DNA of 32,000 nucleotides from Candidatus Saccharimonadota bacterium. Its GTDB lineage: Bacteria; Patescibacteriota; Saccharimonadia; Saccharimonadales; UBA4665. Both the position numbers and the translations under genes were made by a program. Position 1 is the first letter of the stretch; the number at the start of each line of letters is the position of its first letter. The notes below the pieces were generated by a model. That model ran no database searches, was not told the origin of the DNA, and saw only the letters and a program-made list of their open reading frames with translations. The DNA lies in the NCBI GenBank assembly GCA_002952755.1, contig CP025011.1, positions 720,001 through 752,000 on the forward strand. The letters run 5' to 3'. Of the stretch, positions 1 to 32,000 are shown one piece after another.

Positions 1-107
1 CAGAGAGTAAACAAATTATTAAATTGCCCTCCAAAATCAATGCAGGGGAGCCAGTACTTGCCCGGCTGCGCGAAGTCGCTGGCGATACGAACATAAAGAT
101 CCAATAA
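1..107 (+). CDS. 3' end of an unidentified CDS (partial, runs off the window start)
   Basis: Reading frame starting at nt 3 is open from the window edge (...AGEPVLARLREVAGDTNIKIQ) to TAA at 105-107. Too short to assign a family. Confidence 0.3.
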   Translation, partial: ESKQIIKLPSKINAGEPVLARLREVAGDTNIKIQ

Positions 108-164
108 TAGGGCGTGCCTGGATAAGAGCCTGTCTACCCGCTAGTTGCTTTTGTGATTAGTTCC

Positions 165-269
165 GATCACCCTGCCTGCTGCCCCAAGGGGAGTCGCGCG
201 TAGCGCAACCAGACCGACGTAAGTCGGCCTGTGTGAAACGCTCCCCTTGGGGCAGCAGGCAGGGTGATC
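165..269 (-). repeat. Hairpin-apex element, family A, copy 1 (candidate structured 3'-UTR RNA)
   Basis: 29-bp perfect inverted repeat (165-193 GATCACCCTGCCTGCTGCCCCAAGGGGAG pairs with 241-269). It encloses a 47-nt core (194-240) whose reverse complement, CGTTTCACACAGGCCGACTTACGTCGGTCTGGTTGCGCTACGCGCGA, matches the cores at 4219-4266 and 13131-13177. Confidence 0.8.
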
Positions 270-274
270 ATCTA

Positions 275-814
275 TTAGTTGAGCAATCCGAGATGGTCGA
301 GTGCCAGAAACGCACCGGCGGTATCAGTCAGCTGACCAGCACGTACTTGGGTGATGAAATCGGCGAGATCGACCAGCTCTACTTCACCAAATTCTGCATC
401 ATCTAGCTGCGGTTCAGTAACTTTCTTGCAATTTTTTATGATGATGACACTACGATCCATTTGGGTATAGGCGTCACTCTCCCACGTGCCAATCCAATCT
501 TCGACATCGCCGGCGTAGCCCGTTTCTTCGAGTAATTCGCGGATCGCAGCGTCGCGTGGCGGTTCATTGGCGTTTACCTTGCCGCCGGGTAATTCACGAA
601 GAATAGTGTTTGGGCCGGGCCGGTACTGCGGGATAGTGATAACTTTGCTGTCGGTAGTAAGCGCGAACACGCAAGCGCCGGCGTCTTCAATGCGCAAGTA
701 GTAGTCGGCGATCGTACCATTCGGCAAGCGGTAGTCGCGACGCTCAATGGTTTGAGAATATTTGTGGTAAGCGATTTCGCGTTTTAGCTCTTGCCATGTC
801 TGCGTTTTGGCCAT
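275..814 (-). CDS. NUDIX hydrolase (ADP-ribose pyrophosphatase-like)
   Basis: Complete Nudix box GKVNANEPPRDAAIRELLEETGY (GX5EX7REUXEEXGU). Strong SD AAGGAGGG upstream of the ATG at 814. Confidence 0.9.
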   Translation of the reverse strand: MAKTQTWQELKREIAYHKYSQTIERRDYRLPNGTIADYYLRIEDAGACVFALTTDSKVITIPQYRPGPNTILRELPGGKVNANEPPRDAAIRELLEETGYAGDVEDWIGTWESDAYTQMDRSVIIIKNCKKVTEPQLDDAEFGEVELVDLADFITQVRAGQLTDTAGAFLALDHLGLLN

Positions 815-863
815 GAACGTACCCTCCTTGTTGAGACCTCATTGTAGCATCATGTTTGGACGG

Positions 864-1928
864 CTAGTAGATGAGTCCGGCAGAGCGGGATAAAACGGCG
901 CCGAGTAGGCCAATTGCCACGAGCACTATGTCGAGCAACTTATGCTTCATGATGAAGGCTTCGCCGCGAACCAGGGTTTTGTGCCAGAGTAATCCATGCC
1001 GCAAGAAGAAGATGGCGAGGCTGACGGTAGCAATTGTGCTGACAGCAAACATACTCCAAGGGGCATTGGCGCCCGAGAGTAGCTGGACGCGGGAAACATC
1101 CTTGCTGGCGACAGTTTTTGGCATACTATTAGCTGCCCCAGGCGTAGTCGTTGTGGTGTTGGTTTCGGGAGCTTTTTTAGCAGGGTTGTCGCTGCTAGCT
1201 GGCGGCGCGGCAGGGTTTGCGGCCGCACTGGGTGCGCTCTGAGCGGGAGCTGGTTGCGTGGCAGGCGTTACTGTTGGTTGATGCGCGGGTGGTGGGGCGT
1301 TAGAAGTCGCAGCTGCAACGCTGGGTTGCGGGCTGCCATATTCAGCAACGACAATTGTCTCCGGCCCGGTACCTTGGTAGTCAGGAGAATTAGCTACGCC
1401 AAAGCCGACATCTGTATACGTTGTATTGAGAATGTTGGCACGGTGCTCGGCGCTATTCATCCAAGCGGTAACCGTGGCATCGCTACTATCGAATCCGTAA
1501 GCTAGGTTTTCGCCTGCAGTCTGATAACTATAGCCAGCGGCGGTAAAGAAAGTCCAGGGCGTGGCGCCGTCGGGCGTGTTGTGCGCCCAGTAATCTCTTG
1601 CGACCATATCATTCGCTTTCGCCTGGGCTGCGCTGGCGAGCTGGTTATTCAGCGCGAGGCTGCCAAGACCATTGCTAGACCGCTGCGCGTTGGTAGTAGT
1701 AGCCAATTCAGCAATGCTCATATCAGTGGCGTAGCCGAGAACGCTTTTATGTATATTGCCCAAAAAGCTATTACAAAAAAGTCCGACGGCCACGATGGCA
1801 ATAATTGGAATATAGGGCCAATAGGTCTTCATATAGTGGTCGTTGCGCTGATGATGCTGACCGCTGCGCCGCTTGTTGTGCGGCGACTTGGTAGAGACTC
1901 GTTTTTTTGATTTTGCTGCAAGAGCCAT
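864..1928 (-). CDS. Membrane-anchored CAP/SCP/PR-1 (YkwD-like) domain protein with a P/A/T-rich linker
   Basis: CAP-domain motifs YWAHNTPDG, GENLAYGF and AWMNSAEHRANIL. Basic N-terminus plus a TM helix, a long Pro/Ala/Thr-rich region, and two C-terminal hydrophobic helices. Confidence 0.8.
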   Translation of the reverse strand: MALAAKSKKRVSTKSPHNKRRSGQHHQRNDHYMKTYWPYIPIIAIVAVGLFCNSFLGNIHKSVLGYATDMSIAELATTTNAQRSSNGLGSLALNNQLASAAQAKANDMVARDYWAHNTPDGATPWTFFTAAGYSYQTAGENLAYGFDSSDATVTAWMNSAEHRANILNTTYTDVGFGVANSPDYQGTGPETIVVAEYGSPQPSVAAATSNAPPPAHQPTVTPATQPAPAQSAPSAAANPAAPPASSDNPAKKAPETNTTTTTPGAANSMPKTVASKDVSRVQLLSGANAPWSMFAVSTIATVSLAIFFLRHGLLWHKTLVRGEAFIMKHKLLDIVLVAIGLLGAVLSRSAGLIY

Positions 1929-1951
1929 CTTAATAAAAGTGTAGCATACGC

Positions 1952-2446
1952 CTATGCAAAGCGGCAGTGATACAGCGCCATGGCGGCTGCTTGCACAACG
2001 TTATACGATTCTTTACGGCCGAACATTGGTATCTCAAGCGCCATGTCACAGGCTGCCAACACTTCCGGTTCGACACCCTCAACTTCGCGACCAACGAGCA
2101 GCACGATCTTTTCGGGTGGGTGATAGTTGGGCAGCGCCTTTGCATGGTCAGCTTGTTCAATAGCGGCAATCAGGTAACCATTCTTTTTGAGCTTAGCGAT
2201 AACCGGGAAGATATCGGCATGGTGTGTATTGGGGAGCATAGTTTCGGCGCCGAGGGCAGTTTTGTGGATCTGGCGGGTGATTTTGAGAGCCTCGTGTGGC
2301 AAGCGCCGGTCGTTATTGTGCAAAGGGTAGGGTGTATAGCCACTGAGGATAACTTGACTTACGCCTAAGCCTTCAGCGGTTCGAAGCAGAGAGCCGACGT
2401 TATGGCAGCTCCGCAAATTATGAGCAATGAGGATGATATCACGCAT
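1952..2446 (-). CDS. SpoU/TrmH-family RNA 2'-O-methyltransferase
   Basis: SPOUT motifs NVGSLLRTAEGLG, LLVGREVEGV and IPMFGRKESYNVVQAAAMALY. Confidence 0.85.
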   Translation of the reverse strand: MRDIILIAHNLRSCHNVGSLLRTAEGLGVSQVILSGYTPYPLHNNDRRLPHEALKITRQIHKTALGAETMLPNTHHADIFPVIAKLKKNGYLIAAIEQADHAKALPNYHPPEKIVLLVGREVEGVEPEVLAACDMALEIPMFGRKESYNVVQAAAMALYHCRFA

Positions 2447-2510
2447 ATTACTTATGATTTATTGTGCCCGAAACGCTCTAAAAGCACAAATACGGGCGCG
2501 CCTAAAGCGG

Positions 2511-2540
2511 TTGTGCTTGGTAGAGTCTCCGATATATACT
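2511..2540 (+). promoter_or_regulatory. Putative sigma70-type promoter of the PilB-like gene
   Basis: TTGTGC (2511-2516), 18-nt spacer, TATACT (2535-2540). Only 7 nt separate the -10 box from the ATG at 2548, and no SD is present. Confidence 0.45.
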
Positions 2541-2547
2541 GAAGAGC

Positions 2548-4149
2548 ATGAGCCAAGATGCCCGCCACGACGAAGAGATGGCGACCCAACGCCGGGCGCG
2601 TATTTTGGGTTTAAACTATGTCGATACCTCGGCTATGACTAATAAGCAGCTATTTAATGATTTGCTGCCTGCGTCTGAGTTGTACCAACTGCGAGTAATT
2701 CCGCTATCTGCCGATAAAAGCAACATACTATTTGGTATCACCAACACTACCTCACAACAAGTGGTGCGCCAACTGGAACAGCGCTTCAGCGATAGGCGTT
2801 TGGCGTTCGCGATTATCTCTGATGCTGGCTACCGTGACTACATGCATCTGTATGATCCGCCGAAACAGGTAGTTTACCAGGATATCAATATTGTTAATTC
2901 GGATGACGCACAGCTATTGCAAGTAATATCTTCTACGCTGGCCCAAGTGCGTGCCGACGACATGCTGGCATACCTCGTGCAACAGGCATATAAGCTCAAA
3001 GCGTCGGACATTCACTTAGAGAACCAAGAGCAGAATATCCGCGTGCGTTTACGTGTGGATGGTGTACTGCACACTATAGCTACCATTGAACGCGGTAAAT
3101 ACCATCAATTGATGTCGGCTATTGCTAGTGCTGCAAACGTGTCTACCGATTCGTCCGATGCCCAAACCGGCCATATCAATAACCACTACCGATTGGCTAC
3201 GGGCGAAGACGTTACAGTGAATTTGCGCGTCGAAACGGTCCCTACGGCATATGGCCAGGACGTTGTCATGCGGCTATTTAATCTCGAGCTCGAATATCTC
3301 AATCTGGACAAACTGGGCCTTAGCAAGCGCGAACGGGATGTGGTGGATGACGTCATCCGTCATCCAACCGGTATGGTGCTCATTGTCGGTCCAACGGGAT
3401 CGGGCAAAACAACCACGCTCTATTCCCTCATTAATACGCTTAATAGTGATGAGCGCAAAGTTATTACCCTGGAGGATCCAATTGAGTATTTCATCCACGG
3501 CGTGGTACAAATTCCCGTCCACGGTGACAACGATGCTTCTGGTTTTGCTGATAAATTACGCGCCGTGCTGCGTCTCGACCCTGATATCGTGATGGTAGGT
3601 GAGATTCGTGATCAAGACACTGCGCGTACGGCTTTGCAATCCGCACTCACCGGCCATTTGGTGCTCAGCACCTTTCACGCTTCATCTGCCGCGGCCGCTC
3701 TGACGCGCATGCTCGACTACATTGGCATGAATCCGCTCTTTGCTTCTGCTATGCATCTGGTGATGGCGCAGCGCCTGGTTCGCAAGCTGGACGACGCGAC
3801 CAAGCAGGCGTATCAACCGGATGCCGGCCTGAAAGCGCAGTTGCAGCAAGTGATAAACACGCTGCCCCAAGGCATCGAGCGGCCGAATCTCGATACGGTT
3901 ACGCTCTACAGACCAGGTAGCTCTCCGGAAGTTCCTTTTGGCTACCAGGGTCAGATCGCGATCCGCGAACAGCTTATGATGACCCAGGGCATTCAACAAT
4001 TACTGCGTCTACCTCCCAATCAAATTACAACCGACATGCTCCAAAAAAAGGCACAAGAAGACGGTATGCTCACTATGGTGCAGGACGGCCTTCTGAAAGC
4101 CATAGAAGGTCTTACTTCTTTGGAAGAAGTGTACCGCGTCGTTAGTTAA
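2548..4149 (+). CDS. pilB: Type IV pilus / type II secretion assembly ATPase (PilB/GspE family)
   Basis: Walker A GPTGSGKTTTLYS, Asp box VITLEDPIEY, Walker B DPDIVMVGEIRD, His box TGHLVLSTFHA. N-terminal T2SSE_N-like region (RARILGLNYVD). Confidence 0.9.
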   Translation: MSQDARHDEEMATQRRARILGLNYVDTSAMTNKQLFNDLLPASELYQLRVIPLSADKSNILFGITNTTSQQVVRQLEQRFSDRRLAFAIISDAGYRDYMHLYDPPKQVVYQDINIVNSDDAQLLQVISSTLAQVRADDMLAYLVQQAYKLKASDIHLENQEQNIRVRLRVDGVLHTIATIERGKYHQLMSAIASAANVSTDSSDAQTGHINNHYRLATGEDVTVNLRVETVPTAYGQDVVMRLFNLELEYLNLDKLGLSKRERDVVDDVIRHPTGMVLIVGPTGSGKTTTLYSLINTLNSDERKVITLEDPIEYFIHGVVQIPVHGDNDASGFADKLRAVLRLDPDIVMVGEIRDQDTARTALQSALTGHLVLSTFHASSAAAALTRMLDYIGMNPLFASAMHLVMAQRLVRKLDDATKQAYQPDAGLKAQLQQVINTLPQGIERPNLDTVTLYRPGSSPEVPFGYQGQIAIREQLMMTQGIQQLLRLPPNQITTDMLQKKAQEDGMLTMVQDGLLKAIEGLTSLEEVYRVVS

Positions 4150-4191
4150 ATCGCGTTCCAGTTCATCTGCCGGGGATTAACGTCAATCCAA

Positions 4192-4293
4192 GACATCTAC
4201 CGCACACTCCATATGGAGCGTTACATGCAGGTCGGCCAAAGGTCGGTCTGGTTGCACTACGCTTGACTCTATCTGGAGTGTGCGGTAGATGTC
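4192..4293 (+). repeat. Hairpin-apex element, family A, copy 2 (candidate structured 3'-UTR RNA)
   Basis: Arms 4192-4218 and 4267-4293: 27 positions with 25 Watson-Crick pairs, 1 G-U wobble and 1 mismatch; the outer 20 bp are perfect. Core 4219-4266 is CGTTACATGCAGGTCGGCCAAAGGTCGGTCTGGTTGCACTACGCTTGA. Confidence 0.8.
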
Positions 4294-4372
4294 GAAACTA
4301 TACTATTCCCTTATAGCAACAGATGTGTTATGCTTGTCCTAAAGCCAAAAATAGTGTAAGGTGTATTAATCT

Positions 4373-4891
4373 ATGCAATCTGTTATTCAAAAAGTTGAAG
4401 CGAAGTATAAGAAGTCGGCTGTCGTAAATGTCAAAAGCGGCGACACGGTAAAAGTGCACCAGAAAATCCGTGAAGGCAATAAAGAGCGTGTGCAGATTTT
4501 CCAGGGGATGGTTATTCGTTGCGACCGTAAGGATAGCCACACCAGCCGCATTACGGTACGTCGTATCGCTAGTGGTATTGGTGTAGAAAAGAGCTTTCTG
4601 TTGCACAGCCCGCTCGTCCTCAAAGTAGAGGTTACCAAGCGCAGCAAGGTGCGCCGCAACTATCTGACATACATGCGCAACCGTACTGGCAAATCTGCCC
4701 GCTTGACCGGCGTCGAGTTTGACCGCATGGCGGTTAACGCCATTGTTGATACCAAGGCCGAGGAAGAGGAAGTAAAACTCGCTGAGGAAAAAGCCGCTGC
4801 CGCTGAGGCTGAAGCTGCCAAGAAAGCTGCGGAAGAAGCTGTCAATGAGGCGAAAGTGCAAGAGGCACTGGCCAAGCACGACGAATCCTAA
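4373..4891 (+). CDS. rplS: 50S ribosomal protein L19 with an Ala/Glu/Lys-rich C-terminal extension
   Basis: L19 signature GDTVKVHQKIREGNKERVQIFQGMVI...RRIASGIGVEK. SD AAGGTG upstream. About 55 extra C-terminal residues (KAEEEEVKLAEEKAAAAEAEAAKKAAEE...). Confidence 0.95.
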   Translation: MQSVIQKVEAKYKKSAVVNVKSGDTVKVHQKIREGNKERVQIFQGMVIRCDRKDSHTSRITVRRIASGIGVEKSFLLHSPLVLKVEVTKRSKVRRNYLTYMRNRTGKSARLTGVEFDRMAVNAIVDTKAEEEEVKLAEEKAAAAEAEAAKKAAEEAVNEAKVQEALAKHDES

Positions 4892-4915
4892 GCTTCAGTT
4901 TATACAGATTATGAG

Positions 4916-4945
4916 GACCCGCCCACAAGCGGGTCTTTTACTTTT
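4916..4945 (+). terminator. Rho-independent terminator of rplS
   Basis: GACCCGC (4916-4922) pairs with GCGGGTC (4929-4935) around a 6-nt loop, followed by TTTTACTTTT. Confidence 0.75.
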
Positions 4946-5082
4946 CTCTCAGGTCGTATCATCGCCTCATTTATCCTAAATCTCCTCCATATCTCCGTCC
5001 CCGCAAATAGCGATCTTTATACGTCACTTTTTGTCCCGCAAAAAGTAACCAAAAACTCCCCAAGGCAAACGTAAAACACTAC

Positions 5083-5179
5083 TGGAAAATACCCCGCACA
5101 GCATCTTCGCTGCGGAACTCGCCCTTGATTGGGCTCAAACAGTCCTCGCTCGTGCAGATGCTGTGCGGGGTATTTTCCA
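5083..5179 (-). repeat. Hairpin-apex element, family B, copy 1
   Basis: 24-bp perfect arms (5083-5106 pair with 5156-5179). The 49-nt core reverse-complemented reads GCACGAGC-GAGGACTGTTTGAGCCC-AATCAA-GGGCGAGTTCCGCAG-CGA and matches the core at 5413-5469. Confidence 0.8.
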
Positions 5180-5393
5180 ATCGGTTTTACTCCAGGCCCC
5201 GAACCTCGTCGGGAATGGAGACGAGAAGGTAAGGTCTTTCAGTATATACGAAGAAGAGATACTTAAAATCTGGAGGTCCTTATTAAGTGCAAAATAGGAG
5301 CAGTCCTGGATGCAGCTACATACGTATTTACCAACCACCTTTCAATCACAGGATCGAATATCCGACTAGTTCGGCCGTAATGGAAAACCGATT
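5179..5393. other. Long imperfect hairpin bridging the two family B elements (candidate ncRNA domain)
   Basis: AATCGGTTTT (5179-5188) pairs with AAAACCGATT (5384-5393). GGCC[CC]GAAC (5195-5204) pairs with GTTCGGCC (5369-5376). Local hairpin CTCGTC/GACGAG at 5205-5225. No credible ORF. Confidence 0.5.
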
Positions 5394-5491
5394 AGCTACA
5401 GCAGCCAAATTAGCGGATAAAGCCGAGGACTGTTTAAGCCCTTGTAAAGGGCGAGTTCCGCAGGCTCGTTAATTTGGCTGCTGTAGCTAGT
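5391..5491 (+). repeat. Hairpin-apex element, family B, copy 2
   Basis: Arms 5393-5412 and 5470-5489 form 20 perfect bp, plus one G-U and one A-T pair outside them. Core 5413-5469 is GCGGATAAAGCC-GAGGACTGTTTAAGCCC-TTGTAAA-GGGCGAGTTCCGCAG-GCTCGT. Confidence 0.8.
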
Positions 5492-5619
5492 AGGCTTTTT
5501 CATTCCTAGGCCGAGAGGTTTTTCGGTTCCTTTTTTGTGGAAAAAAAGAACATTACAAGGATTGCAAATCGCGGGTGGGGATTTACTGAGGAATTATTGG
5601 AATACCTCACGGAGCTGCT

Positions 5620-6213
5620 ATGGAGAAAATACAGGCAGCCTGTGCTAGACTGAGCAATATGATCGTGGGGATGGATGAAGTAGGGAGAGGGTGTTGGGCT
5701 GGTCCGCTAGTAGCCGGGGCGGTGGTGCTTGGCGCCCCAATTGCCGGGCTCAAAGACTCCAAGAAACTCACCAAGTTACGCCGCGAGAAGCTGGACGTAG
5801 AAATCCGGTTGCAGGCGCTTGGTTTTGGCCTTGGCTGGGTGGGGCCGGCAGAGCTGGACAAGGTAGGACTCACCGAAGCGGTACGCTTGGCCATGGCTCG
5901 GGCTTTAGCAGATGTAGCCGTCCCGTATGAACGAATTATTATAGACGGCAATTATAATTTTTTTGCAGACAACCCCAAGAGTTCTTGCTTGGTAGGTGCT
6001 GATAATAGCGTACCAGAGGTGAGTGCGGCAAGTATTATCGCCAAAGTGGCGCGCGATCGCTACATGGCTGAAATCGCATCCCTGTTTCCCGGTTATGGCT
6101 TTGAAAAACATGTTGGCTACGGCACTGCAGCCCATAACGCCGCACTCAATGTGCTCGGTATCTGCGGCCAGCACCGCCGTAGTTTTAAGCCAATTCAAGC
6201 CTATGCAGTATGA
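5620..6213 (+). CDS. rnhB: Ribonuclease HII
   Basis: Catalytic motifs VGMDEVGRGCWAGPLVAGAVV, DSKKLT and SAASIIAKVARD. SD GGAG upstream. Confidence 0.9.
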   Translation: MEKIQAACARLSNMIVGMDEVGRGCWAGPLVAGAVVLGAPIAGLKDSKKLTKLRREKLDVEIRLQALGFGLGWVGPAELDKVGLTEAVRLAMARALADVAVPYERIIIDGNYNFFADNPKSSCLVGADNSVPEVSAASIIAKVARDRYMAEIASLFPGYGFEKHVGYGTAAHNAALNVLGICGQHRRSFKPIQAYAV

Positions 6214-6551
6214 CGGCCACAGATACCGGCCGTAAGGCTGAATCGGCGGCTGCAGATTTTCTTGTGGATAAAGAGTACCGTATTATTGAGCGCAATTGGC
6301 GGACGAGATGGTGCGAGATCGACATTGTTGCCAAGCGTAGGGGTGTTATCTACTTTTGTGAGGTGAAATATCGCGCTTCAAATAGGCAAGGACAGGGGTT
6401 TGACTACATAACTGCCAAAAAACTTTCCCAAATGCATTTTGCCGCCGAATATTGGGTCTACCAGCACGGGCACGATGGAGACTATGAGCTATGTGCTATT
6501 GAAGTAGCTGGTTCAGACTTTCAAATAACAGGTGCCGTTACAAATTTGTAG
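6210..6551 (+). CDS. yraN: YraN-family (UPF0102) endonuclease-like protein
   Basis: GRKAESAAADFL...IIERNWR...CEIDIVA...FCEVKYR matches UPF0102. The ATGA start/stop overlap with rnhB suggests translational coupling, and rnhB-yraN adjacency is common in bacteria. Confidence 0.85.
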   Translation: MTATDTGRKAESAAADFLVDKEYRIIERNWRTRWCEIDIVAKRRGVIYFCEVKYRASNRQGQGFDYITAKKLSQMHFAAEYWVYQHGHDGDYELCAIEVAGSDFQITGAVTNL

Positions 6552-9117
6552 AGATGTAGAACGCTTGGACGCTGGGGAGATCGCGCTCCAGCCAGGCGAT
6601 ACGCGTTTCCAACTCCTCGACACCCAAGGTAATATTGTGGGCCAAAGCTATCTGATCAGTCTTTGGCGCAAAGAAAGTCTGGTACTCTTCTAATAACTGG
6701 CGTGTATTAAAGGCGCTGGCCGCATAGCGCGGTAGATAGTCGTACGAGGAATCTTTGCTGAAGGTAGCCTCCAGCCATGGCCACTCCGACTGCATCCACT
6801 GCCAGGCCAGCATACGAGAGTAACGATTACGAAGCAAACTGACGAGCCAATGGTCGACATCCTGCTGGCGGACTTTGGTGCTATCTTGCAAGCGGCCGAG
6901 TAAAATAGTGGTCTCGTCTTCGCGTTGGGTAGCGGTGAGCGCAGTTAAAATGTCTTGCTTAAGATCAACGTTTTGCGTCGTTTCAATCAGATTGATCAAG
7001 TATTCGAAAGCTCCCTCGTGGTGATTACGCACCGCGCAACCGAAGACCACATCGCGTATTTCGGCAGGAACCGCTTGCGCATCTTTCTTATAGGCTTCAA
7101 AGAGGGTTAGAGCCTTAGCAGTGACGTCGGGATGCTCGGCATACACACCGAGGCCGATAATCGTGCCGCGTAGTTTTATATCTTGGCTGGATTCGTCTAT
7201 TTTTTGCTCCCATCCTAAGCGCTCATACTGTTTTTGGATGAGGGTGCGTATGGCTTGCTTTATTGGCGCTTCGAGTGACGTATCGCTGTCGATAAAACGT
7301 CTGCCTTCGCCCAAGATAACGCCCATCATGCCCCAAACGGGTTCGCTATCTTCGTCATTGTAGTGTGCGAGCAGTTTCAATGTGGCGTCATACGATTGCA
7401 GTCCAGCCCGGGAGAGCATCGAACTGTCATTGAGGAGCATTAGCCGCTCGCTTACTGCCAGCTGCTTATGCTGGGCGAGTTTCGCCAAAGCTTCTGCGTG
7501 GGCTGGTTCAGTGTAATGGACGATGTAGTGGCCAATCGCGCCCCGGTTAAAACGCACGGGCTCGGACGAAGCAAGCATGAAGGTCTTTTTTGCCTTGGTA
7601 AAGAGGTCGGGGACGGCGGGGAGATCTGCGAGCAAAGGAACCGGCCATAGGCGGCCTGTGTCGGCTTTGGACATATCGAGCAGGAAATGGTGTTGGGTAA
7701 CGCTAACCCGTCTGTCTTTTTGGGTTGCAGCTACAACCGGGAAGCCAGAACGCTCCAGCCAAGGTTCCATGAACCCAACGACATTCTTACCGCTGGCCGC
7801 ACTAAGTGCCTCCCATAGGTCCTTAGCGGTCGTATTGCCGTACGAATGGGTGGCAAAGTAGGTTTGCAGGCCTTTCCGGAAATCTTCGGTACCGAGGTAA
7901 CGAATGAGTGTATTGAGCAGCCTTCCGCCCTTCGCATAGACGATTGAAGGGTCGAATAAGCTGCTGATCTCATCAGGGTGATGAACAGCCGTATGCACTG
8001 CCTGCACTCCTGCAATGCTGTCGCGGCGCAGTGCTTGTAACCCTTCATCGATCACATAGCTGTCCCAAATATGCCACTCCGGGAAAAGCGCATCCATTGC
8101 CACGTAAGCCATAATATTGGCAAAACTTTCGTTGAGCCAGATTTCATCCCACCACTTCATCGTTACCAGATCGCCGAACCATTGGTGTGAAGCCTCATGT
8201 GCGACAACCTCGGCAATTACCTCGCGGGTGCTCTGTGCAGAGGTGTCGGGATCGGCAATAAGTACGGACTCGCGGTAGGTAAGTAGCCCCCAGTTTTCCA
8301 TGCCTCCAGCCGAAAAGTCGGGGATGGCAACATTGTCGCATTTGGCCAGCGGATATGGAGTATGGTAATAGTCTGCAAAGAACTCGATAGAACGCTTGGA
8401 AACGTCCAGCGCAAAGTCCAGCGCTTCAGGCCGATGAGCTTTGGTCGCCCACACGCGCACGTTAACGCCGCTATTCGTTTTCGTCTCACGCGACTGCAGC
8501 TCGCCGATCACAAAGCCCAGCAAGTAGGTCGACATTTTGGGGGTCGTTTCAAAGGTAGTTACCATCTTGCCGTCTTTTTCGCTCTGGTTGAGTGCGGGCA
8601 TATTGCTTAAGACTACTTCATCTTTAGGGCCAGTGAGCGTTAGTGTGAAGGTCGCTTTGGCTTCCGGTTCGTCTATGCAAGGGAAGGCGCGGCGGGCATA
8701 ATGACTTTCGAATTGGGTCGATAGCAAGCGATATGTTTGCTCGCCTACTCTATAGTCTGAAGAGTAAATGCCGTTCATACCATCGCTGATGGTGGCCTCA
8801 AACTCCATGACAACCGTATATTGGCCCGCATGCAACAAGGTATCGCTATGCAGACGAACTTCTTCTAAGGTCTGTTGATGGTTGATGCGACTAATAGTAA
8901 TTTGTTGCTCGCCCTTTTTATCATGCTTGGTTACGCTTGCGCTGATTACTTTTACACCGTGCTGATGAAACGTCAGGCGTTGGCTGGGGCGCCCCTTCCT
9001 GAGCCCGGTAATGGTGACGTTGCCACGCACTGTACGGGTTTCTTTATCAGGGTCAAGGAATAATTGGTAGGATGTGGGCTGAAAGCCCTCGAATAGGCGT
9101 CTGACATTTTTACTCAT
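6538..9117 (-). CDS. pepN: M1-family aminopeptidase N
   Basis: GGMENWG (GAMEN-type exopeptidase motif) and HEASHQWFGDLVTMKWWDEIWLNESFA (HEXXH-X18-E). 859 aa. The 3' end overlaps yraN by 14 nt (convergent genes). Confidence 0.9.
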   Translation of the reverse strand: MSKNVRRLFEGFQPTSYQLFLDPDKETRTVRGNVTITGLRKGRPSQRLTFHQHGVKVISASVTKHDKKGEQQITISRINHQQTLEEVRLHSDTLLHAGQYTVVMEFEATISDGMNGIYSSDYRVGEQTYRLLSTQFESHYARRAFPCIDEPEAKATFTLTLTGPKDEVVLSNMPALNQSEKDGKMVTTFETTPKMSTYLLGFVIGELQSRETKTNSGVNVRVWATKAHRPEALDFALDVSKRSIEFFADYYHTPYPLAKCDNVAIPDFSAGGMENWGLLTYRESVLIADPDTSAQSTREVIAEVVAHEASHQWFGDLVTMKWWDEIWLNESFANIMAYVAMDALFPEWHIWDSYVIDEGLQALRRDSIAGVQAVHTAVHHPDEISSLFDPSIVYAKGGRLLNTLIRYLGTEDFRKGLQTYFATHSYGNTTAKDLWEALSAASGKNVVGFMEPWLERSGFPVVAATQKDRRVSVTQHHFLLDMSKADTGRLWPVPLLADLPAVPDLFTKAKKTFMLASSEPVRFNRGAIGHYIVHYTEPAHAEALAKLAQHKQLAVSERLMLLNDSSMLSRAGLQSYDATLKLLAHYNDEDSEPVWGMMGVILGEGRRFIDSDTSLEAPIKQAIRTLIQKQYERLGWEQKIDESSQDIKLRGTIIGLGVYAEHPDVTAKALTLFEAYKKDAQAVPAEIRDVVFGCAVRNHHEGAFEYLINLIETTQNVDLKQDILTALTATQREDETTILLGRLQDSTKVRQQDVDHWLVSLLRNRYSRMLAWQWMQSEWPWLEATFSKDSSYDYLPRYAASAFNTRQLLEEYQTFFAPKTDQIALAHNITLGVEELETRIAWLERDLPSVQAFYISTNL

Positions 9118-9123
9118 AGCATT

Positions 9124-9132
9124 ATTCTAACA
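9124..9132 (-). promoter_or_regulatory. Extended -10 box (TGtTAGAAT) of pepN
   Basis: The reverse complement of 9124-9132 reads TGTTAGAAT. Only 6 nt lie between the hexamer and the ATG at 9117, and no SD is present. Confidence 0.5.
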
Positions 9133-9157
9133 GATGAAATACTGTCTTTCACCCAGC

Positions 9158-9186
9158 TTGACGGCGTGTAACACGCTTGATATACT
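9158..9186 (+). promoter_or_regulatory. Sigma70-type promoter of nusA
   Basis: TTGACG (9158-9163), 17-nt spacer, TGaTATACT (TG at 9178-9179, hexamer at 9181-9186). Confidence 0.65.
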
Positions 9187-9197
9187 ACAAGAGATTG

Positions 9198-9221
9198 GTC
9201 GGCCGGCAGGTCGACTTTTTT
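9198..9221 (+). terminator. Leader terminator/attenuator upstream of nusA
   Basis: GTCGGCC (9198-9204), GGCA loop, GGTCGAC (9209-9215) form a 7-bp stem followed by TTTTTT (9216-9221). It lies between the promoter and the SD/ATG (9241-9257). Confidence 0.55.
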
Positions 9222-9254
9222 CGTATACGCACCCTAAACAGAAAGGAAACAACG

Positions 9255-10460
9255 ATGGATTTCGACTTTAAACAACTTGCTGCTGCTATCAAAGCGATTT
9301 CAGAAGAGAAGAATTTGCCCGAAGACACCGTGAAAGAGGTAGTTGAACAGGCATTAGCGGCCGCTTATCGCCGTGATTATGGCGAGCGCGAACAGGAAGT
9401 GCGCGTAACCATGAACCTAAACACCGGTGACGTTGATGCTTACGTTATGAAAGAGGTGGTCGAGGAGGTCGAGAACGCCGCCTACGAGTTGAGCCTGTCG
9501 CAGGCCCTAACGATGCAAAAAGACGCCAAGATTGGCGACCTAGTGGAAGTGCACGAAAAAGTGAACGACTTTGGCCGGGTAGCTGCCCAAACTGCCAAGC
9601 AAGTCATCTTGCAGCGCCTGCGCGAAGCTGAGCGCGAGATTGTTATGGGCGAATACGAAGATAAAATCGGTACCGTTATTAATGCGTTAGTTGCCCGTGT
9701 CGAAGGCAATATTGTACGCGTGGACCTAGGTAAGGCACAAGGCATAATGCCGCGCAGCGAGCAGATCCAGGGGGAGCGTTACTATCCCGGACAGCGCCTG
9801 AAAGCCTATCTCAAAGACGTAGAGCGTGGAGTGCGCGGGCCGCAATTGATCGTCTCACGTGGCTGCACTCAGTTTATTGAGTGGCTATTCCGTGCCGAAG
9901 TCCCGGAAATGGATAGCGGCGCTGTAGAGATTAAAGGCATTGCCCGCGAAGCTGGGGTGCGCACTAAGCTGGCAGTGAACAGCACCGTGCAGGGTGTGGA
10001 CCCAGTCGGTACCTTTGTGGGCGGCCACGGTACCCGTGTAAATGCTGTGATGAGCGAAGTGGGCGAGCAGGAAAAGATCGACATTATTGTCTGGAGCGAC
10101 GATGCCGTCGAGTACATTACTAACGCCCTTAGCCCTACAAAGGTCACCAAAGTACAAATTGACGAGGCCAACAAGAAGGCCCGTGTTGTTGTCCCAGAGG
10201 ATCAATTGAGTATTGCCATCGGCCGTGGCGGCCAAAATGTTCGCTTGGCAAGCAAGCTTACCGGTTATGAGCTGGACATTGAAGCTGAGCAAGCACCAAA
10301 ACCAGTGATCGCTCCGCCTGCCGCTAAACACGAACAAACATCACAGGCGCCGAAGCCTGCGGCTGCAGCTCCTGCCAAGCCGGCTGGTCCAATTAAGCTT
10401 AAAAAGAAGAGTGATCTCGAAAATAGCCTGCTTGAAGCTATTGAAGAGCATGGTGAATAG
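9255..10460 (+). CDS. nusA: Transcription termination/antitermination factor NusA with a Pro/Ala-rich C-terminal tail
   Basis: NusA N-terminal domain (LAAAIKAISEEKNLPEDTV...), S1 domain (GTVINALVARVEGNIVRVDLG) and two KH domains (GVDPVGTFVGGHGTRVNAV; SIAIGRGGQNVRLASKLTGYELDI). Start moved to the ATG at 9255, preceded by AAAGGAAA. The track start at 9177 lies inside the promoter. Confidence 0.92.
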   Translation: MDFDFKQLAAAIKAISEEKNLPEDTVKEVVEQALAAAYRRDYGEREQEVRVTMNLNTGDVDAYVMKEVVEEVENAAYELSLSQALTMQKDAKIGDLVEVHEKVNDFGRVAAQTAKQVILQRLREAEREIVMGEYEDKIGTVINALVARVEGNIVRVDLGKAQGIMPRSEQIQGERYYPGQRLKAYLKDVERGVRGPQLIVSRGCTQFIEWLFRAEVPEMDSGAVEIKGIAREAGVRTKLAVNSTVQGVDPVGTFVGGHGTRVNAVMSEVGEQEKIDIIVWSDDAVEYITNALSPTKVTKVQIDEANKKARVVVPEDQLSIAIGRGGQNVRLASKLTGYELDIEAEQAPKPVIAPPAAKHEQTSQAPKPAAAAPAKPAGPIKLKKKSDLENSLLEAIEEHGE

Positions 10461-10493
10461 TTATTAGCTTTTATTAGCCGCTAAAAGAGCTGA

Positions 10494-10519
10494 AAAACGT
10501 CGCAGTCTGGCGGCGTTTT
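10494..10519 (+). terminator. Hairpin terminator after nusA
   Basis: AAAACGTCGC (10494-10503) pairs with GCGGCGTTTT (10510-10519) around a 6-nt loop. The U run is short. Confidence 0.5.
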
Positions 10520-10539
10520 CCAGTATTTGTATCTGACGG

Positions 10540-10566
10540 TTAGCACTCTTGACGCGTGAGTGCTAA
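10540..10566. promoter_or_regulatory. CIRCE operator (HrcA binding site) overlapping the clpC promoter
   Basis: TTAGCACTC-TTGACGCGT-GAGTGCTAA is a perfect match to the CIRCE consensus TTAGCACTC-N9-GAGTGCTAA. The spacer contains a TTGACG -35-like hexamer (10549-10554). Confidence 0.85.
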
Positions 10567-10569
10567 TTC

Positions 10570-13080
10570 ATGTATCATACCTATATGACACCAAGCAGCG
10601 CCGATTTCCAGGACTTTTTGAATCATCTTACGAACAATGCATTAGAAAGCCTTAAACATGCCGATGCTATTGCGCGCAGTTTTGGCAGTGCGTATGTGGG
10701 TACTGAGCATTTGCTGCTAGGTATTCTCGCCCAAGAGACTAGCATGGGCGCTAAAATCTTGGAAGGCGCGGGGGTAACACTGGAGCGGGCGCGTATTGCT
10801 CTTAATCTTACACCCAAGACGGTAGCGCTGAACGCTGGCGCCAAAGGGTTGAGCGAGACTGCCAAACTAACCCTCAAAATGGCCTACGACGCCGCACAGG
10901 AATACAATCAGGAATACTGCGGCACCGAGCATATTCTGGAAGCTCTGCTGAGCCAGAAGAACGCTCGTGCCACTTCGCTGCTTCGGGCTATGAATGTTGA
11001 TGTGAGCAGCCTCATGAGCGAGCTGGAACAGTTTCTTAACCGCCAGCAGTACGAGGACGAAGATGGCAACACTGCCGAAACTGACGCTCCCCGCCGCTCT
11101 GGTGGCCGCAATAAAGGTCGCAAAACTGCGCTCGACTTCTTTGGTACCGACATGACTGCCGAAGCCCGCGCTGGCAAACTCGATCCTGTTGTGGGTCGCG
11201 AAGCCCAAATCCGTCGGGTTATCACCATTCTCAATCGACGCACCAAGAATAACCCGGTGCTCATTGGCGAGCCTGGCGTCGGTAAAACGGCAATTGCCGA
11301 AGGTCTGGCGCAGCGCATTGTGGCCGAAGATGTGCCTGATAGCTTACTCGATAAGCGTATCATTATGCTCGATCTGGCAGGGATGATTGCCGGTACTAAG
11401 TACCGCGGCGAATTTGAAGAACGCCTCAAAAAAGTCATGGCCGAACTGGAGAGTGATAAAAAAACTATCGTCTTTATTGATGAATTGCACCTCATTGTTG
11501 GTGCCGGCGCGGCCGAAGGTGCTATGGATGCTGGCAATATCCTAAAACCAGCGTTAGCCCGTGGCAGAATTCAATTAATCGGCGCAACGACAACCACTGA
11601 ATACACCAAGCATATCGAAAAGGATGCAGCTTTGGAGCGCCGTTTTCAGCCCGTTCAGGTGCCCGAAACCACTGTGCCCGAAACGCTAGCAATTTTAAAG
11701 GGCCTGCGTAAACACTACGAGGCTTTTCATGGTGTGACCGTCAGCGACGAAGTGCTTGATGATATTACCACGCTTGCCAAACGGTATATTAATGACCGTT
11801 TTATGCCAGATAAAGCTATCGACTTGCTCGACGAGACAGCTGCCCATCTGCGCGTTGACCAGGGTAAGACTTCGCCCGAAGTACGCAAGCTACAAAAAGA
11901 GCTCAAATTACTCAATACGCGTATCGACGAAGCGGTCGATAACGAAGATTACCAGAAAGCAGCCGAATACAAGACCCGCGCTTCACAAATGAACGAGGAG
12001 CTGAACAAGATGCAAGCTTCCGGCAAAAAAGATAAGCGCATCGTAGTTAGCAGTGAGGACGTTGCGGAGGTTGTTGCCCGCATTACGGGCGTTCCAGTTA
12101 AAAAGGTGATTCGCTCAGAGGCAAAACATTTGTTGCAGCTCGAAAAAACGCTTGGCAAGCACGTTATTGGCCAGCAAGAGGCTGTCGAAGCCGTGGCGCG
12201 TGCAGTACGCCGCAATCGCTCCGGTATCAGTAGTGCGCAGCGCCCCATTGGTTCGTTTATCTTCTTAGGGCCTACCGGTGTAGGCAAAACTGAGTTGGCT
12301 CGCGTACTGGCTCGCGAATTTTTTGGCAGCGAAGACGCGCTCGTAAAGATCGATATGAGCGAATTTGGCGAGCATCATAACGTTGCTCGCCTGGTGGGTG
12401 CTCCAGCTGGCTATGTGGGGTACGATGATGGCGGCCAGCTAACCGACAAGATCCGCCGCCGCCCTTATAGTTTGGTGTTATTCGACGAGATTGAAAAAGC
12501 CCACCCCGACACCTTCAACATGTTACTCCAAATTTTGGAAGATGGTGCGCTGACGGACGCTAAAGGCCGCAAGATCGATTTTACGAACACAATCGTGATC
12601 ATGACCAGCAACATTGGTGCTGAAAAGCTGCAAAAAGAGTCCAGTTTTGGTTTTCACGCCACGCGGTCTAGTGATATCAAGGATCTTGATGAGCTGCACG
12701 CCAGGAATCGCGACAAAGTTATGGATGATCTGAAGAAAAAGATGCGTCCTGAGTTTTTGAACCGTATCGACAAGGTGATTGTCTTCCGTGCACTTACCAA
12801 GAAAGACATTTACCGTATTATTGACCTGCAGATCAATGAGCTGAGTGAGCGCCTGCGTAAGCAAGGACTAGGGCTGCAATTAACGAATGGCGCTAAGCAG
12901 TATTTGCTTGATAAAGGCTACGACGCCCACAATGGTGTTCGTCCTATGCGCCGTCTCATCCAGGATGAACTTGAAGATCATATCTCCACTAATTTACTCA
13001 GCGATAGCTATCAGACGGGCGATATCCTAAGCGTTGGTGTCAAAAAAGATCAGCTTACCTATACGACGATCCACGAATAG
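10570..13080 (+). CDS. clpC: ATP-dependent Clp protease ATP-binding subunit ClpC
   Basis: Two Clp_N repeats (GTEHLLLGIL, GTEHILEALL). Two AAA+ modules (GEPGVGKTAIAEGLA, GPTGVGKTELARVLA). Short UVR-like middle domain (DYQKAAEYKTRASQMNEEL). The real start may be the second ATG at 10585. Confidence 0.92.
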   Translation: MYHTYMTPSSADFQDFLNHLTNNALESLKHADAIARSFGSAYVGTEHLLLGILAQETSMGAKILEGAGVTLERARIALNLTPKTVALNAGAKGLSETAKLTLKMAYDAAQEYNQEYCGTEHILEALLSQKNARATSLLRAMNVDVSSLMSELEQFLNRQQYEDEDGNTAETDAPRRSGGRNKGRKTALDFFGTDMTAEARAGKLDPVVGREAQIRRVITILNRRTKNNPVLIGEPGVGKTAIAEGLAQRIVAEDVPDSLLDKRIIMLDLAGMIAGTKYRGEFEERLKKVMAELESDKKTIVFIDELHLIVGAGAAEGAMDAGNILKPALARGRIQLIGATTTTEYTKHIEKDAALERRFQPVQVPETTVPETLAILKGLRKHYEAFHGVTVSDEVLDDITTLAKRYINDRFMPDKAIDLLDETAAHLRVDQGKTSPEVRKLQKELKLLNTRIDEAVDNEDYQKAAEYKTRASQMNEELNKMQASGKKDKRIVVSSEDVAEVVARITGVPVKKVIRSEAKHLLQLEKTLGKHVIGQQEAVEAVARAVRRNRSGISSAQRPIGSFIFLGPTGVGKTELARVLAREFFGSEDALVKIDMSEFGEHHNVARLVGAPAGYVGYDDGGQLTDKIRRRPYSLVLFDEIEKAHPDTFNMLLQILEDGALTDAKGRKIDFTNTIVIMTSNIGAEKLQKESSFGFHATRSSDIKDLDELHARNRDKVMDDLKKKMRPEFLNRIDKVIVFRALTKKDIYRIIDLQINELSERLRKQGLGLQLTNGAKQYLLDKGYDAHNGVRPMRRLIQDELEDHISTNLLSDSYQTGDILSVGVKKDQLTYTTIHE

Positions 13081-13103
13081 CATCTCCTTGTTGTGTGGCG
13101 TAC

Positions 13104-13204
13104 GGCACTGGCATGCCCATGCAAGTAGAGCGTTTCACGCAGGCCGACTAAAGTCGGTCTGGTTGCACTACGCCTGACTCTACTTACAGGAGCATATGGG
13201 TGCC
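13104..13204 (+). repeat. Hairpin-apex element, family A, copy 3 (eroded arms)
   Basis: Core 13131-13177 is CGTTTCACGCAGGCCGACTAAAGTCGGTCTGGTTGCACTACGCCTGA. The flanking arms give about 18 pairs, interrupted by one mismatch and two 8-nt bulges. Confidence 0.7.
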
Positions 13205-13280
13205 ACGGTGTCTATTTGACATCATCTAAAACGGCGTGCTAGCTACGTCTTGGGGACGTCATAGTATATGATAGAAGCAT

Positions 13281-14264
13281 ATGAGGTTAGTGCGACGATT
13301 TTGGCCGTATGTCTTGTTTATCTTAATTGTTGCGGCTGGTGTTTTTCTGTTATTTGGACATGAGCAATTGTTCGACTGGATCGCAGAGCGTAACTATCAT
13401 CCAACCGCCGTGGTTCAACAGCTGACAGCAGATACGACGATGACACCGCAGGCAAAGCATCTGTTTTATGTGAACCGGCCGGTTATAGAAAACAAAGATG
13501 GTTTCAACAAGCACTGTACCAACGGCTCAGACCAAGTGTCGACTCTGGGCTGTTTTACCGGTAATCGTTTAGGTATCTACGTCTATAATGTCACCGACCC
13601 GCGCCTGGCGGGCGTACAACAGGTAACCGCTGCGCACGAGATGTTGCACCAGGCGTATGAGCGCCTTAGCCAAGCTGAAAGGACACGTATAGACGCACTC
13701 CTGCAGCACTATTACACTAGTGGGTTGACCGACCAGACCATTAGAGATCAACTACAGACATACGTTACGACCGAGCCAGGCCAGTTGACGAACGAGATGC
13801 ACTCCATCTTAGGAACAGAAGTAACTGCCTTGCCACCAGAACTTGAAACATATTACGCACGCTACTTTAATGATCGAGCCAGGGTGGCTCGGTATTATCA
13901 GCAATATCAATCAGCCTTTAACCAGCGTAACCAGCAAATTAAGGACTATGATACGCAGCTTGATAGTTTAAAAATGCAGATTGACGCCAACCGAAAAGAC
14001 TTAAGTAGCCGCCAGGCGGTCCTTCTTGGCCAACGCAATCAGCTTGACGCCTATAAGAGCAGTGGGCGGATTATCGATTATAACAATCTAGTACCAAGCT
14101 ACAATGATCTGGTGAACGCCTACCGCGGTGAAATTGACGAGACAAACAATCTCATTAATCAATACAACCAGATGCTTGGCGAGCGTAACGCGATTGCTGT
14201 GCAGGAACGTCAGTTGCAATCAGATCTCGACAGCCACGTGGTGACCAGCGCGCCAACCCAGTAG
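13281..14264 (+). CDS. Membrane-anchored hypothetical protein with an HExxH zincin-like motif and a Q/N-rich coiled-coil tail
   Basis: N-terminal TM helix (WPYVLFILIVAAGVFLLF), AAHEMLHQAY motif, and a C-terminal heptad-like Q/N/D-rich region. No family recognised. Confidence 0.6.
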   Translation: MRLVRRFWPYVLFILIVAAGVFLLFGHEQLFDWIAERNYHPTAVVQQLTADTTMTPQAKHLFYVNRPVIENKDGFNKHCTNGSDQVSTLGCFTGNRLGIYVYNVTDPRLAGVQQVTAAHEMLHQAYERLSQAERTRIDALLQHYYTSGLTDQTIRDQLQTYVTTEPGQLTNEMHSILGTEVTALPPELETYYARYFNDRARVARYYQQYQSAFNQRNQQIKDYDTQLDSLKMQIDANRKDLSSRQAVLLGQRNQLDAYKSSGRIIDYNNLVPSYNDLVNAYRGEIDETNNLINQYNQMLGERNAIAVQERQLQSDLDSHVVTSAPTQ

Positions 14265-14271
14265 TATCGAA

Positions 14272-14280
14272 TGGTACAAT
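14272..14280 (+). promoter_or_regulatory. Extended -10 box (TGgTACAAT) of radA
   Basis: TGGTACAAT at 14272-14280. Eight nt lie before the ATG at 14289, and no SD is present. Confidence 0.5.
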
Positions 14281-14288
14281 AGAGAAAC

Positions 14289-15638
14289 ATGGCAAAAGAC
14301 CGTATTCGATATGTATGCTCCAGTTGCGGCGAGACGTCTTTGAGCTGGGCGGGCAAGTGCCCGCAGTGCGGCGCATGGAACACGCTCCAGGAAGAAGCGA
14401 TGATCGAGAGTTCGCCCGGACGCGTGGCAAGTAGTGGGCGCGCTCTCTCGGTTTCGTCAGTAGGCGACTTGGTAACAAAAGATCAAAAGCGATTGCCTAC
14501 GAGCATGCCGGACGTCGACACAGTACTAGGGGGAGGTGTCGTGATTGGTAGTGTTGTCCTCATTGCCGGACAGCCGGGTATCGGCAAAAGCACACTCCTC
14601 TTGCAGCTGGCAGATGCTGTGGCCATCAGGCATAAGGTTCTCTATATCAGTGGAGAAGAGTCTGGCCACCAGATTGGACTGCGTGCAGCCCGTCTAGGGG
14701 CCGTAGGCAAGGCATTACAGTTGGCTACAAGTACCAGTGCCGACGATATCGCAACGACGATTGCCGCCAGCAAGTATGATTTGGTTATTGTGGATTCGAT
14801 CCAGACGATCGCCGCCGGAGGAGTTGCTTCGGCTGCTGGCTCGGTGTCGCAAATCACGAACAGTGCTCATTTGCTGATTGCGGCGGCAAAGCAATCGAAC
14901 ACTGCTGTCTTGCTTGTGGGCCATGTCACAAAAGAAGGCTCAATTGCTGGGCCCAAAGTACTAGAGCATGTCGTCGATGTTGTGCTGCAGCTGGAGGGTG
15001 ACCGCTACGGCGGCTTCAAGATCTTGCGTGCCACCAAAAATCGTTTTGGGCCAACAACCGAAGCTGGTATCTTTGAAATGGATGGAGAAGGACTTAAGCC
15101 CGTCGTCAATCCTTCAGCGGCTTTACTCGCTGAGCGGCAAATTAGCGACGGTTCCATTGTGCTTGCCACGCTTGAAGGAACGCGCCCCTTACTTGTTGAA
15201 GTGCAGGCGCTCGTCAACAGGACGTCCTATGGGTATCCGAAGCGCGCGGCCAGTGGTATCGACTTGAATCGGGTTAACCTATTAGTGGCTATGCTGGAAC
15301 GGCGTACAAAGCTGAACCTGGCCGACCAAGACATTTATGTTAATATCGTGGGCGGTATGCGCATTAGCGAGCCGGCGGCGGATCTTGCAGTTTGCATGGC
15401 CATTGGCTCGGCTGCCAAGGGTTTGCAGCTGCGTAGTAATGCCGTGGTATTTGGCGAGGTCGGTTTGAGTGGTGAGGTGCGGCATGTCCCATATATCGAG
15501 AAACGCTTGTCCGAAGCGGCGAAGCTGGGTTTTGAGGCGGCTATTGGGCCAGTCCAAAAAACAGGCAAAAAATCATCATTATTACAGGGAGTCCCAGATG
15601 TGCGGAGCGCTCTCAATCAATTCCTAGAGAAAGAATAA
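14289..15638 (+). CDS. radA: DNA repair protein RadA/Sms
   Basis: Zinc finger CSSCGETSLSWAGKCPQCGAWNT, Walker A GQPGIGKSTLLLQ, KNRFG motif, and a Lon-protease-like C-terminal domain. Confidence 0.95.
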   Translation: MAKDRIRYVCSSCGETSLSWAGKCPQCGAWNTLQEEAMIESSPGRVASSGRALSVSSVGDLVTKDQKRLPTSMPDVDTVLGGGVVIGSVVLIAGQPGIGKSTLLLQLADAVAIRHKVLYISGEESGHQIGLRAARLGAVGKALQLATSTSADDIATTIAASKYDLVIVDSIQTIAAGGVASAAGSVSQITNSAHLLIAAAKQSNTAVLLVGHVTKEGSIAGPKVLEHVVDVVLQLEGDRYGGFKILRATKNRFGPTTEAGIFEMDGEGLKPVVNPSAALLAERQISDGSIVLATLEGTRPLLVEVQALVNRTSYGYPKRAASGIDLNRVNLLVAMLERRTKLNLADQDIYVNIVGGMRISEPAADLAVCMAIGSAAKGLQLRSNAVVFGEVGLSGEVRHVPYIEKRLSEAAKLGFEAAIGPVQKTGKKSSLLQGVPDVRSALNQFLEKE

Positions 15639-15643
15639 AACAA

Positions 15644-16492
15644 ATGTTTGATATTATCGAAATTATATTATTGCTTGGTATTGGTAGCCTGGTATATAGC
15701 CAAAAAGGCGATGCCAATCTAAAGATATTTGGCAAACAGCACAGAGTCATCTTAGATAGCTGCGCATTAATAGACGGCCGGATTACCGAGATCATGCGTA
15801 CCGGATTTGTGATTAGTGAGCTGGTTATCCCCCAGTTTATTGTGAACGAATTACAGTTGCTGGCCGACGGCAACGACTCACATAAGCGCGAACGTGCACG
15901 TTACGGCCTGGATATTGCACACGAATTACAAGACAGCGCACCAGTGAGGGTAGTGATCGACCGGACCGTATTTGATGGCGTGCAGGCCACGGATGACAAA
16001 CTCGTAGCGCTCGCTAAGAAGCTTAAAGCACGGCTCTATACCACCGATTACAACTTATCTAAAGTGGCGGCAGTGGAAGGTGTGCAAGTGCTGAACGTCA
16101 ATGAACTAGCACAGTCACTACGACCCATTACGCTGCCAGGCGAAACGCTCAACATCAAGATAGTGCAAAAAGGCAGCAACCGAGACCAAGGCGTCGGCTA
16201 TTTAGAAGACGGCACAATGATTGTCATTGAAGGTGGCGCCCGGTATATCGGACGCGAAGTGCCCGTAGGTGTTACGCGTATGCACCAAACAGTGGCTGGC
16301 AAGATGGTTTTTGGGCAGATTAAAGAAGAGCGAAAACGCACTACGACGAAGCCTGAGGGCACACAGGCGAAGATCCCATCCTCCTCAGCTCAATCAGTAC
16401 GCCATCCCCATTCACGTACTCCACAGCCTACCGAGAGTCGTTTGCGTGCCCGGCTGCGTTCGACCACAAGCCGACATCACGGAGCATCGTAA
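15644..16492 (+). CDS. PIN/TRAM domain protein (YacL-like)
   Basis: N-terminal hydrophobic helix, PIN core (VILDSCALIDGRI...TTDYNLSKVAAVEGVQVLNVNEL), TRAM-like barrel (ETLNIKIVQKGSNRDQGVGYLEDGTMIVIEGG), and a basic S/T/P/R-rich tail. It follows radA, as in Firmicutes. Confidence 0.8.
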   Translation: MFDIIEIILLLGIGSLVYSQKGDANLKIFGKQHRVILDSCALIDGRITEIMRTGFVISELVIPQFIVNELQLLADGNDSHKRERARYGLDIAHELQDSAPVRVVIDRTVFDGVQATDDKLVALAKKLKARLYTTDYNLSKVAAVEGVQVLNVNELAQSLRPITLPGETLNIKIVQKGSNRDQGVGYLEDGTMIVIEGGARYIGREVPVGVTRMHQTVAGKMVFGQIKEERKRTTTKPEGTQAKIPSSSAQSVRHPHSRTPQPTESRLRARLRSTTSRHHGAS

Positions 16493-16542
16493 ATAGTCGA
16501 CTTAATTTGTCGTCCTAGAATGCAAGGTATTACAATGGTGGA

Positions 16543-17184
16543 ATGTTTCGCCAAAGCTACGGGTTCTCTAGTCTTAAATCATTCCTTCCAGAATCCTACT
16601 TGATTAGGACGAAGGATACAGGGGCCCTATCATTTAAGTATCAAGCCAGACTAGGCCAGAAACTCAATCGATGGAATTATTTACTCGATTCGAGAGAGTG
16701 GCGACAGCCGCAACGTGGCCTGACGACTAACTATGAGCACCGTAAGCGCCTAGGCGCTCTGACGCTTGCAGCTTCCGAGCTGTCGCCTGTAGTGGCTTAT
16801 TCATCCGCGCCACCTGCAAGTTTAGAAATCTACCAGAATGGCTATACATTTCTGCATGTGGGGAAGGTGGCTGGGTTGCAAAGTCTTAGGGATCAGTTAG
16901 CAGCTGCCGCTCAGTATATAGAAGCAAATCCTCCGCTTTCAGAAAGGCCATACGTTGCCGGAGTTACGTACAGCGAACTCGCTAGAGTCGCAACCAAGAT
17001 TGGCTTCTATCCCATGGAGATAAAGTTGATTAGTATTAGTTTCGAAACATACTTACGGGCAACGTATATGGCCTACTGTGCCATTAACGGTAAGAACGCA
17101 GATGATTTTCAGCCGAGTGCCGTCTTTATGCCAACACAGGAGTTCGTTAGCAGATTCAGTATCCCAACTGCTGCTGCAGAGTAG
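16543..17184 (+). CDS. Hypothetical protein (no recognisable domain)
   Basis: 213-aa ORF with no competing ORF. TACAAT (16531-16536) lies 6 nt upstream of the ATG. Confidence 0.55.
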   Translation: MFRQSYGFSSLKSFLPESYLIRTKDTGALSFKYQARLGQKLNRWNYLLDSREWRQPQRGLTTNYEHRKRLGALTLAASELSPVVAYSSAPPASLEIYQNGYTFLHVGKVAGLQSLRDQLAAAAQYIEANPPLSERPYVAGVTYSELARVATKIGFYPMEIKLISISFETYLRATYMAYCAINGKNADDFQPSAVFMPTQEFVSRFSIPTAAAE

Positions 17185-17186
17185 AT

Positions 17187-17234
17187 AAGAGGAGCTTTAG
17201 GTAGTTGAGTGAAGGATTGTCCTAAGCTCCTCTT
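17187..17234. terminator. Hairpin without a U tract between convergent genes (possible bidirectional terminator)
   Basis: AAGAGGAGCTTTAGG (17187-17201) pairs with CCTAAGCTCCTCTT (17221-17234), giving 14 bp with a 1-nt bulge and a 19-nt loop. No flanking T run. Confidence 0.4.
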
Positions 17235-17244
17235 GCGGGTTGTG

Positions 17245-20217
17245 CTAGTGGCCATTTCCATTGCCGCCACCTCCACCACCGGGAGGGGATGATGCAGTAA
17301 TGGTGATATTGCTGGTGTCGCTTTGGCCGGTGTAGAGGACGCTGTCGATCGCTTGCGCTTGGACGCTAACGCTACCGGCAGCTGTGGGCGTATAGCTGAA
17401 TTGATATGTGTATACATTACCTTGGTCGGAAGGAATAGAGATCGACTGCACGCTTTGACCATTCACATTCAGCGCAAACGTGCCCGCTGGTGCATCCGTA
17501 TAAGGCCCTCCGGATAGCGCATGCGTACCTTGTGATGCAGTGGCTGTAATGAGGCATGTCGAGCCGACAACGCAAGTCGATGGTGTAGTAATGCTCACCG
17601 TAGGCTTGGAGTCGCCGCAGTTGTGTACATCGTCCGAGGCAGTGATATTAGCACTGGCGGATGATCCACTGTTCACAAACGAGTCTGCCGAGAGGTTGTT
17701 CACGCTGCCGCCGCTGCCAGCCTTGGTAGCAAGTTGAGGCGTACAAGTTGTTGCCAGCTTATTAGATACGATATCGATAGACTGCGCAGTACCAGACCCC
17801 TTAGCTTGGACATACCAGCTGGGGAAAATATCTTTCGAGGGGCTCGGTACGATTTCGCTGTTCCTGGCAGACACCCGGTGGTCTACCACGAAGGCGGGTA
17901 GTGTCTGAATGTCGGATGGTGGGCTCCAGTTCACTGGCTTCATATTCAGTGCGTCGTGGGCGCCTTGCATCCAGCCGCGCACAATAGGCTCGGTCATCGT
18001 CTCCATATTACCGGTCATTGCTACGGTACGCGTATGGTAGCCCACCCAGGTGAGTGCGGTGTATTGAGTAGACCAGCTGGCCATCAGACCATCGAAGGCG
18101 AAGTTAGTAGTACCGGTCTTGACGGCGAAGTCCCATCCATTGTAACGCTGGAATTTGTATTGGAAATTGTCGTGCAAGTGGCCATTAGTCATACCAGAAA
18201 CTTCTTGCGTACAGGTGGTGTCTGTGCATTTACCGGGCAGATAGCTGGCGTTAGGATCAGAAGCCATGTTGTCGACGATGTAGGCCGTGTCAGGGCGCAG
18301 AATTTGTTTTGGTGTAGGCTGCTGGAATTGGAAGATTGTTTTGTTACTAGAGTCAGTGATCTTAATAATGTACGTATGCTTAACGGTTGCGCCTAAACGG
18401 GCCAATGTAGCTAAGCCGTTGACATGGTCATCCAGATGCAGGTAGGCGCCGTCGCCGATTGCTGACGACCCAAAACATTGCGTTTCGTCTGCTTTAGTGG
18501 CCTTTGGCACATTGGTGCCGTCCTTGTAGCAGTGGTAACCGTCGTCGTTGCCCATCATAGCTTCGGCAGTACTGATTGTTTTATTAATTGAGGGGACGCG
18601 GTCGGGAGTGTTGTCGTTCGGCAAAGCGGAGAGCATGGCTTTCATAGCTGGGATGTTACGGGAGCCGCCTAATGCATACCGAAGCGTGATTGGGCCAGGG
18701 AAGTTGAAGTCGTAATCTGTCGCACAGTTCCCCCCATCTTTTGGCGGAGCGGGATTGTCACAGCGGTAACCCGGGATCTTGCCCTTGCTGTCGTACAATA
18801 CCGATCCAGCACCGGCATCCGTATGATTCTCGATGAAAGTTGCGTAATCGTATGGTTTGAAGCTGGAGCCAGGAGAGATGTTGGCATCGGTGGCATAGTT
18901 GAACTCTCCGTGATCTGGATCGCTGAAGTCTACACCGCCCACGAGTGAAACAATCTGGCCGGTCTTATTATCTTCGGCGACGAAGGCAGCTTCATCACCT
19001 TTTTGGGCTTCGATAATAGGCCGATCTTTTTGCACGACATCTTCGGCTAGATTTTGCAGATTGATATCCAGAGTAGTGATAACTTTCCAACCGCCCAGTC
19101 GGACCGTAGCAGCACCGTAGGTACTCTCCAGCTCAGCTTTAGCAGCAAGTACAAAATATGGCGCCTTAATACCAGTGTAGAGCGACGGAGATTCAGGTTT
19201 TACTTGGGCCAAAATATCTACCTTTTTGGCGTCAGTAGCTTCTTTCGTCGTAATAAGGTGCTGTGATGCCATTTGGTCGAGGATGTAATGCTGCCTTGTA
19301 ATCAGATCTTTGGCGTCGAAATCGGGGCCATATGGAGAGTAGTGACTTGGCGCCTTTGGAATGGCTGCGAGCATAGATGCCTGGGCGAGTGTGAGGTTCT
19401 GCGCATCGACCCCGAAATAATCCTGCGATGCAACCTGGGCGCCGTAATCGACGGGGCCGTATGGTGCAATATTAAGATAGCCGGCAAGAATGTCTTGCTT
19501 GGAGTACTCGCGTTCCAATTCGACGGCCAGGATAACTTCTTTTGCTTTGCGGGTAAGAGTACGGTCGCCCGTCCATTGCTCATTGAGCTTTACTAATTGC
19601 TGGCTAATGGTAGAACCGCCCTGTACGCCACCGCCACCGCCGACAACATCGTGTAGTCCTGCCCGGATAATACCGCGCACATCGAAGGCGCCATGCTTAT
19701 AAAAATCTTTGTCTTCGATAGCCACGGTAGCGTTTTTGAGGTTGTTATTGATCTGGTCGCCCGGTACCGGCACACGCTTGACGGCATTGTAATCCTGCCA
19801 CAGTACTGTCTTGCCGGTACGGTCGTAGTAGGTGATACTGCCGCCAAAATTATTGCCCGAAATATCTTTAATGTTGGGCAGATCTTTACGGAAGTAGGCA
19901 AATACGCCCACAATTAACAAGAAGCATGCAACAATACCGACACCAGTGATCTTGAGGGCCATAATGGCGCCATCGCGGCTAAACCAGTAATGCATCATTT
20001 GCTTGGGCCGGAGACGGAACAGGATGCGCTTGAAGCGATTTTTGGGCAGCGTCCCAAGGTAAGCGGCGCGCCGGCGGGCTTTTGCGTCACGGGCGGCGCG
20101 ATATCGCTGCGAGAGGCTCCTATTAAGCGTGATAGCATTTCCGCTTTTGGTAGTAAAAGTATTCTTGCCTGGACGCTTGCGGCCAGTGGAGGTGGCTTTC
20201 TTTTTCGGATCGGTCAT
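17245..20217 (-). CDS. ponA: Class A penicillin-binding protein (glycosyltransferase + transpeptidase) with a beta-rich C-terminal domain and Gly-rich tail
   Basis: GT51 motifs EDKDFYKHGAFDVRG, GGSTISQQLVK and RKAKEVILAVELE. Transpeptidase motifs SPGSSFK (SxxK), SRN and KTGTT. Start set to the ATG at 20217 (MTDPKKK...) because the track start at 20286 coincides with the -35-like hexamer of the predicted promoter, upstream of the predicted transcription start. Confidence 0.9.
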   Translation of the reverse strand: MTDPKKKATSTGRKRPGKNTFTTKSGNAITLNRSLSQRYRAARDAKARRRAAYLGTLPKNRFKRILFRLRPKQMMHYWFSRDGAIMALKITGVGIVACFLLIVGVFAYFRKDLPNIKDISGNNFGGSITYYDRTGKTVLWQDYNAVKRVPVPGDQINNNLKNATVAIEDKDFYKHGAFDVRGIIRAGLHDVVGGGGGVQGGSTISQQLVKLNEQWTGDRTLTRKAKEVILAVELEREYSKQDILAGYLNIAPYGPVDYGAQVASQDYFGVDAQNLTLAQASMLAAIPKAPSHYSPYGPDFDAKDLITRQHYILDQMASQHLITTKEATDAKKVDILAQVKPESPSLYTGIKAPYFVLAAKAELESTYGAATVRLGGWKVITTLDINLQNLAEDVVQKDRPIIEAQKGDEAAFVAEDNKTGQIVSLVGGVDFSDPDHGEFNYATDANISPGSSFKPYDYATFIENHTDAGAGSVLYDSKGKIPGYRCDNPAPPKDGGNCATDYDFNFPGPITLRYALGGSRNIPAMKAMLSALPNDNTPDRVPSINKTISTAEAMMGNDDGYHCYKDGTNVPKATKADETQCFGSSAIGDGAYLHLDDHVNGLATLARLGATVKHTYIIKITDSSNKTIFQFQQPTPKQILRPDTAYIVDNMASDPNASYLPGKCTDTTCTQEVSGMTNGHLHDNFQYKFQRYNGWDFAVKTGTTNFAFDGLMASWSTQYTALTWVGYHTRTVAMTGNMETMTEPIVRGWMQGAHDALNMKPVNWSPPSDIQTLPAFVVDHRVSARNSEIVPSPSKDIFPSWYVQAKGSGTAQSIDIVSNKLATTCTPQLATKAGSGGSVNNLSADSFVNSGSSASANITASDDVHNCGDSKPTVSITTPSTCVVGSTCLITATASQGTHALSGGPYTDAPAGTFALNVNGQSVQSISIPSDQGNVYTYQFSYTPTAAGSVSVQAQAIDSVLYTGQSDTSNITITASSPPGGGGGGNGNGH

Positions 20218-20255
20218 TCGTTTCCCATTCCTGTTCCCAGGGTTATATAACTGGT

Positions 20256-20264
20256 AGTATACCA
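20256..20264 (-). promoter_or_regulatory. Extended -10 box (TGgTATACT) upstream of the PBP gene
   Basis: The reverse complement of 20256-20264 reads TGGTATACT. A TTGCAC -35-like hexamer lies at 20281-20286 but with a long 19-nt spacer. A 7-bp palindrome (CTGGTAG/CTACCAG, 20251-20274) spans the box. Confidence 0.4.
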
Positions 20265-20451
20265 AACCTACCAGCTGACCGTGCAAGCATAACTTGTGGC
20301 TCTAGAGGCACTTACTTCAGCTTTTCTTCAGATTAGGATATACTTATGGCTACTATGCAAGTCGCCGACCCAGTTCGCCATCAATATATGTATCCACGTT
20401 CCTAGCCCTCTTTAAGACGTGTATTATTGATGGTAAGGAGAACTTTTAGAT

Positions 20452-21693
20452 ATGTCTGATATGACACTTTCGGAAGAATTAATATGGCGTGGTTTTGTAA
20501 ACCAGTCAACATTTGCCGATTTGTCGGAGCTGGATCATAAGCAGTGGACTTTCTACCACGGCTTCGACGCCTCGGCCGATTCGCAGACTGTTGGCAACCT
20601 GGCTGCTATGATGTTCGACAAGGTCTTTATGCGCCACGGACATACGGCAATCATCGTGGCCGGCGGTGCTACAAGCTTAATTGGCGACCCCGGCGGTAAA
20701 GATAATGAACGAGTGCTGCAAAGCGAAGAAACGGTAGCACACAACATCGACTGCGCCAAAGTACAACTCCAGAAAGTACTGAGCGGGCACGAATTCACGC
20801 TTGTAAACAACCTGGATTGGACGAAAGGCATCTCGATTATCGAGTTTCTGCGCGATATTGGCAAACACTTTAGCATGACGCCGCTTGTCCAACGCGACTA
20901 TATCGCCAAACGCATAGGCGAAGGTGGCGCCGGCATTAGCTACACCGAATTCAGTTACACCATTCTACAGGGTATGGATTTTTTGCATCTCTATGACACA
21001 TACGGTGTCACCCTCCAACTGGGGGGATCCGATCAGTGGGGTAACTGTTTGTCCGGGGTCGAATTAGTGCGCCGGGCGCGCGGCCAGGAAGCGCATGTCA
21101 TAACACTGCCGCTCATCATCAATAAGTCGACCGGCAAAAAGTTTGGCAAAAGCGAAGAAGGTGCGGTGTGGCTCGATCCAGACAAAACCAGCCCATTCAT
21201 GTTCTATCAATTTTGGCTGAATGTTGATGACAGCAGTGCAGAAGATTACCTAAAGATTTTTACGGAGTTGGATAAAGCTTCTGTAGATGCAGTGATGCAG
21301 GAGTTCGCACAGGATAAGGGGGGGCGTGCAGCGCAGAAGAAGCTGGCGCAAGAAGTAACTAAAATTGTCCACGGCGCAACAGTCGCCGCCGCCGCTCAAA
21401 AGGCGACCGAGGCACTCTTTGGCCGTAGTGGTAATCAAACACTCGACCAGGATGAGCTGGCGGCACTCAAAGCCGACTTGCCTTTCGTAGCGGCCCACAA
21501 AGACCAGCCTCTCGAAGAGATACTCATTAGCGGGGCACTTGCCACGTCGAAATCAGATGCGACTCGCTTAATTGCTTCCGGCGCTGTGTCGCTCAACTGG
21601 CAAAAGGTGAATGATAATAAAGGTGTATTGTCGCCTGGGCTAAATCTGGTCAAAGTGGGTAAAAACAACTTCGCTATCGTCGAGCAAAGGTAG
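20452..21693 (+). CDS. tyrS: Tyrosine--tRNA ligase
   Basis: Class I signature regions (YHGFDASADSQTVGNL in place of HIGH; KFGKS for KMSKS) and a C-terminal S4 domain. Strong SD AAGGAG. Confidence 0.92.
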   Translation: MSDMTLSEELIWRGFVNQSTFADLSELDHKQWTFYHGFDASADSQTVGNLAAMMFDKVFMRHGHTAIIVAGGATSLIGDPGGKDNERVLQSEETVAHNIDCAKVQLQKVLSGHEFTLVNNLDWTKGISIIEFLRDIGKHFSMTPLVQRDYIAKRIGEGGAGISYTEFSYTILQGMDFLHLYDTYGVTLQLGGSDQWGNCLSGVELVRRARGQEAHVITLPLIINKSTGKKFGKSEEGAVWLDPDKTSPFMFYQFWLNVDDSSAEDYLKIFTELDKASVDAVMQEFAQDKGGRAAQKKLAQEVTKIVHGATVAAAAQKATEALFGRSGNQTLDQDELAALKADLPFVAAHKDQPLEEILISGALATSKSDATRLIASGAVSLNWQKVNDNKGVLSPGLNLVKVGKNNFAIVEQR

Positions 21694-21713
21694 TGCTGTA
21701 TACTTAACTCTAT

Positions 21714-22499
21714 ATGAAAAATGAACCCGCCAAGGCGGCTCAGCCCAAAAAACGAGCCGACCAATACAACGACCCTACCCATAACTACATGAAATACTGG
21801 GAGGGCCGTGAGTATGAGAATGCCTCCGAGGAGATGGCTATCAAACGATTACTGGAAGGAAAGCATTTTAAGTCTGCAGTAGACGTTGGTGGCGGCTATG
21901 GCCGCCTGTGCTTGTTACTCGAAGATTATGCAGACAAAGTAACTCTCGCCGAACCGAGCCAGCAACAGCTTGACCTGGCGAAAATTTTCCTTAAAGACCA
22001 CCCTCAGATTGACCGAAAGTTGTTGCAGGCAGAAGACCTCAAGTTTAAGGATAGTTCGATTGATCTGTTGACGATGATCCGTGTCATGCATCACTTGCCA
22101 GACCCAAGCCCGGAATTCGCCGAGATTGCCCGCGTACTGTCCGATGACGGGTTCGCTATCATTGAGGTTGCCAATTATACACATGCCCGCAACCGCCTGA
22201 AACACATCGTCAAAGGTAAAAAGATGCCAACCGAGCCAGTGGATATTCGTTCCGCCATTCACAAGAAGAAAGATGAAATTCCGTTTGTAAATCACAACCC
22301 CCATACGGTCATTAAGCAATTGGCACATGCCGGCCTTAAGGTGGATCGCATCCTGTCGGTCTCAAACTTGCGCAGCACGGGGCTGAAAAAGATTATGCCA
22401 AAGAGCATGATGTTGGCCATTGAGGGCATTCTGCAGCCTACATTAGCTGGCAGCTTCTTCGGGCCGAGCGTATTCTTTTTAGTGCGCAAAGGGCAATAA
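21714..22499 (+). CDS. Class I SAM-dependent methyltransferase
   Basis: Motif I VDVGGGYGRL, and a post-I acidic residue in VTLAEPS. Typical Methyltransf_11/25 layout. Substrate unknown. Confidence 0.75.
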   Translation: MKNEPAKAAQPKKRADQYNDPTHNYMKYWEGREYENASEEMAIKRLLEGKHFKSAVDVGGGYGRLCLLLEDYADKVTLAEPSQQQLDLAKIFLKDHPQIDRKLLQAEDLKFKDSSIDLLTMIRVMHHLPDPSPEFAEIARVLSDDGFAIIEVANYTHARNRLKHIVKGKKMPTEPVDIRSAIHKKKDEIPFVNHNPHTVIKQLAHAGLKVDRILSVSNLRSTGLKKIMPKSMMLAIEGILQPTLAGSFFGPSVFFLVRKGQ

Positions 22500-22514
22500 A
22501 ACGATGGTGGGCGG

Positions 22515-23021
22515 ATGGAACAGCTAAATTCTGAGCCATCTCCCAACGAGTACAATCATCTGTACGAACGTTTAATGAGCGATGGCTCACATTTTGCGAA
22601 TCCACTCCATTTATACCTGGGAGAAGTCGGCGAAAACGCATGTGAATACGAGTTCCCTCCCGGCATACATGATCAGGTTATGCCCCCTTCTATACCGAGC
22701 GATGTACTTATCGGCTGCGGCATCCATCCCTTTTTTAAAGAGCAGAGCATCATAACAATTGAGTACACTATTGGACTGCCCGACGCACACCTGGCACTCT
22801 CTGCTTACATTTTCTTTGGAAGTAAATTTGCCATAGCCGCGACGACATATGAAGGCTATTTCGATAGGCGACAGCCGGTTACAGAGCTTTTTCAGAATAT
22901 TATGTATAACATGTCGTTTTTTGATGTGTCTGGAAGACTACGTCCGACCCCTTATGCTGGACTGGTACGGTACGTCAACCTGGCATTTGAACAACGGTGG
23001 ATAGTACGCGGCGACGACTAG
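22515..23021 (+). CDS. Hypothetical protein (no recognisable domain)
   Basis: 168-aa ORF packed tightly between the methyltransferase gene and recG. No motif recognised. Confidence 0.5.
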   Translation: MEQLNSEPSPNEYNHLYERLMSDGSHFANPLHLYLGEVGENACEYEFPPGIHDQVMPPSIPSDVLIGCGIHPFFKEQSIITIEYTIGLPDAHLALSAYIFFGSKFAIAATTYEGYFDRRQPVTELFQNIMYNMSFFDVSGRLRPTPYAGLVRYVNLAFEQRWIVRGDD

Positions 23022-23041
23022 CCTGTATACTGTGAGACATC

Positions 23042-25078
23042 ATGCTAATCGCGAACGATCTGACGGCTATAAAAGGTGTGGGGCCGGAGCTCGCACGCAA
23101 GTTCGGCATACTCGGCATCCATAGTATTCAAGATCTGATTATGCATTTTCCGCGGCGCTACGAAGACTATTCGACGCTTACGCCTATTCGGCATATGCGG
23201 CCAGGGCAGGTAAGTGTCCAGGCAGTTATTACACAAGTAAGCGGCCGCTATGTCCGTCGAGGCATGCATATTACTGAAGCTGTCGCCTCGGACGCAAGCG
23301 ACAGTGTGCGCCTTATTTGGTTCAACCAGCCGTACCGGGCTGGGGCACTCAAGATAGGACGGGAGTATTTTATTTCTGGTAATTACGCGCTGAGCCGCCA
23401 ACGATTTGCCATCATGAACCCAAGCGCCGAGCTGGTAAGCGATTTCCCGATTAGCACTGCACGCATTGTACCCATCTACCGCGAAACAAAAGGTTTGACG
23501 AGCGTGCAGATCCGTCGTGTGTTGCGCGAGATTGTTCCTCGGCTCCGTGCGGTTCCGGAGTCGCTTCCGCCGTGGCTCGTAGACGAGCAGCAGCTTATGC
23601 CGTATGCTGCCGCCCTCGAGACTATCCATTTTCCTGAAACGAGCAATATGCTGGAGATGGCTAAAAAACGATTGGCCTTCCAGGAGGTGTTTGAACTAAG
23701 CCTGGCTGCCCTGCTCAACAAATACGAATTATTACAGGATACGTCACTGGCAATCTCCTTTAACGAAGCGTTGGCGCGCCAATTTGTTGGCCATCTGCCA
23801 TTTACGCTCACTGACGCCCAGCGCAAAGTCGTGTGGCGCATTTACCAGGATATGCAAAAAACGCAGCCCATGAATCGACTAGTAGAAGGTGATGTTGGCT
23901 CGGGTAAAACGGTAGTTGCCACTATGGCCGCCTTGATGCCGCTTAGCGAAGGTTATCAGGTGGCGCTTATGGCACCTACCGAGCTGCTTGCCCGCCAGCA
24001 CGCTGATACGATCTACAAACTTCTTACCCCTCTAGGGATGCACGACAAGCTTGCCCTACTAGTCGGTGGTATGAAAGTGGTAGAAAAAGACCGTGCGCGG
24101 GAAGCAATTGCCTCCGGCGTCGCCCAACTCATTGTTGGTACCCAAGCACTCATTCAGGAAAAAGTCGATATGTATAATCTGGCGCTGGTAGTCATTGATG
24201 AGCAGCATCGCTTTGGTGTTGAGCAGCGCAAAAAATTAATGTCTAAGGCTGGACACATGCCGCACTTGCTGAGTCTCACTGCTACTCCTATTCCACGTTC
24301 GCTGGCGCTGACCTTATACGGCGAACTGGATGTCTCGTTGCTTGATGCAAAGCCGCCCGGGCGACTGCCGATTATCACCGAAATCTGTTCGCCGAATTCC
24401 CGGGCACAACTTAACAAGAAGATCGAGCAAGAACTTATTGCCGGCCGCCAAATGTTCGTGGTGTGCCCACTTATTACCGAATCTACTACCAGCAAGGCAA
24501 ATGCTGCCGAAAAAATATATGAGCAGTTTCGCACCAAAGACTTCAATAAGTGGCGCGTTGGCTTGCTACACGGCAAGATGAAACCGGCCGAAAAGAACGA
24601 TGTCATGCAAGCGTTCGTCGACCACAGGCTGGATATTCTCGTGAGCACTACTGTCATCGAAGTGGGGGTTGATGTGCCAAACGCTTCAGTAATGCTCATC
24701 GAAGCGGCAGATCGTTTTGGCTTAGCGCAAATACATCAACTACGAGGGCGGGTTGGGCGTGGCGGTCAGCAGGGCTATTGCTATTTAATGATGAGCGACT
24801 CTAGCAAGCCCCCGCGTCGGCTCGCAGCTCTAGAGCGCAGCAATGACGGCTTTAAGCTCGCCGAGTTAGACCTGGAGCTGCGCGGCCCGGGAGCTATCTA
24901 TGGCACCATGCAACATGGCGCGCTGGATCTGCAAGTTGCCAAACTAACCGACATCCACTTGATTGCTGCCGCCCGCCAGGCGGCGGAACAATTTATCGCT
25001 AGAGACGAAGATTTGTTACAATATACGCAGCTGTTCGAACGGGTCACGCAGTTGCGGGCCGTAACTAACCTAAACTAA
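23042..25078 (+). CDS. recG: ATP-dependent DNA helicase RecG
   Basis: N-terminal wedge/OB region. Helicase motifs GDVGSGKT, DEQHRFG, TATPIPR and QLRGRVGRG. Confidence 0.95.
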   Translation: MLIANDLTAIKGVGPELARKFGILGIHSIQDLIMHFPRRYEDYSTLTPIRHMRPGQVSVQAVITQVSGRYVRRGMHITEAVASDASDSVRLIWFNQPYRAGALKIGREYFISGNYALSRQRFAIMNPSAELVSDFPISTARIVPIYRETKGLTSVQIRRVLREIVPRLRAVPESLPPWLVDEQQLMPYAAALETIHFPETSNMLEMAKKRLAFQEVFELSLAALLNKYELLQDTSLAISFNEALARQFVGHLPFTLTDAQRKVVWRIYQDMQKTQPMNRLVEGDVGSGKTVVATMAALMPLSEGYQVALMAPTELLARQHADTIYKLLTPLGMHDKLALLVGGMKVVEKDRAREAIASGVAQLIVGTQALIQEKVDMYNLALVVIDEQHRFGVEQRKKLMSKAGHMPHLLSLTATPIPRSLALTLYGELDVSLLDAKPPGRLPIITEICSPNSRAQLNKKIEQELIAGRQMFVVCPLITESTTSKANAAEKIYEQFRTKDFNKWRVGLLHGKMKPAEKNDVMQAFVDHRLDILVSTTVIEVGVDVPNASVMLIEAADRFGLAQIHQLRGRVGRGGQQGYCYLMMSDSSKPPRRLAALERSNDGFKLAELDLELRGPGAIYGTMQHGALDLQVAKLTDIHLIAAARQAAEQFIARDEDLLQYTQLFERVTQLRAVTNLN

Positions 25079-25084
25079 GGAACC

Positions 25085-25909
25085 ATGTACTCTGGTACCA
25101 CATTAACGCCTTTATCAGGCCGCGTCCTTGGCGCACATCAGAAGATCGATCGCTTGGCGCGCACATCTCTCAAAGCATTTTTGAGCAAGAATAACTTATT
25201 CCCTTCGAGTAAACTCATCTTACATTTTGAGGGTATCAATGGCCCCGATGCCATCAAACGCAAAAGCCCAGCTCACGACGAGCCATGGCACTTTTATACA
25301 CCCTTCAACGATGACGATCACGAACTACCGCACATTATCGGCGGCCACTACGACGCGCTAGTTGTAGCGTTAATCGCCAAAGACGAAACCCGCGCCGCTT
25401 TTGAGGCGTCGTGGCTGGCTCATGCCATTGTCGATGGCCTCACGCCCGCACACCACTATCCGTACGAAGCTAAGTTGGAGGAGCTGCGTGGCGAAAGTAT
25501 GGAAACTCGTAATACCATTAAGGACAAATTGCTACTTCCTGGTGAAACACGGCGTCAGCAGGTGAGTAACAACTGGAAAATGTGGGGTCCAAAAGGTTTG
25601 TTTGTCTCGCATAGTATGTTTGAGTTTGGTGTGGCGATCCTTGCTTTACCAATGTCGACTGAACGTGCCATTCCCACCGAAGAAGATATCATCGAGTTAC
25701 ACGAATATGGGGTACTGGAACTGTTCCGGCGCAAAGCGAAAGAGATTGCTGCGTTGGGCATGTATGATCGGTACCAAAAGTTGGGTTGGACACCTGCACT
25801 GGCTATGGAAACCCGCCAGAAACTCCTGCCGGTCATTATTAGGATGGTTATCCTGGCGTGGTATGGTGCGTCGATTGATGCCGGGATCGCAAAAGAAGGC
25901 AGAGCGTGA
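25085..25909 (+). CDS. Hypothetical protein, possibly of the zinc-dependent phospholipase C / P1-nuclease fold
   Basis: HAIVDGLTPAH (H-x3-D-x5-H with Pro before the last His) resembles the metal-ligand motif HYLGDVNQPMH of Bacillus PC-PLC. Other His/Asp clusters are present (SPAHDEPWH). SD AAGGAA upstream. Its stop overlaps the rsmD start. Confidence 0.6.
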   Translation: MYSGTTLTPLSGRVLGAHQKIDRLARTSLKAFLSKNNLFPSSKLILHFEGINGPDAIKRKSPAHDEPWHFYTPFNDDDHELPHIIGGHYDALVVALIAKDETRAAFEASWLAHAIVDGLTPAHHYPYEAKLEELRGESMETRNTIKDKLLLPGETRRQQVSNNWKMWGPKGLFVSHSMFEFGVAILALPMSTERAIPTEEDIIELHEYGVLELFRRKAKEIAALGMYDRYQKLGWTPALAMETRQKLLPVIIRMVILAWYGASIDAGIAKEGRA

Positions 25910-26436
25910 GAATTATTGCTGGCCGCTTGAAGGGGCGTCAATTTGATTCACCGGGTACTCATCGTACTCATCCTATGAGCGATAAGATGCGCGGTGCCCT
26001 TTTTAACATCCTGGGTGATATAGACGGTTTAACAGTCCTTGATGCGTTTGGCGGCAGCGGAGCACTTAGTTTCGAGGCTCTCAGCCGCGGAGCTAAACAT
26101 GCAACGATTATCGAAAACGATGCATCCGCCACGCGTACCATCGAGCAAAATAGCAGAGAGCTGGGACTTAAGAATAACCTAAAGCTTGTGCACGCGTCGG
26201 CCAATAACTGGCTACTTACAACTACCGGTGCCAAGTTCGACATCGTCATCTGCGACCCGCCTTACGGCGATTTACAGATAAACACGCTGCGCAACCTGGC
26301 AGCGCGCATCACGCGGCCAGGTATTTTCGTATTGTCATATCCTGGTCACGAAGAGCCGCCGTCATTTCCGGAACTAGTTTCTATCAAACAGCAACAGTAT
26401 GGCGATGCTCAGCTTATTTTTTATCGTCACTCATAA
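25906..26436 (+). CDS. rsmD: 16S rRNA (guanine966-N2)-methyltransferase RsmD
   Basis: RIIAGRLKGR, HPMSDKMRGALFNIL, LDAFGGSGALSFEALSRGA and the DPPY catalytic motif. The GTG start overlaps the upstream stop (GTGA). Confidence 0.9.
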   Translation: MRIIAGRLKGRQFDSPGTHRTHPMSDKMRGALFNILGDIDGLTVLDAFGGSGALSFEALSRGAKHATIIENDASATRTIEQNSRELGLKNNLKLVHASANNWLLTTTGAKFDIVICDPPYGDLQINTLRNLAARITRPGIFVLSYPGHEEPPSFPELVSIKQQQYGDAQLIFYRHS

Positions 26437-26484
26437 AACCAGGTGGTAGTTACGCGGAATTGAAGTTATAATATCCCCCAGTGC

Positions 26485-26568
26485 GCGCGAGTGGTGAAAT
26501 GGTAGACACGCTAGTTTTAGGAGCTAGTGCCGTAAGGCGTGGAGGTTCAAGTCCTCTCTCGCGCACCA
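26485..26568 (+). tRNA. tRNA-Leu (anticodon UAG), class II, CCA encoded
   Basis: Hand-folded. Acceptor GCGCGAG/CTCGCGC. D arm GTG/CAC with GG in the loop. Anticodon stem CTAGT/GCTAG with loop TT-TAG-GA. Long variable arm TGCCGTAAGGCGT. T arm GGAGG-TTCAAGT-CCTCT. Discriminator A followed by CCA. Confidence 0.95.
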
Positions 26569-26672
26569 ACATCTGATTCAAGATATAAAAGCTCCCGCAT
26601 AGGGAACGCTTTTTTATTTGATTAGAATTTCTAATCAGTTGCGTGTATTCAAGCTCTCTTAATTGCGATTAT

Positions 26673-26681
26673 TGATACAAT
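26673..26681 (+). promoter_or_regulatory. Extended -10 box (TGaTACAAT) of the cupin gene
   Basis: TGATACAAT lies 8 nt upstream of the ATG at 26690. The identical nonamer precedes hisS. Confidence 0.5.
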
Positions 26682-26689
26682 GGGACATT

Positions 26690-27040
26690 ATGAAAGACAT
26701 CACTGGTAAATTTTCGCTCGATGACGCTATTTTTTTCGATGCAGGCGGCTTTATGGGACAGGAGTATATAACCCGAGAGCAGAAGGCAGGCTTTAATGCG
26801 CTGCTCGTGACCGTGAAGGATCATCATCCTCGTAAACGTATGGTCGGCGCTACCCGATGCTACTTTGTGGTCGAAGGCTCGGGCGTCTTTATATTGGATG
26901 ATCAACCACATGAGGTAAGGATCGGTGACTTATTCGTTATCACGCCAGGGCATGAATACGAATATCACGGCACTATGAAGCTATTTGAGGTCAACGTATC
27001 TCCAGATAATACTTTCAAGGATGAAATTTTGGGGCAATAG
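26690..27040 (+). CDS. Cupin-domain protein
   Basis: Cupin beta-barrel pattern CYFVVEGSGVFILDDQPHEVRIGDLFVITPGHEYEYHG. Start set to the ATG at 26690; the track start at 26663 is a TTG upstream of the -10 box. Confidence 0.75.
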   Translation: MKDITGKFSLDDAIFFDAGGFMGQEYITREQKAGFNALLVTVKDHHPRKRMVGATRCYFVVEGSGVFILDDQPHEVRIGDLFVITPGHEYEYHGTMKLFEVNVSPDNTFKDEILGQ

Positions 27041-27188
27041 GGTACTCATATCCGGCCAAGTCATCATCGATCACAATTTCTCCGCCACGATATACAAAGT
27101 CAAGCGTAACAAGGAATTAGTATAGTAACTTACTGGCAGCACATATATGCTGTGAAAAGGCAATAATTATGCTAAAATTAACGTAATT

Positions 27189-27722
27189 ATGTGTAGAGAA
27201 TCCGATGCAGTCTCACGGTTACGAACACTATCAGATGATCTTCTAGATCTCCATATTGCCATGGAACGTCAGGGCCATCATGGGCATCATACCTATGGTC
27301 GCCTGATGAACTACGCTGGCAGCTCATTGCTGGTACTCGCCAAATCATATGGTCCTCAGGCGGTGCTTGTAGAATTTGTAAAGCCAGACATGCCCGAGGA
27401 CAGTGTGCTAGAAGATCGGGTAGTATATCTGCCGGTGAGTAGGGATGAGGTTCATGTGCTGGGTTCAACTCGCCGTCCAGATGTTACTATGACCGCCTTG
27501 ACTCAAGAAGTGTACGGTAAAACATTTGAGCGAGAGCCTGTATCGGTCGACAGGGAGAGAGTAGGCATAGAGGAAATAGATTTTGTTGTCGATTTTTTCC
27601 GCCACCCCGCTAATGATGTGCTACTTTCCCGATATAGCCCCAAAGGCATTGGGGAAAGATTAGGATACGTAGAAACTGTCGATCTTGGCAACCTGCCGCT
27701 CCCACATTTAAAAGACGACTAG
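27189..27722 (+). CDS. Hypothetical protein (no recognisable domain)
   Basis: 177-aa ORF. TGcTAAAAT (27170-27178) lies 10 nt upstream of the ATG. His-rich patch QGHHGHH. Confidence 0.5.
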   Translation: MCRESDAVSRLRTLSDDLLDLHIAMERQGHHGHHTYGRLMNYAGSSLLVLAKSYGPQAVLVEFVKPDMPEDSVLEDRVVYLPVSRDEVHVLGSTRRPDVTMTALTQEVYGKTFEREPVSVDRERVGIEEIDFVVDFFRHPANDVLLSRYSPKGIGERLGYVETVDLGNLPLPHLKDD

Positions 27723-27989
27723 CCTCATGACGTCCGTTGGCTCAAGTTGTGTACCCGAATATATCAGGGGACGCTCCTGTGGACGGACAGGTTTATGCGG
27801 ACTGAGGTATCGCCCCAGTCGCATCTGCTATATCGGGCATCATCGGTAGGTGGTCGGATGGGCCACGCCTGCTAAGATTTGTGGAGTCTTCCAATAGCTC
27901 CCGGGTGGCCTGAGTACCCCTTTTCAGCTTGTCGAAAAAAGTTATCTTAACGTCTGTAATGGTGCACCATGTGATAATTACAAATATGT

Positions 27990-28024
27990 AAAAAGACGTC
28001 CAATCTTTGGCGTCTTTTTATTTT
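27990..28024 (+). terminator. Rho-independent (bidirectional-type) terminator
   Basis: AAAAAGACGTC (27990-28000) pairs with GGCGTCTTTTT (28009-28019), 11 bp including one G-U, around an 8-nt loop, followed by ATTTT. It lies about 270 nt after the nearest upstream stop codon. Confidence 0.7.
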
Positions 28025-28108
28025 GAGTGCTAAGAGGCGACAGAGTATAGGTGTCCAGGCTAAAGAATAGTTATTTACTATAAGTGTGCGTTATGGTACA
28101 CCAAGGTT

Positions 28109-29101
28109 ATGAGTATTACTGCAGAACTAGGGGTGGTTCATGCGGAGCAAGAAGGTAGATTACATGATCATGCGTACGACATCTTACGTCGATCTTTGGG
28201 GGCTGCAGGTGAGTTTGAGGATTATTCTCAGGCGCAGGCCATGCATCTCGTGGGGAAACTTCGCGATTTTTTCTTAGAAGAATTTGACGCCCTACCTGAG
28301 TCCCGCTTGGCTGAGATGCGGAAAATCAGTGAGGTTGCCATGCGTTATGCCGCGGGCGAATCGATACCATCTATAGCTGATGATATGTACAGAGGTGCCC
28401 CGCGTAGAGTTCACTTTGATATAGGAACAATGACCTCCAGAATCTTTAGGAGAAACCAGGACGGCTACGGAGGGAATCTCCTCCAAGCTCTTACGGAAGA
28501 GCCACTTGAGCGGAATGACTTCGATCCAAGTCGGATCGAAAAACCGCAGCCTACTACCTTCGGGCTGGTGGCTCCAAAATCATCAATTGTCACGACTGCC
28601 GCACCAAAACGCGAGACTACCGACTCTTGCGTTGTCTCAGCAAGCAAAAAACAAGTCCAAACGACTACTCAGCGTATAACCCCTCCTACGTTGGAAGCGC
28701 CCCAGCCACTTACCAGCCATCAGCTTATACTCGCAAAAGCCATACTGTACTTGTGTAATGACAATGGAAAGTTCGACGTAAGAGGTGCAAAGTGTATCAC
28801 GGATCCCGAGGCTATGTATGTCGAAGGAGCAGCGCAGAACAAGGCAAAAATGATCTGCATGGCATGCCCCATTATAGCAACATGCTTAGCAGATGCCCTC
28901 TTAAGTGAATACGCTGAGGGGTACAGCTATGGAGTCCGAGGTGGTATGACAGCCCGCCAGCGCAGGAAATTCTTAAAAATGACAAGAGAGCCAAAGGCCT
29001 TTGCCGAAGAAATCTTGTCTGGCCGACTATCGGCAACGTCCGATACTTCTAAAGCAATCGATGGGCAACTTAAGTCGACTAGCCATATGTTTCGTGCGTG
29101 A
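28109..29101 (+). CDS. WhiB-like (Wbl) Fe-S domain protein with a long N-terminal extension
   Basis: The C-terminal region C-ITDPEAMYVEGAAQNKAKMI-C-MA-C-PIIAT-C-LADALLSEYAEGYSYGVRGGMTARQRR has the Wbl pattern C-Xn-C-X2-C-X5-C plus a G[VI]WGG-like turn (GVRGG) and a basic tail. About 230 N-terminal residues have no clear family; RYAAGESIPSIADDM loosely resembles a sigma region 4 / LuxR HTH. Confidence 0.8.
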   Translation: MSITAELGVVHAEQEGRLHDHAYDILRRSLGAAGEFEDYSQAQAMHLVGKLRDFFLEEFDALPESRLAEMRKISEVAMRYAAGESIPSIADDMYRGAPRRVHFDIGTMTSRIFRRNQDGYGGNLLQALTEEPLERNDFDPSRIEKPQPTTFGLVAPKSSIVTTAAPKRETTDSCVVSASKKQVQTTTQRITPPTLEAPQPLTSHQLILAKAILYLCNDNGKFDVRGAKCITDPEAMYVEGAAQNKAKMICMACPIIATCLADALLSEYAEGYSYGVRGGMTARQRRKFLKMTREPKAFAEEILSGRLSATSDTSKAIDGQLKSTSHMFRA

Positions 29102-29422
29102 ACCAACCTCAAATAGTGTTAACGCTTAGCCTTCAAGGAGGAACTAACTAGGTCAGGTAAGACGTGAGATCACTAGTGGTCAATTTCTAGTTTGCAGACT
29201 GCCCACTGCATGATCATACGGCTAGTAAGTATCGTATGTCATAAGCGGATGTGCTCCGTTCGGGAAGCTGCCAGCCTTCTGTACCTAGTGCGCTGATCAC
29301 TAATGATAGAAATCTACCTACCCGAGAACGCTAAACGGCAAGCCGAAATCGTTCGCCAGGATTGTAGCGATTAGACCAGTATCGGGCAAGTGAGGAGAGG
29401 CTATAAATATATGCTTATTATC

Positions 29423-29431
29423 TGATACAAT
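29423..29431 (+). promoter_or_regulatory. Extended -10 box (TGaTACAAT) of hisS
   Basis: TGATACAAT at 29423-29431. Here a 23-nt gap containing AAAGGAA precedes the ATG at 29455. Confidence 0.5.
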
Positions 29432-29454
29432 CTAGCTAAAGGAACCGAAGAGAC

Positions 29455-30765
29455 ATGGCACTATCTACCCAACCTTATAAAGGCGCGCGCGATTTTTATC
29501 CTGCTGATAAGCGCCTGCAGAAGTATATGTTTGATATTATGCGCAAGGTGAGCGAGTCGTTTGGGTACGAAGAATACGATGCGCCAATTATTGAATCTCT
29601 GGACCTCTATCTGGCTAAAACCGGCGAAGAGATCGTGAACGAGCAAACCTACACTTTTACTGATCGCGGCGGCAGGCAAGTAGTTATCCGGCCTGAAATG
29701 ACACCTACGGTAAGTCGTATGGTAGCGGCTAAACGGCAAGAATTGGCTTATCCGCTGCGTTGGTATTCTATTCCTAACCTCTGGCGATATGAGCGGCCAC
29801 AGCGTGGACGGTTGCGCGAGCACTGGCAGCTTAATGTCGACATTTTTGGTGTCGATAATTTGCTGGCTGAAGCCGAAGTGATTCAGGTAGCCGACGGCAT
29901 ACTAAAAGCCGCGGGGGCCACGCACGACATGTATACCATTCACCTAAATAGCCGCAAGCTGATGGATTTTATCTTCAGAGAATATTTGGCGCTTGATGGT
30001 GTGCAGGCGCACACTGTCGCTAAGCTCATCGACCGCATGCATAAAATGCCTCCGGCGGCATTTGCGGCAGAAGTGGATGCTGTATTTACGCCCACACAGC
30101 GGGACGAAGGTGCGAGCGACAAGCTCATTGATCTACTACAGACCAAGAGTATTGCACGCTTACCGGAAGTTGTACGTCAGGATAGTTCGGCGCTTGAGTT
30201 GCAACAGTTGCTTCAGGTGCTGAGCAATGCTCGCATTACAAATGTCATGTTCGACCTCACGGTGATGCGTGGGTTTGACTACTATACGGGCATCGTCTTC
30301 GAAATCTTCGATGAGAATCCTGATAATAACCGTTCGATGCTGGGTGGTGGTCGCTATGATGGATTGGTGGGACTGTTTGGTGTAGAGCCTGTGCCGACAG
30401 TAGGTTTTGGTTTTGGTGACGTCACTTTACAGAATTTTATCGAAGGGCACAAACTCTTGCCGCCACCGCGTCCTGATACCGACTTATATGTGGTGCTCAT
30501 TGGCAACGTCTTTACCGAAGCACAGAAAATTGTCGCTGATATGCGCGAAGCTGGTGTGAATGTGGCTATCGATATCAGCGGTGCCAAACCGGATAAGCAG
30601 CTGAAGACTGCTGTCAAGAAAGCTATTCACTACGTGATGTTTGTCGGGGAAAAAGATTTACGCGACGAACAGTATGAAATCAAAAATCTCACGACCGGCA
30701 TCTCCGAGCGTCACAGCGCTGCCCGTATTGTGAGTATCGTCAAAGATTACCGCGGCGACGAGTAG
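29455..30765 (+). CDS. hisS: Histidine--tRNA ligase
   Basis: Class II motifs: RDFYP, RPEMTPTVSRM, RWYSIPNLWRYERPQRGRLREHWQLNVDIFG and GGGRYDGL. C-terminal anticodon-binding domain. Confidence 0.92.
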   Translation: MALSTQPYKGARDFYPADKRLQKYMFDIMRKVSESFGYEEYDAPIIESLDLYLAKTGEEIVNEQTYTFTDRGGRQVVIRPEMTPTVSRMVAAKRQELAYPLRWYSIPNLWRYERPQRGRLREHWQLNVDIFGVDNLLAEAEVIQVADGILKAAGATHDMYTIHLNSRKLMDFIFREYLALDGVQAHTVAKLIDRMHKMPPAAFAAEVDAVFTPTQRDEGASDKLIDLLQTKSIARLPEVVRQDSSALELQQLLQVLSNARITNVMFDLTVMRGFDYYTGIVFEIFDENPDNNRSMLGGGRYDGLVGLFGVEPVPTVGFGFGDVTLQNFIEGHKLLPPPRPDTDLYVVLIGNVFTEAQKIVADMREAGVNVAIDISGAKPDKQLKTAVKKAIHYVMFVGEKDLRDEQYEIKNLTTGISERHSAARIVSIVKDYRGDE

Positions 30766-30833
30766 CTCTTATTAGCCAGCTGCTCCTTACTGAGTCTGGC
30801 CAAACCGCTTCTAATCTGTTACAGTCAGTCACT

Positions 30834-32000
30834 ATGCAAGTCACTAAAAAGAATTTATCTGATACTAAAGTACAACTAATCTTGGCAGCCGATGCCGAGT
30901 TACTCCAAAGCGCGAAAGAAGAAACATTAAAAGAGTTTGCTAAAAACGCCAAGGTACAGGGCTTCCGCGAAGGCAAAGCGCCCCTGGCCATGGTCGAAAA
31001 GCAGGTCGACCCGGCGCGCCTGCAGACTGAGTTTATCGAGCATGCTATGAACCGGCTTTACGCCGCAGCACTCGATCAAGAGCGCCTGCGTCCCGTGGAG
31101 CAGCCTAAGGTCAAGGTGACTAAGTTTGTACCTTTCGACACCCTAGAGATAGAAGCTGAGGTGTCGATCGTGGGCGATATCTCACTGCCCGATTACAAAA
31201 AGGTGAAGATCGCAAAAGAGAAGGTGGCCGTTACCGCAAAGGATGTCGACGCTGTTATTGCCGACTTGCGGGCTCGTGAAGCCGACAAAAAAGATGTAGA
31301 CCGTGCGAGCAAAAACGGCGACATGGTGGTTATCGATTTTAAGGGCACCGATGCCAAAACCAACGAAGCGATCGCTGGTGCCGATGGTAAAAACTACCCG
31401 CTTAGCCTTGGCAGCAACACTTTTATCCCCGGCTTCGAACCAGAACTGCTGGGCCTGAAGGCCGGCGAAGAGAAGACCTTTACGGTCACGTTCCCGAAAG
31501 ATTACGGCACCACTTCACTCCAAAACCGCAAGGTAACTTTTGCAGTAAGTGTCAAGAAAGTTCAAGAGGCAACCGAGCCTAAACTCGACGACGCCTTTGC
31601 CACCAAAGTCGGCCCCTTTAAAACGGTCGCTGAGCTGAAGGATGATATTAAAAAAGAGCTTGCGAGCCGCAAAGAGCAGCAAAACGAGCAAGCGTATGCC
31701 GACGAAGTAATTACTAAGATTACCGAAAAGGCTAAGGTAGCTATTCCTGACGTGCTCATCGACGAGCAGGTTGAGCGTATCGAGCGTGATCTGCGCCAGG
31801 ACCTTATGTACCGGGGCCAAACCTGGCAGGAGTATCTCAAGGCAGAGGATCTTACCGAGGAAGCCTACCGCAAGAAGCAGCGGCCTACTGCCGAGATGCG
31901 CGTCAAGGCCGGCCTGGTCTTAAGCGAAATCTCCGAAAAAGAAAAGATCGACCTTAGCGCTGAAGAGTTGGATGCTCAGATAGCTCAACTCAAGGCACAA
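30834..32000 (+). CDS. tig: Trigger factor (partial, continues beyond the window end)
   Basis: My own translation from the ATG at 30834 stays open to nt 32000 (389 codons). N-terminal ribosome-binding region (GFREGKAPLAMVEK) and FKBP-type PPIase (GDMVVIDFKG...FIPGFEPELLGLKAGEEKTFTVTFP). Absent from the ORF track because no stop codon falls in the window. TGtTACAGT lies 8 nt upstream of the ATG. Confidence 0.9.
   Translation, partial: MQVTKKNLSDTKVQLILAADAELLQSAKEETLKEFAKNAKVQGFREGKAPLAMVEKQVDPARLQTEFIEHAMNRLYAAALDQERLRPVEQPKVKVTKFVPFDTLEIEAEVSIVGDISLPDYKKVKIAKEKVAVTAKDVDAVIADLRAREADKKDVDRASKNGDMVVIDFKGTDAKTNEAIAGADGKNYPLSLGSNTFIPGFEPELLGLKAGEEKTFTVTFPKDYGTTSLQNRKVTFAVSVKKVQEATEPKLDDAFATKVGPFKTVAELKDDIKKELASRKEQQNEQAYADEVITKITEKAKVAIPDVLIDEQVERIERDLRQDLMYRGQTWQEYLKAEDLTEEAYRKKQRPTAEMRVKAGLVLSEISEKEKIDLSAEELDAQIAQLKAQ

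Follow-up and report, generated by a model that had tools for sequence, protein, structure and literature searches.

A family of extragenic hairpin repeats with a conserved apex and locus-specific arms behind genes of a Saccharibacteria genome

We describe a family of hairpin repeats of about 100 nt, here called family A, that is real, unusual, and outside the catalogued classes of dispersed repeats. A second family, family B, shares its plan. In both, a conserved tip is carried on arms of about 30 bp that are unique to each locus, for a total length of about 100-115 nt, and this is a recurring architecture in the lineage. What defines the dispersed repeats familiar from other bacteria (REP, MITE, ERIC, Correia) is the conservation of their ends or stems, and a conserved apex on site-specific stems conflicts with the model in which a transposase binds the ends of the element. 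If the arms are made from target DNA, these elements would embody a new insertion chemistry and a natural source of long perfect palindromes and dsRNA at gene ends. Alternatively, if the arms covary under selection, the elements would be a new RNA module, present in several 3'-UTRs of Saccharibacteria, a phylum in which RNA regulation is, to our knowledge, almost undescribed.

Results

Three copies of a conserved apex on different arms

The DNA that we analysed, referred to as the window, is a stretch of 32,000 nt from a member of the Saccharibacteria/TM7 (Saccharimonadales); the named homologues of its ClpC protein come mostly from Saccharimonadales, Saccharibacteria or Patescibacteria. It encodes core genes, namely dnaE, a NUDIX gene, a CAP-domain gene, SpoU, T2SSE/PilB, rplS, rnhB, yraN, pepN, nusA, clpC, radA, a PBP gene, tyrS, recG and hisS, among which nusA-clpC-radA are syntenic core genes in relatives. 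The gene annotation contains no transposase, HUH nuclease or reverse transcriptase gene within the window, and the only match to Rfam at gathering score in the window is the tRNA at 26485-26565. The analysis covered about 44 kb of the roughly 1.45-Mb genome (~3%), and the Logan contigs retrieved for this genome were all 100% identical to the window.

Family A is represented in the window by three copies of 105, 102 and 101 nt (copies 1, 2 and 3; Table 1). An earlier note, made from the sequence alone, had listed these three loci with their coordinates and orientations, a unit length near 100 nt and the inner loops TTAC, CAAAG and TAAA, and inspection of the sequence bore out each of these. The cores follow the consensus CGTTTCAC-R-CAGGCCGAC-loop-GTCGGTCTG-GTTGC-R-CTACGC-NN-GA, closed by GAG...CTC. 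To call them nearly identical, as had been done, goes too far: their pairwise identities are 75%, 85% and 88%, and 12 of the 48 columns vary, one of the 12 with three different bases. Across the three copies no change is seen in the core's 3' half, and its 21-mer, GTCGGTCTGGTTGCRCTACGC, occurs three times in the window versus zero times in 100 shuffles. The 3' strand of the inner hairpin is likewise invariant, and on the 5' strand copy 2 has C>T and A>G changes that give G.U pairs on the sense strand.

We built a covariance model (R1) from the three copies, which it scored at 85-93 bits. This was a check that had been proposed for the family, and within the window the model recovers only these copies, the next-best match (24 bits) being the opposite strand at the same three loci. 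The predicted folds greatly exceed those of shuffles in stability, with z-scores of -12.1, -8.2 and -3.4 for copies 1, 2 and 3. RNAalifold, given the three copies, prefers a GCGU/ACGC plus CA/UG pairing over the internal loop drawn previously, three sequences being too few to choose between the two models. The sequence of copy 1 is identical in three independent Logan short-read assemblies (L060, L061 and L062); because copy 1 is found whole and copies 2 and 3 are found partly in independent assemblies, family A is no assembly artefact.

Table 1. Positions of hairpin elements and terminators in the window
Feature	Position	Strand	Description
Family A copy 1	165..269	minus	arms 165-193 and 241-269 (29/29 Watson-Crick); 47-nt core 194-240; between convergent dnaE and NUDIX
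Family A copy 2	4192..4293	plus	arms 4192-4218 and 4267-4293; 48-nt core 4219-4266
Copy 2 inner apical hairpin	4230..4250	plus	CAGGTCGGC-loop-GTCGGTCTG
Family A copy 3	13104..13204	plus	arms 13104-13130 and 13178-13204; 47-nt core 13131-13177
Family B unit 1	5074..5188	plus	core CTGCGGAACTC-small hairpin-TCAAACAGTCCTCG; ~33-nt arms unique to the unit
Family B unit 2	5384..5498	minus	core 87.5% identical to that of unit 1; arms unrelated to those of unit 1
Canonical terminator after rplS	4913-4938		terminator scan
Canonical terminator after nusA	about 10494-10520		terminator scan
Canonical terminator after the tRNA	about 26586-26615		terminator scan
Canonical terminator, fourth site	27989-28020		terminator scan
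Long hairpin without core or T tract ("empty", I-shaped)	17186-17235		between convergent genes

The arms form a decay series and are unrelated in their outer part

Arm pairing in family A declines from 29/29 in copy 1, which is free of G.U pairs, through 26/27 in copy 2 (25 Watson-Crick pairs, one G.U and one U.C mismatch) to 22/27 in copy 3 (20 Watson-Crick pairs, two G.U, three C.A and two others); the first two values agree with the 29 perfect base pairs and 26 of 27 counted before. The arms had also been said to differ completely from locus to locus. This is true of the outer ~17-19 bp, which alone are locus-specific: when outer arms are compared between copies and against shuffles, anchored identity gives P=0.24 and Smith-Waterman alignment P=0.46-0.97. 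It does not hold for the inner ~10 bp, which are partly conserved, with base pairs 1-5 from the core 73% identical between copies, base pairs 6-10 at 47-60%, and background level reached farther out. Arm lengths are near-constant within each family (29, 27 and 27 in family A; 33, 32 and 35 in family B), which suggests that arm formation works with a ruler.

The earlier note compared this pattern to large-scale covariation, in which pairing is kept and sequence is free. Such a process fits poorly with copy 1, whose 29 Watson-Crick pairs include no G.U intermediate, with copy 3, whose mismatches show no bias toward the sense strand, and with a core in which only 1 of the 12 variable columns has three different bases while the outer arms are at random level. 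By our own binomial estimate, saturation of the variable core columns has P ~0.02. Because unsaturated core columns stand next to outer arms at random level, common ancestry of the arms is unlikely, and the comparison suggests that the family A arms arose independently rather than by divergence from common arms under a pairing constraint. With a core divergence of 12-25% the copies can hardly be very young, and for copy 1 to have perfect arms would take either recency or active homogenisation. Decay in copy 3 is equal on both strands, which matches the neutral decay of a once-perfect inverted duplication and departs from the expectation under a constraint on RNA pairing.

Copy 1 is flanked on both sides by a 7-bp direct repeat, AACTAAT (P ~0.02, in one of three tests), which, if real, would mean that the whole unit, arms included, was inserted. 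The longest strings shared by the flanks of copies 2 and 3 are 3 and 5 nt (P=1.0 and 0.31).

Family B repeats the architecture, with other arms in relatives

A single structured intergenic element of 728 nt (fold z = -10) contains the two family B units of the window, oppositely oriented, and bears diverged outer inverted repeats of its own. According to a repeat scan, the family B apex spans 49-51 nt between arms of about 32-33 nt, and its core is unrelated to that of family A. Family B was found again, with different arms, in a related genus. Downstream of clpC, a contig of one relative (L055) has the outer motif of the 728-nt element together with a family B unit, and that of another (L056) has a variant with another apex. 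The arms of all three family B units are mutually unrelated.

Homologous frames allow the fate of the arms to be followed. The whole family B unit is present in three such frames and missing from the equivalent frame of a further relative (L066), which has, in the place of the arms and core of unit 1, a plain hairpin with a 5-nt loop and arms differing from those of the window's unit. In an alignment of the frames (A3), flanks and B core align, and the arms are entirely different in each. In old homologous frames, then, stems can be wholly replaced with pairing kept, so the lineage is subject to structure-constrained evolution or to self-correction of palindromes. Intergenic regions of these genomes often contain long hairpin elements. 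In the relatives, the equivalent regions contain elements that are clearly MITE-like, their terminal inverted repeats being long and conserved, and the spacer downstream of clpC ranges from 15 to 574 nt among relatives, with differing elements inside.

Family A copies stand where terminators would be expected, on the sense strand of the upstream gene

The three copies begin 5, 42 and 23 nt past the stop codons of the NUDIX gene, the pilB-like T2SSE gene and clpC, respectively, just as first noted, and copy 2 ends 80 nt ahead of rplS. Copy 1 lies between convergent neighbours, with the dnaE stop at 105-107 and the NUDIX stop at 275-277. The generalisation that the element is always 3' of a co-oriented gene is correct for 3/3 copies; with n=3, and with copy 1 being 3' of both of its neighbours, "always" is too strong a word.

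Folding favours the sense strand in every copy (sense versus antisense, -91.2 vs -88.1, -61.3 vs -51.8 and -50.4 vs -48.7 kcal/mol for copies 1-3). The inner stem has one G.U pair common to all copies and two more in copy 2, as anticipated, and no C.A; all three of these wobbles are on the sense strand. That wobbles pair only on the strand reading CGTTTCAC is accordingly accurate for the inner hairpin and for the arm of copy 2, and inaccurate for the arms of copy 3, in which three transitions are C.A (G.U on the other strand) versus two that are G.U.

A terminator scan found that the canonical terminators of this genome consist of 7-12-bp stems followed by a T tract (Table 1). It found none after NUDIX, pilB or clpC, where a family A element takes that place. 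No T tract lies 3' of copies 1-3, whose following sequences are GGAACTAATC, GAAACTATAC and ACGGTGTCTA; the missing U tract had been remarked on from the start. With no U tract after the arms and the scan silent at the three loci, we rejected the idea that the elements are intrinsic terminators.

Position and orientation fit co-transcription of the element as the 3' end of the upstream gene. Given the 3/3 co-orientation, the better sense-strand folding and the sense wobbles of the inner stem, each element is presumably transcribed together with that gene. Selection on an RNA is also hinted at by the core, whose 3' half does not vary, and by inner-stem wobbles confined to the sense strand; binding of a protein at the internal loop and cleavage of the arms by RNase III are conjectures.

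Selection on an RNA, the view taken in the earlier note, could in principle explain the whole element. The ~100-nt rod would then be a functional transcript end, with an apex under purifying selection, perhaps as the binding site of a protein, and arms that were constrained in nothing but length and pairing and so diverged through compensatory changes. We regard this as doubtful. It would account for co-orientation within 5-42 nt of a stop codon, for NUDIX, pilB and clpC being without a canonical terminator, for sense strands that fold better in 3/3, for the direction of the inner-stem wobbles and the invariance of the 21-mer, for the constant total length, and for family B frames that retain pairing in different genera with a wholly different stem sequence. 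However, it does not sit well with arms that are 29/29 Watson-Crick without a G.U in copy 1, with the five non-pairing positions and unbiased transitions of copy 3, or with variable core columns that remain unsaturated beside random arms. The clustering of invariant core columns is not significant (P ~0.12 after correction), and the searched relatives and metagenomes yielded no homologue, which is odd given a frozen 21-mer.

The same loci bear on a different possibility, in which a module of ~55-67 nt enters the apical loop of old hairpins at gene 3' ends, so that the outer arms are simply the old stems. Long stems of this kind are available in the form of the empty hairpin of Table 1, and the L066 frame, with its plain hairpin where the window has arms and core, resembles a site before insertion. 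There are also precedents: REP loops are the insertion sites of IS1397 and ISKpn1, and REPs are the target of ISPpu9. Insertion into loops would explain both the position behind genes and the lack of a consistent target duplication, but it needs pre-existing stems that are all 17-19 bp (family A) or about 22-25 bp (family B) long. The capture of arbitrary hairpins is disfavoured by this constancy of arm length and by the short, T-tailed terminators of the genome, as no arm is followed by a T tract. In addition, the L066 hairpin and the window's B unit have different arms, and only one empty candidate was seen in 44 kb. We consider loop insertion unlikely.

Family A looks confined to its lineage

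Rfam 15 returned no match to family A at gathering score, nor any at E<=5, for positions 1-14000, which include all three copies; this agrees with the earlier note, which could place the core in no known RNA family. Nothing relevant was found by Rfam in the relatives' sequences either. We scanned larger collections for the core motif, requiring exact matches, so that diverged homologues could escape. The core with 17 specified bases had no match in IMG/VR, and 51 matches were obtained in GTDB (one genome per species, 185,579), close to chance expectation; all were isolated in coding regions, single in their genome, and had no hairpin context. With 20 specified bases, JGI metagenomes gave two matches, both at chance level.

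In ~84 kb of relatives' syntenic DNA (ClpC 86-91% identical), the covariance model, applied without filters, detected no copies, as compared with three in the 44 kb of this genome. In the nearest relative sampled, ClpC is only 91% identical, and the intergenic DNA is unalignable with the window. Family A therefore looks confined, as far as these sequences indicate, to this lineage. A search of open reading frames in the core against 5.8 billion proteins, aimed at spurious ORFs spanning other copies, yielded no candidates, and searches of the literature found no description of elements with a conserved apex and unique arms.

We also considered the arms as possible spacers or antisense sequences. 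Compared by blastn-short with 97 kb of this lineage, they matched nothing else, and they had no match in 50,697 phage genomes. In IMG/VR, each arm 18-mer had one chance-level match, one of which extends to 20 nt (L064) and the other stays at 18 nt (L065). These results are pertinent to the suggestion that the apex is a programmable scaffold that presents a variable duplex of ~18-20 bp as a guide or memory, directed at phage or host, after processing of an RNase III type. A variable duplex of constant length in a conserved frame, seen in two families and similar in length to spacers or small-RNA duplexes, is what such a device would look like. Yet the arms are unmatched in the lineage and in phage, the IMG/VR matches are at chance level, the arms of copy 3 are decaying, and no effector genes are nearby, all of which makes a scaffold extremely improbable. 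The window has no cas-like or effector genes near the family A copies, and a CRISPR-like or guide element was rejected on this basis and on the lack of real arm matches.

Discussion

Relation to known elements

That a conserved apex is carried on locus-specific arms, and that no known family fits, can now be taken as established for the three loci of the earlier note. By analogy, family A is most like an extragenic hairpin repeat of the REP/MITE type combined with a gene-specific 3' stem-loop, and each of these likenesses breaks down at a particular point.

REP and REPIN elements, which are mobilised by RAYT transposases, are also short, multi-copy, extragenic hairpin repeats, frequently found downstream of genes whose mRNA they can stabilise. 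The inner hairpin of family A is REP-sized, with 9 bp in 22-23 nt and one conserved irregular pair. In REPs, however, the stems are conserved and the loop or spacer is variable, which is the reverse of family A. The sole GTAG of family A (antisense, in GCGTAGTGCAACC) does not abut the stem foot but lies 6 nt away. Membership in this class was rejected, as no GTAG/CGTC adjoins the foot of the stem and the long stems are unconserved.

Chloroplast 3' stem-loops and actinobacterial I-shaped terminators likewise place a locus-specific stem directly after a gene; the stem lacks a U tract and presumably serves to form or protect the 3' end. Unlike family A, these have no common 47-nt apex, and their stems fall far below 27-29 bp. 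Integron attC sites are recognised by outer R''/R' boxes (RYYYAAC ... GTTRRRY), a variable centre, a cassette array and an integrase. In family A the outer ends (GATCACC/GGTGATC, GACATCT/AGATGTC and GGCACTG/GGGTGCC) are no R boxes, the centre is conserved and the neighbours are core genes, and attC was dropped. So were ribozymes, K-turns, group II domain V and tRNA-derived SINEs, whose motifs are absent and on which Rfam is silent.

Conceptually closest would be two groups, elements that target hairpin loops for insertion and cyanobacterial small dispersed repeats; the latter include SDR4-6 of Nostoc, reportedly described by Elhai et al. in 2008. These have in common with family A a small conserved sequence at the tip of a hairpin, site-specific flanks, nested hairpins, and no obvious target duplication. 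They differ in being either full insertion sequences of over 1 kb or cyanobacterial units of 21-27 nt, in having no sequence similarity to family A, and in that a near-constant arm length is not described for them. A further parallel is offered by quasi-palindrome template switching and snap-back duplication, known from Ripley-type mutations and from tandem inversion duplications in Salmonella. Here, starting from a small seed hairpin, DNA synthesis makes the surrounding inverted repeats or renders them perfect, which would account for perfect arms of local sequence in family A, but the process is one of sporadic mutation and not a regular insertion mode of dispersed repeats.

A possible origin of the arms

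Our tentative account, which we put forward as possible, is that a copied apex module acquires its outer stem from local DNA, probably by fold-back, and ends up as a co-transcribed hairpin in terminator position. Family A would be a lineage-restricted, non-autonomous repeat of which only the apex is copied between sites. The copied module would comprise the 47-nt core and at most ~10 bp of the closing stem (~55-67 nt), and the outer ~17-19 bp of each arm would be local DNA. As single-stranded DNA, the module could fold into a hairpin with its 3' end paired at the hairpin foot, and extension of this 3' end along the adjacent flank would produce an inverted copy of ~18 nt of target. The palindrome would be perfect at birth and later either be kept so by quasi-palindrome template-switch correction or decay neutrally. 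If the only insertions tolerated are those behind stop codons, in DNA free of genes, the outcome would be a ~100-nt hairpin in terminator position that is transcribed with the upstream gene and closes the 3' end of its mRNA, where it may act as a barrier to read-through, as a barrier to 3' exonucleases, or as an RNase III site.

Unrelated arms, unsaturated cores, the decay series and the near-constant arm length favour this account, as do the absence of the core from the collections and relatives searched, a second family built alike, the assembly breaks at 4269 and the terminator position of all three copies. The architecture, the decay series, the confinement to this lineage and the position are what we observe; mobility and the fold-back step, as well as transcription and any RNA role, we infer. 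Several observations count against it. Three copies were seen, in ~3% of the genome; the closest relative's intergenic DNA is unalignable and offers no empty site for comparison; copy 1 has its AACTAAT flanks; the 3' half of the core is invariant; and the window has no gene for a mobilising enzyme. We also know of no bacterial element for which a regular inverted target duplication has been described.

A broader proposal is that families A and B and, in relatives, a family C represent a new kind of mobile element, a module of ~50-65 nt without conserved ends that builds an inverted target duplication of fixed length. This seems to us rather unlikely. If true, it would mean that genes of a reduced CPR genome come to be followed by long perfect palindromes, which could give dsRNA or cruciforms.

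Assembly breaks and the likeness to MITEs

The MITEs (Correia, ERIC, RUP, Nezha) resemble family A in being ~100-nt, non-coding, intergenic long hairpins that are lineage-restricted and interrupt short-read assemblies. Their terminal repeats are the sites of the transposase and their most conserved portion, and they have a variable middle and a target duplication; in family A, by contrast, unrelated termini enclose a conserved middle, and no flanking duplication is consistent across the copies. Terminal inverted repeats conserved between copies are thus what family A lacks, as the arm comparisons given above indicate.

It could nevertheless be argued that family A is an ordinary MITE or REPIN-like element divided into subfamilies, with same-arm sisters in the remaining 97% of the genome. 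Only 44 kb of about 1.45 Mb is covered, the 7-bp repeat around copy 1 could be a target-site duplication enclosing the whole unit, and MITE-like elements do occur in the relatives' same intergenic regions. Against this, the arms are mutually unrelated in all three family A copies and all three family B units, although terminal repeats should be the most conserved part, and copies 2 and 3 have no flanking duplication. The reading is quite improbable in our estimation, and the assemblies also speak against it, as they break at the junction of core and arm and not outside the arms.

Two independent assemblies (L060 and L070) stop at exactly 4269, three bases into the 3' arm of copy 2, and another Logan contig (L052) stops at 13153, within the core of copy 3. 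From this assembly behaviour, the breaks at 4269 fit further genomic copies that share at least 30 nt of core and then continue into different arms. Whether the arms are made from target DNA or covary under selection, the elements interrupt short-read CPR assemblies at defined points.

Structured elements in the rplS-rnhB spacer and around clpC

The spacer between rplS and rnhB (window 4892-5619, 728 nt) is a single large element, structured and non-coding, with an RNA fold z of -10 and no match in Rfam. Inside it lie two hairpin units of family B, which share with the roughly 100-nt family A hairpins the plan of a core on long arms but have an unrelated core; the two units are in opposite orientation and are accompanied by a middle of about 195 nt. 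Because modules homologous to this element occur 3' of clpC in three relatives (L055, L056 and L066), we take it to be mobile or rearranging.

Directly 3' of clpC, the relatives carry MITE-like elements of 300-500 nt with long terminal inverted repeats. In L066, the 10-mer CCGCGAATAG stands at the end of clpC and again some 85 nt further downstream, where the element has its edge; this repeat could be a target duplication left by a further nested insertion. Very long imperfect hairpins also occur upstream of clpC in relatives, with arms of 50-63 nt and an apex of 32-53 nt that holds a small inner hairpin. The hairpins found there in L056 and in another relative, L068, indicate that the apex-on-long-arms plan is widespread across the intergenic DNA of Saccharimonadales.

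Coordinates of structured elements and of contig breaks (positions in the window unless a relative is named)
Feature	Position	Detail
Outer inverted repeats of the rplS-rnhB element	5023-5060 vs about 5510-5550	diverged; motif ACTTTTTGTCCCGCAAAAAGTAACCAAAAACTC
MITE-like element after clpC	L066 5558-6050	terminal inverted repeats 134 nt at 85%
MITE-like element after clpC	L056 12573-13014	terminal inverted repeats 32 nt at 94%
MITE-like element after clpC	L055 12594-12888	
Very long imperfect hairpin upstream of clpC	L056 9792-9970	
Very long imperfect hairpin upstream of clpC	L068 2766-2897	
Contig ends, 2 samples	exactly 4269	core/arm junction of family A copy 2
Contig end, one	13153	within core of family A copy 3
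Contig end, one	165	outer edge of family A copy 1
Contig start, one	5511	just past family B unit 2
Strongly folding spacer, 386 nt	27723-28108	upstream of WhiB-domain gene
Strongly folding spacer, 353 nt	29102-29454	upstream of hisS

Assembly breaks and other features of the window

The family A and B elements are a systematic cause of breaks in assemblies of this genome, with independent Logan short-read contigs ending or starting at four positions in or beside them (table).

The only "empty" I-shaped hairpin within the window, at 17186-17235, is long, with arms of about 15 bp, a 19-nt apex and no T tract, and sits between convergent genes with ends at 17184 and 17245. It possibly exemplifies the substrate for the family A architecture, or that architecture in its unoccupied state.

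Positions 2-21 of the copy 1 arm (ATCACCCTGCCTGCTGCCCC) match viral contig L064 (IMG/VR UViG_3300002516_000012, 4021-4040) exactly over 20 nt. We judged this match coincidental, since one or two 18-mer matches are expected by chance.

Neither of the strongly folding spacers upstream of the WhiB-domain gene and hisS matched the T-box or any other Rfam family at E<=1.

Just upstream of clpC is a perfect CIRCE operator, TTAGCACTC-N9-GAGTGCTAA (window 10539-10567), and a near variant with one base altered per half, CTAGCACTC-N9-GAGTGCTAG, lies upstream of clpP (L057 5706-5740). Together these sites suggest that the Clp genes of this Saccharibacterium are under HrcA control.

Follow-up and report, generated by a model that had tools for sequence, protein, structure and literature searches.

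The hairpin-rich segment at positions 5083-5491 of the window (the whole 32,000-nt stretch of Candidatus Saccharimonadota DNA analysed here) is, as read from alignments, the central part of two inverted, head-to-head and diverged copies of one dispersed structured repeat. That these are two inverted copies of a dispersed repeat whose apex recurs across phyla is, in our judgement, highly probable. The apical module, compared between genomes, appears to be the unvarying centre of a hairpin-repeat superfamily distributed over at least five phyla. The evidence comes from the anatomy and homology of the units, their status as an insertion, their multicopy and cross-phylum distribution, covariation, strand asymmetry and orientation bias.

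Anatomy and insertion of the two units

The initial annotation described two copies of a core, termed family B, each at the apex of its own arms and together flanking a third long hairpin. The cores are as described. Two places, and no others, have the 17-nt block GAGGACTGTTT(G/A)AGCCC, namely 5131-5147 (minus strand) and 5425-5441 (plus strand), where 0.14 would be expected by chance with up to 3 mismatches; the 15-nt right block GGGCGAGTTCCGCAG is identical in both copies, an identity that extends to 17 nt. The apical position of the core was borne out, but the proposed element of ~100 nt was too short, the real unit being ~270 nt long. Both window units align end to end over this length with five copies from other Saccharimonadia, and the order of modules is the same in all units: small hairpin (hp1), basal helix, variable helix, collar, core, T-run, A/T hairpin (hp3) and 3' module. 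The basal helix is conserved, with fixed irregularities. The variable helix, which corresponds to the "private arms" of the initial annotation, is 18-23 bp long, free in sequence and strict in pairing. The modules of the left copy (B-left) and right copy (B-right), with the features beside them, are as follows.

4915-4950, plus strand: rplS intrinsic terminator, a short GC hairpin with a T-run (terminator scan and sequence)
4952-5225, minus strand: B-left, the whole ~270-nt Saccharimonadia repeat, from module-by-module alignment with B-right and five other copies
4952-5021, minus strand: B-left 3' module, GAGATT-17 nt-TGATAC, where relatives have a conserved TTGAYT-17 nt-TGATGT (spacing read from the sequences)
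5022-5050, minus strand: B-left hp3, an A/T hairpin, GGTTACTTTTTG-CGGGA-CAAAAAGTGACG, homologous to GGTTCCTTTTTGCCACCAAAAAGGAAT of related genomes
5051-5083, minus strand: B-left basal helix, 3' half AGTAGTGTTTTACG, then TTTGCCTTGGGGAGTTTTT with the T-run (alignment)
5084-5106, minus strand: B-left variable helix, 3' arm, pairing with 5156-5178
5107-5155, minus strand: B-left collar and apical core, the core GACTGTTTGAGCCC-AATCAA-GGGCGAGTTC at 5115-5144 (57.7 bits)
5156-5178, minus strand: B-left variable helix, 5' arm GGAAAATACCCCGCACAGCATCT, 23/23 Watson-Crick with 5084-5106
5179-5188, minus strand: B-left basal helix, 5' half AAAACCGATT, read on the plus strand as AATCGGTTTT; one side of the supposed third hairpin
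5205-5225, minus strand: B-left hp1, a small 5' hairpin, CTCGTC-TCCATTCC-GACGAG (alignment)
5226-5350, no strand: A/T-rich centre between the head-to-head units, with no homolog, family-matching ORF or sigma-70 consensus
5351-5619, plus strand: B-right, the whole repeat, ending at the rnhB start codon (alignment with Saccharimonadia copies)
5351-5363, plus strand: B-right hp1, GGAT-CGAAT-ATCC (alignment)
5384-5393, plus strand: B-right basal helix, 5' half AAAACCGATT, facing 5179-5188 in the supposed third hairpin
5394-5415, plus strand: B-right variable helix, 5' arm AGCTACAGCAGCCAAATTAGCG, 21 Watson-Crick pairs and one G·U with 5467-5488
5416-5466, plus strand: B-right collar and apical core, the core GACTGTTTAAGCCC-TTGTAAA-GGGCGAGTTC at 5428-5458 (52.2 bits)
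5467-5488, plus strand: B-right variable helix, 3' arm, pairing with 5394-5415
5489-5523, plus strand: B-right basal helix, 3' half AGTAGGCTTTTT, and outer stem with T-run GGCCGAGAGGTTTTT (alignment)
5524-5552, plus strand: B-right hp3, CGGTTCCTTTTTT-GTGG-AAAAAAAGAACA (alignment)
5553-5619, plus strand: B-right 3' module, which continues into the ribosome-binding site of rnhB, with the ATG at 5620

The pairing of the private arms was thus confirmed in both copies. Runs of four to five T follow both window hairpins on both strands, 5-8 nt past the perfect arms, and a terminator scan flags 5149-5169 and 5509-5528. In Saccharimonadia relatives the unit ends in GGCTTTT(T) and begins 3-8 nt past the upstream stop codon, co-oriented with both neighbours, which leaves no room there for a promoter of its own.

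The middle segment has no independent structure. The fold of 5179-5393 barely beats shuffled sequence (plus-strand z -2.26, minus-strand z -1.71), its minimum free energy structure has an ensemble frequency of 0.0003, and its closing stem pairs AATCGGTTTT at 5179-5188 with AAAACCGATT at 5384-5393. This stem exists because the units are inverted copies, whose homologous 5' parts are complementary; the supposed third hairpin is a by-product of the inverted arrangement. The initial annotation's large composite RNA, a single ~410-nt transcript of three contiguous helices, is therefore very improbable, even though the three segments do abut and a 10-nt inverted repeat closes the middle one. The two cores lie on opposite strands, so that one of them would be the weaker-folding complement in any single transcript, and a close inverted pair was seen in this window alone; at the other loci copies are single or in direct orientation.

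The units occupy the gap between the rplS stop codon (4891) and the rnhB start codon (5620), and the claim that this gap is gene-free holds: no ORF in 4891-5620 matches Pfam, and the small ORFs there overlap the hairpins. Gene order in the nearest relatives (RnhB 76-77% identical) is the same as in the window. When the synteny of the rplS-rnhB spacer was compared in these genomes the block was missing: the spacer is 45 nt with a plain terminator, or has an unrelated gene inside, and the nearest relatives contain neither similarity to window positions 4892-5619 in this spacer nor a covariance-model match. From the 45-nt spacer of the closest relatives we infer that the two-unit block is an insertion between rplS and rnhB in this Saccharimonadales lineage. 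The rplS terminator lies outside the repeat and forms the left limit of the inserted block. Of the three readings offered by the initial annotation, a nested non-autonomous element came closest; to this are now added the two diverged copies and the spacers of relatives that lack the block. As for two divergent small RNAs, another of the three, no sigma-70-like promoter was found in the 125-nt centre or for either window unit. The window likewise contains no transposase, HUH nuclease, reverse transcriptase, integrase or other candidate partner.

Two strong hairpins now part rnhB from rplS, and transcription of rnhB in this lineage has probably been rewired. Hairpins of this type also break short-read assemblies.

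Pairing, folding strand and the apical core

Each window hairpin folds with -55 to -65 kcal/mol (z -8.0 to -10.2), and none of 200 shuffles folds as well. The consensus fold of the window and Saccharimonadia copies comprises 62 pairs, and compensatory double changes are seen in 35. Across seven units the variable helix contains 127 Watson-Crick pairs, 6 G·U, no A·C and 2 others, while the units are 35-67% identical to one another over this helix and 90-96% over the conserved modules. These modules look purified, with no signs of decay, which argues for a host-level function over pure selfishness.

In each of the five lineages the arm mismatches favour, as the folding strand, the one reading GAGGAC. 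Overall there are 86 G·U to 26 A·C, in the same direction in 5/5 lineages, and in the Saccharibacteria-type copies 18 to 0, although these counts overstate significance in that copies of one genome are not independent. The initial annotation had named this same strand from a G-U pair in the core, and here the conclusion is supported while the argument is weak: in a variant subfamily the G..C at GAG[G]AC/GUU[C]C is replaced by C..G, which supports Watson-Crick pairing of GGA with UCC and a bulged U. RNAalifold also predicts this pairing.

The apical module is a hairpin tip of ~30-40 nt that is nearly letter-for-letter constant across phyla. Its minimal core is GAC-UGUUUGA-G[helix]C-GA-GUUC, in which the bracketed part is a short variable stem-loop. 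The apical helix covaries, with double changes in 5/6 pairs and an observed score reached by 0/500 shuffles. In the internal loop, a tandem G·A and a 5-nt bulge (UGUUU), the letters are unchanged even in 8 to 12 copies from relaxed or model searches. The helices and the GA/GA pair recur unchanged in 51 distinct copies; B-right, which has A where the family has G in UGUUUGA, reads AA/GA. Within the 32-kb window a covariance model of the family finds the two copies only, the next match scoring 10.6 bits.

The core resembles a K-turn. It shares the layout of a GGAC/GUUC helix, a bulge, tandem G·A and A·G (5'-GA/5'-GA) and a second helix, with invariant letters, but a K-turn bulge is 3 nt rather than 5 nt, and B-right has A at the first G. 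The likeness is predicted from sequence, and tandem G·A forms in DNA too. These bacteria are not known to have an L7Ae-family partner.

Distribution across phyla

Family B copies sought elsewhere proved widespread; the core is conserved across phyla rather than confined to this genome. When 185,579 species genomes were scanned for the exact pattern, 77 matches were obtained at 75 loci in 38 assemblies, some from cultured isolates; by our own arithmetic ~0.1 matches were expected by chance. The hosts belong to at least five phyla (Actinomycetota, Patescibacteria, Omnitrophota, Pseudomonadota and Myxococcota) and include Eggerthellaceae, Parcubacteria, Falkowbacteria, Saccharibacteria, Omnitrophota, Comamonadaceae, Azospira, Aquabacterium, Sedimenticola and Myxococcota. 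A metagenome scan with the collar type of locus L030 added five copies, four of them duplicates.

The core always sits at the tip of a long, lineage-specific hairpin, in units of 100-290 nt across the superfamily, and is usually multicopy: some hosts carry 8-12 or more copies in the sampled loci alone, and copies at unrelated loci of the same genome are 88-99% identical. Arms of the lineage-specific types were found in no core-less version, in a sample biased to core-bearing loci. Copies lie between tandem or convergent genes, divergent pairs being rare, and at locus L007 an arm overlaps the final 8 nt of an ORF. No neighbour protein recurs within 2.5 kb of 79 copies. In 26/28 Parcubacteria-type and 10/10 Omnitrophota copies it is the C-rich, antisense strand that folds. 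These elements occupy 100-130-nt spacers and in 36/38 the folding strand is antisense to every nearby gene, so that an mRNA would carry the complement. Orientation to genes is mixed in Eggerthellaceae, Proteobacteria and Saccharibacteria, the strong bias being confined to two lineages. No U-run follows the hairpin in Parcubacteria or Eggerthellaceae copies.

No 6S RNA or other Rfam family, a match that the initial annotation had considered damaging to its reading, accounts for the block. With Rfam 15 only a tRNA in the window passes its gathering threshold; at E values up to 10, positions 4850-5650 yield sub-threshold chance matches only (best 22.5 bits, against a gathering threshold of 54), and the core has no Rfam match in 18 loci from other phyla or in locus L017. 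The motif has no match in the 2.9 million viral contigs of IMG/VR, and chance partial matches only in the 72,556 plasmids of PLSDB and in E. coli complete genomes. Full-text literature searches with the core string, on either strand and as DNA or RNA, returned no occurrence, and keyword searches returned general papers on REP and MITE sequences and on template switching.

Likeness to known systems, proposed mechanism and alternatives

The repeat has much in common with REP, REPIN and BIME sequences (RAYT, TnpA-REP tyrosine HUH). Both are short, structured, palindromic, multicopy and extragenic, lie behind genes and fold on one strand; both may form inverted doublets; and both are thought to move via ssDNA and to double as mRNA 3' stabilisers or terminators. 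REPs, however, are 20-40 nt long, species-specific and marked by a conserved 5' GTAG, whereas the units here are 100-290 nt and are conserved at the tip, which five phyla share. GTAG is not present 5' of the hairpin; AGTAG/TAGTA occurs in Saccharimonadia on the 3' side only and is missing in the other lineages. A RAYT gene lies neither within 2.5 kb of any copy examined nor in the window, and while REP doublets are tens of nt apart, the window pair is ~300 nt core to core, each unit folding alone.

With IS200/IS605 elements and the ORF-less PATEs the repeat shares strand-specific imperfect hairpins with fixed irregularities as a recognised feature, an orientation bias, a presence in many phyla, and the lack of terminal inverted repeats and target duplication. 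IS200/IS605 elements have two subterminal hairpins on the same strand and are cleaved at both ends beside conserved tetra- or pentanucleotides, whereas here one central hairpin dominates: hp1, the long hairpin and hp3 lie on one strand, hp1 is unrelated to hp3, and no conserved flanking tetranucleotide was identified. TnpA was found nowhere here, and the orientation bias, if replication-linked, has the opposite sign, in that the folding strand of Parcubacteria and Omnitrophota elements is the presumed leading-strand template, contrary to the IS200/IS605 rule (assuming that GC skew reports replication direction). Correia elements of Neisseria and enterobacterial ERIC sequences are likewise interspersed, co-transcribed palindromes (100-150 nt) whose long RNA hairpins affect termination, processing and stability, but their terminal inverted repeats are conserved, their target duplication is TA and their range is that of a genus, whereas here the arms are free and the apex is cross-phylum. 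In the window and in Saccharimonadia, hp1 and the 3' module, which form the two ends of a unit, are not mutual inverted repeats, as the ends of a MITE would be, and the arms differ between copies; an Omnitrophota relative has a 19-nt perfect terminal inverted repeat. Integron attC sites, too, are single-strand hairpins whose structure is recognised on one strand; their base is conserved, their stem varies in sequence but keeps its pairing, and their extrahelical irregularities are fixed. An attC site, however, has a variable tip and R/L boxes (RYYYAAC...GTTRRRY) and flanks gene cassettes near an integrase, none of which applies here; the unit base reads AAAACCGATT...AGTAGGCTTT, with no GTTRRRY.

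We propose that folding is required of the GAGGAC... strand, and that its K-turn-like apical loop would serve as the docking site of a conserved, putative trans-acting factor. This factor would copy or maintain the element via a single-stranded intermediate of the folding strand, in our view slightly more likely ssDNA (in the manner of REP/RAYT or IS200/IS605) than RNA; the GNA tip triloops described below are a hint of ssDNA. In its place behind a gene, the inserted hairpin, flanked by A- and T-runs, may be tolerated, or used, as a bidirectional terminator-like insulator. Taken as a whole, a dispersed, non-autonomous repeat with single-stranded spread and terminator-like tolerance stands in our view at about even chances; the factor, the single-stranded intermediate and the terminator role, as the mechanistic part of this explanation, are put forward tentatively. 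Against this explanation, the window copies share no terminal inverted repeats, and no target-site direct repeat is visible at Saccharimonadia or Omnitrophota unit boundaries. Against an ssDNA intermediate, the co-orientation, stop-codon start and T-run end of the Saccharimonadia units fit an RNA-level role equally well.

It is conceivable, though we would not yet lean towards it, that the apical module is an undescribed, deeply conserved recognition motif of a cross-phylum "hairpin-apex" superfamily, read on one strand by a dedicated putative protein. Candidate readers are a novel single-strand transposase, a primase-like factor or a bacterial K-turn-binding protein. If so, the window's family A would count as another module of this class. 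As a rule, an interspersed palindromic repeat (REP, MITE or Correia, for example) is confined to one species or genus, whereas here a structured tip of ~30 nt is constant while its surroundings have been rebuilt to the local base composition in at least five phyla, among them Patescibacteria, with reduced genomes where non-coding DNA is scarce. A constant tip amid rebuilt surroundings implies a specific and portable recognition partner. Identifying this partner would account for the way in which tiny hairpin elements pass between distantly related bacteria, and might yield a compact, sequence-defined protein-binding hairpin.

Several observations would also be expected if the units worked as structured RNAs, derived from 3' UTRs or transcribed independently as small RNAs, with the hairpin as scaffold and terminator, the apex bound by a conserved RNA-binding protein, and the copies host-selected paralogs whose mobility is incidental. 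The heavy compensatory covariation and the excess of G·U over A·C both point this way, as do the tandem GA/GA, C-stem and NC-stem signature of the core, the placement and T-rich end of the Saccharimonadia unit, and conserved modules that held their sequence while the variable helix drifted near random. We nevertheless consider this explanation rather unlikely, given the antisense folding strand of the Parcubacteria-type and Omnitrophota copies, the lack of U-runs in Parcubacteria and Eggerthellaceae, the lack of a sigma-70 promoter for the two window units, and a bulge longer than the canonical 3 nt. The tips, moreover, are GNA triloops or arbitrary tetraloops rather than GNRA or UNCG, and L7Ae-type K-turn binders are not known to be general in bacteria.

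The tips also bear on a purely DNA-level role, in which the extruded single-strand hairpin would signal to a replication or repair enzyme (primase, primosome) like a single-strand initiation signal, the window pair then resembling ssiA and ssiB on opposite strands of RSF1010 oriV. Tip triloops are GNA in 18/22, many of them GCGAAGC or CCGAAGG; mini-hairpins of this type have a far greater stability in DNA than in RNA and are found in single-strand priming signals, including the phage G4 origin and RSF1010 ssiA (PMC13037366). The fold is strand-specific, the orientation bias is strong in two phyla, and the window copies lie on opposite strands with their 5' ends facing each other. The window's own tips, AATCAA and TTGTAAA, are not GNA mini-hairpins, however; its GC skew is uniformly positive, so that neither a replication origin nor a terminus lies here; the close inverted pair has no second example; and the motif is missing from the plasmids and viral contigs, where priming signals are best known. 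We regard this role as improbable. The least probable of all is that the arms are spacer-like guides and the hairpin a small-RNA precursor targeting phage or host sequences. A perfect private duplex of 22-23 bp between conserved modules would suit such a guide, but the arms match neither viral contigs nor any other part of the window (up to 3 mismatches), paralogous arms are 50-67% identical with compensatory changes, as in gradual drift under a pairing constraint and not acquisition, and the same helix in Parcubacteria is a clearly diverging homologous stem.

Several smaller ideas were also rejected. By-eye partial letter matches to group II intron domain V, the hammerhead core, boxA/boxB, parS, SRP RNA, the 23S H65 region and CRISPR I-E repeats were discarded, the structures being unlike. 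Cassette-like replacement of the variable helix, suspected from loci L030 and L054, was set aside on the evidence of a third copy (L085) and of the L024 pair, which keep 50-67% identity with compensatory changes. An origin of the arms by flank duplication (template switching or fold-back) fails for the window, whose variable helix is enclosed by conserved basal modules; it may apply to the outer arms of Eggerthellaceae, which are perfect over up to ~56 bp.

Two inverted copies of a hairpin repeat

We conclude that a dispersed, non-autonomous hairpin repeat makes up the block between rplS and rnhB, in two copies of opposite orientation referred to here as B-left and B-right. The string GAGGACTGTTT(G/A)AGCCC is found at just two sites, 5131-5147 (minus) and 5425-5441 (plus). 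Even if three mismatches are allowed, 0.14 matches are expected. The string GGGCGAGTTCCGCAG is the same in both copies, letter for letter; the core positions proposed in the initial annotation are therefore correct. The gap is also gene-free as described, with no convincing ORF from the end of rplS (stop at 4891) to the rnhB ATG (5620). The rest of the window carries housekeeping genes (NUDIX, SpoU, PilB-type ATPase, L19, RNase HII, YraN, M1 peptidase, NusA, Clp ATPase, RadA, PBP1, TyrRS, RecG and RsmD), and no transposase was found in its 32 kb. The 115-nt hairpins have folding energies of -55 to -65 kcal/mol (z -8.0 to -10.2 relative to dinucleotide-shuffled sequence), and stability is 4-6 kcal/mol higher for the GAGGAC strand than for the complementary one.

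Parts of the two B units (window coordinates)
4952-5225, minus: B-left unit
5084-5106 with 5156-5178, minus unit: B-left variable-helix arms, 23/23 Watson-Crick
5351-5619, plus: B-right unit
5394-5415 with 5467-5488, plus unit: B-right variable-helix arms, 21 Watson-Crick pairs and one G·U

The units are arranged head to head around an A/T-rich centre of 125 nt. Both align with other Saccharimonadia copies, at loci L030, L054 and L085 and twice in L024, and the real repeat unit is about 270 nt long. Host taxa are named as in the records; L024, which carries a Saccharimonadia-type unit under the label Verrucomicrobiia, may be mis-binned.

Modules of the unit, in order
1: hp1, a small GC hairpin
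2: outer stem
3: basal helix AAACnGATT(A)...(T)AGTAnnGTTT, with conserved G·A and U·G
4: variable helix, 18-23 bp
5: collar, core, collar again
6: return strands, then a T-run
7: hp3, GGTTCCTTTTTG-loop-CAAAAAGGAA
8: 3' module with TTGAYT-17 nt-TGATGT/TGATAC

RNAalifold predicts 62 pairs across seven units, 35 of which stay paired through changes on both sides. The variable helices of these units comprise 127 Watson-Crick, 6 G·U, 0 A·C and 2 other pairs; identity between units is 35-67% in this helix, and within the L030 family it is 90-96% in the modules on either side. Each core is flanked by its own inverted repeat, as first described; these arms, called unrelated there, are the variable helix, which shows ordinary drift constrained to pairing alone. 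Cassette replacement of this helix, the first reading of L030 versus L054, was dropped because a third paralogue, L085, and the L024 pair show drift; the L085 helix is 50% identical to that of L030, with compensatory changes.

The third long hairpin previously assigned to 5179-5393 is not a separate element. It barely out-folds shuffled sequence (z -2.26 and -1.71; MFE ensemble frequency 0.0003), and its closing stem, AATCGGTTTT (5179-5188) paired with AAAACCGATT (5384-5393), involves a decamer conserved at the 5' base of both B units. Because the units are homologous and inverted, their 5' parts are necessarily complementary.

The window comes from a Saccharimonadales genome, and the RnhB homologues are named accordingly. 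Comparison with the nearest relatives (RnhB 76-77% identical) shows that the block is an insertion. Gene order is kept as PilB-(malic enzyme)-rplS-rnhB-yraN-M1 peptidase-NusA; two relatives (L081, L082) separate rplS and rnhB by a 45-nt spacer containing a plain terminator, and in two others (L078, L080) the spacer holds an unrelated minus-strand gene. None of these spacers resembles window 4892-5619, and the family-B model had no match in the relatives' loci. Between the PilB-type ATPase and rplS, L078, L080 and L081 carry a minus-strand malic-enzyme gene and sometimes extra genes; the window has only 223 nt there (4150-4372), containing the A2 hairpin.

Anatomy and distribution of the core

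We regard the apical module, or core, as the recognition element conserved throughout a superfamily that spans phyla. GACUGU(U)UGAG...(C)GAGUUC is invariant or nearly so in 51 distinct copies, although the search pattern itself imposed part of this conservation. The apical helix shows double changes in 5 of 6 pairs, and the observed covariation was reached by 0 of 500 shuffles. Copies recovered by relaxed matching or a covariance model keep the internal loop and change the helix (GGCC/GGCC, GCUC/GAGC, GCCU/AGGC, or a 2-bp GC-GAA-GC tip). Tip loops are unconstrained save for triloops, which are GNA in 18 of 22, many as GCGAAGC or CCGAAGG. Such mini-hairpins, according to the review PMC13037366, have far greater stability in DNA than in RNA and form part of single-strand priming signals. 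The variant subfamily B'' (GAGCAC...GUUGCGC) has a compensatory G:C to C:G change that argues for GGA:UCC pairing with a bulged U, also predicted by RNAalifold, rather than the GGAC/GUUC pairing through a G-U proposed earlier. Another subfamily, B' (UUGUUUGAGCG...CGAGUUC), occurs in the same Betaproteobacterial scaffold.

Elements with these two cores (L021 1860-2030; L017 5470-5640, minus; L051 4168-4229; L019 3296-3356, minus) have a common outer scaffold, GCCGAG(G/C)AGCG...GAGCA(C/G)CGCAGGGC plus a hairpin. The string GAG...CGCAG repeats at nested levels in the Betaproteobacterial elements, as though one hairpin had entered another, and many then carry a conserved CTTTCTTTGG...TTTCTTTGGCGAAGCAAAGAAAG module.

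An exact-pattern scan of 185,579 species, one genome each (GACTGTTTNAGCCC-N4-10-GGGCGAGTTC, which under-samples breadth and variability), gave at least 77 matches at 75 or more loci in at least 38 assemblies, against about 0.1 expected by chance by our own arithmetic. Hosts include Eggerthellaceae, Coriobacteriaceae, Parcubacteria, Falkowbacteria, Saccharibacteria, Omnitrophota, Comamonadaceae, Aquabacterium, Azospira and Rhodocyclaceae (cultured isolates among these last four), Sedimenticola, Cellvibrionales and Myxococcota. The core is the tip of a long hairpin in every case, with lineage-specific arms of local base composition. The Omnitrophota hairpin is a palindromic repeat of ~235 nt with 19-nt perfect ends, in at least 12 copies of 88-99% identity; the Betaproteobacterial form is a multi-helix block of ~260 nt, 93-97% identical between genera in differing gene contexts. 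Eggerthellaceae have a conserved hairpin of ~100 nt enclosed by outer arms that are private, perfectly paired and as long as ~56 bp; in L007 the arm runs into the ORF upstream, sharing its final 8 nt. The genes on either side of the copies are tandem or convergent, rarely divergent, and no protein recurs among them. The motif had no match in Rfam, 2.9 million viral contigs, 72,556 plasmids or 5,426 E. coli genomes, and the core string had none in full-text literature searches.

At one locus shared by two Eggerthellaceae species (L045 about 3300-3560, L072 about 3100-3360) differences at several outer-arm positions are matched by changes in the partner base, which preserves complementarity; the private arms therefore persist across speciation and are not just new formations. 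Two other Eggerthellaceae loci (L043 about 1600-1700, minus; L074 about 3955-4040) have an ~85-nt insert directly 3' of the core GAGTTC, starting TGGACYGAGCGCCCGGAAAATGAGCCAGTGGCTCATTTTC and running to ...GGGAAAGCTTTAGCTTTCCC, in which two perfect hairpins lie; it resembles another small element, nested within the core at a fixed position. Several MAG contigs in other phyla start or stop at the core, and two Logan short-read contigs of the source organism (L001, L002) start at window 5511, right after the B-right long hairpin.

Folding strand and mode of action

In all five lineages the mismatches in the arms point to GAGGAC as the folding strand.

Arm mismatches on the GAGGAC strand
Eggerthellaceae: G·U 15, A·C 10
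Parcubacteria-type: G·U 33, A·C 12
Omnitrophota: G·U 15, A·C 4
Saccharibacteria-type: G·U 18, A·C 0
Proteobacteria/Myxococcota: G·U 5, A·C 0

Since copies within a genome are not independent, we place weight on the consistent direction and not on p-values. RNA and single-stranded DNA fit the asymmetry equally well, G·T being the best-tolerated DNA mismatch. Orientation is very strongly biased in two phyla and mixed in the other lineages. Of 28 Parcubacteria-type copies 26, and all 10 from Omnitrophota, have the folding strand on the C-rich side, where it runs antisense to every gene around it (36 of 38 in total; for example L005, L011, L029, L022 and L070). Parcubacterial hairpins begin 3-5 nt past a stop codon of the opposite-sense reading. 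Saccharimonadia units run in the same direction as their neighbours, begin 3-8 nt past a stop codon and end in a T-run.

Most likely, the element would be copied via a single-stranded intermediate of the GAGGAC strand, for which we infer both partner and chemistry, and would be tolerated or used as a terminator-like insulator. T4-T5 runs follow both window hairpins on both strands, making a bidirectional terminator-like role plausible there. The main rival reading takes the units to be structured RNAs that have a function and bind protein through their K-turn-like tip. The core resembles a K-turn in its helix, bulge, tandem G·A pairs (5'-GA/5'-GA) and second helix, but its bulge is 5 nt and the canonical one 3 nt. 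Orientation in the Parcubacteria-type and Omnitrophota copies, where mRNA would carry the weaker complement, speaks against a shared function as mRNA-borne RNA; it favours a DNA process specific to one strand, antisense transcription, or counter-selection of the strong orientation within operons. The triple-helix RNA of the initial annotation is less likely, as are a guide-hairpin and an ssDNA priming signal.

The B repeat acts most like REP/REPIN and IS200/IS605-type single-strand hairpin elements, and like transcribed MITEs such as Correia. It lacks the defining features of each that were tested: 5' GTAG, shared terminal inverted repeats and target-site duplication are missing, and no linked transposase was seen. 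To our knowledge, cross-phylum conservation of a structured tip is a feature of none of these families, and we therefore place the repeat outside any named family.

Other features of the window

Family A, a second hairpin-apex family unlike B in sequence, has the module GAGCGTT(T/A)CA..AGGCCGAC-UAAA-GUCGGUCUGGUUGCACUACGC..GACUC.

Family A copies (window coordinates)
165-269
4192-4293
13122-13194

Private arms are 29 bp and perfect in one copy 27 bp with 2 mismatches in another, and decayed in the third. Each lies 5-45 nt 3' of a stop codon, and a diverged copy occurs in another Saccharimonadia contig (L083, about 7930-8060). One Logan short-read contig (L087) ends at about window 4269, within the A2 hairpin. 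L19 (4373-4891) has 172 aa, with the Pfam L19 domain at residues 4-111 and a Glu/Ala/Lys-rich C-terminal extension of ~60 aa; relatives' versions have 172-175 aa. The only Rfam or ARAGORN match in the window is a tRNA-Leu (anticodon TAG) at 26485-26568.

What the first reader, a model, noticed from the sequence alone, without database searches (positions are those of the whole stretch)
28109..29101. WhiB-type Fe-S domain at the C-terminus of a 330-aa protein in a non-actinobacterial-looking genome
Residues of about 230-300 carry the full Wbl signature: Cys, then DPE, then C-X2-C-X5-C, then GVRGG in place of GVWGG, then a basic tail. Wbl proteins are regarded as restricted to Actinobacteria and their phages and are normally about 80-130 aa. 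Here the domain follows about 230 aa of unrelated sequence, which includes a segment loosely resembling a sigma region 4 / LuxR HTH (RYAAGESIPSIADDM...TSRIFRR). Canonical Wbl proteins act by binding region 4 of the primary sigma factor, so a fusion to such a module would be a notable Rosetta-stone arrangement. That reading of the N-terminus is weak. The gene lies in the accessory segment next to tRNA-Leu, with long non-coding DNA on both sides. If the host genome is a Saccharibacteria-type epibiont of Actinobacteria (inference), acquisition from the host or its phages is an obvious hypothesis.
Basis: partly seen in the sequence, partly recalled or inferred. Interest (0 to 1): 0.65.

Follow-up and report, generated by a model that had tools for sequence, protein, structure and literature searches.

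The report
WhiB-type iron-sulfur regulator in a Saccharibacterium
A soil Saccharibacterium, from a group that lives attached to Actinobacteria, carries an intact 330-residue gene whose C-terminus is a complete WhiB-like iron-sulfur domain, a family published as exclusive to Actinobacteria and their phages. Its N-terminus is a rare module found in only one other protein, which is also a WhiB fusion.

Summary
ORF 28109-29101 (+) encodes 330 aa. Residues 231-287 hit Pfam Whib (46.5 bits, cut-off 23.6) and residues 227-300 match a solved WhiB4 chain (E=4e-13). All four Cys, DPE and the basic tail are present, and GVRGG replaces GVWGG.

The contig is Saccharimonadales. The gene lies in a variable slot between tRNA-Leu and hisS and is missing from that slot in 80 relatives. 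Three independent assemblies are 100% identical, so it is not a frameshift.

The N-terminus is coding. It has an in-frame codon signal, and residues 68-128 are homologous (E=2e-7, z=10.5) to the N-terminal extension of P0113. P0113 is a 195-aa protein from a 1.12-Mb contig with non-actinobacterial features, and its Wbl domain belongs to the WhiB2 class. The same module is therefore fused to two different Wbl classes.

The sigma region 4/LuxR reading has no statistical support. The nearest Wbl cores are chromosomal actinobacterial WhiB4/WblA genes at about 55% identity, so the transfer was ancient and the gene has since taken on the low GC of its present genome.

Best reading: a horizontally acquired Fe-S, sigma-associated regulator with a new architecture. 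It is a new variant of a known kind, of moderate to high interest. Function, the organism's own sigma factor and the distribution across Patescibacteria are untested.

The parts
26485..26568 (+). tRNA-Leu (anticodon TAG). It is the conserved left border of the variable slot.
   Evidence: ARAGORN and Rfam tRNA at 56 bits. It is 83-93% identical in relatives. Two independent contigs break inside it.
26569..29454 (.). Variable accessory slot between tRNA-Leu and hisS. It holds a cupin gene, orf177 and the Wbl gene.
   Evidence: Both flanks are syntenic with L001-L010 at 68-78% identity, but the slot contents are unrelated. The slot is about 180 bp in L004 and 2-5.3 kb elsewhere. Slot GC is 0.467 against 0.513 for core genes, and GC3 is 0.43-0.49 against 0.51-0.59. 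No att-like repeat and no integrase were found.
26663..27040 (+). Small cupin-domain gene, an island passenger. It is called as 116 aa from ATG 26690 in the other assemblies.
   Evidence: Pfam Cupin_2 E=8e-6, just below the cut-off. Gene call in L090/L091.
27189..27722 (+). orf177, an orphan island passenger with a marginal resemblance to a conserved beta' segment.
   Evidence: No Pfam, NCBIfam or PHROG hit. In-frame codon score +0.152 bits/codon. 25% identity to RpoC residues 382-458, pairwise E=3e-4.
27989..28020 (.). Hairpin followed by a T-run, 89 nt upstream of the Wbl start. It looks like a terminator separating orf177 from the Wbl gene.
   Evidence: Inverted repeat I3 with 15-nt arms, 87% complementary. 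Sequence read directly. The consensus terminator scan did not flag it.
28109..29101 (+). The complete gene for the 330-aa Wbl-domain protein. ATG 28109 is preceded by ccAAGGtt. The frame is closed upstream by TAA at 28061-28063.
   Evidence: It is 100% identical in L090, L091 and L092. The chance of 205 stop-free codons is 5e-5.
28109..28483 (+). N-terminal all-helical domain (residues 1-125). No known family.
   Evidence: AF2 on this segment alone gives pLDDT 70.2 and pTM 0.58, with helices 3-33, 41-58, 64-81, 86-94 and 99-120. In-frame codon score is +0.113 bits/codon, with the other five frames negative.
28310..28492 (+). Conserved core of the N-terminal module (residues 68-128; motif RYAxGxSxxxIAxDxYxG...DI...YxGxL), shared with P0113.
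   Evidence: BLASTP on the N-termini alone gives 29.5% identity over 61 aa ungapped, E=2e-7. Smith-Waterman z=10.5, and 0 of 5000 shuffles reach the score. Full-length HSP E=3e-13.
28484..28723 (+). Linker rich in T, P, Q and S, predicted disordered (residues 126-205).
   Evidence: AF2 pLDDT is below 50 over residues 98-200. Composition. Still coding: +0.125 bits/codon in frame.
28724..29008 (+). Wbl domain with its pre-Cys helix (residues 206-300). Cys codons are at 28793-28795, 28856-28858, 28865-28867 and 28883-28885. GVRGG is at 28931-28945. The basic helix follows.
   Evidence: Pfam, PDB, alignment A1. AF2 pLDDT 62-85.
29009..29098 (+). C-terminal tail (residues 301-330). Not conserved.
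   Evidence: No alignment beyond about residue 315 in any hit.
29455..30765 (+). hisS, the conserved right border of the slot and the taxonomic anchor.
   Evidence: Pfam tRNA-synt_His. 577 relatives found; the best 80 are almost all Saccharibacteria MAGs.

Best explanation
This is a real, intact accessory gene of a soil Saccharimonadales bacterium, and its product has three parts. The first is a helical N-terminal module of about 125 aa that belongs to no known family. Its core (residues 68-128) recurs in only one other known protein, P0113, which is also an N-module plus Wbl fusion. The second is a disordered linker of about 80-100 aa. The third is a complete WhiB-like [4Fe-4S] domain nearest the actinobacterial WhiB4/WblA class.

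The Wbl domain came ultimately from Actinobacteria or their mobile elements. The transfer was old and the domain has since taken on the composition of its present genome. The gene now sits in a strain-variable slot next to tRNA-Leu.

Inferred mechanism: the four Cys hold an O2/NO-labile [4Fe-4S] cluster. The cluster-proximal surface (F222, M236, Y237, with R277 replacing the usual Trp) docks on region 4 of a primary sigma factor in RNA polymerase holoenzyme. The basic helix after the beta-turn lies along upstream DNA. The flexibly tethered N-terminal module supplies an extra contact with DNA or protein, and so provides specificity that Actinobacteria supply in trans or through short tails. The result would be redox- or NO-responsive transcription control inside the epibiont.

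Shown here: gene reality, architecture, homologies, genomic setting and taxonomy. Inferred: cluster binding, the sigma contact and the role of the N-module.
For: Wbl membership by sequence.

The gene is real: three identical independent assemblies call a 330-aa gene. The N-domain and linker have an in-frame codon signal (+0.11 and +0.13 bits/codon) while the intergenic DNA scores -0.4 to -0.6. P(open frame)=5e-5.

The N-module is conserved at protein level in a second fusion protein from another genome. That proves it is translated and functionally coupled to Wbl domains. P0113's Wbl domain is WhiB2-class (E=9e-31 to 8dy7_H), whereas the query's is nearest WhiB4. The module is therefore combined with two Wbl classes.

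The host is Saccharimonadales and the slot is variable.

The closest cores sit in 70-76% GC contigs with whiB4/wblA-type neighbours. All phage and plasmid hits are actinobacterial.

All invariant Wbl columns, and 12 of 15 nearly invariant ones, are kept despite about 50% divergence, which argues for purifying selection.

The published aromatic-patch rule asks for at least 2 aromatic residues including AP2 or AP3, and WhiB4 itself has Leu at AP2 (PMC13013590). F222 and Y237 satisfy that rule.
Against: There is no expression or biochemical data. The protein is a singleton in about 15 billion proteins. AP4 Trp is replaced by Arg in the beta-turn that contacts sigma. The organism's own rpoD was not available. 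In the only two rpoD genes seen beside related long Wbl proteins, the His-Pro pair needed for Wbl binding is replaced (K-H in L093, R-P in L087). Canonical docking on the epibiont's own sigma is therefore not assured. Codon adaptation is lower than in core genes. The N-module has no recognisable fold or family.
Confidence: 0.55

Rival explanations
1. Host-directed factor. The epibiont makes a Wbl-domain protein that acts on the sigma-A of its actinobacterial host, as actinophage Wbl proteins do, to reprogram host transcription. The N-module and long linker would serve delivery or targeting.
For: Cultivated Saccharibacteria grow on Actinobacteria (PMC10633639 abstract). Phage Wbls bind host sigma-A4 in a His516-dependent way (PMC13013590). 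The two sigma factors encoded next to the related long Wbl proteins lack the His-Pro pair, which would leave the host's sigma as the canonical partner. P0113's Wbl part closely matches Streptomyces WhiB over 82 aligned residues (E=9e-31). The gene is strain-variable accessory DNA.
Against: There is no signal peptide or TM segment and no secretion-system gene in the island. Exporting a folded Fe-S protein is difficult. AP4 W->R weakens the canonical interface. The host of this soil lineage is unknown. The window organism's own sigma was not examined.
Confidence: 0.1
2. A functionless or decaying passenger. A horizontally acquired gene is drifting in a hotspot and is not under selection in this genome.
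For: It is a singleton. It is absent from the same slot in 80 relatives. Its codon score (0.07 bits/codon) is lower than that of core genes (0.17-0.43). It has long non-coding flanks and a neighbouring orphan, orf177, that may be a decayed rpoC fragment. It carries the W->R change in the hallmark turn.
Against: The open frame of 330 codons is intact. All four Cys and every invariant Wbl column are retained at about 50% divergence. The N-module is conserved with P0113. All three parts have the same GC3, which indicates long residence as one gene. The sequence is identical in samples from at least two studies.
Confidence: 0.15
3. A non-transcriptional Fe-S or thiol-redox protein, for example a protein disulfide reductase or cluster carrier as was once proposed for WhiB proteins, with the N-module acting as a substrate adaptor.
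For: The Cys motif is retained while the sigma-contact Trp is lost. No DNA-binding family is detectable in the N-terminus.
Against: All structurally characterised Wbls act through sigma-A4 (PMC13013590, PMC6954389). The basic helix after the turn is kept.
Confidence: 0.1
4. Artefact: a frameshift fusion of two genes, a chimeric or contaminant contig, or a short canonical Wbl gene starting at an internal codon with a spurious upstream extension.
For: The ORF list is mechanical, and one gene caller chose TTG at residue 30, giving 301 aa.
Against: Three assemblies are 100% identical. Both flanks are syntenic with Saccharimonadales. GC is 0.49, not 0.7. The upstream 205 codons carry an in-frame coding signal. 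The only internal starts near the domain are TTG codons without an SD sequence. The N-module plus Wbl fusion recurs in P0113.
Confidence: 0.02

Closest known systems
WhiB4 / WblA / WhcA class of actinobacterial Wbl proteins (e.g. M. tuberculosis Rv3681c; PDB 7f7n)
   Same: It is the best sequence match for the core: E=4e-13 to 7f7n_A, and 52-55% identity to metagenomic orthologues that sit in the PBP / 2x ArsA-ATPase / YjgF / MerR / Crp neighbourhood. It has the same C-x20-C-x2-C-x5-C spacing. AP2 is a non-aromatic hydrophobic residue (M236 against L45) followed by an aromatic AP3 (Y237 against F46). The basic helix after the turn is present.
   Different: 330 aa rather than about 100-125 aa, with a 205-aa N-terminal extension. 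GVRGG replaces GVWGG. There is a 4-residue insertion before the turn (EYAEGYS). The whiB4 synteny is absent. The host is Saccharimonadales. It is not an orthologue.
P0113 (195 aa; ENA ERZ25039491 contig_50194, 1.12 Mb, 54% GC)
   Same: It is the only protein found that shares the N-terminal module (query 68-128 to P0113 23-83, E=2e-7). It has the same order of parts: module, linker, Wbl domain.
   Different: Its Wbl domain is WhiB/WhiB2-class (E=9e-31 to S. venezuelae WhiB) with a canonical aromatic patch and GIWGG. Its linker is about 30 aa, not about 80-100. It lacks the query's first 67 residues. It sits between a P-type ATPase gene and polA, not in a tRNA-adjacent slot.
P0013 (439 aa; same sample, contig_12865, 140 kb, 52.5% GC)
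   Same: It is another long protein with a C-terminal Wbl domain of WhiB4-like type. It shares the pre-Cys helix (A[KR].IL..Y...G.FD.RG..C), is 41% identical over 99 aa, and is sister to the query in an NJ tree.
   Different: Its 335-aa N-terminus is not detectably related to the query's (E about 1; the module HMM is negative). It has GVWGG. It is chromosomal, between alaS and an ftsA-like gene.
Actinophage and actinobacterial-plasmid Wbl proteins
   Same: They are mobile Wbl genes, known vehicles for Wbl transfer, and some have extensions.
   Different: They are more distant from the query (28-52% identity, best E=4e-9), and none covers the N-terminus. There is no relative in 2.9 million IMG/VR contigs.

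Membership tests
Wbl (WhiB-like) family, Pfam PF02467 | Profile-HMM match above the curated threshold | tested here: met
   46.5 bits against a cut-off of 23.6, E=5.5e-12, residues 231-287. 670 Wbl hits at E<=1e-3 in the representative library.
Wbl (WhiB-like) family, Pfam PF02467 | Four conserved Cys (C-xn-C-x2-C-x5-C) able to ligate a [4Fe-4S] cluster | tested here: met
   C229, C250, C253 and C259 align with the four Cys columns of 38 homologues. Actual cluster binding cannot be tested with these tools.
Wbl (WhiB-like) family, Pfam PF02467 | Gly-rich beta-turn G[V/I]WGG | tested here: inconclusive
   The turn is present as G275-V-R-G-G. The Gly and Val residues are invariant, but Trp (AP4) is Arg. 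That state is shared by only 4 other cores of 147.
Wbl (WhiB-like) family, Pfam PF02467 | Aromatic patch AP1-AP4 for sigma-A4 binding (at least 2 aromatics, at least 1 at AP2/AP3; PMC13013590) | tested here: met
   AP1 = F222, which aligns with the Trp of P0113 and WhiB. AP2 = M236, like L45 of WhiB4. AP3 = Y237. AP4 = R277. That gives two aromatics including AP3. The criterion is met by sequence only.
Wbl (WhiB-like) family, Pfam PF02467 | Basic segment or helix after the turn | tested here: met
   T281, R283, R285 and R286 are invariant or nearly invariant columns. The sequence is RQRRKFLKMTR.
Wbl (WhiB-like) family, Pfam PF02467 | Small single-domain protein (about 75-130 aa) | tested here: not met
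   330 aa, with 205 aa preceding the domain. The extension is coding.
Wbl (WhiB-like) family, Pfam PF02467 | Restricted to Actinobacteria and actinobacteriophages (as published: PMC13013590) | tested here: not met
   The contig is Saccharimonadales by HisRS identity and flank synteny. Its GC is 0.51, against 0.70-0.76 for the nearest actinobacterial loci.
Wbl (WhiB-like) family, Pfam PF02467 | Binds region 4 of the primary sigma factor via its His-Pro loop | not testable with these tools
   The organism's own rpoD is not in the window or the fetched loci, and no multimer prediction was available.
WhiB4/WblA orthologous class | Closest sequence class among characterised Wbls | tested here: met
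   PDB E-values: WhiB4 4e-13, WhiB(2) 2e-6, WhiB3 5e-3, WhiB1 8e-3, WhiB6 0.07, WhiB7 0.1.
WhiB4/WblA orthologous class | Conserved neighbourhood (PBP, two ArsA-type ATPases, YjgF, Crp), as seen around the nearest hits | tested here: not met
   The neighbours here are tRNA-Leu, a cupin gene, orf177 and hisS. The nearest hits do have that neighbourhood.
Sigma-70 region 4 / LuxR-GerE HTH (for the N-terminal segment) | Significant profile, sequence or structural match to a region 4 or GerE HTH | tested here: not met
   Pfam gives none at E<=10. PDB phmmer and the two-sequence profile give none. Foldseek against PDB and BFVD gives none. Shuffle p = 0.011, 0.13 and 0.19 against three sigma region 4 sequences. 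One 21-aa local match to the L087 RpoD region 4.2 (E=0.003) is not reproduced with canonical sigma factors.

The most novel reading that the evidence does not exclude
Small-genome bacteria that live on Actinobacteria have repeatedly captured host Wbl domains of at least two classes and fused them to their own N-terminal module. This created a lineage-specific family that either rewires the epibiont's transcription to the same redox/NO cues as its host, or is delivered to the host to hijack sigma-A as phage Wbls do. The replaced His-Pro loop in the two sigma factors encoded beside the related fusions leaves the second possibility open.
Probability: 0.12. Interest if true: 0.85.

Novelty: new variant of a known kind. 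Interest (0 to 1): 0.6.

Why it matters
Current literature describes Wbl proteins as exclusive to Actinobacteria and their phages (PMC13013590, 2026). A complete, apparently selected Wbl domain in a Saccharibacterium is a concrete counter-example, and Saccharibacteria are a lineage whose cultivated members live on Actinobacteria. It would also be a marker of gene flow from host to epibiont.

The same rare N-terminal module is attached to two different Wbl classes in two genomes. That points to a functional coupling which could show what a Wbl domain needs in order to work outside Actinobacteria. Regulators of Patescibacteria are almost unknown, so a redox/NO-sensing, sigma-tethered factor would be a testable entry point.

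The natural W->R change in the hallmark turn, together with the sigma factors that lack the His-Pro pair, offers a natural experiment on the published sigma-binding mechanism.

Tried and rejected
1. Sigma region 4/LuxR HTH in the N-terminus: rejected for lack of support.
2. Frameshift, chimera or contaminant: rejected.
3. A short Wbl gene from an internal start with a non-coding upstream extension: rejected by the codon-usage log-odds, the open-frame probability, the lack of an SD sequence at internal TTGs, and the P0113 homology.
4. Recent phage or plasmid origin: phage and plasmid Wbls are more distant than chromosomal WhiB4-class genes, and there is nothing in IMG/VR.
5. Integrative element with att sites: no repeat of the tRNA 3' end and no integrase in the slot.
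6. Regulatory RNA or promoter and terminator signals in the long flanks: Rfam finds only the tRNA, and consensus scans are at chance level.
7. Enlarging the N-module family: a two-sequence HMM against all held proteins and six-frame translations of about 1.9 Mb of loci found nothing. Two metagenome scans and one viral scan also found nothing beyond the query and P0113.
8. Homologues of P0013: none.
9. Foldseek on the full-length AF2 model: uninformative, because the disordered linker dominates.
10. Naming the organism behind L087 and L093: not achieved. There are no tRNAs, no genes shared with the Saccharimonadales loci, and no names in the cluster tables. Only indirect non-actinobacterial indicators were found.
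11. The look-up of encoding contigs on the 301-aa gene call: not on record.
Full report
**1. Observation**

The window has an ORF at 28109..29101 (+) of 330 codons. Pfam Whib (PF02467) matches residues 231-287 at E=5.5e-12 and 46.5 bits, against a gathering cut-off of 23.6. PHROG WhiB families match the same stretch. phmmer against all PDB chains gives WhiB4 (7f7n_A) at E=4e-13 over residues 227-300. The other characterised classes follow at much weaker E-values: WhiB 2e-6, WhiB3 5e-3, WhiB1 8e-3, WhiB6 0.07 and WhiB7 0.1.

In a 39-sequence alignment the query keeps every invariant column (A246, C250, C259, L264, V276, G278, G279, T281, R283, R285). It also keeps 12 of the 15 nearly invariant columns, and all four cluster Cys (C229, C250, C253, C259).

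The deviations are as follows:
- F->Y at residue 237
- V->I at residue 255
- E->A at residue 282
- a 4-residue insertion before the turn
- GVRGG instead of GVWGG, a state found in only 5 of 147 extracted Wbl cores including the query

tRNA-Leu(TAG) is at 26485-26568.

**2. Is the gene real, and is the N-terminus translated?**

A codon log-odds model was trained on 14 confident genes of the window. It gives +0.113 bits/codon for residues 1-125, +0.125 for the linker (126-205) and +0.003 for the Wbl domain itself. The other five frames are negative in every segment. The two flanking intergenic stretches score -0.39 to -0.89 in all frames.

The frame is closed by TAA at 28061-28063, and ATG 28109 follows ccAAGGtt. 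The only in-frame starts near the domain are TTG codons at residues 195 and 215, without an SD sequence. The chance of 205 stop-free codons is 5e-5.

The exact HisRS of the window occurs on three Logan contigs from runs SRR34954208, SRR34954209 and SRR9952756. All three are 100% identical to the window over 26540-32000 or 28499-32000, and the gene is called there as 330 aa.

Most decisively, residues 68-128 are homologous to residues 23-83 of another protein, P0113. The match is 29.5% identity over 61 aa without gaps, with pairwise E=2e-7 and Smith-Waterman z=10.5, and 0 of 5000 shuffles reach the score. The full-length BLASTP alignment runs through both the module and the Wbl domain at E=3e-13. 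Frameshift, chimera and short-gene explanations are therefore excluded.

**3. Organism and genomic setting**

HisRS finds 577 relatives in GTDB genomes. The best 80 (60-87% identity) are almost all labelled Saccharibacteria, Saccharimonadales or Patescibacteria.

The window's flanks (22000-26115 and 29420-32000) align to the closest relatives at 68-78% DNA identity, and the tRNA-Leu is conserved. The interval between tRNA-Leu and hisS, however, differs in each genome. It is about 180 bp in L004 and 2-5.3 kb of unrelated cargo elsewhere, including a patatin, a DUF6282 amidohydrolase, an aminotransferase and large unknown proteins.

tblastn of the 330-aa protein against all 80 loci (1.31 Mb) finds nothing. 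Two of the independent contigs begin inside the tRNA gene, as expected if the population varies at this junction.

The slot has GC 0.467 against 0.513 for core genes. Its three genes have GC3 of 0.43-0.49, below every core gene (0.51-0.59). The three parts of the Wbl gene have the same GC3 (0.46-0.48), which fits a long history as one gene.

No att-like repeat or integrase is present. The rest of the window is ordinary housekeeping: PilB, L19, RNase HII, PepN, NusA, ClpC, RadA, PBP1A, TyrRS and RecG. Downstream lie tig, clpP, rpoB and rpoC.

**4. Relatives of the Wbl domain**

An exhaustive phmmer search of 1.84 billion cluster representatives gave 670 hits at E<=1e-3. Every one of the 150 listed aligns only to residues about 210-315, apart from the protein itself.

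The word-indexed search with the domain alone returned 100-121-aa WhiB proteins at 49-55% identity. Their contigs have 70-76% GC. Their gene order is a large upstream gene, whiB, two ArsA-type ATPases, YjgF, MerR, a metallo-beta-lactamase-fold gene and a Crp-like gene. From my own knowledge this is the whiB4 (Rv3681c)/wblA neighbourhood.

tblastn against 50,697 phage genomes finds 53 hits, with 50 named actinophages, 3 unnamed 'Bacteriophage sp.' records from human faecal samples, and 28-51% identity overall. tblastn against 72,556 plasmids finds 65 actinobacterial plasmids at 32-52% identity. None covers the N-terminus. IMG/VR holds no relative.

The ultimate source is therefore actinobacterial. 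With at most 55% identity and host-like composition, the transfer is not recent.

**5. The N-terminal part**

AlphaFold2 on the full protein, with Wbl homologues as the alignment, gives the following:
- a helical N-domain (residues 13-97, pLDDT 54-78)
- a disordered stretch (residues 98-200, pLDDT below 50)
- a folded Wbl domain (pLDDT 62-85)

Residues 1-125 modelled alone give pLDDT 70.2 and pTM 0.58, with five helices, but only one of the five models was confident.

Nothing identifies the fold or family:
- No Pfam hit at E<=10 other than HTH_58 at E=0.16.
- No NCBIfam hit.
- No PDB sequence hit, either for the single sequence or for the two-sequence profile.
- No structural neighbour in the PDB or BFVD.

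The sigma region 4 idea was tested directly. There is one 21-residue local match to region 4.2 of the L087 RpoD (E=0.003). Shuffle tests give p=0.011 for that sigma factor and p=0.13 and 0.19 for E. coli sigma-70 and M. tuberculosis SigA region 4, whose sequences I wrote from memory. I treat the idea as unsupported.

The pattern RYAxGxSxxxIAxDxYxG does resemble a generic helix-turn-helix signature. That is an impression by eye only.

**6. A second and a third long Wbl protein**

P0113 (195 aa) lies on a 1,121,815-bp contig (ERZ25039491 contig_50194, GC 54.4%), downstream of a dnaG-rpoD pair and between a P-type ATPase gene and polA. Its residues 112-193 match S. venezuelae WhiB residues 4-85 at E=9e-31, so it is WhiB2-class with a canonical aromatic patch.

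P0013 (439 aa) lies on a 140-kb contig of the same sample (GC 52.5%), between alaS and an ftsA-like gene and near rpoD, ruvX, yceG and obg. It is WhiB4-like (E=2.5e-16). It shares the pre-Cys helix with the query at 41% identity over 99 aa and is the query's sister in a neighbour-joining tree. Its N-terminus is not detectably related to the query's.

The two contigs share a 950-bp IS-like element at 99% identity, so they probably belong to one genome.

Several indicators suggest that genome is not actinobacterial:
- a dnaG-rpoD operon
- a short-form AlaRS (NF002436, 660 bits against a cut-off of 529)
- an FtsA-like protein whose best match is TIGR01174, though below its cut-off
- mid-range GC
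- two sigma-70-family proteins whose C-terminal loops read KLRKHKDAKKL and KLNRPGNKEIL, where primary sigma factors normally read KLRHPSRS (my own knowledge)

I could not name the organism.

Both P0013 and P0113 are singletons as far as I could see. Further candidates for Wbl proteins outside high-GC Actinobacteria are P0130 (210 aa, on a 39.6% GC contig rich in glycoside hydrolases) and P0007 (96 aa, GVRGG, on a 54% GC contig next to serS).

**7. Mechanism**

Published structures and mutagenesis show that Wbl proteins bind region 4 of the primary sigma factor. His516 and Pro517 of sigma-A insert into the cluster pocket, which is lined by the aromatic patch: AP1-4, equal to W3, F17, F18 and W60 of WhiB1. 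WhiB4 has Leu at AP2, and both L45 and F46 are required (PMC6954389; PMC13013590).

In the query, AP1 is F222, which aligns with the Trp of P0113 and WhiB. AP2 is M236, AP3 is Y237 and AP4 is R277. This meets the paper's minimal criterion (at least two aromatics, one of them at AP2/AP3) but lacks the turn Trp.

I therefore infer a [4Fe-4S]-dependent, sigma-tethered regulator. Its basic helix lies on upstream DNA, and its tethered N-module adds a further DNA or protein contact. The same module is joined to a WhiB4-like domain here and to a WhiB2-class domain in P0113. This suggests that the module provides something Wbl domains need in general, rather than a class-specific function.

The steps that are shown are the architecture, the homology, the genomic setting and the taxonomy. 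The steps that are inferred are cluster binding, the sigma contact, the DNA contact and the physiological signal.

The rivals, in order of likelihood, are:
- a decaying passenger gene
- a host-directed factor that targets actinobacterial sigma-A, as phage Wbls do
- a non-transcriptional redox role

The replaced His-Pro loops in the sigma factors next to P0113 and P0013 keep the host-directed idea alive. However, there is no secretion signal, and the window organism's own sigma factor is unknown.

**8. Comparison with what is known, and novelty**

By sequence this is a member of the Wbl family. It fails two descriptive criteria of the family (small size and actinobacterial restriction). It is not a WhiB4 orthologue, because the synteny is absent and it has the extension and the W->R change.

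Full-text searches found no paper reporting a Wbl protein in Saccharibacteria or Patescibacteria. [quoted passage not shown] Cultivated Saccharibacteria grow on Actinobacteria (PMC10633639 abstract), so gene flow from host to epibiont is a natural explanation.

I classify it as a new variant of a known kind.

**9. Limits**

- The distribution of Wbl genes across Saccharibacteria was examined only at the syntenic locus of 80 genomes.
- Only 150 of the 670 representative-search hits were visible.
- The taxon of L087 and L093 is unknown.
- No sister alleles exist for a dN/dS estimate.
- The N-domain model rests on a single sequence.

Noticed in passing
window 27189-27722 (+): orf177 has no family hit. 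Its residues 10-96 resemble the conserved beta' segment '[24 protein letters not shown]' of the same organism's RpoC (residues 382-458): 25% identity, pairwise E=3e-4. The same region is hit weakly in about 45 relatives. It may be a decayed rpoC fragment, or the match may be chance.
   Followed up: partly
window 26539-26568; L090 and L091 position 1: Two independent Logan contigs begin inside the tRNA-Leu gene. This suggests the assembly graph branches there, because strains differ in what lies on one side of the tRNA.
   Followed up: partly
L093:2797-3902 and L087:5549-6793: The two sigma-70-family genes next to the related long Wbl proteins end in ...KLRKHKDAKKLHDYIK and ...KLNRPGNKEILREFWGE. 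The His-Pro pair that all tested Wbls need on sigma-A4 is therefore replaced by K-H and R-P. The L093 gene is also split by an apparent assembly frameshift.
   Followed up: partly
L093:3898-4842 and L087:1084-2028: A roughly 950-bp element is 99% identical between the two contigs. It encodes a 309/317-aa protein with a weak InsA zinc-ribbon hit. It is probably an IS, and it links the two contigs to one genome.
   Followed up: partly
L094:6913-7545 (P0130; GCA_041691355.1 JBEPUU010000005.1): A 210-aa protein with a 120-aa N-terminal extension and a C-terminal Wbl domain. It lies on a 39.6% GC contig full of glycoside hydrolases, directly after an RNB exoribonuclease and a DEAD/SNF2 helicase. 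It is another candidate Wbl outside high-GC Actinobacteria.
   Followed up: no
L089:5005-5295 (P0007): A 96-aa Wbl protein with the same rare GVRGG turn, 55% identical to the query core. It lies on a 54% GC contig between msrA and serS. P0030, on a 70% GC contig, shares GVRGG, the insertion before the turn and MTARQRRK.
   Followed up: partly
P0028 (365 aa): An N-terminal Wbl domain is followed by a C-terminal stretch, 'LPESQRLALAWETEGCSPASIAKG...LESLRCGRAALKSAL', that looks by eye like ECF sigma region 4. Pfam reports only Whib at E<=0.1.
   Followed up: partly
window 27989-28020: An almost perfect 15-nt inverted repeat followed by TTTTTATTTT lies between orf177 and the Wbl gene. It looks like a bidirectional terminator, but the consensus scan did not flag it.
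   Followed up: no
window 13281-14264, 22515-23021, 25085-25909 (+): Three ORFs in the syntenic core (327, 168 and 274 aa) have no Pfam hit at E<=1e-3. A 353-aa CAP/SCP-domain protein at 864-1928 (-) is also unusual for a small genome.
   Followed up: no
L001 (DATIJU010000026.1) and L074 (CAJCIR010000057.1): The closest relative by HisRS (87%) is deposited as 'Bacillota bacterium', and another relative as 'Chlamydiae bacterium'. Both share the Saccharimonadales locus, so the record labels are probably wrong.
   Followed up: no
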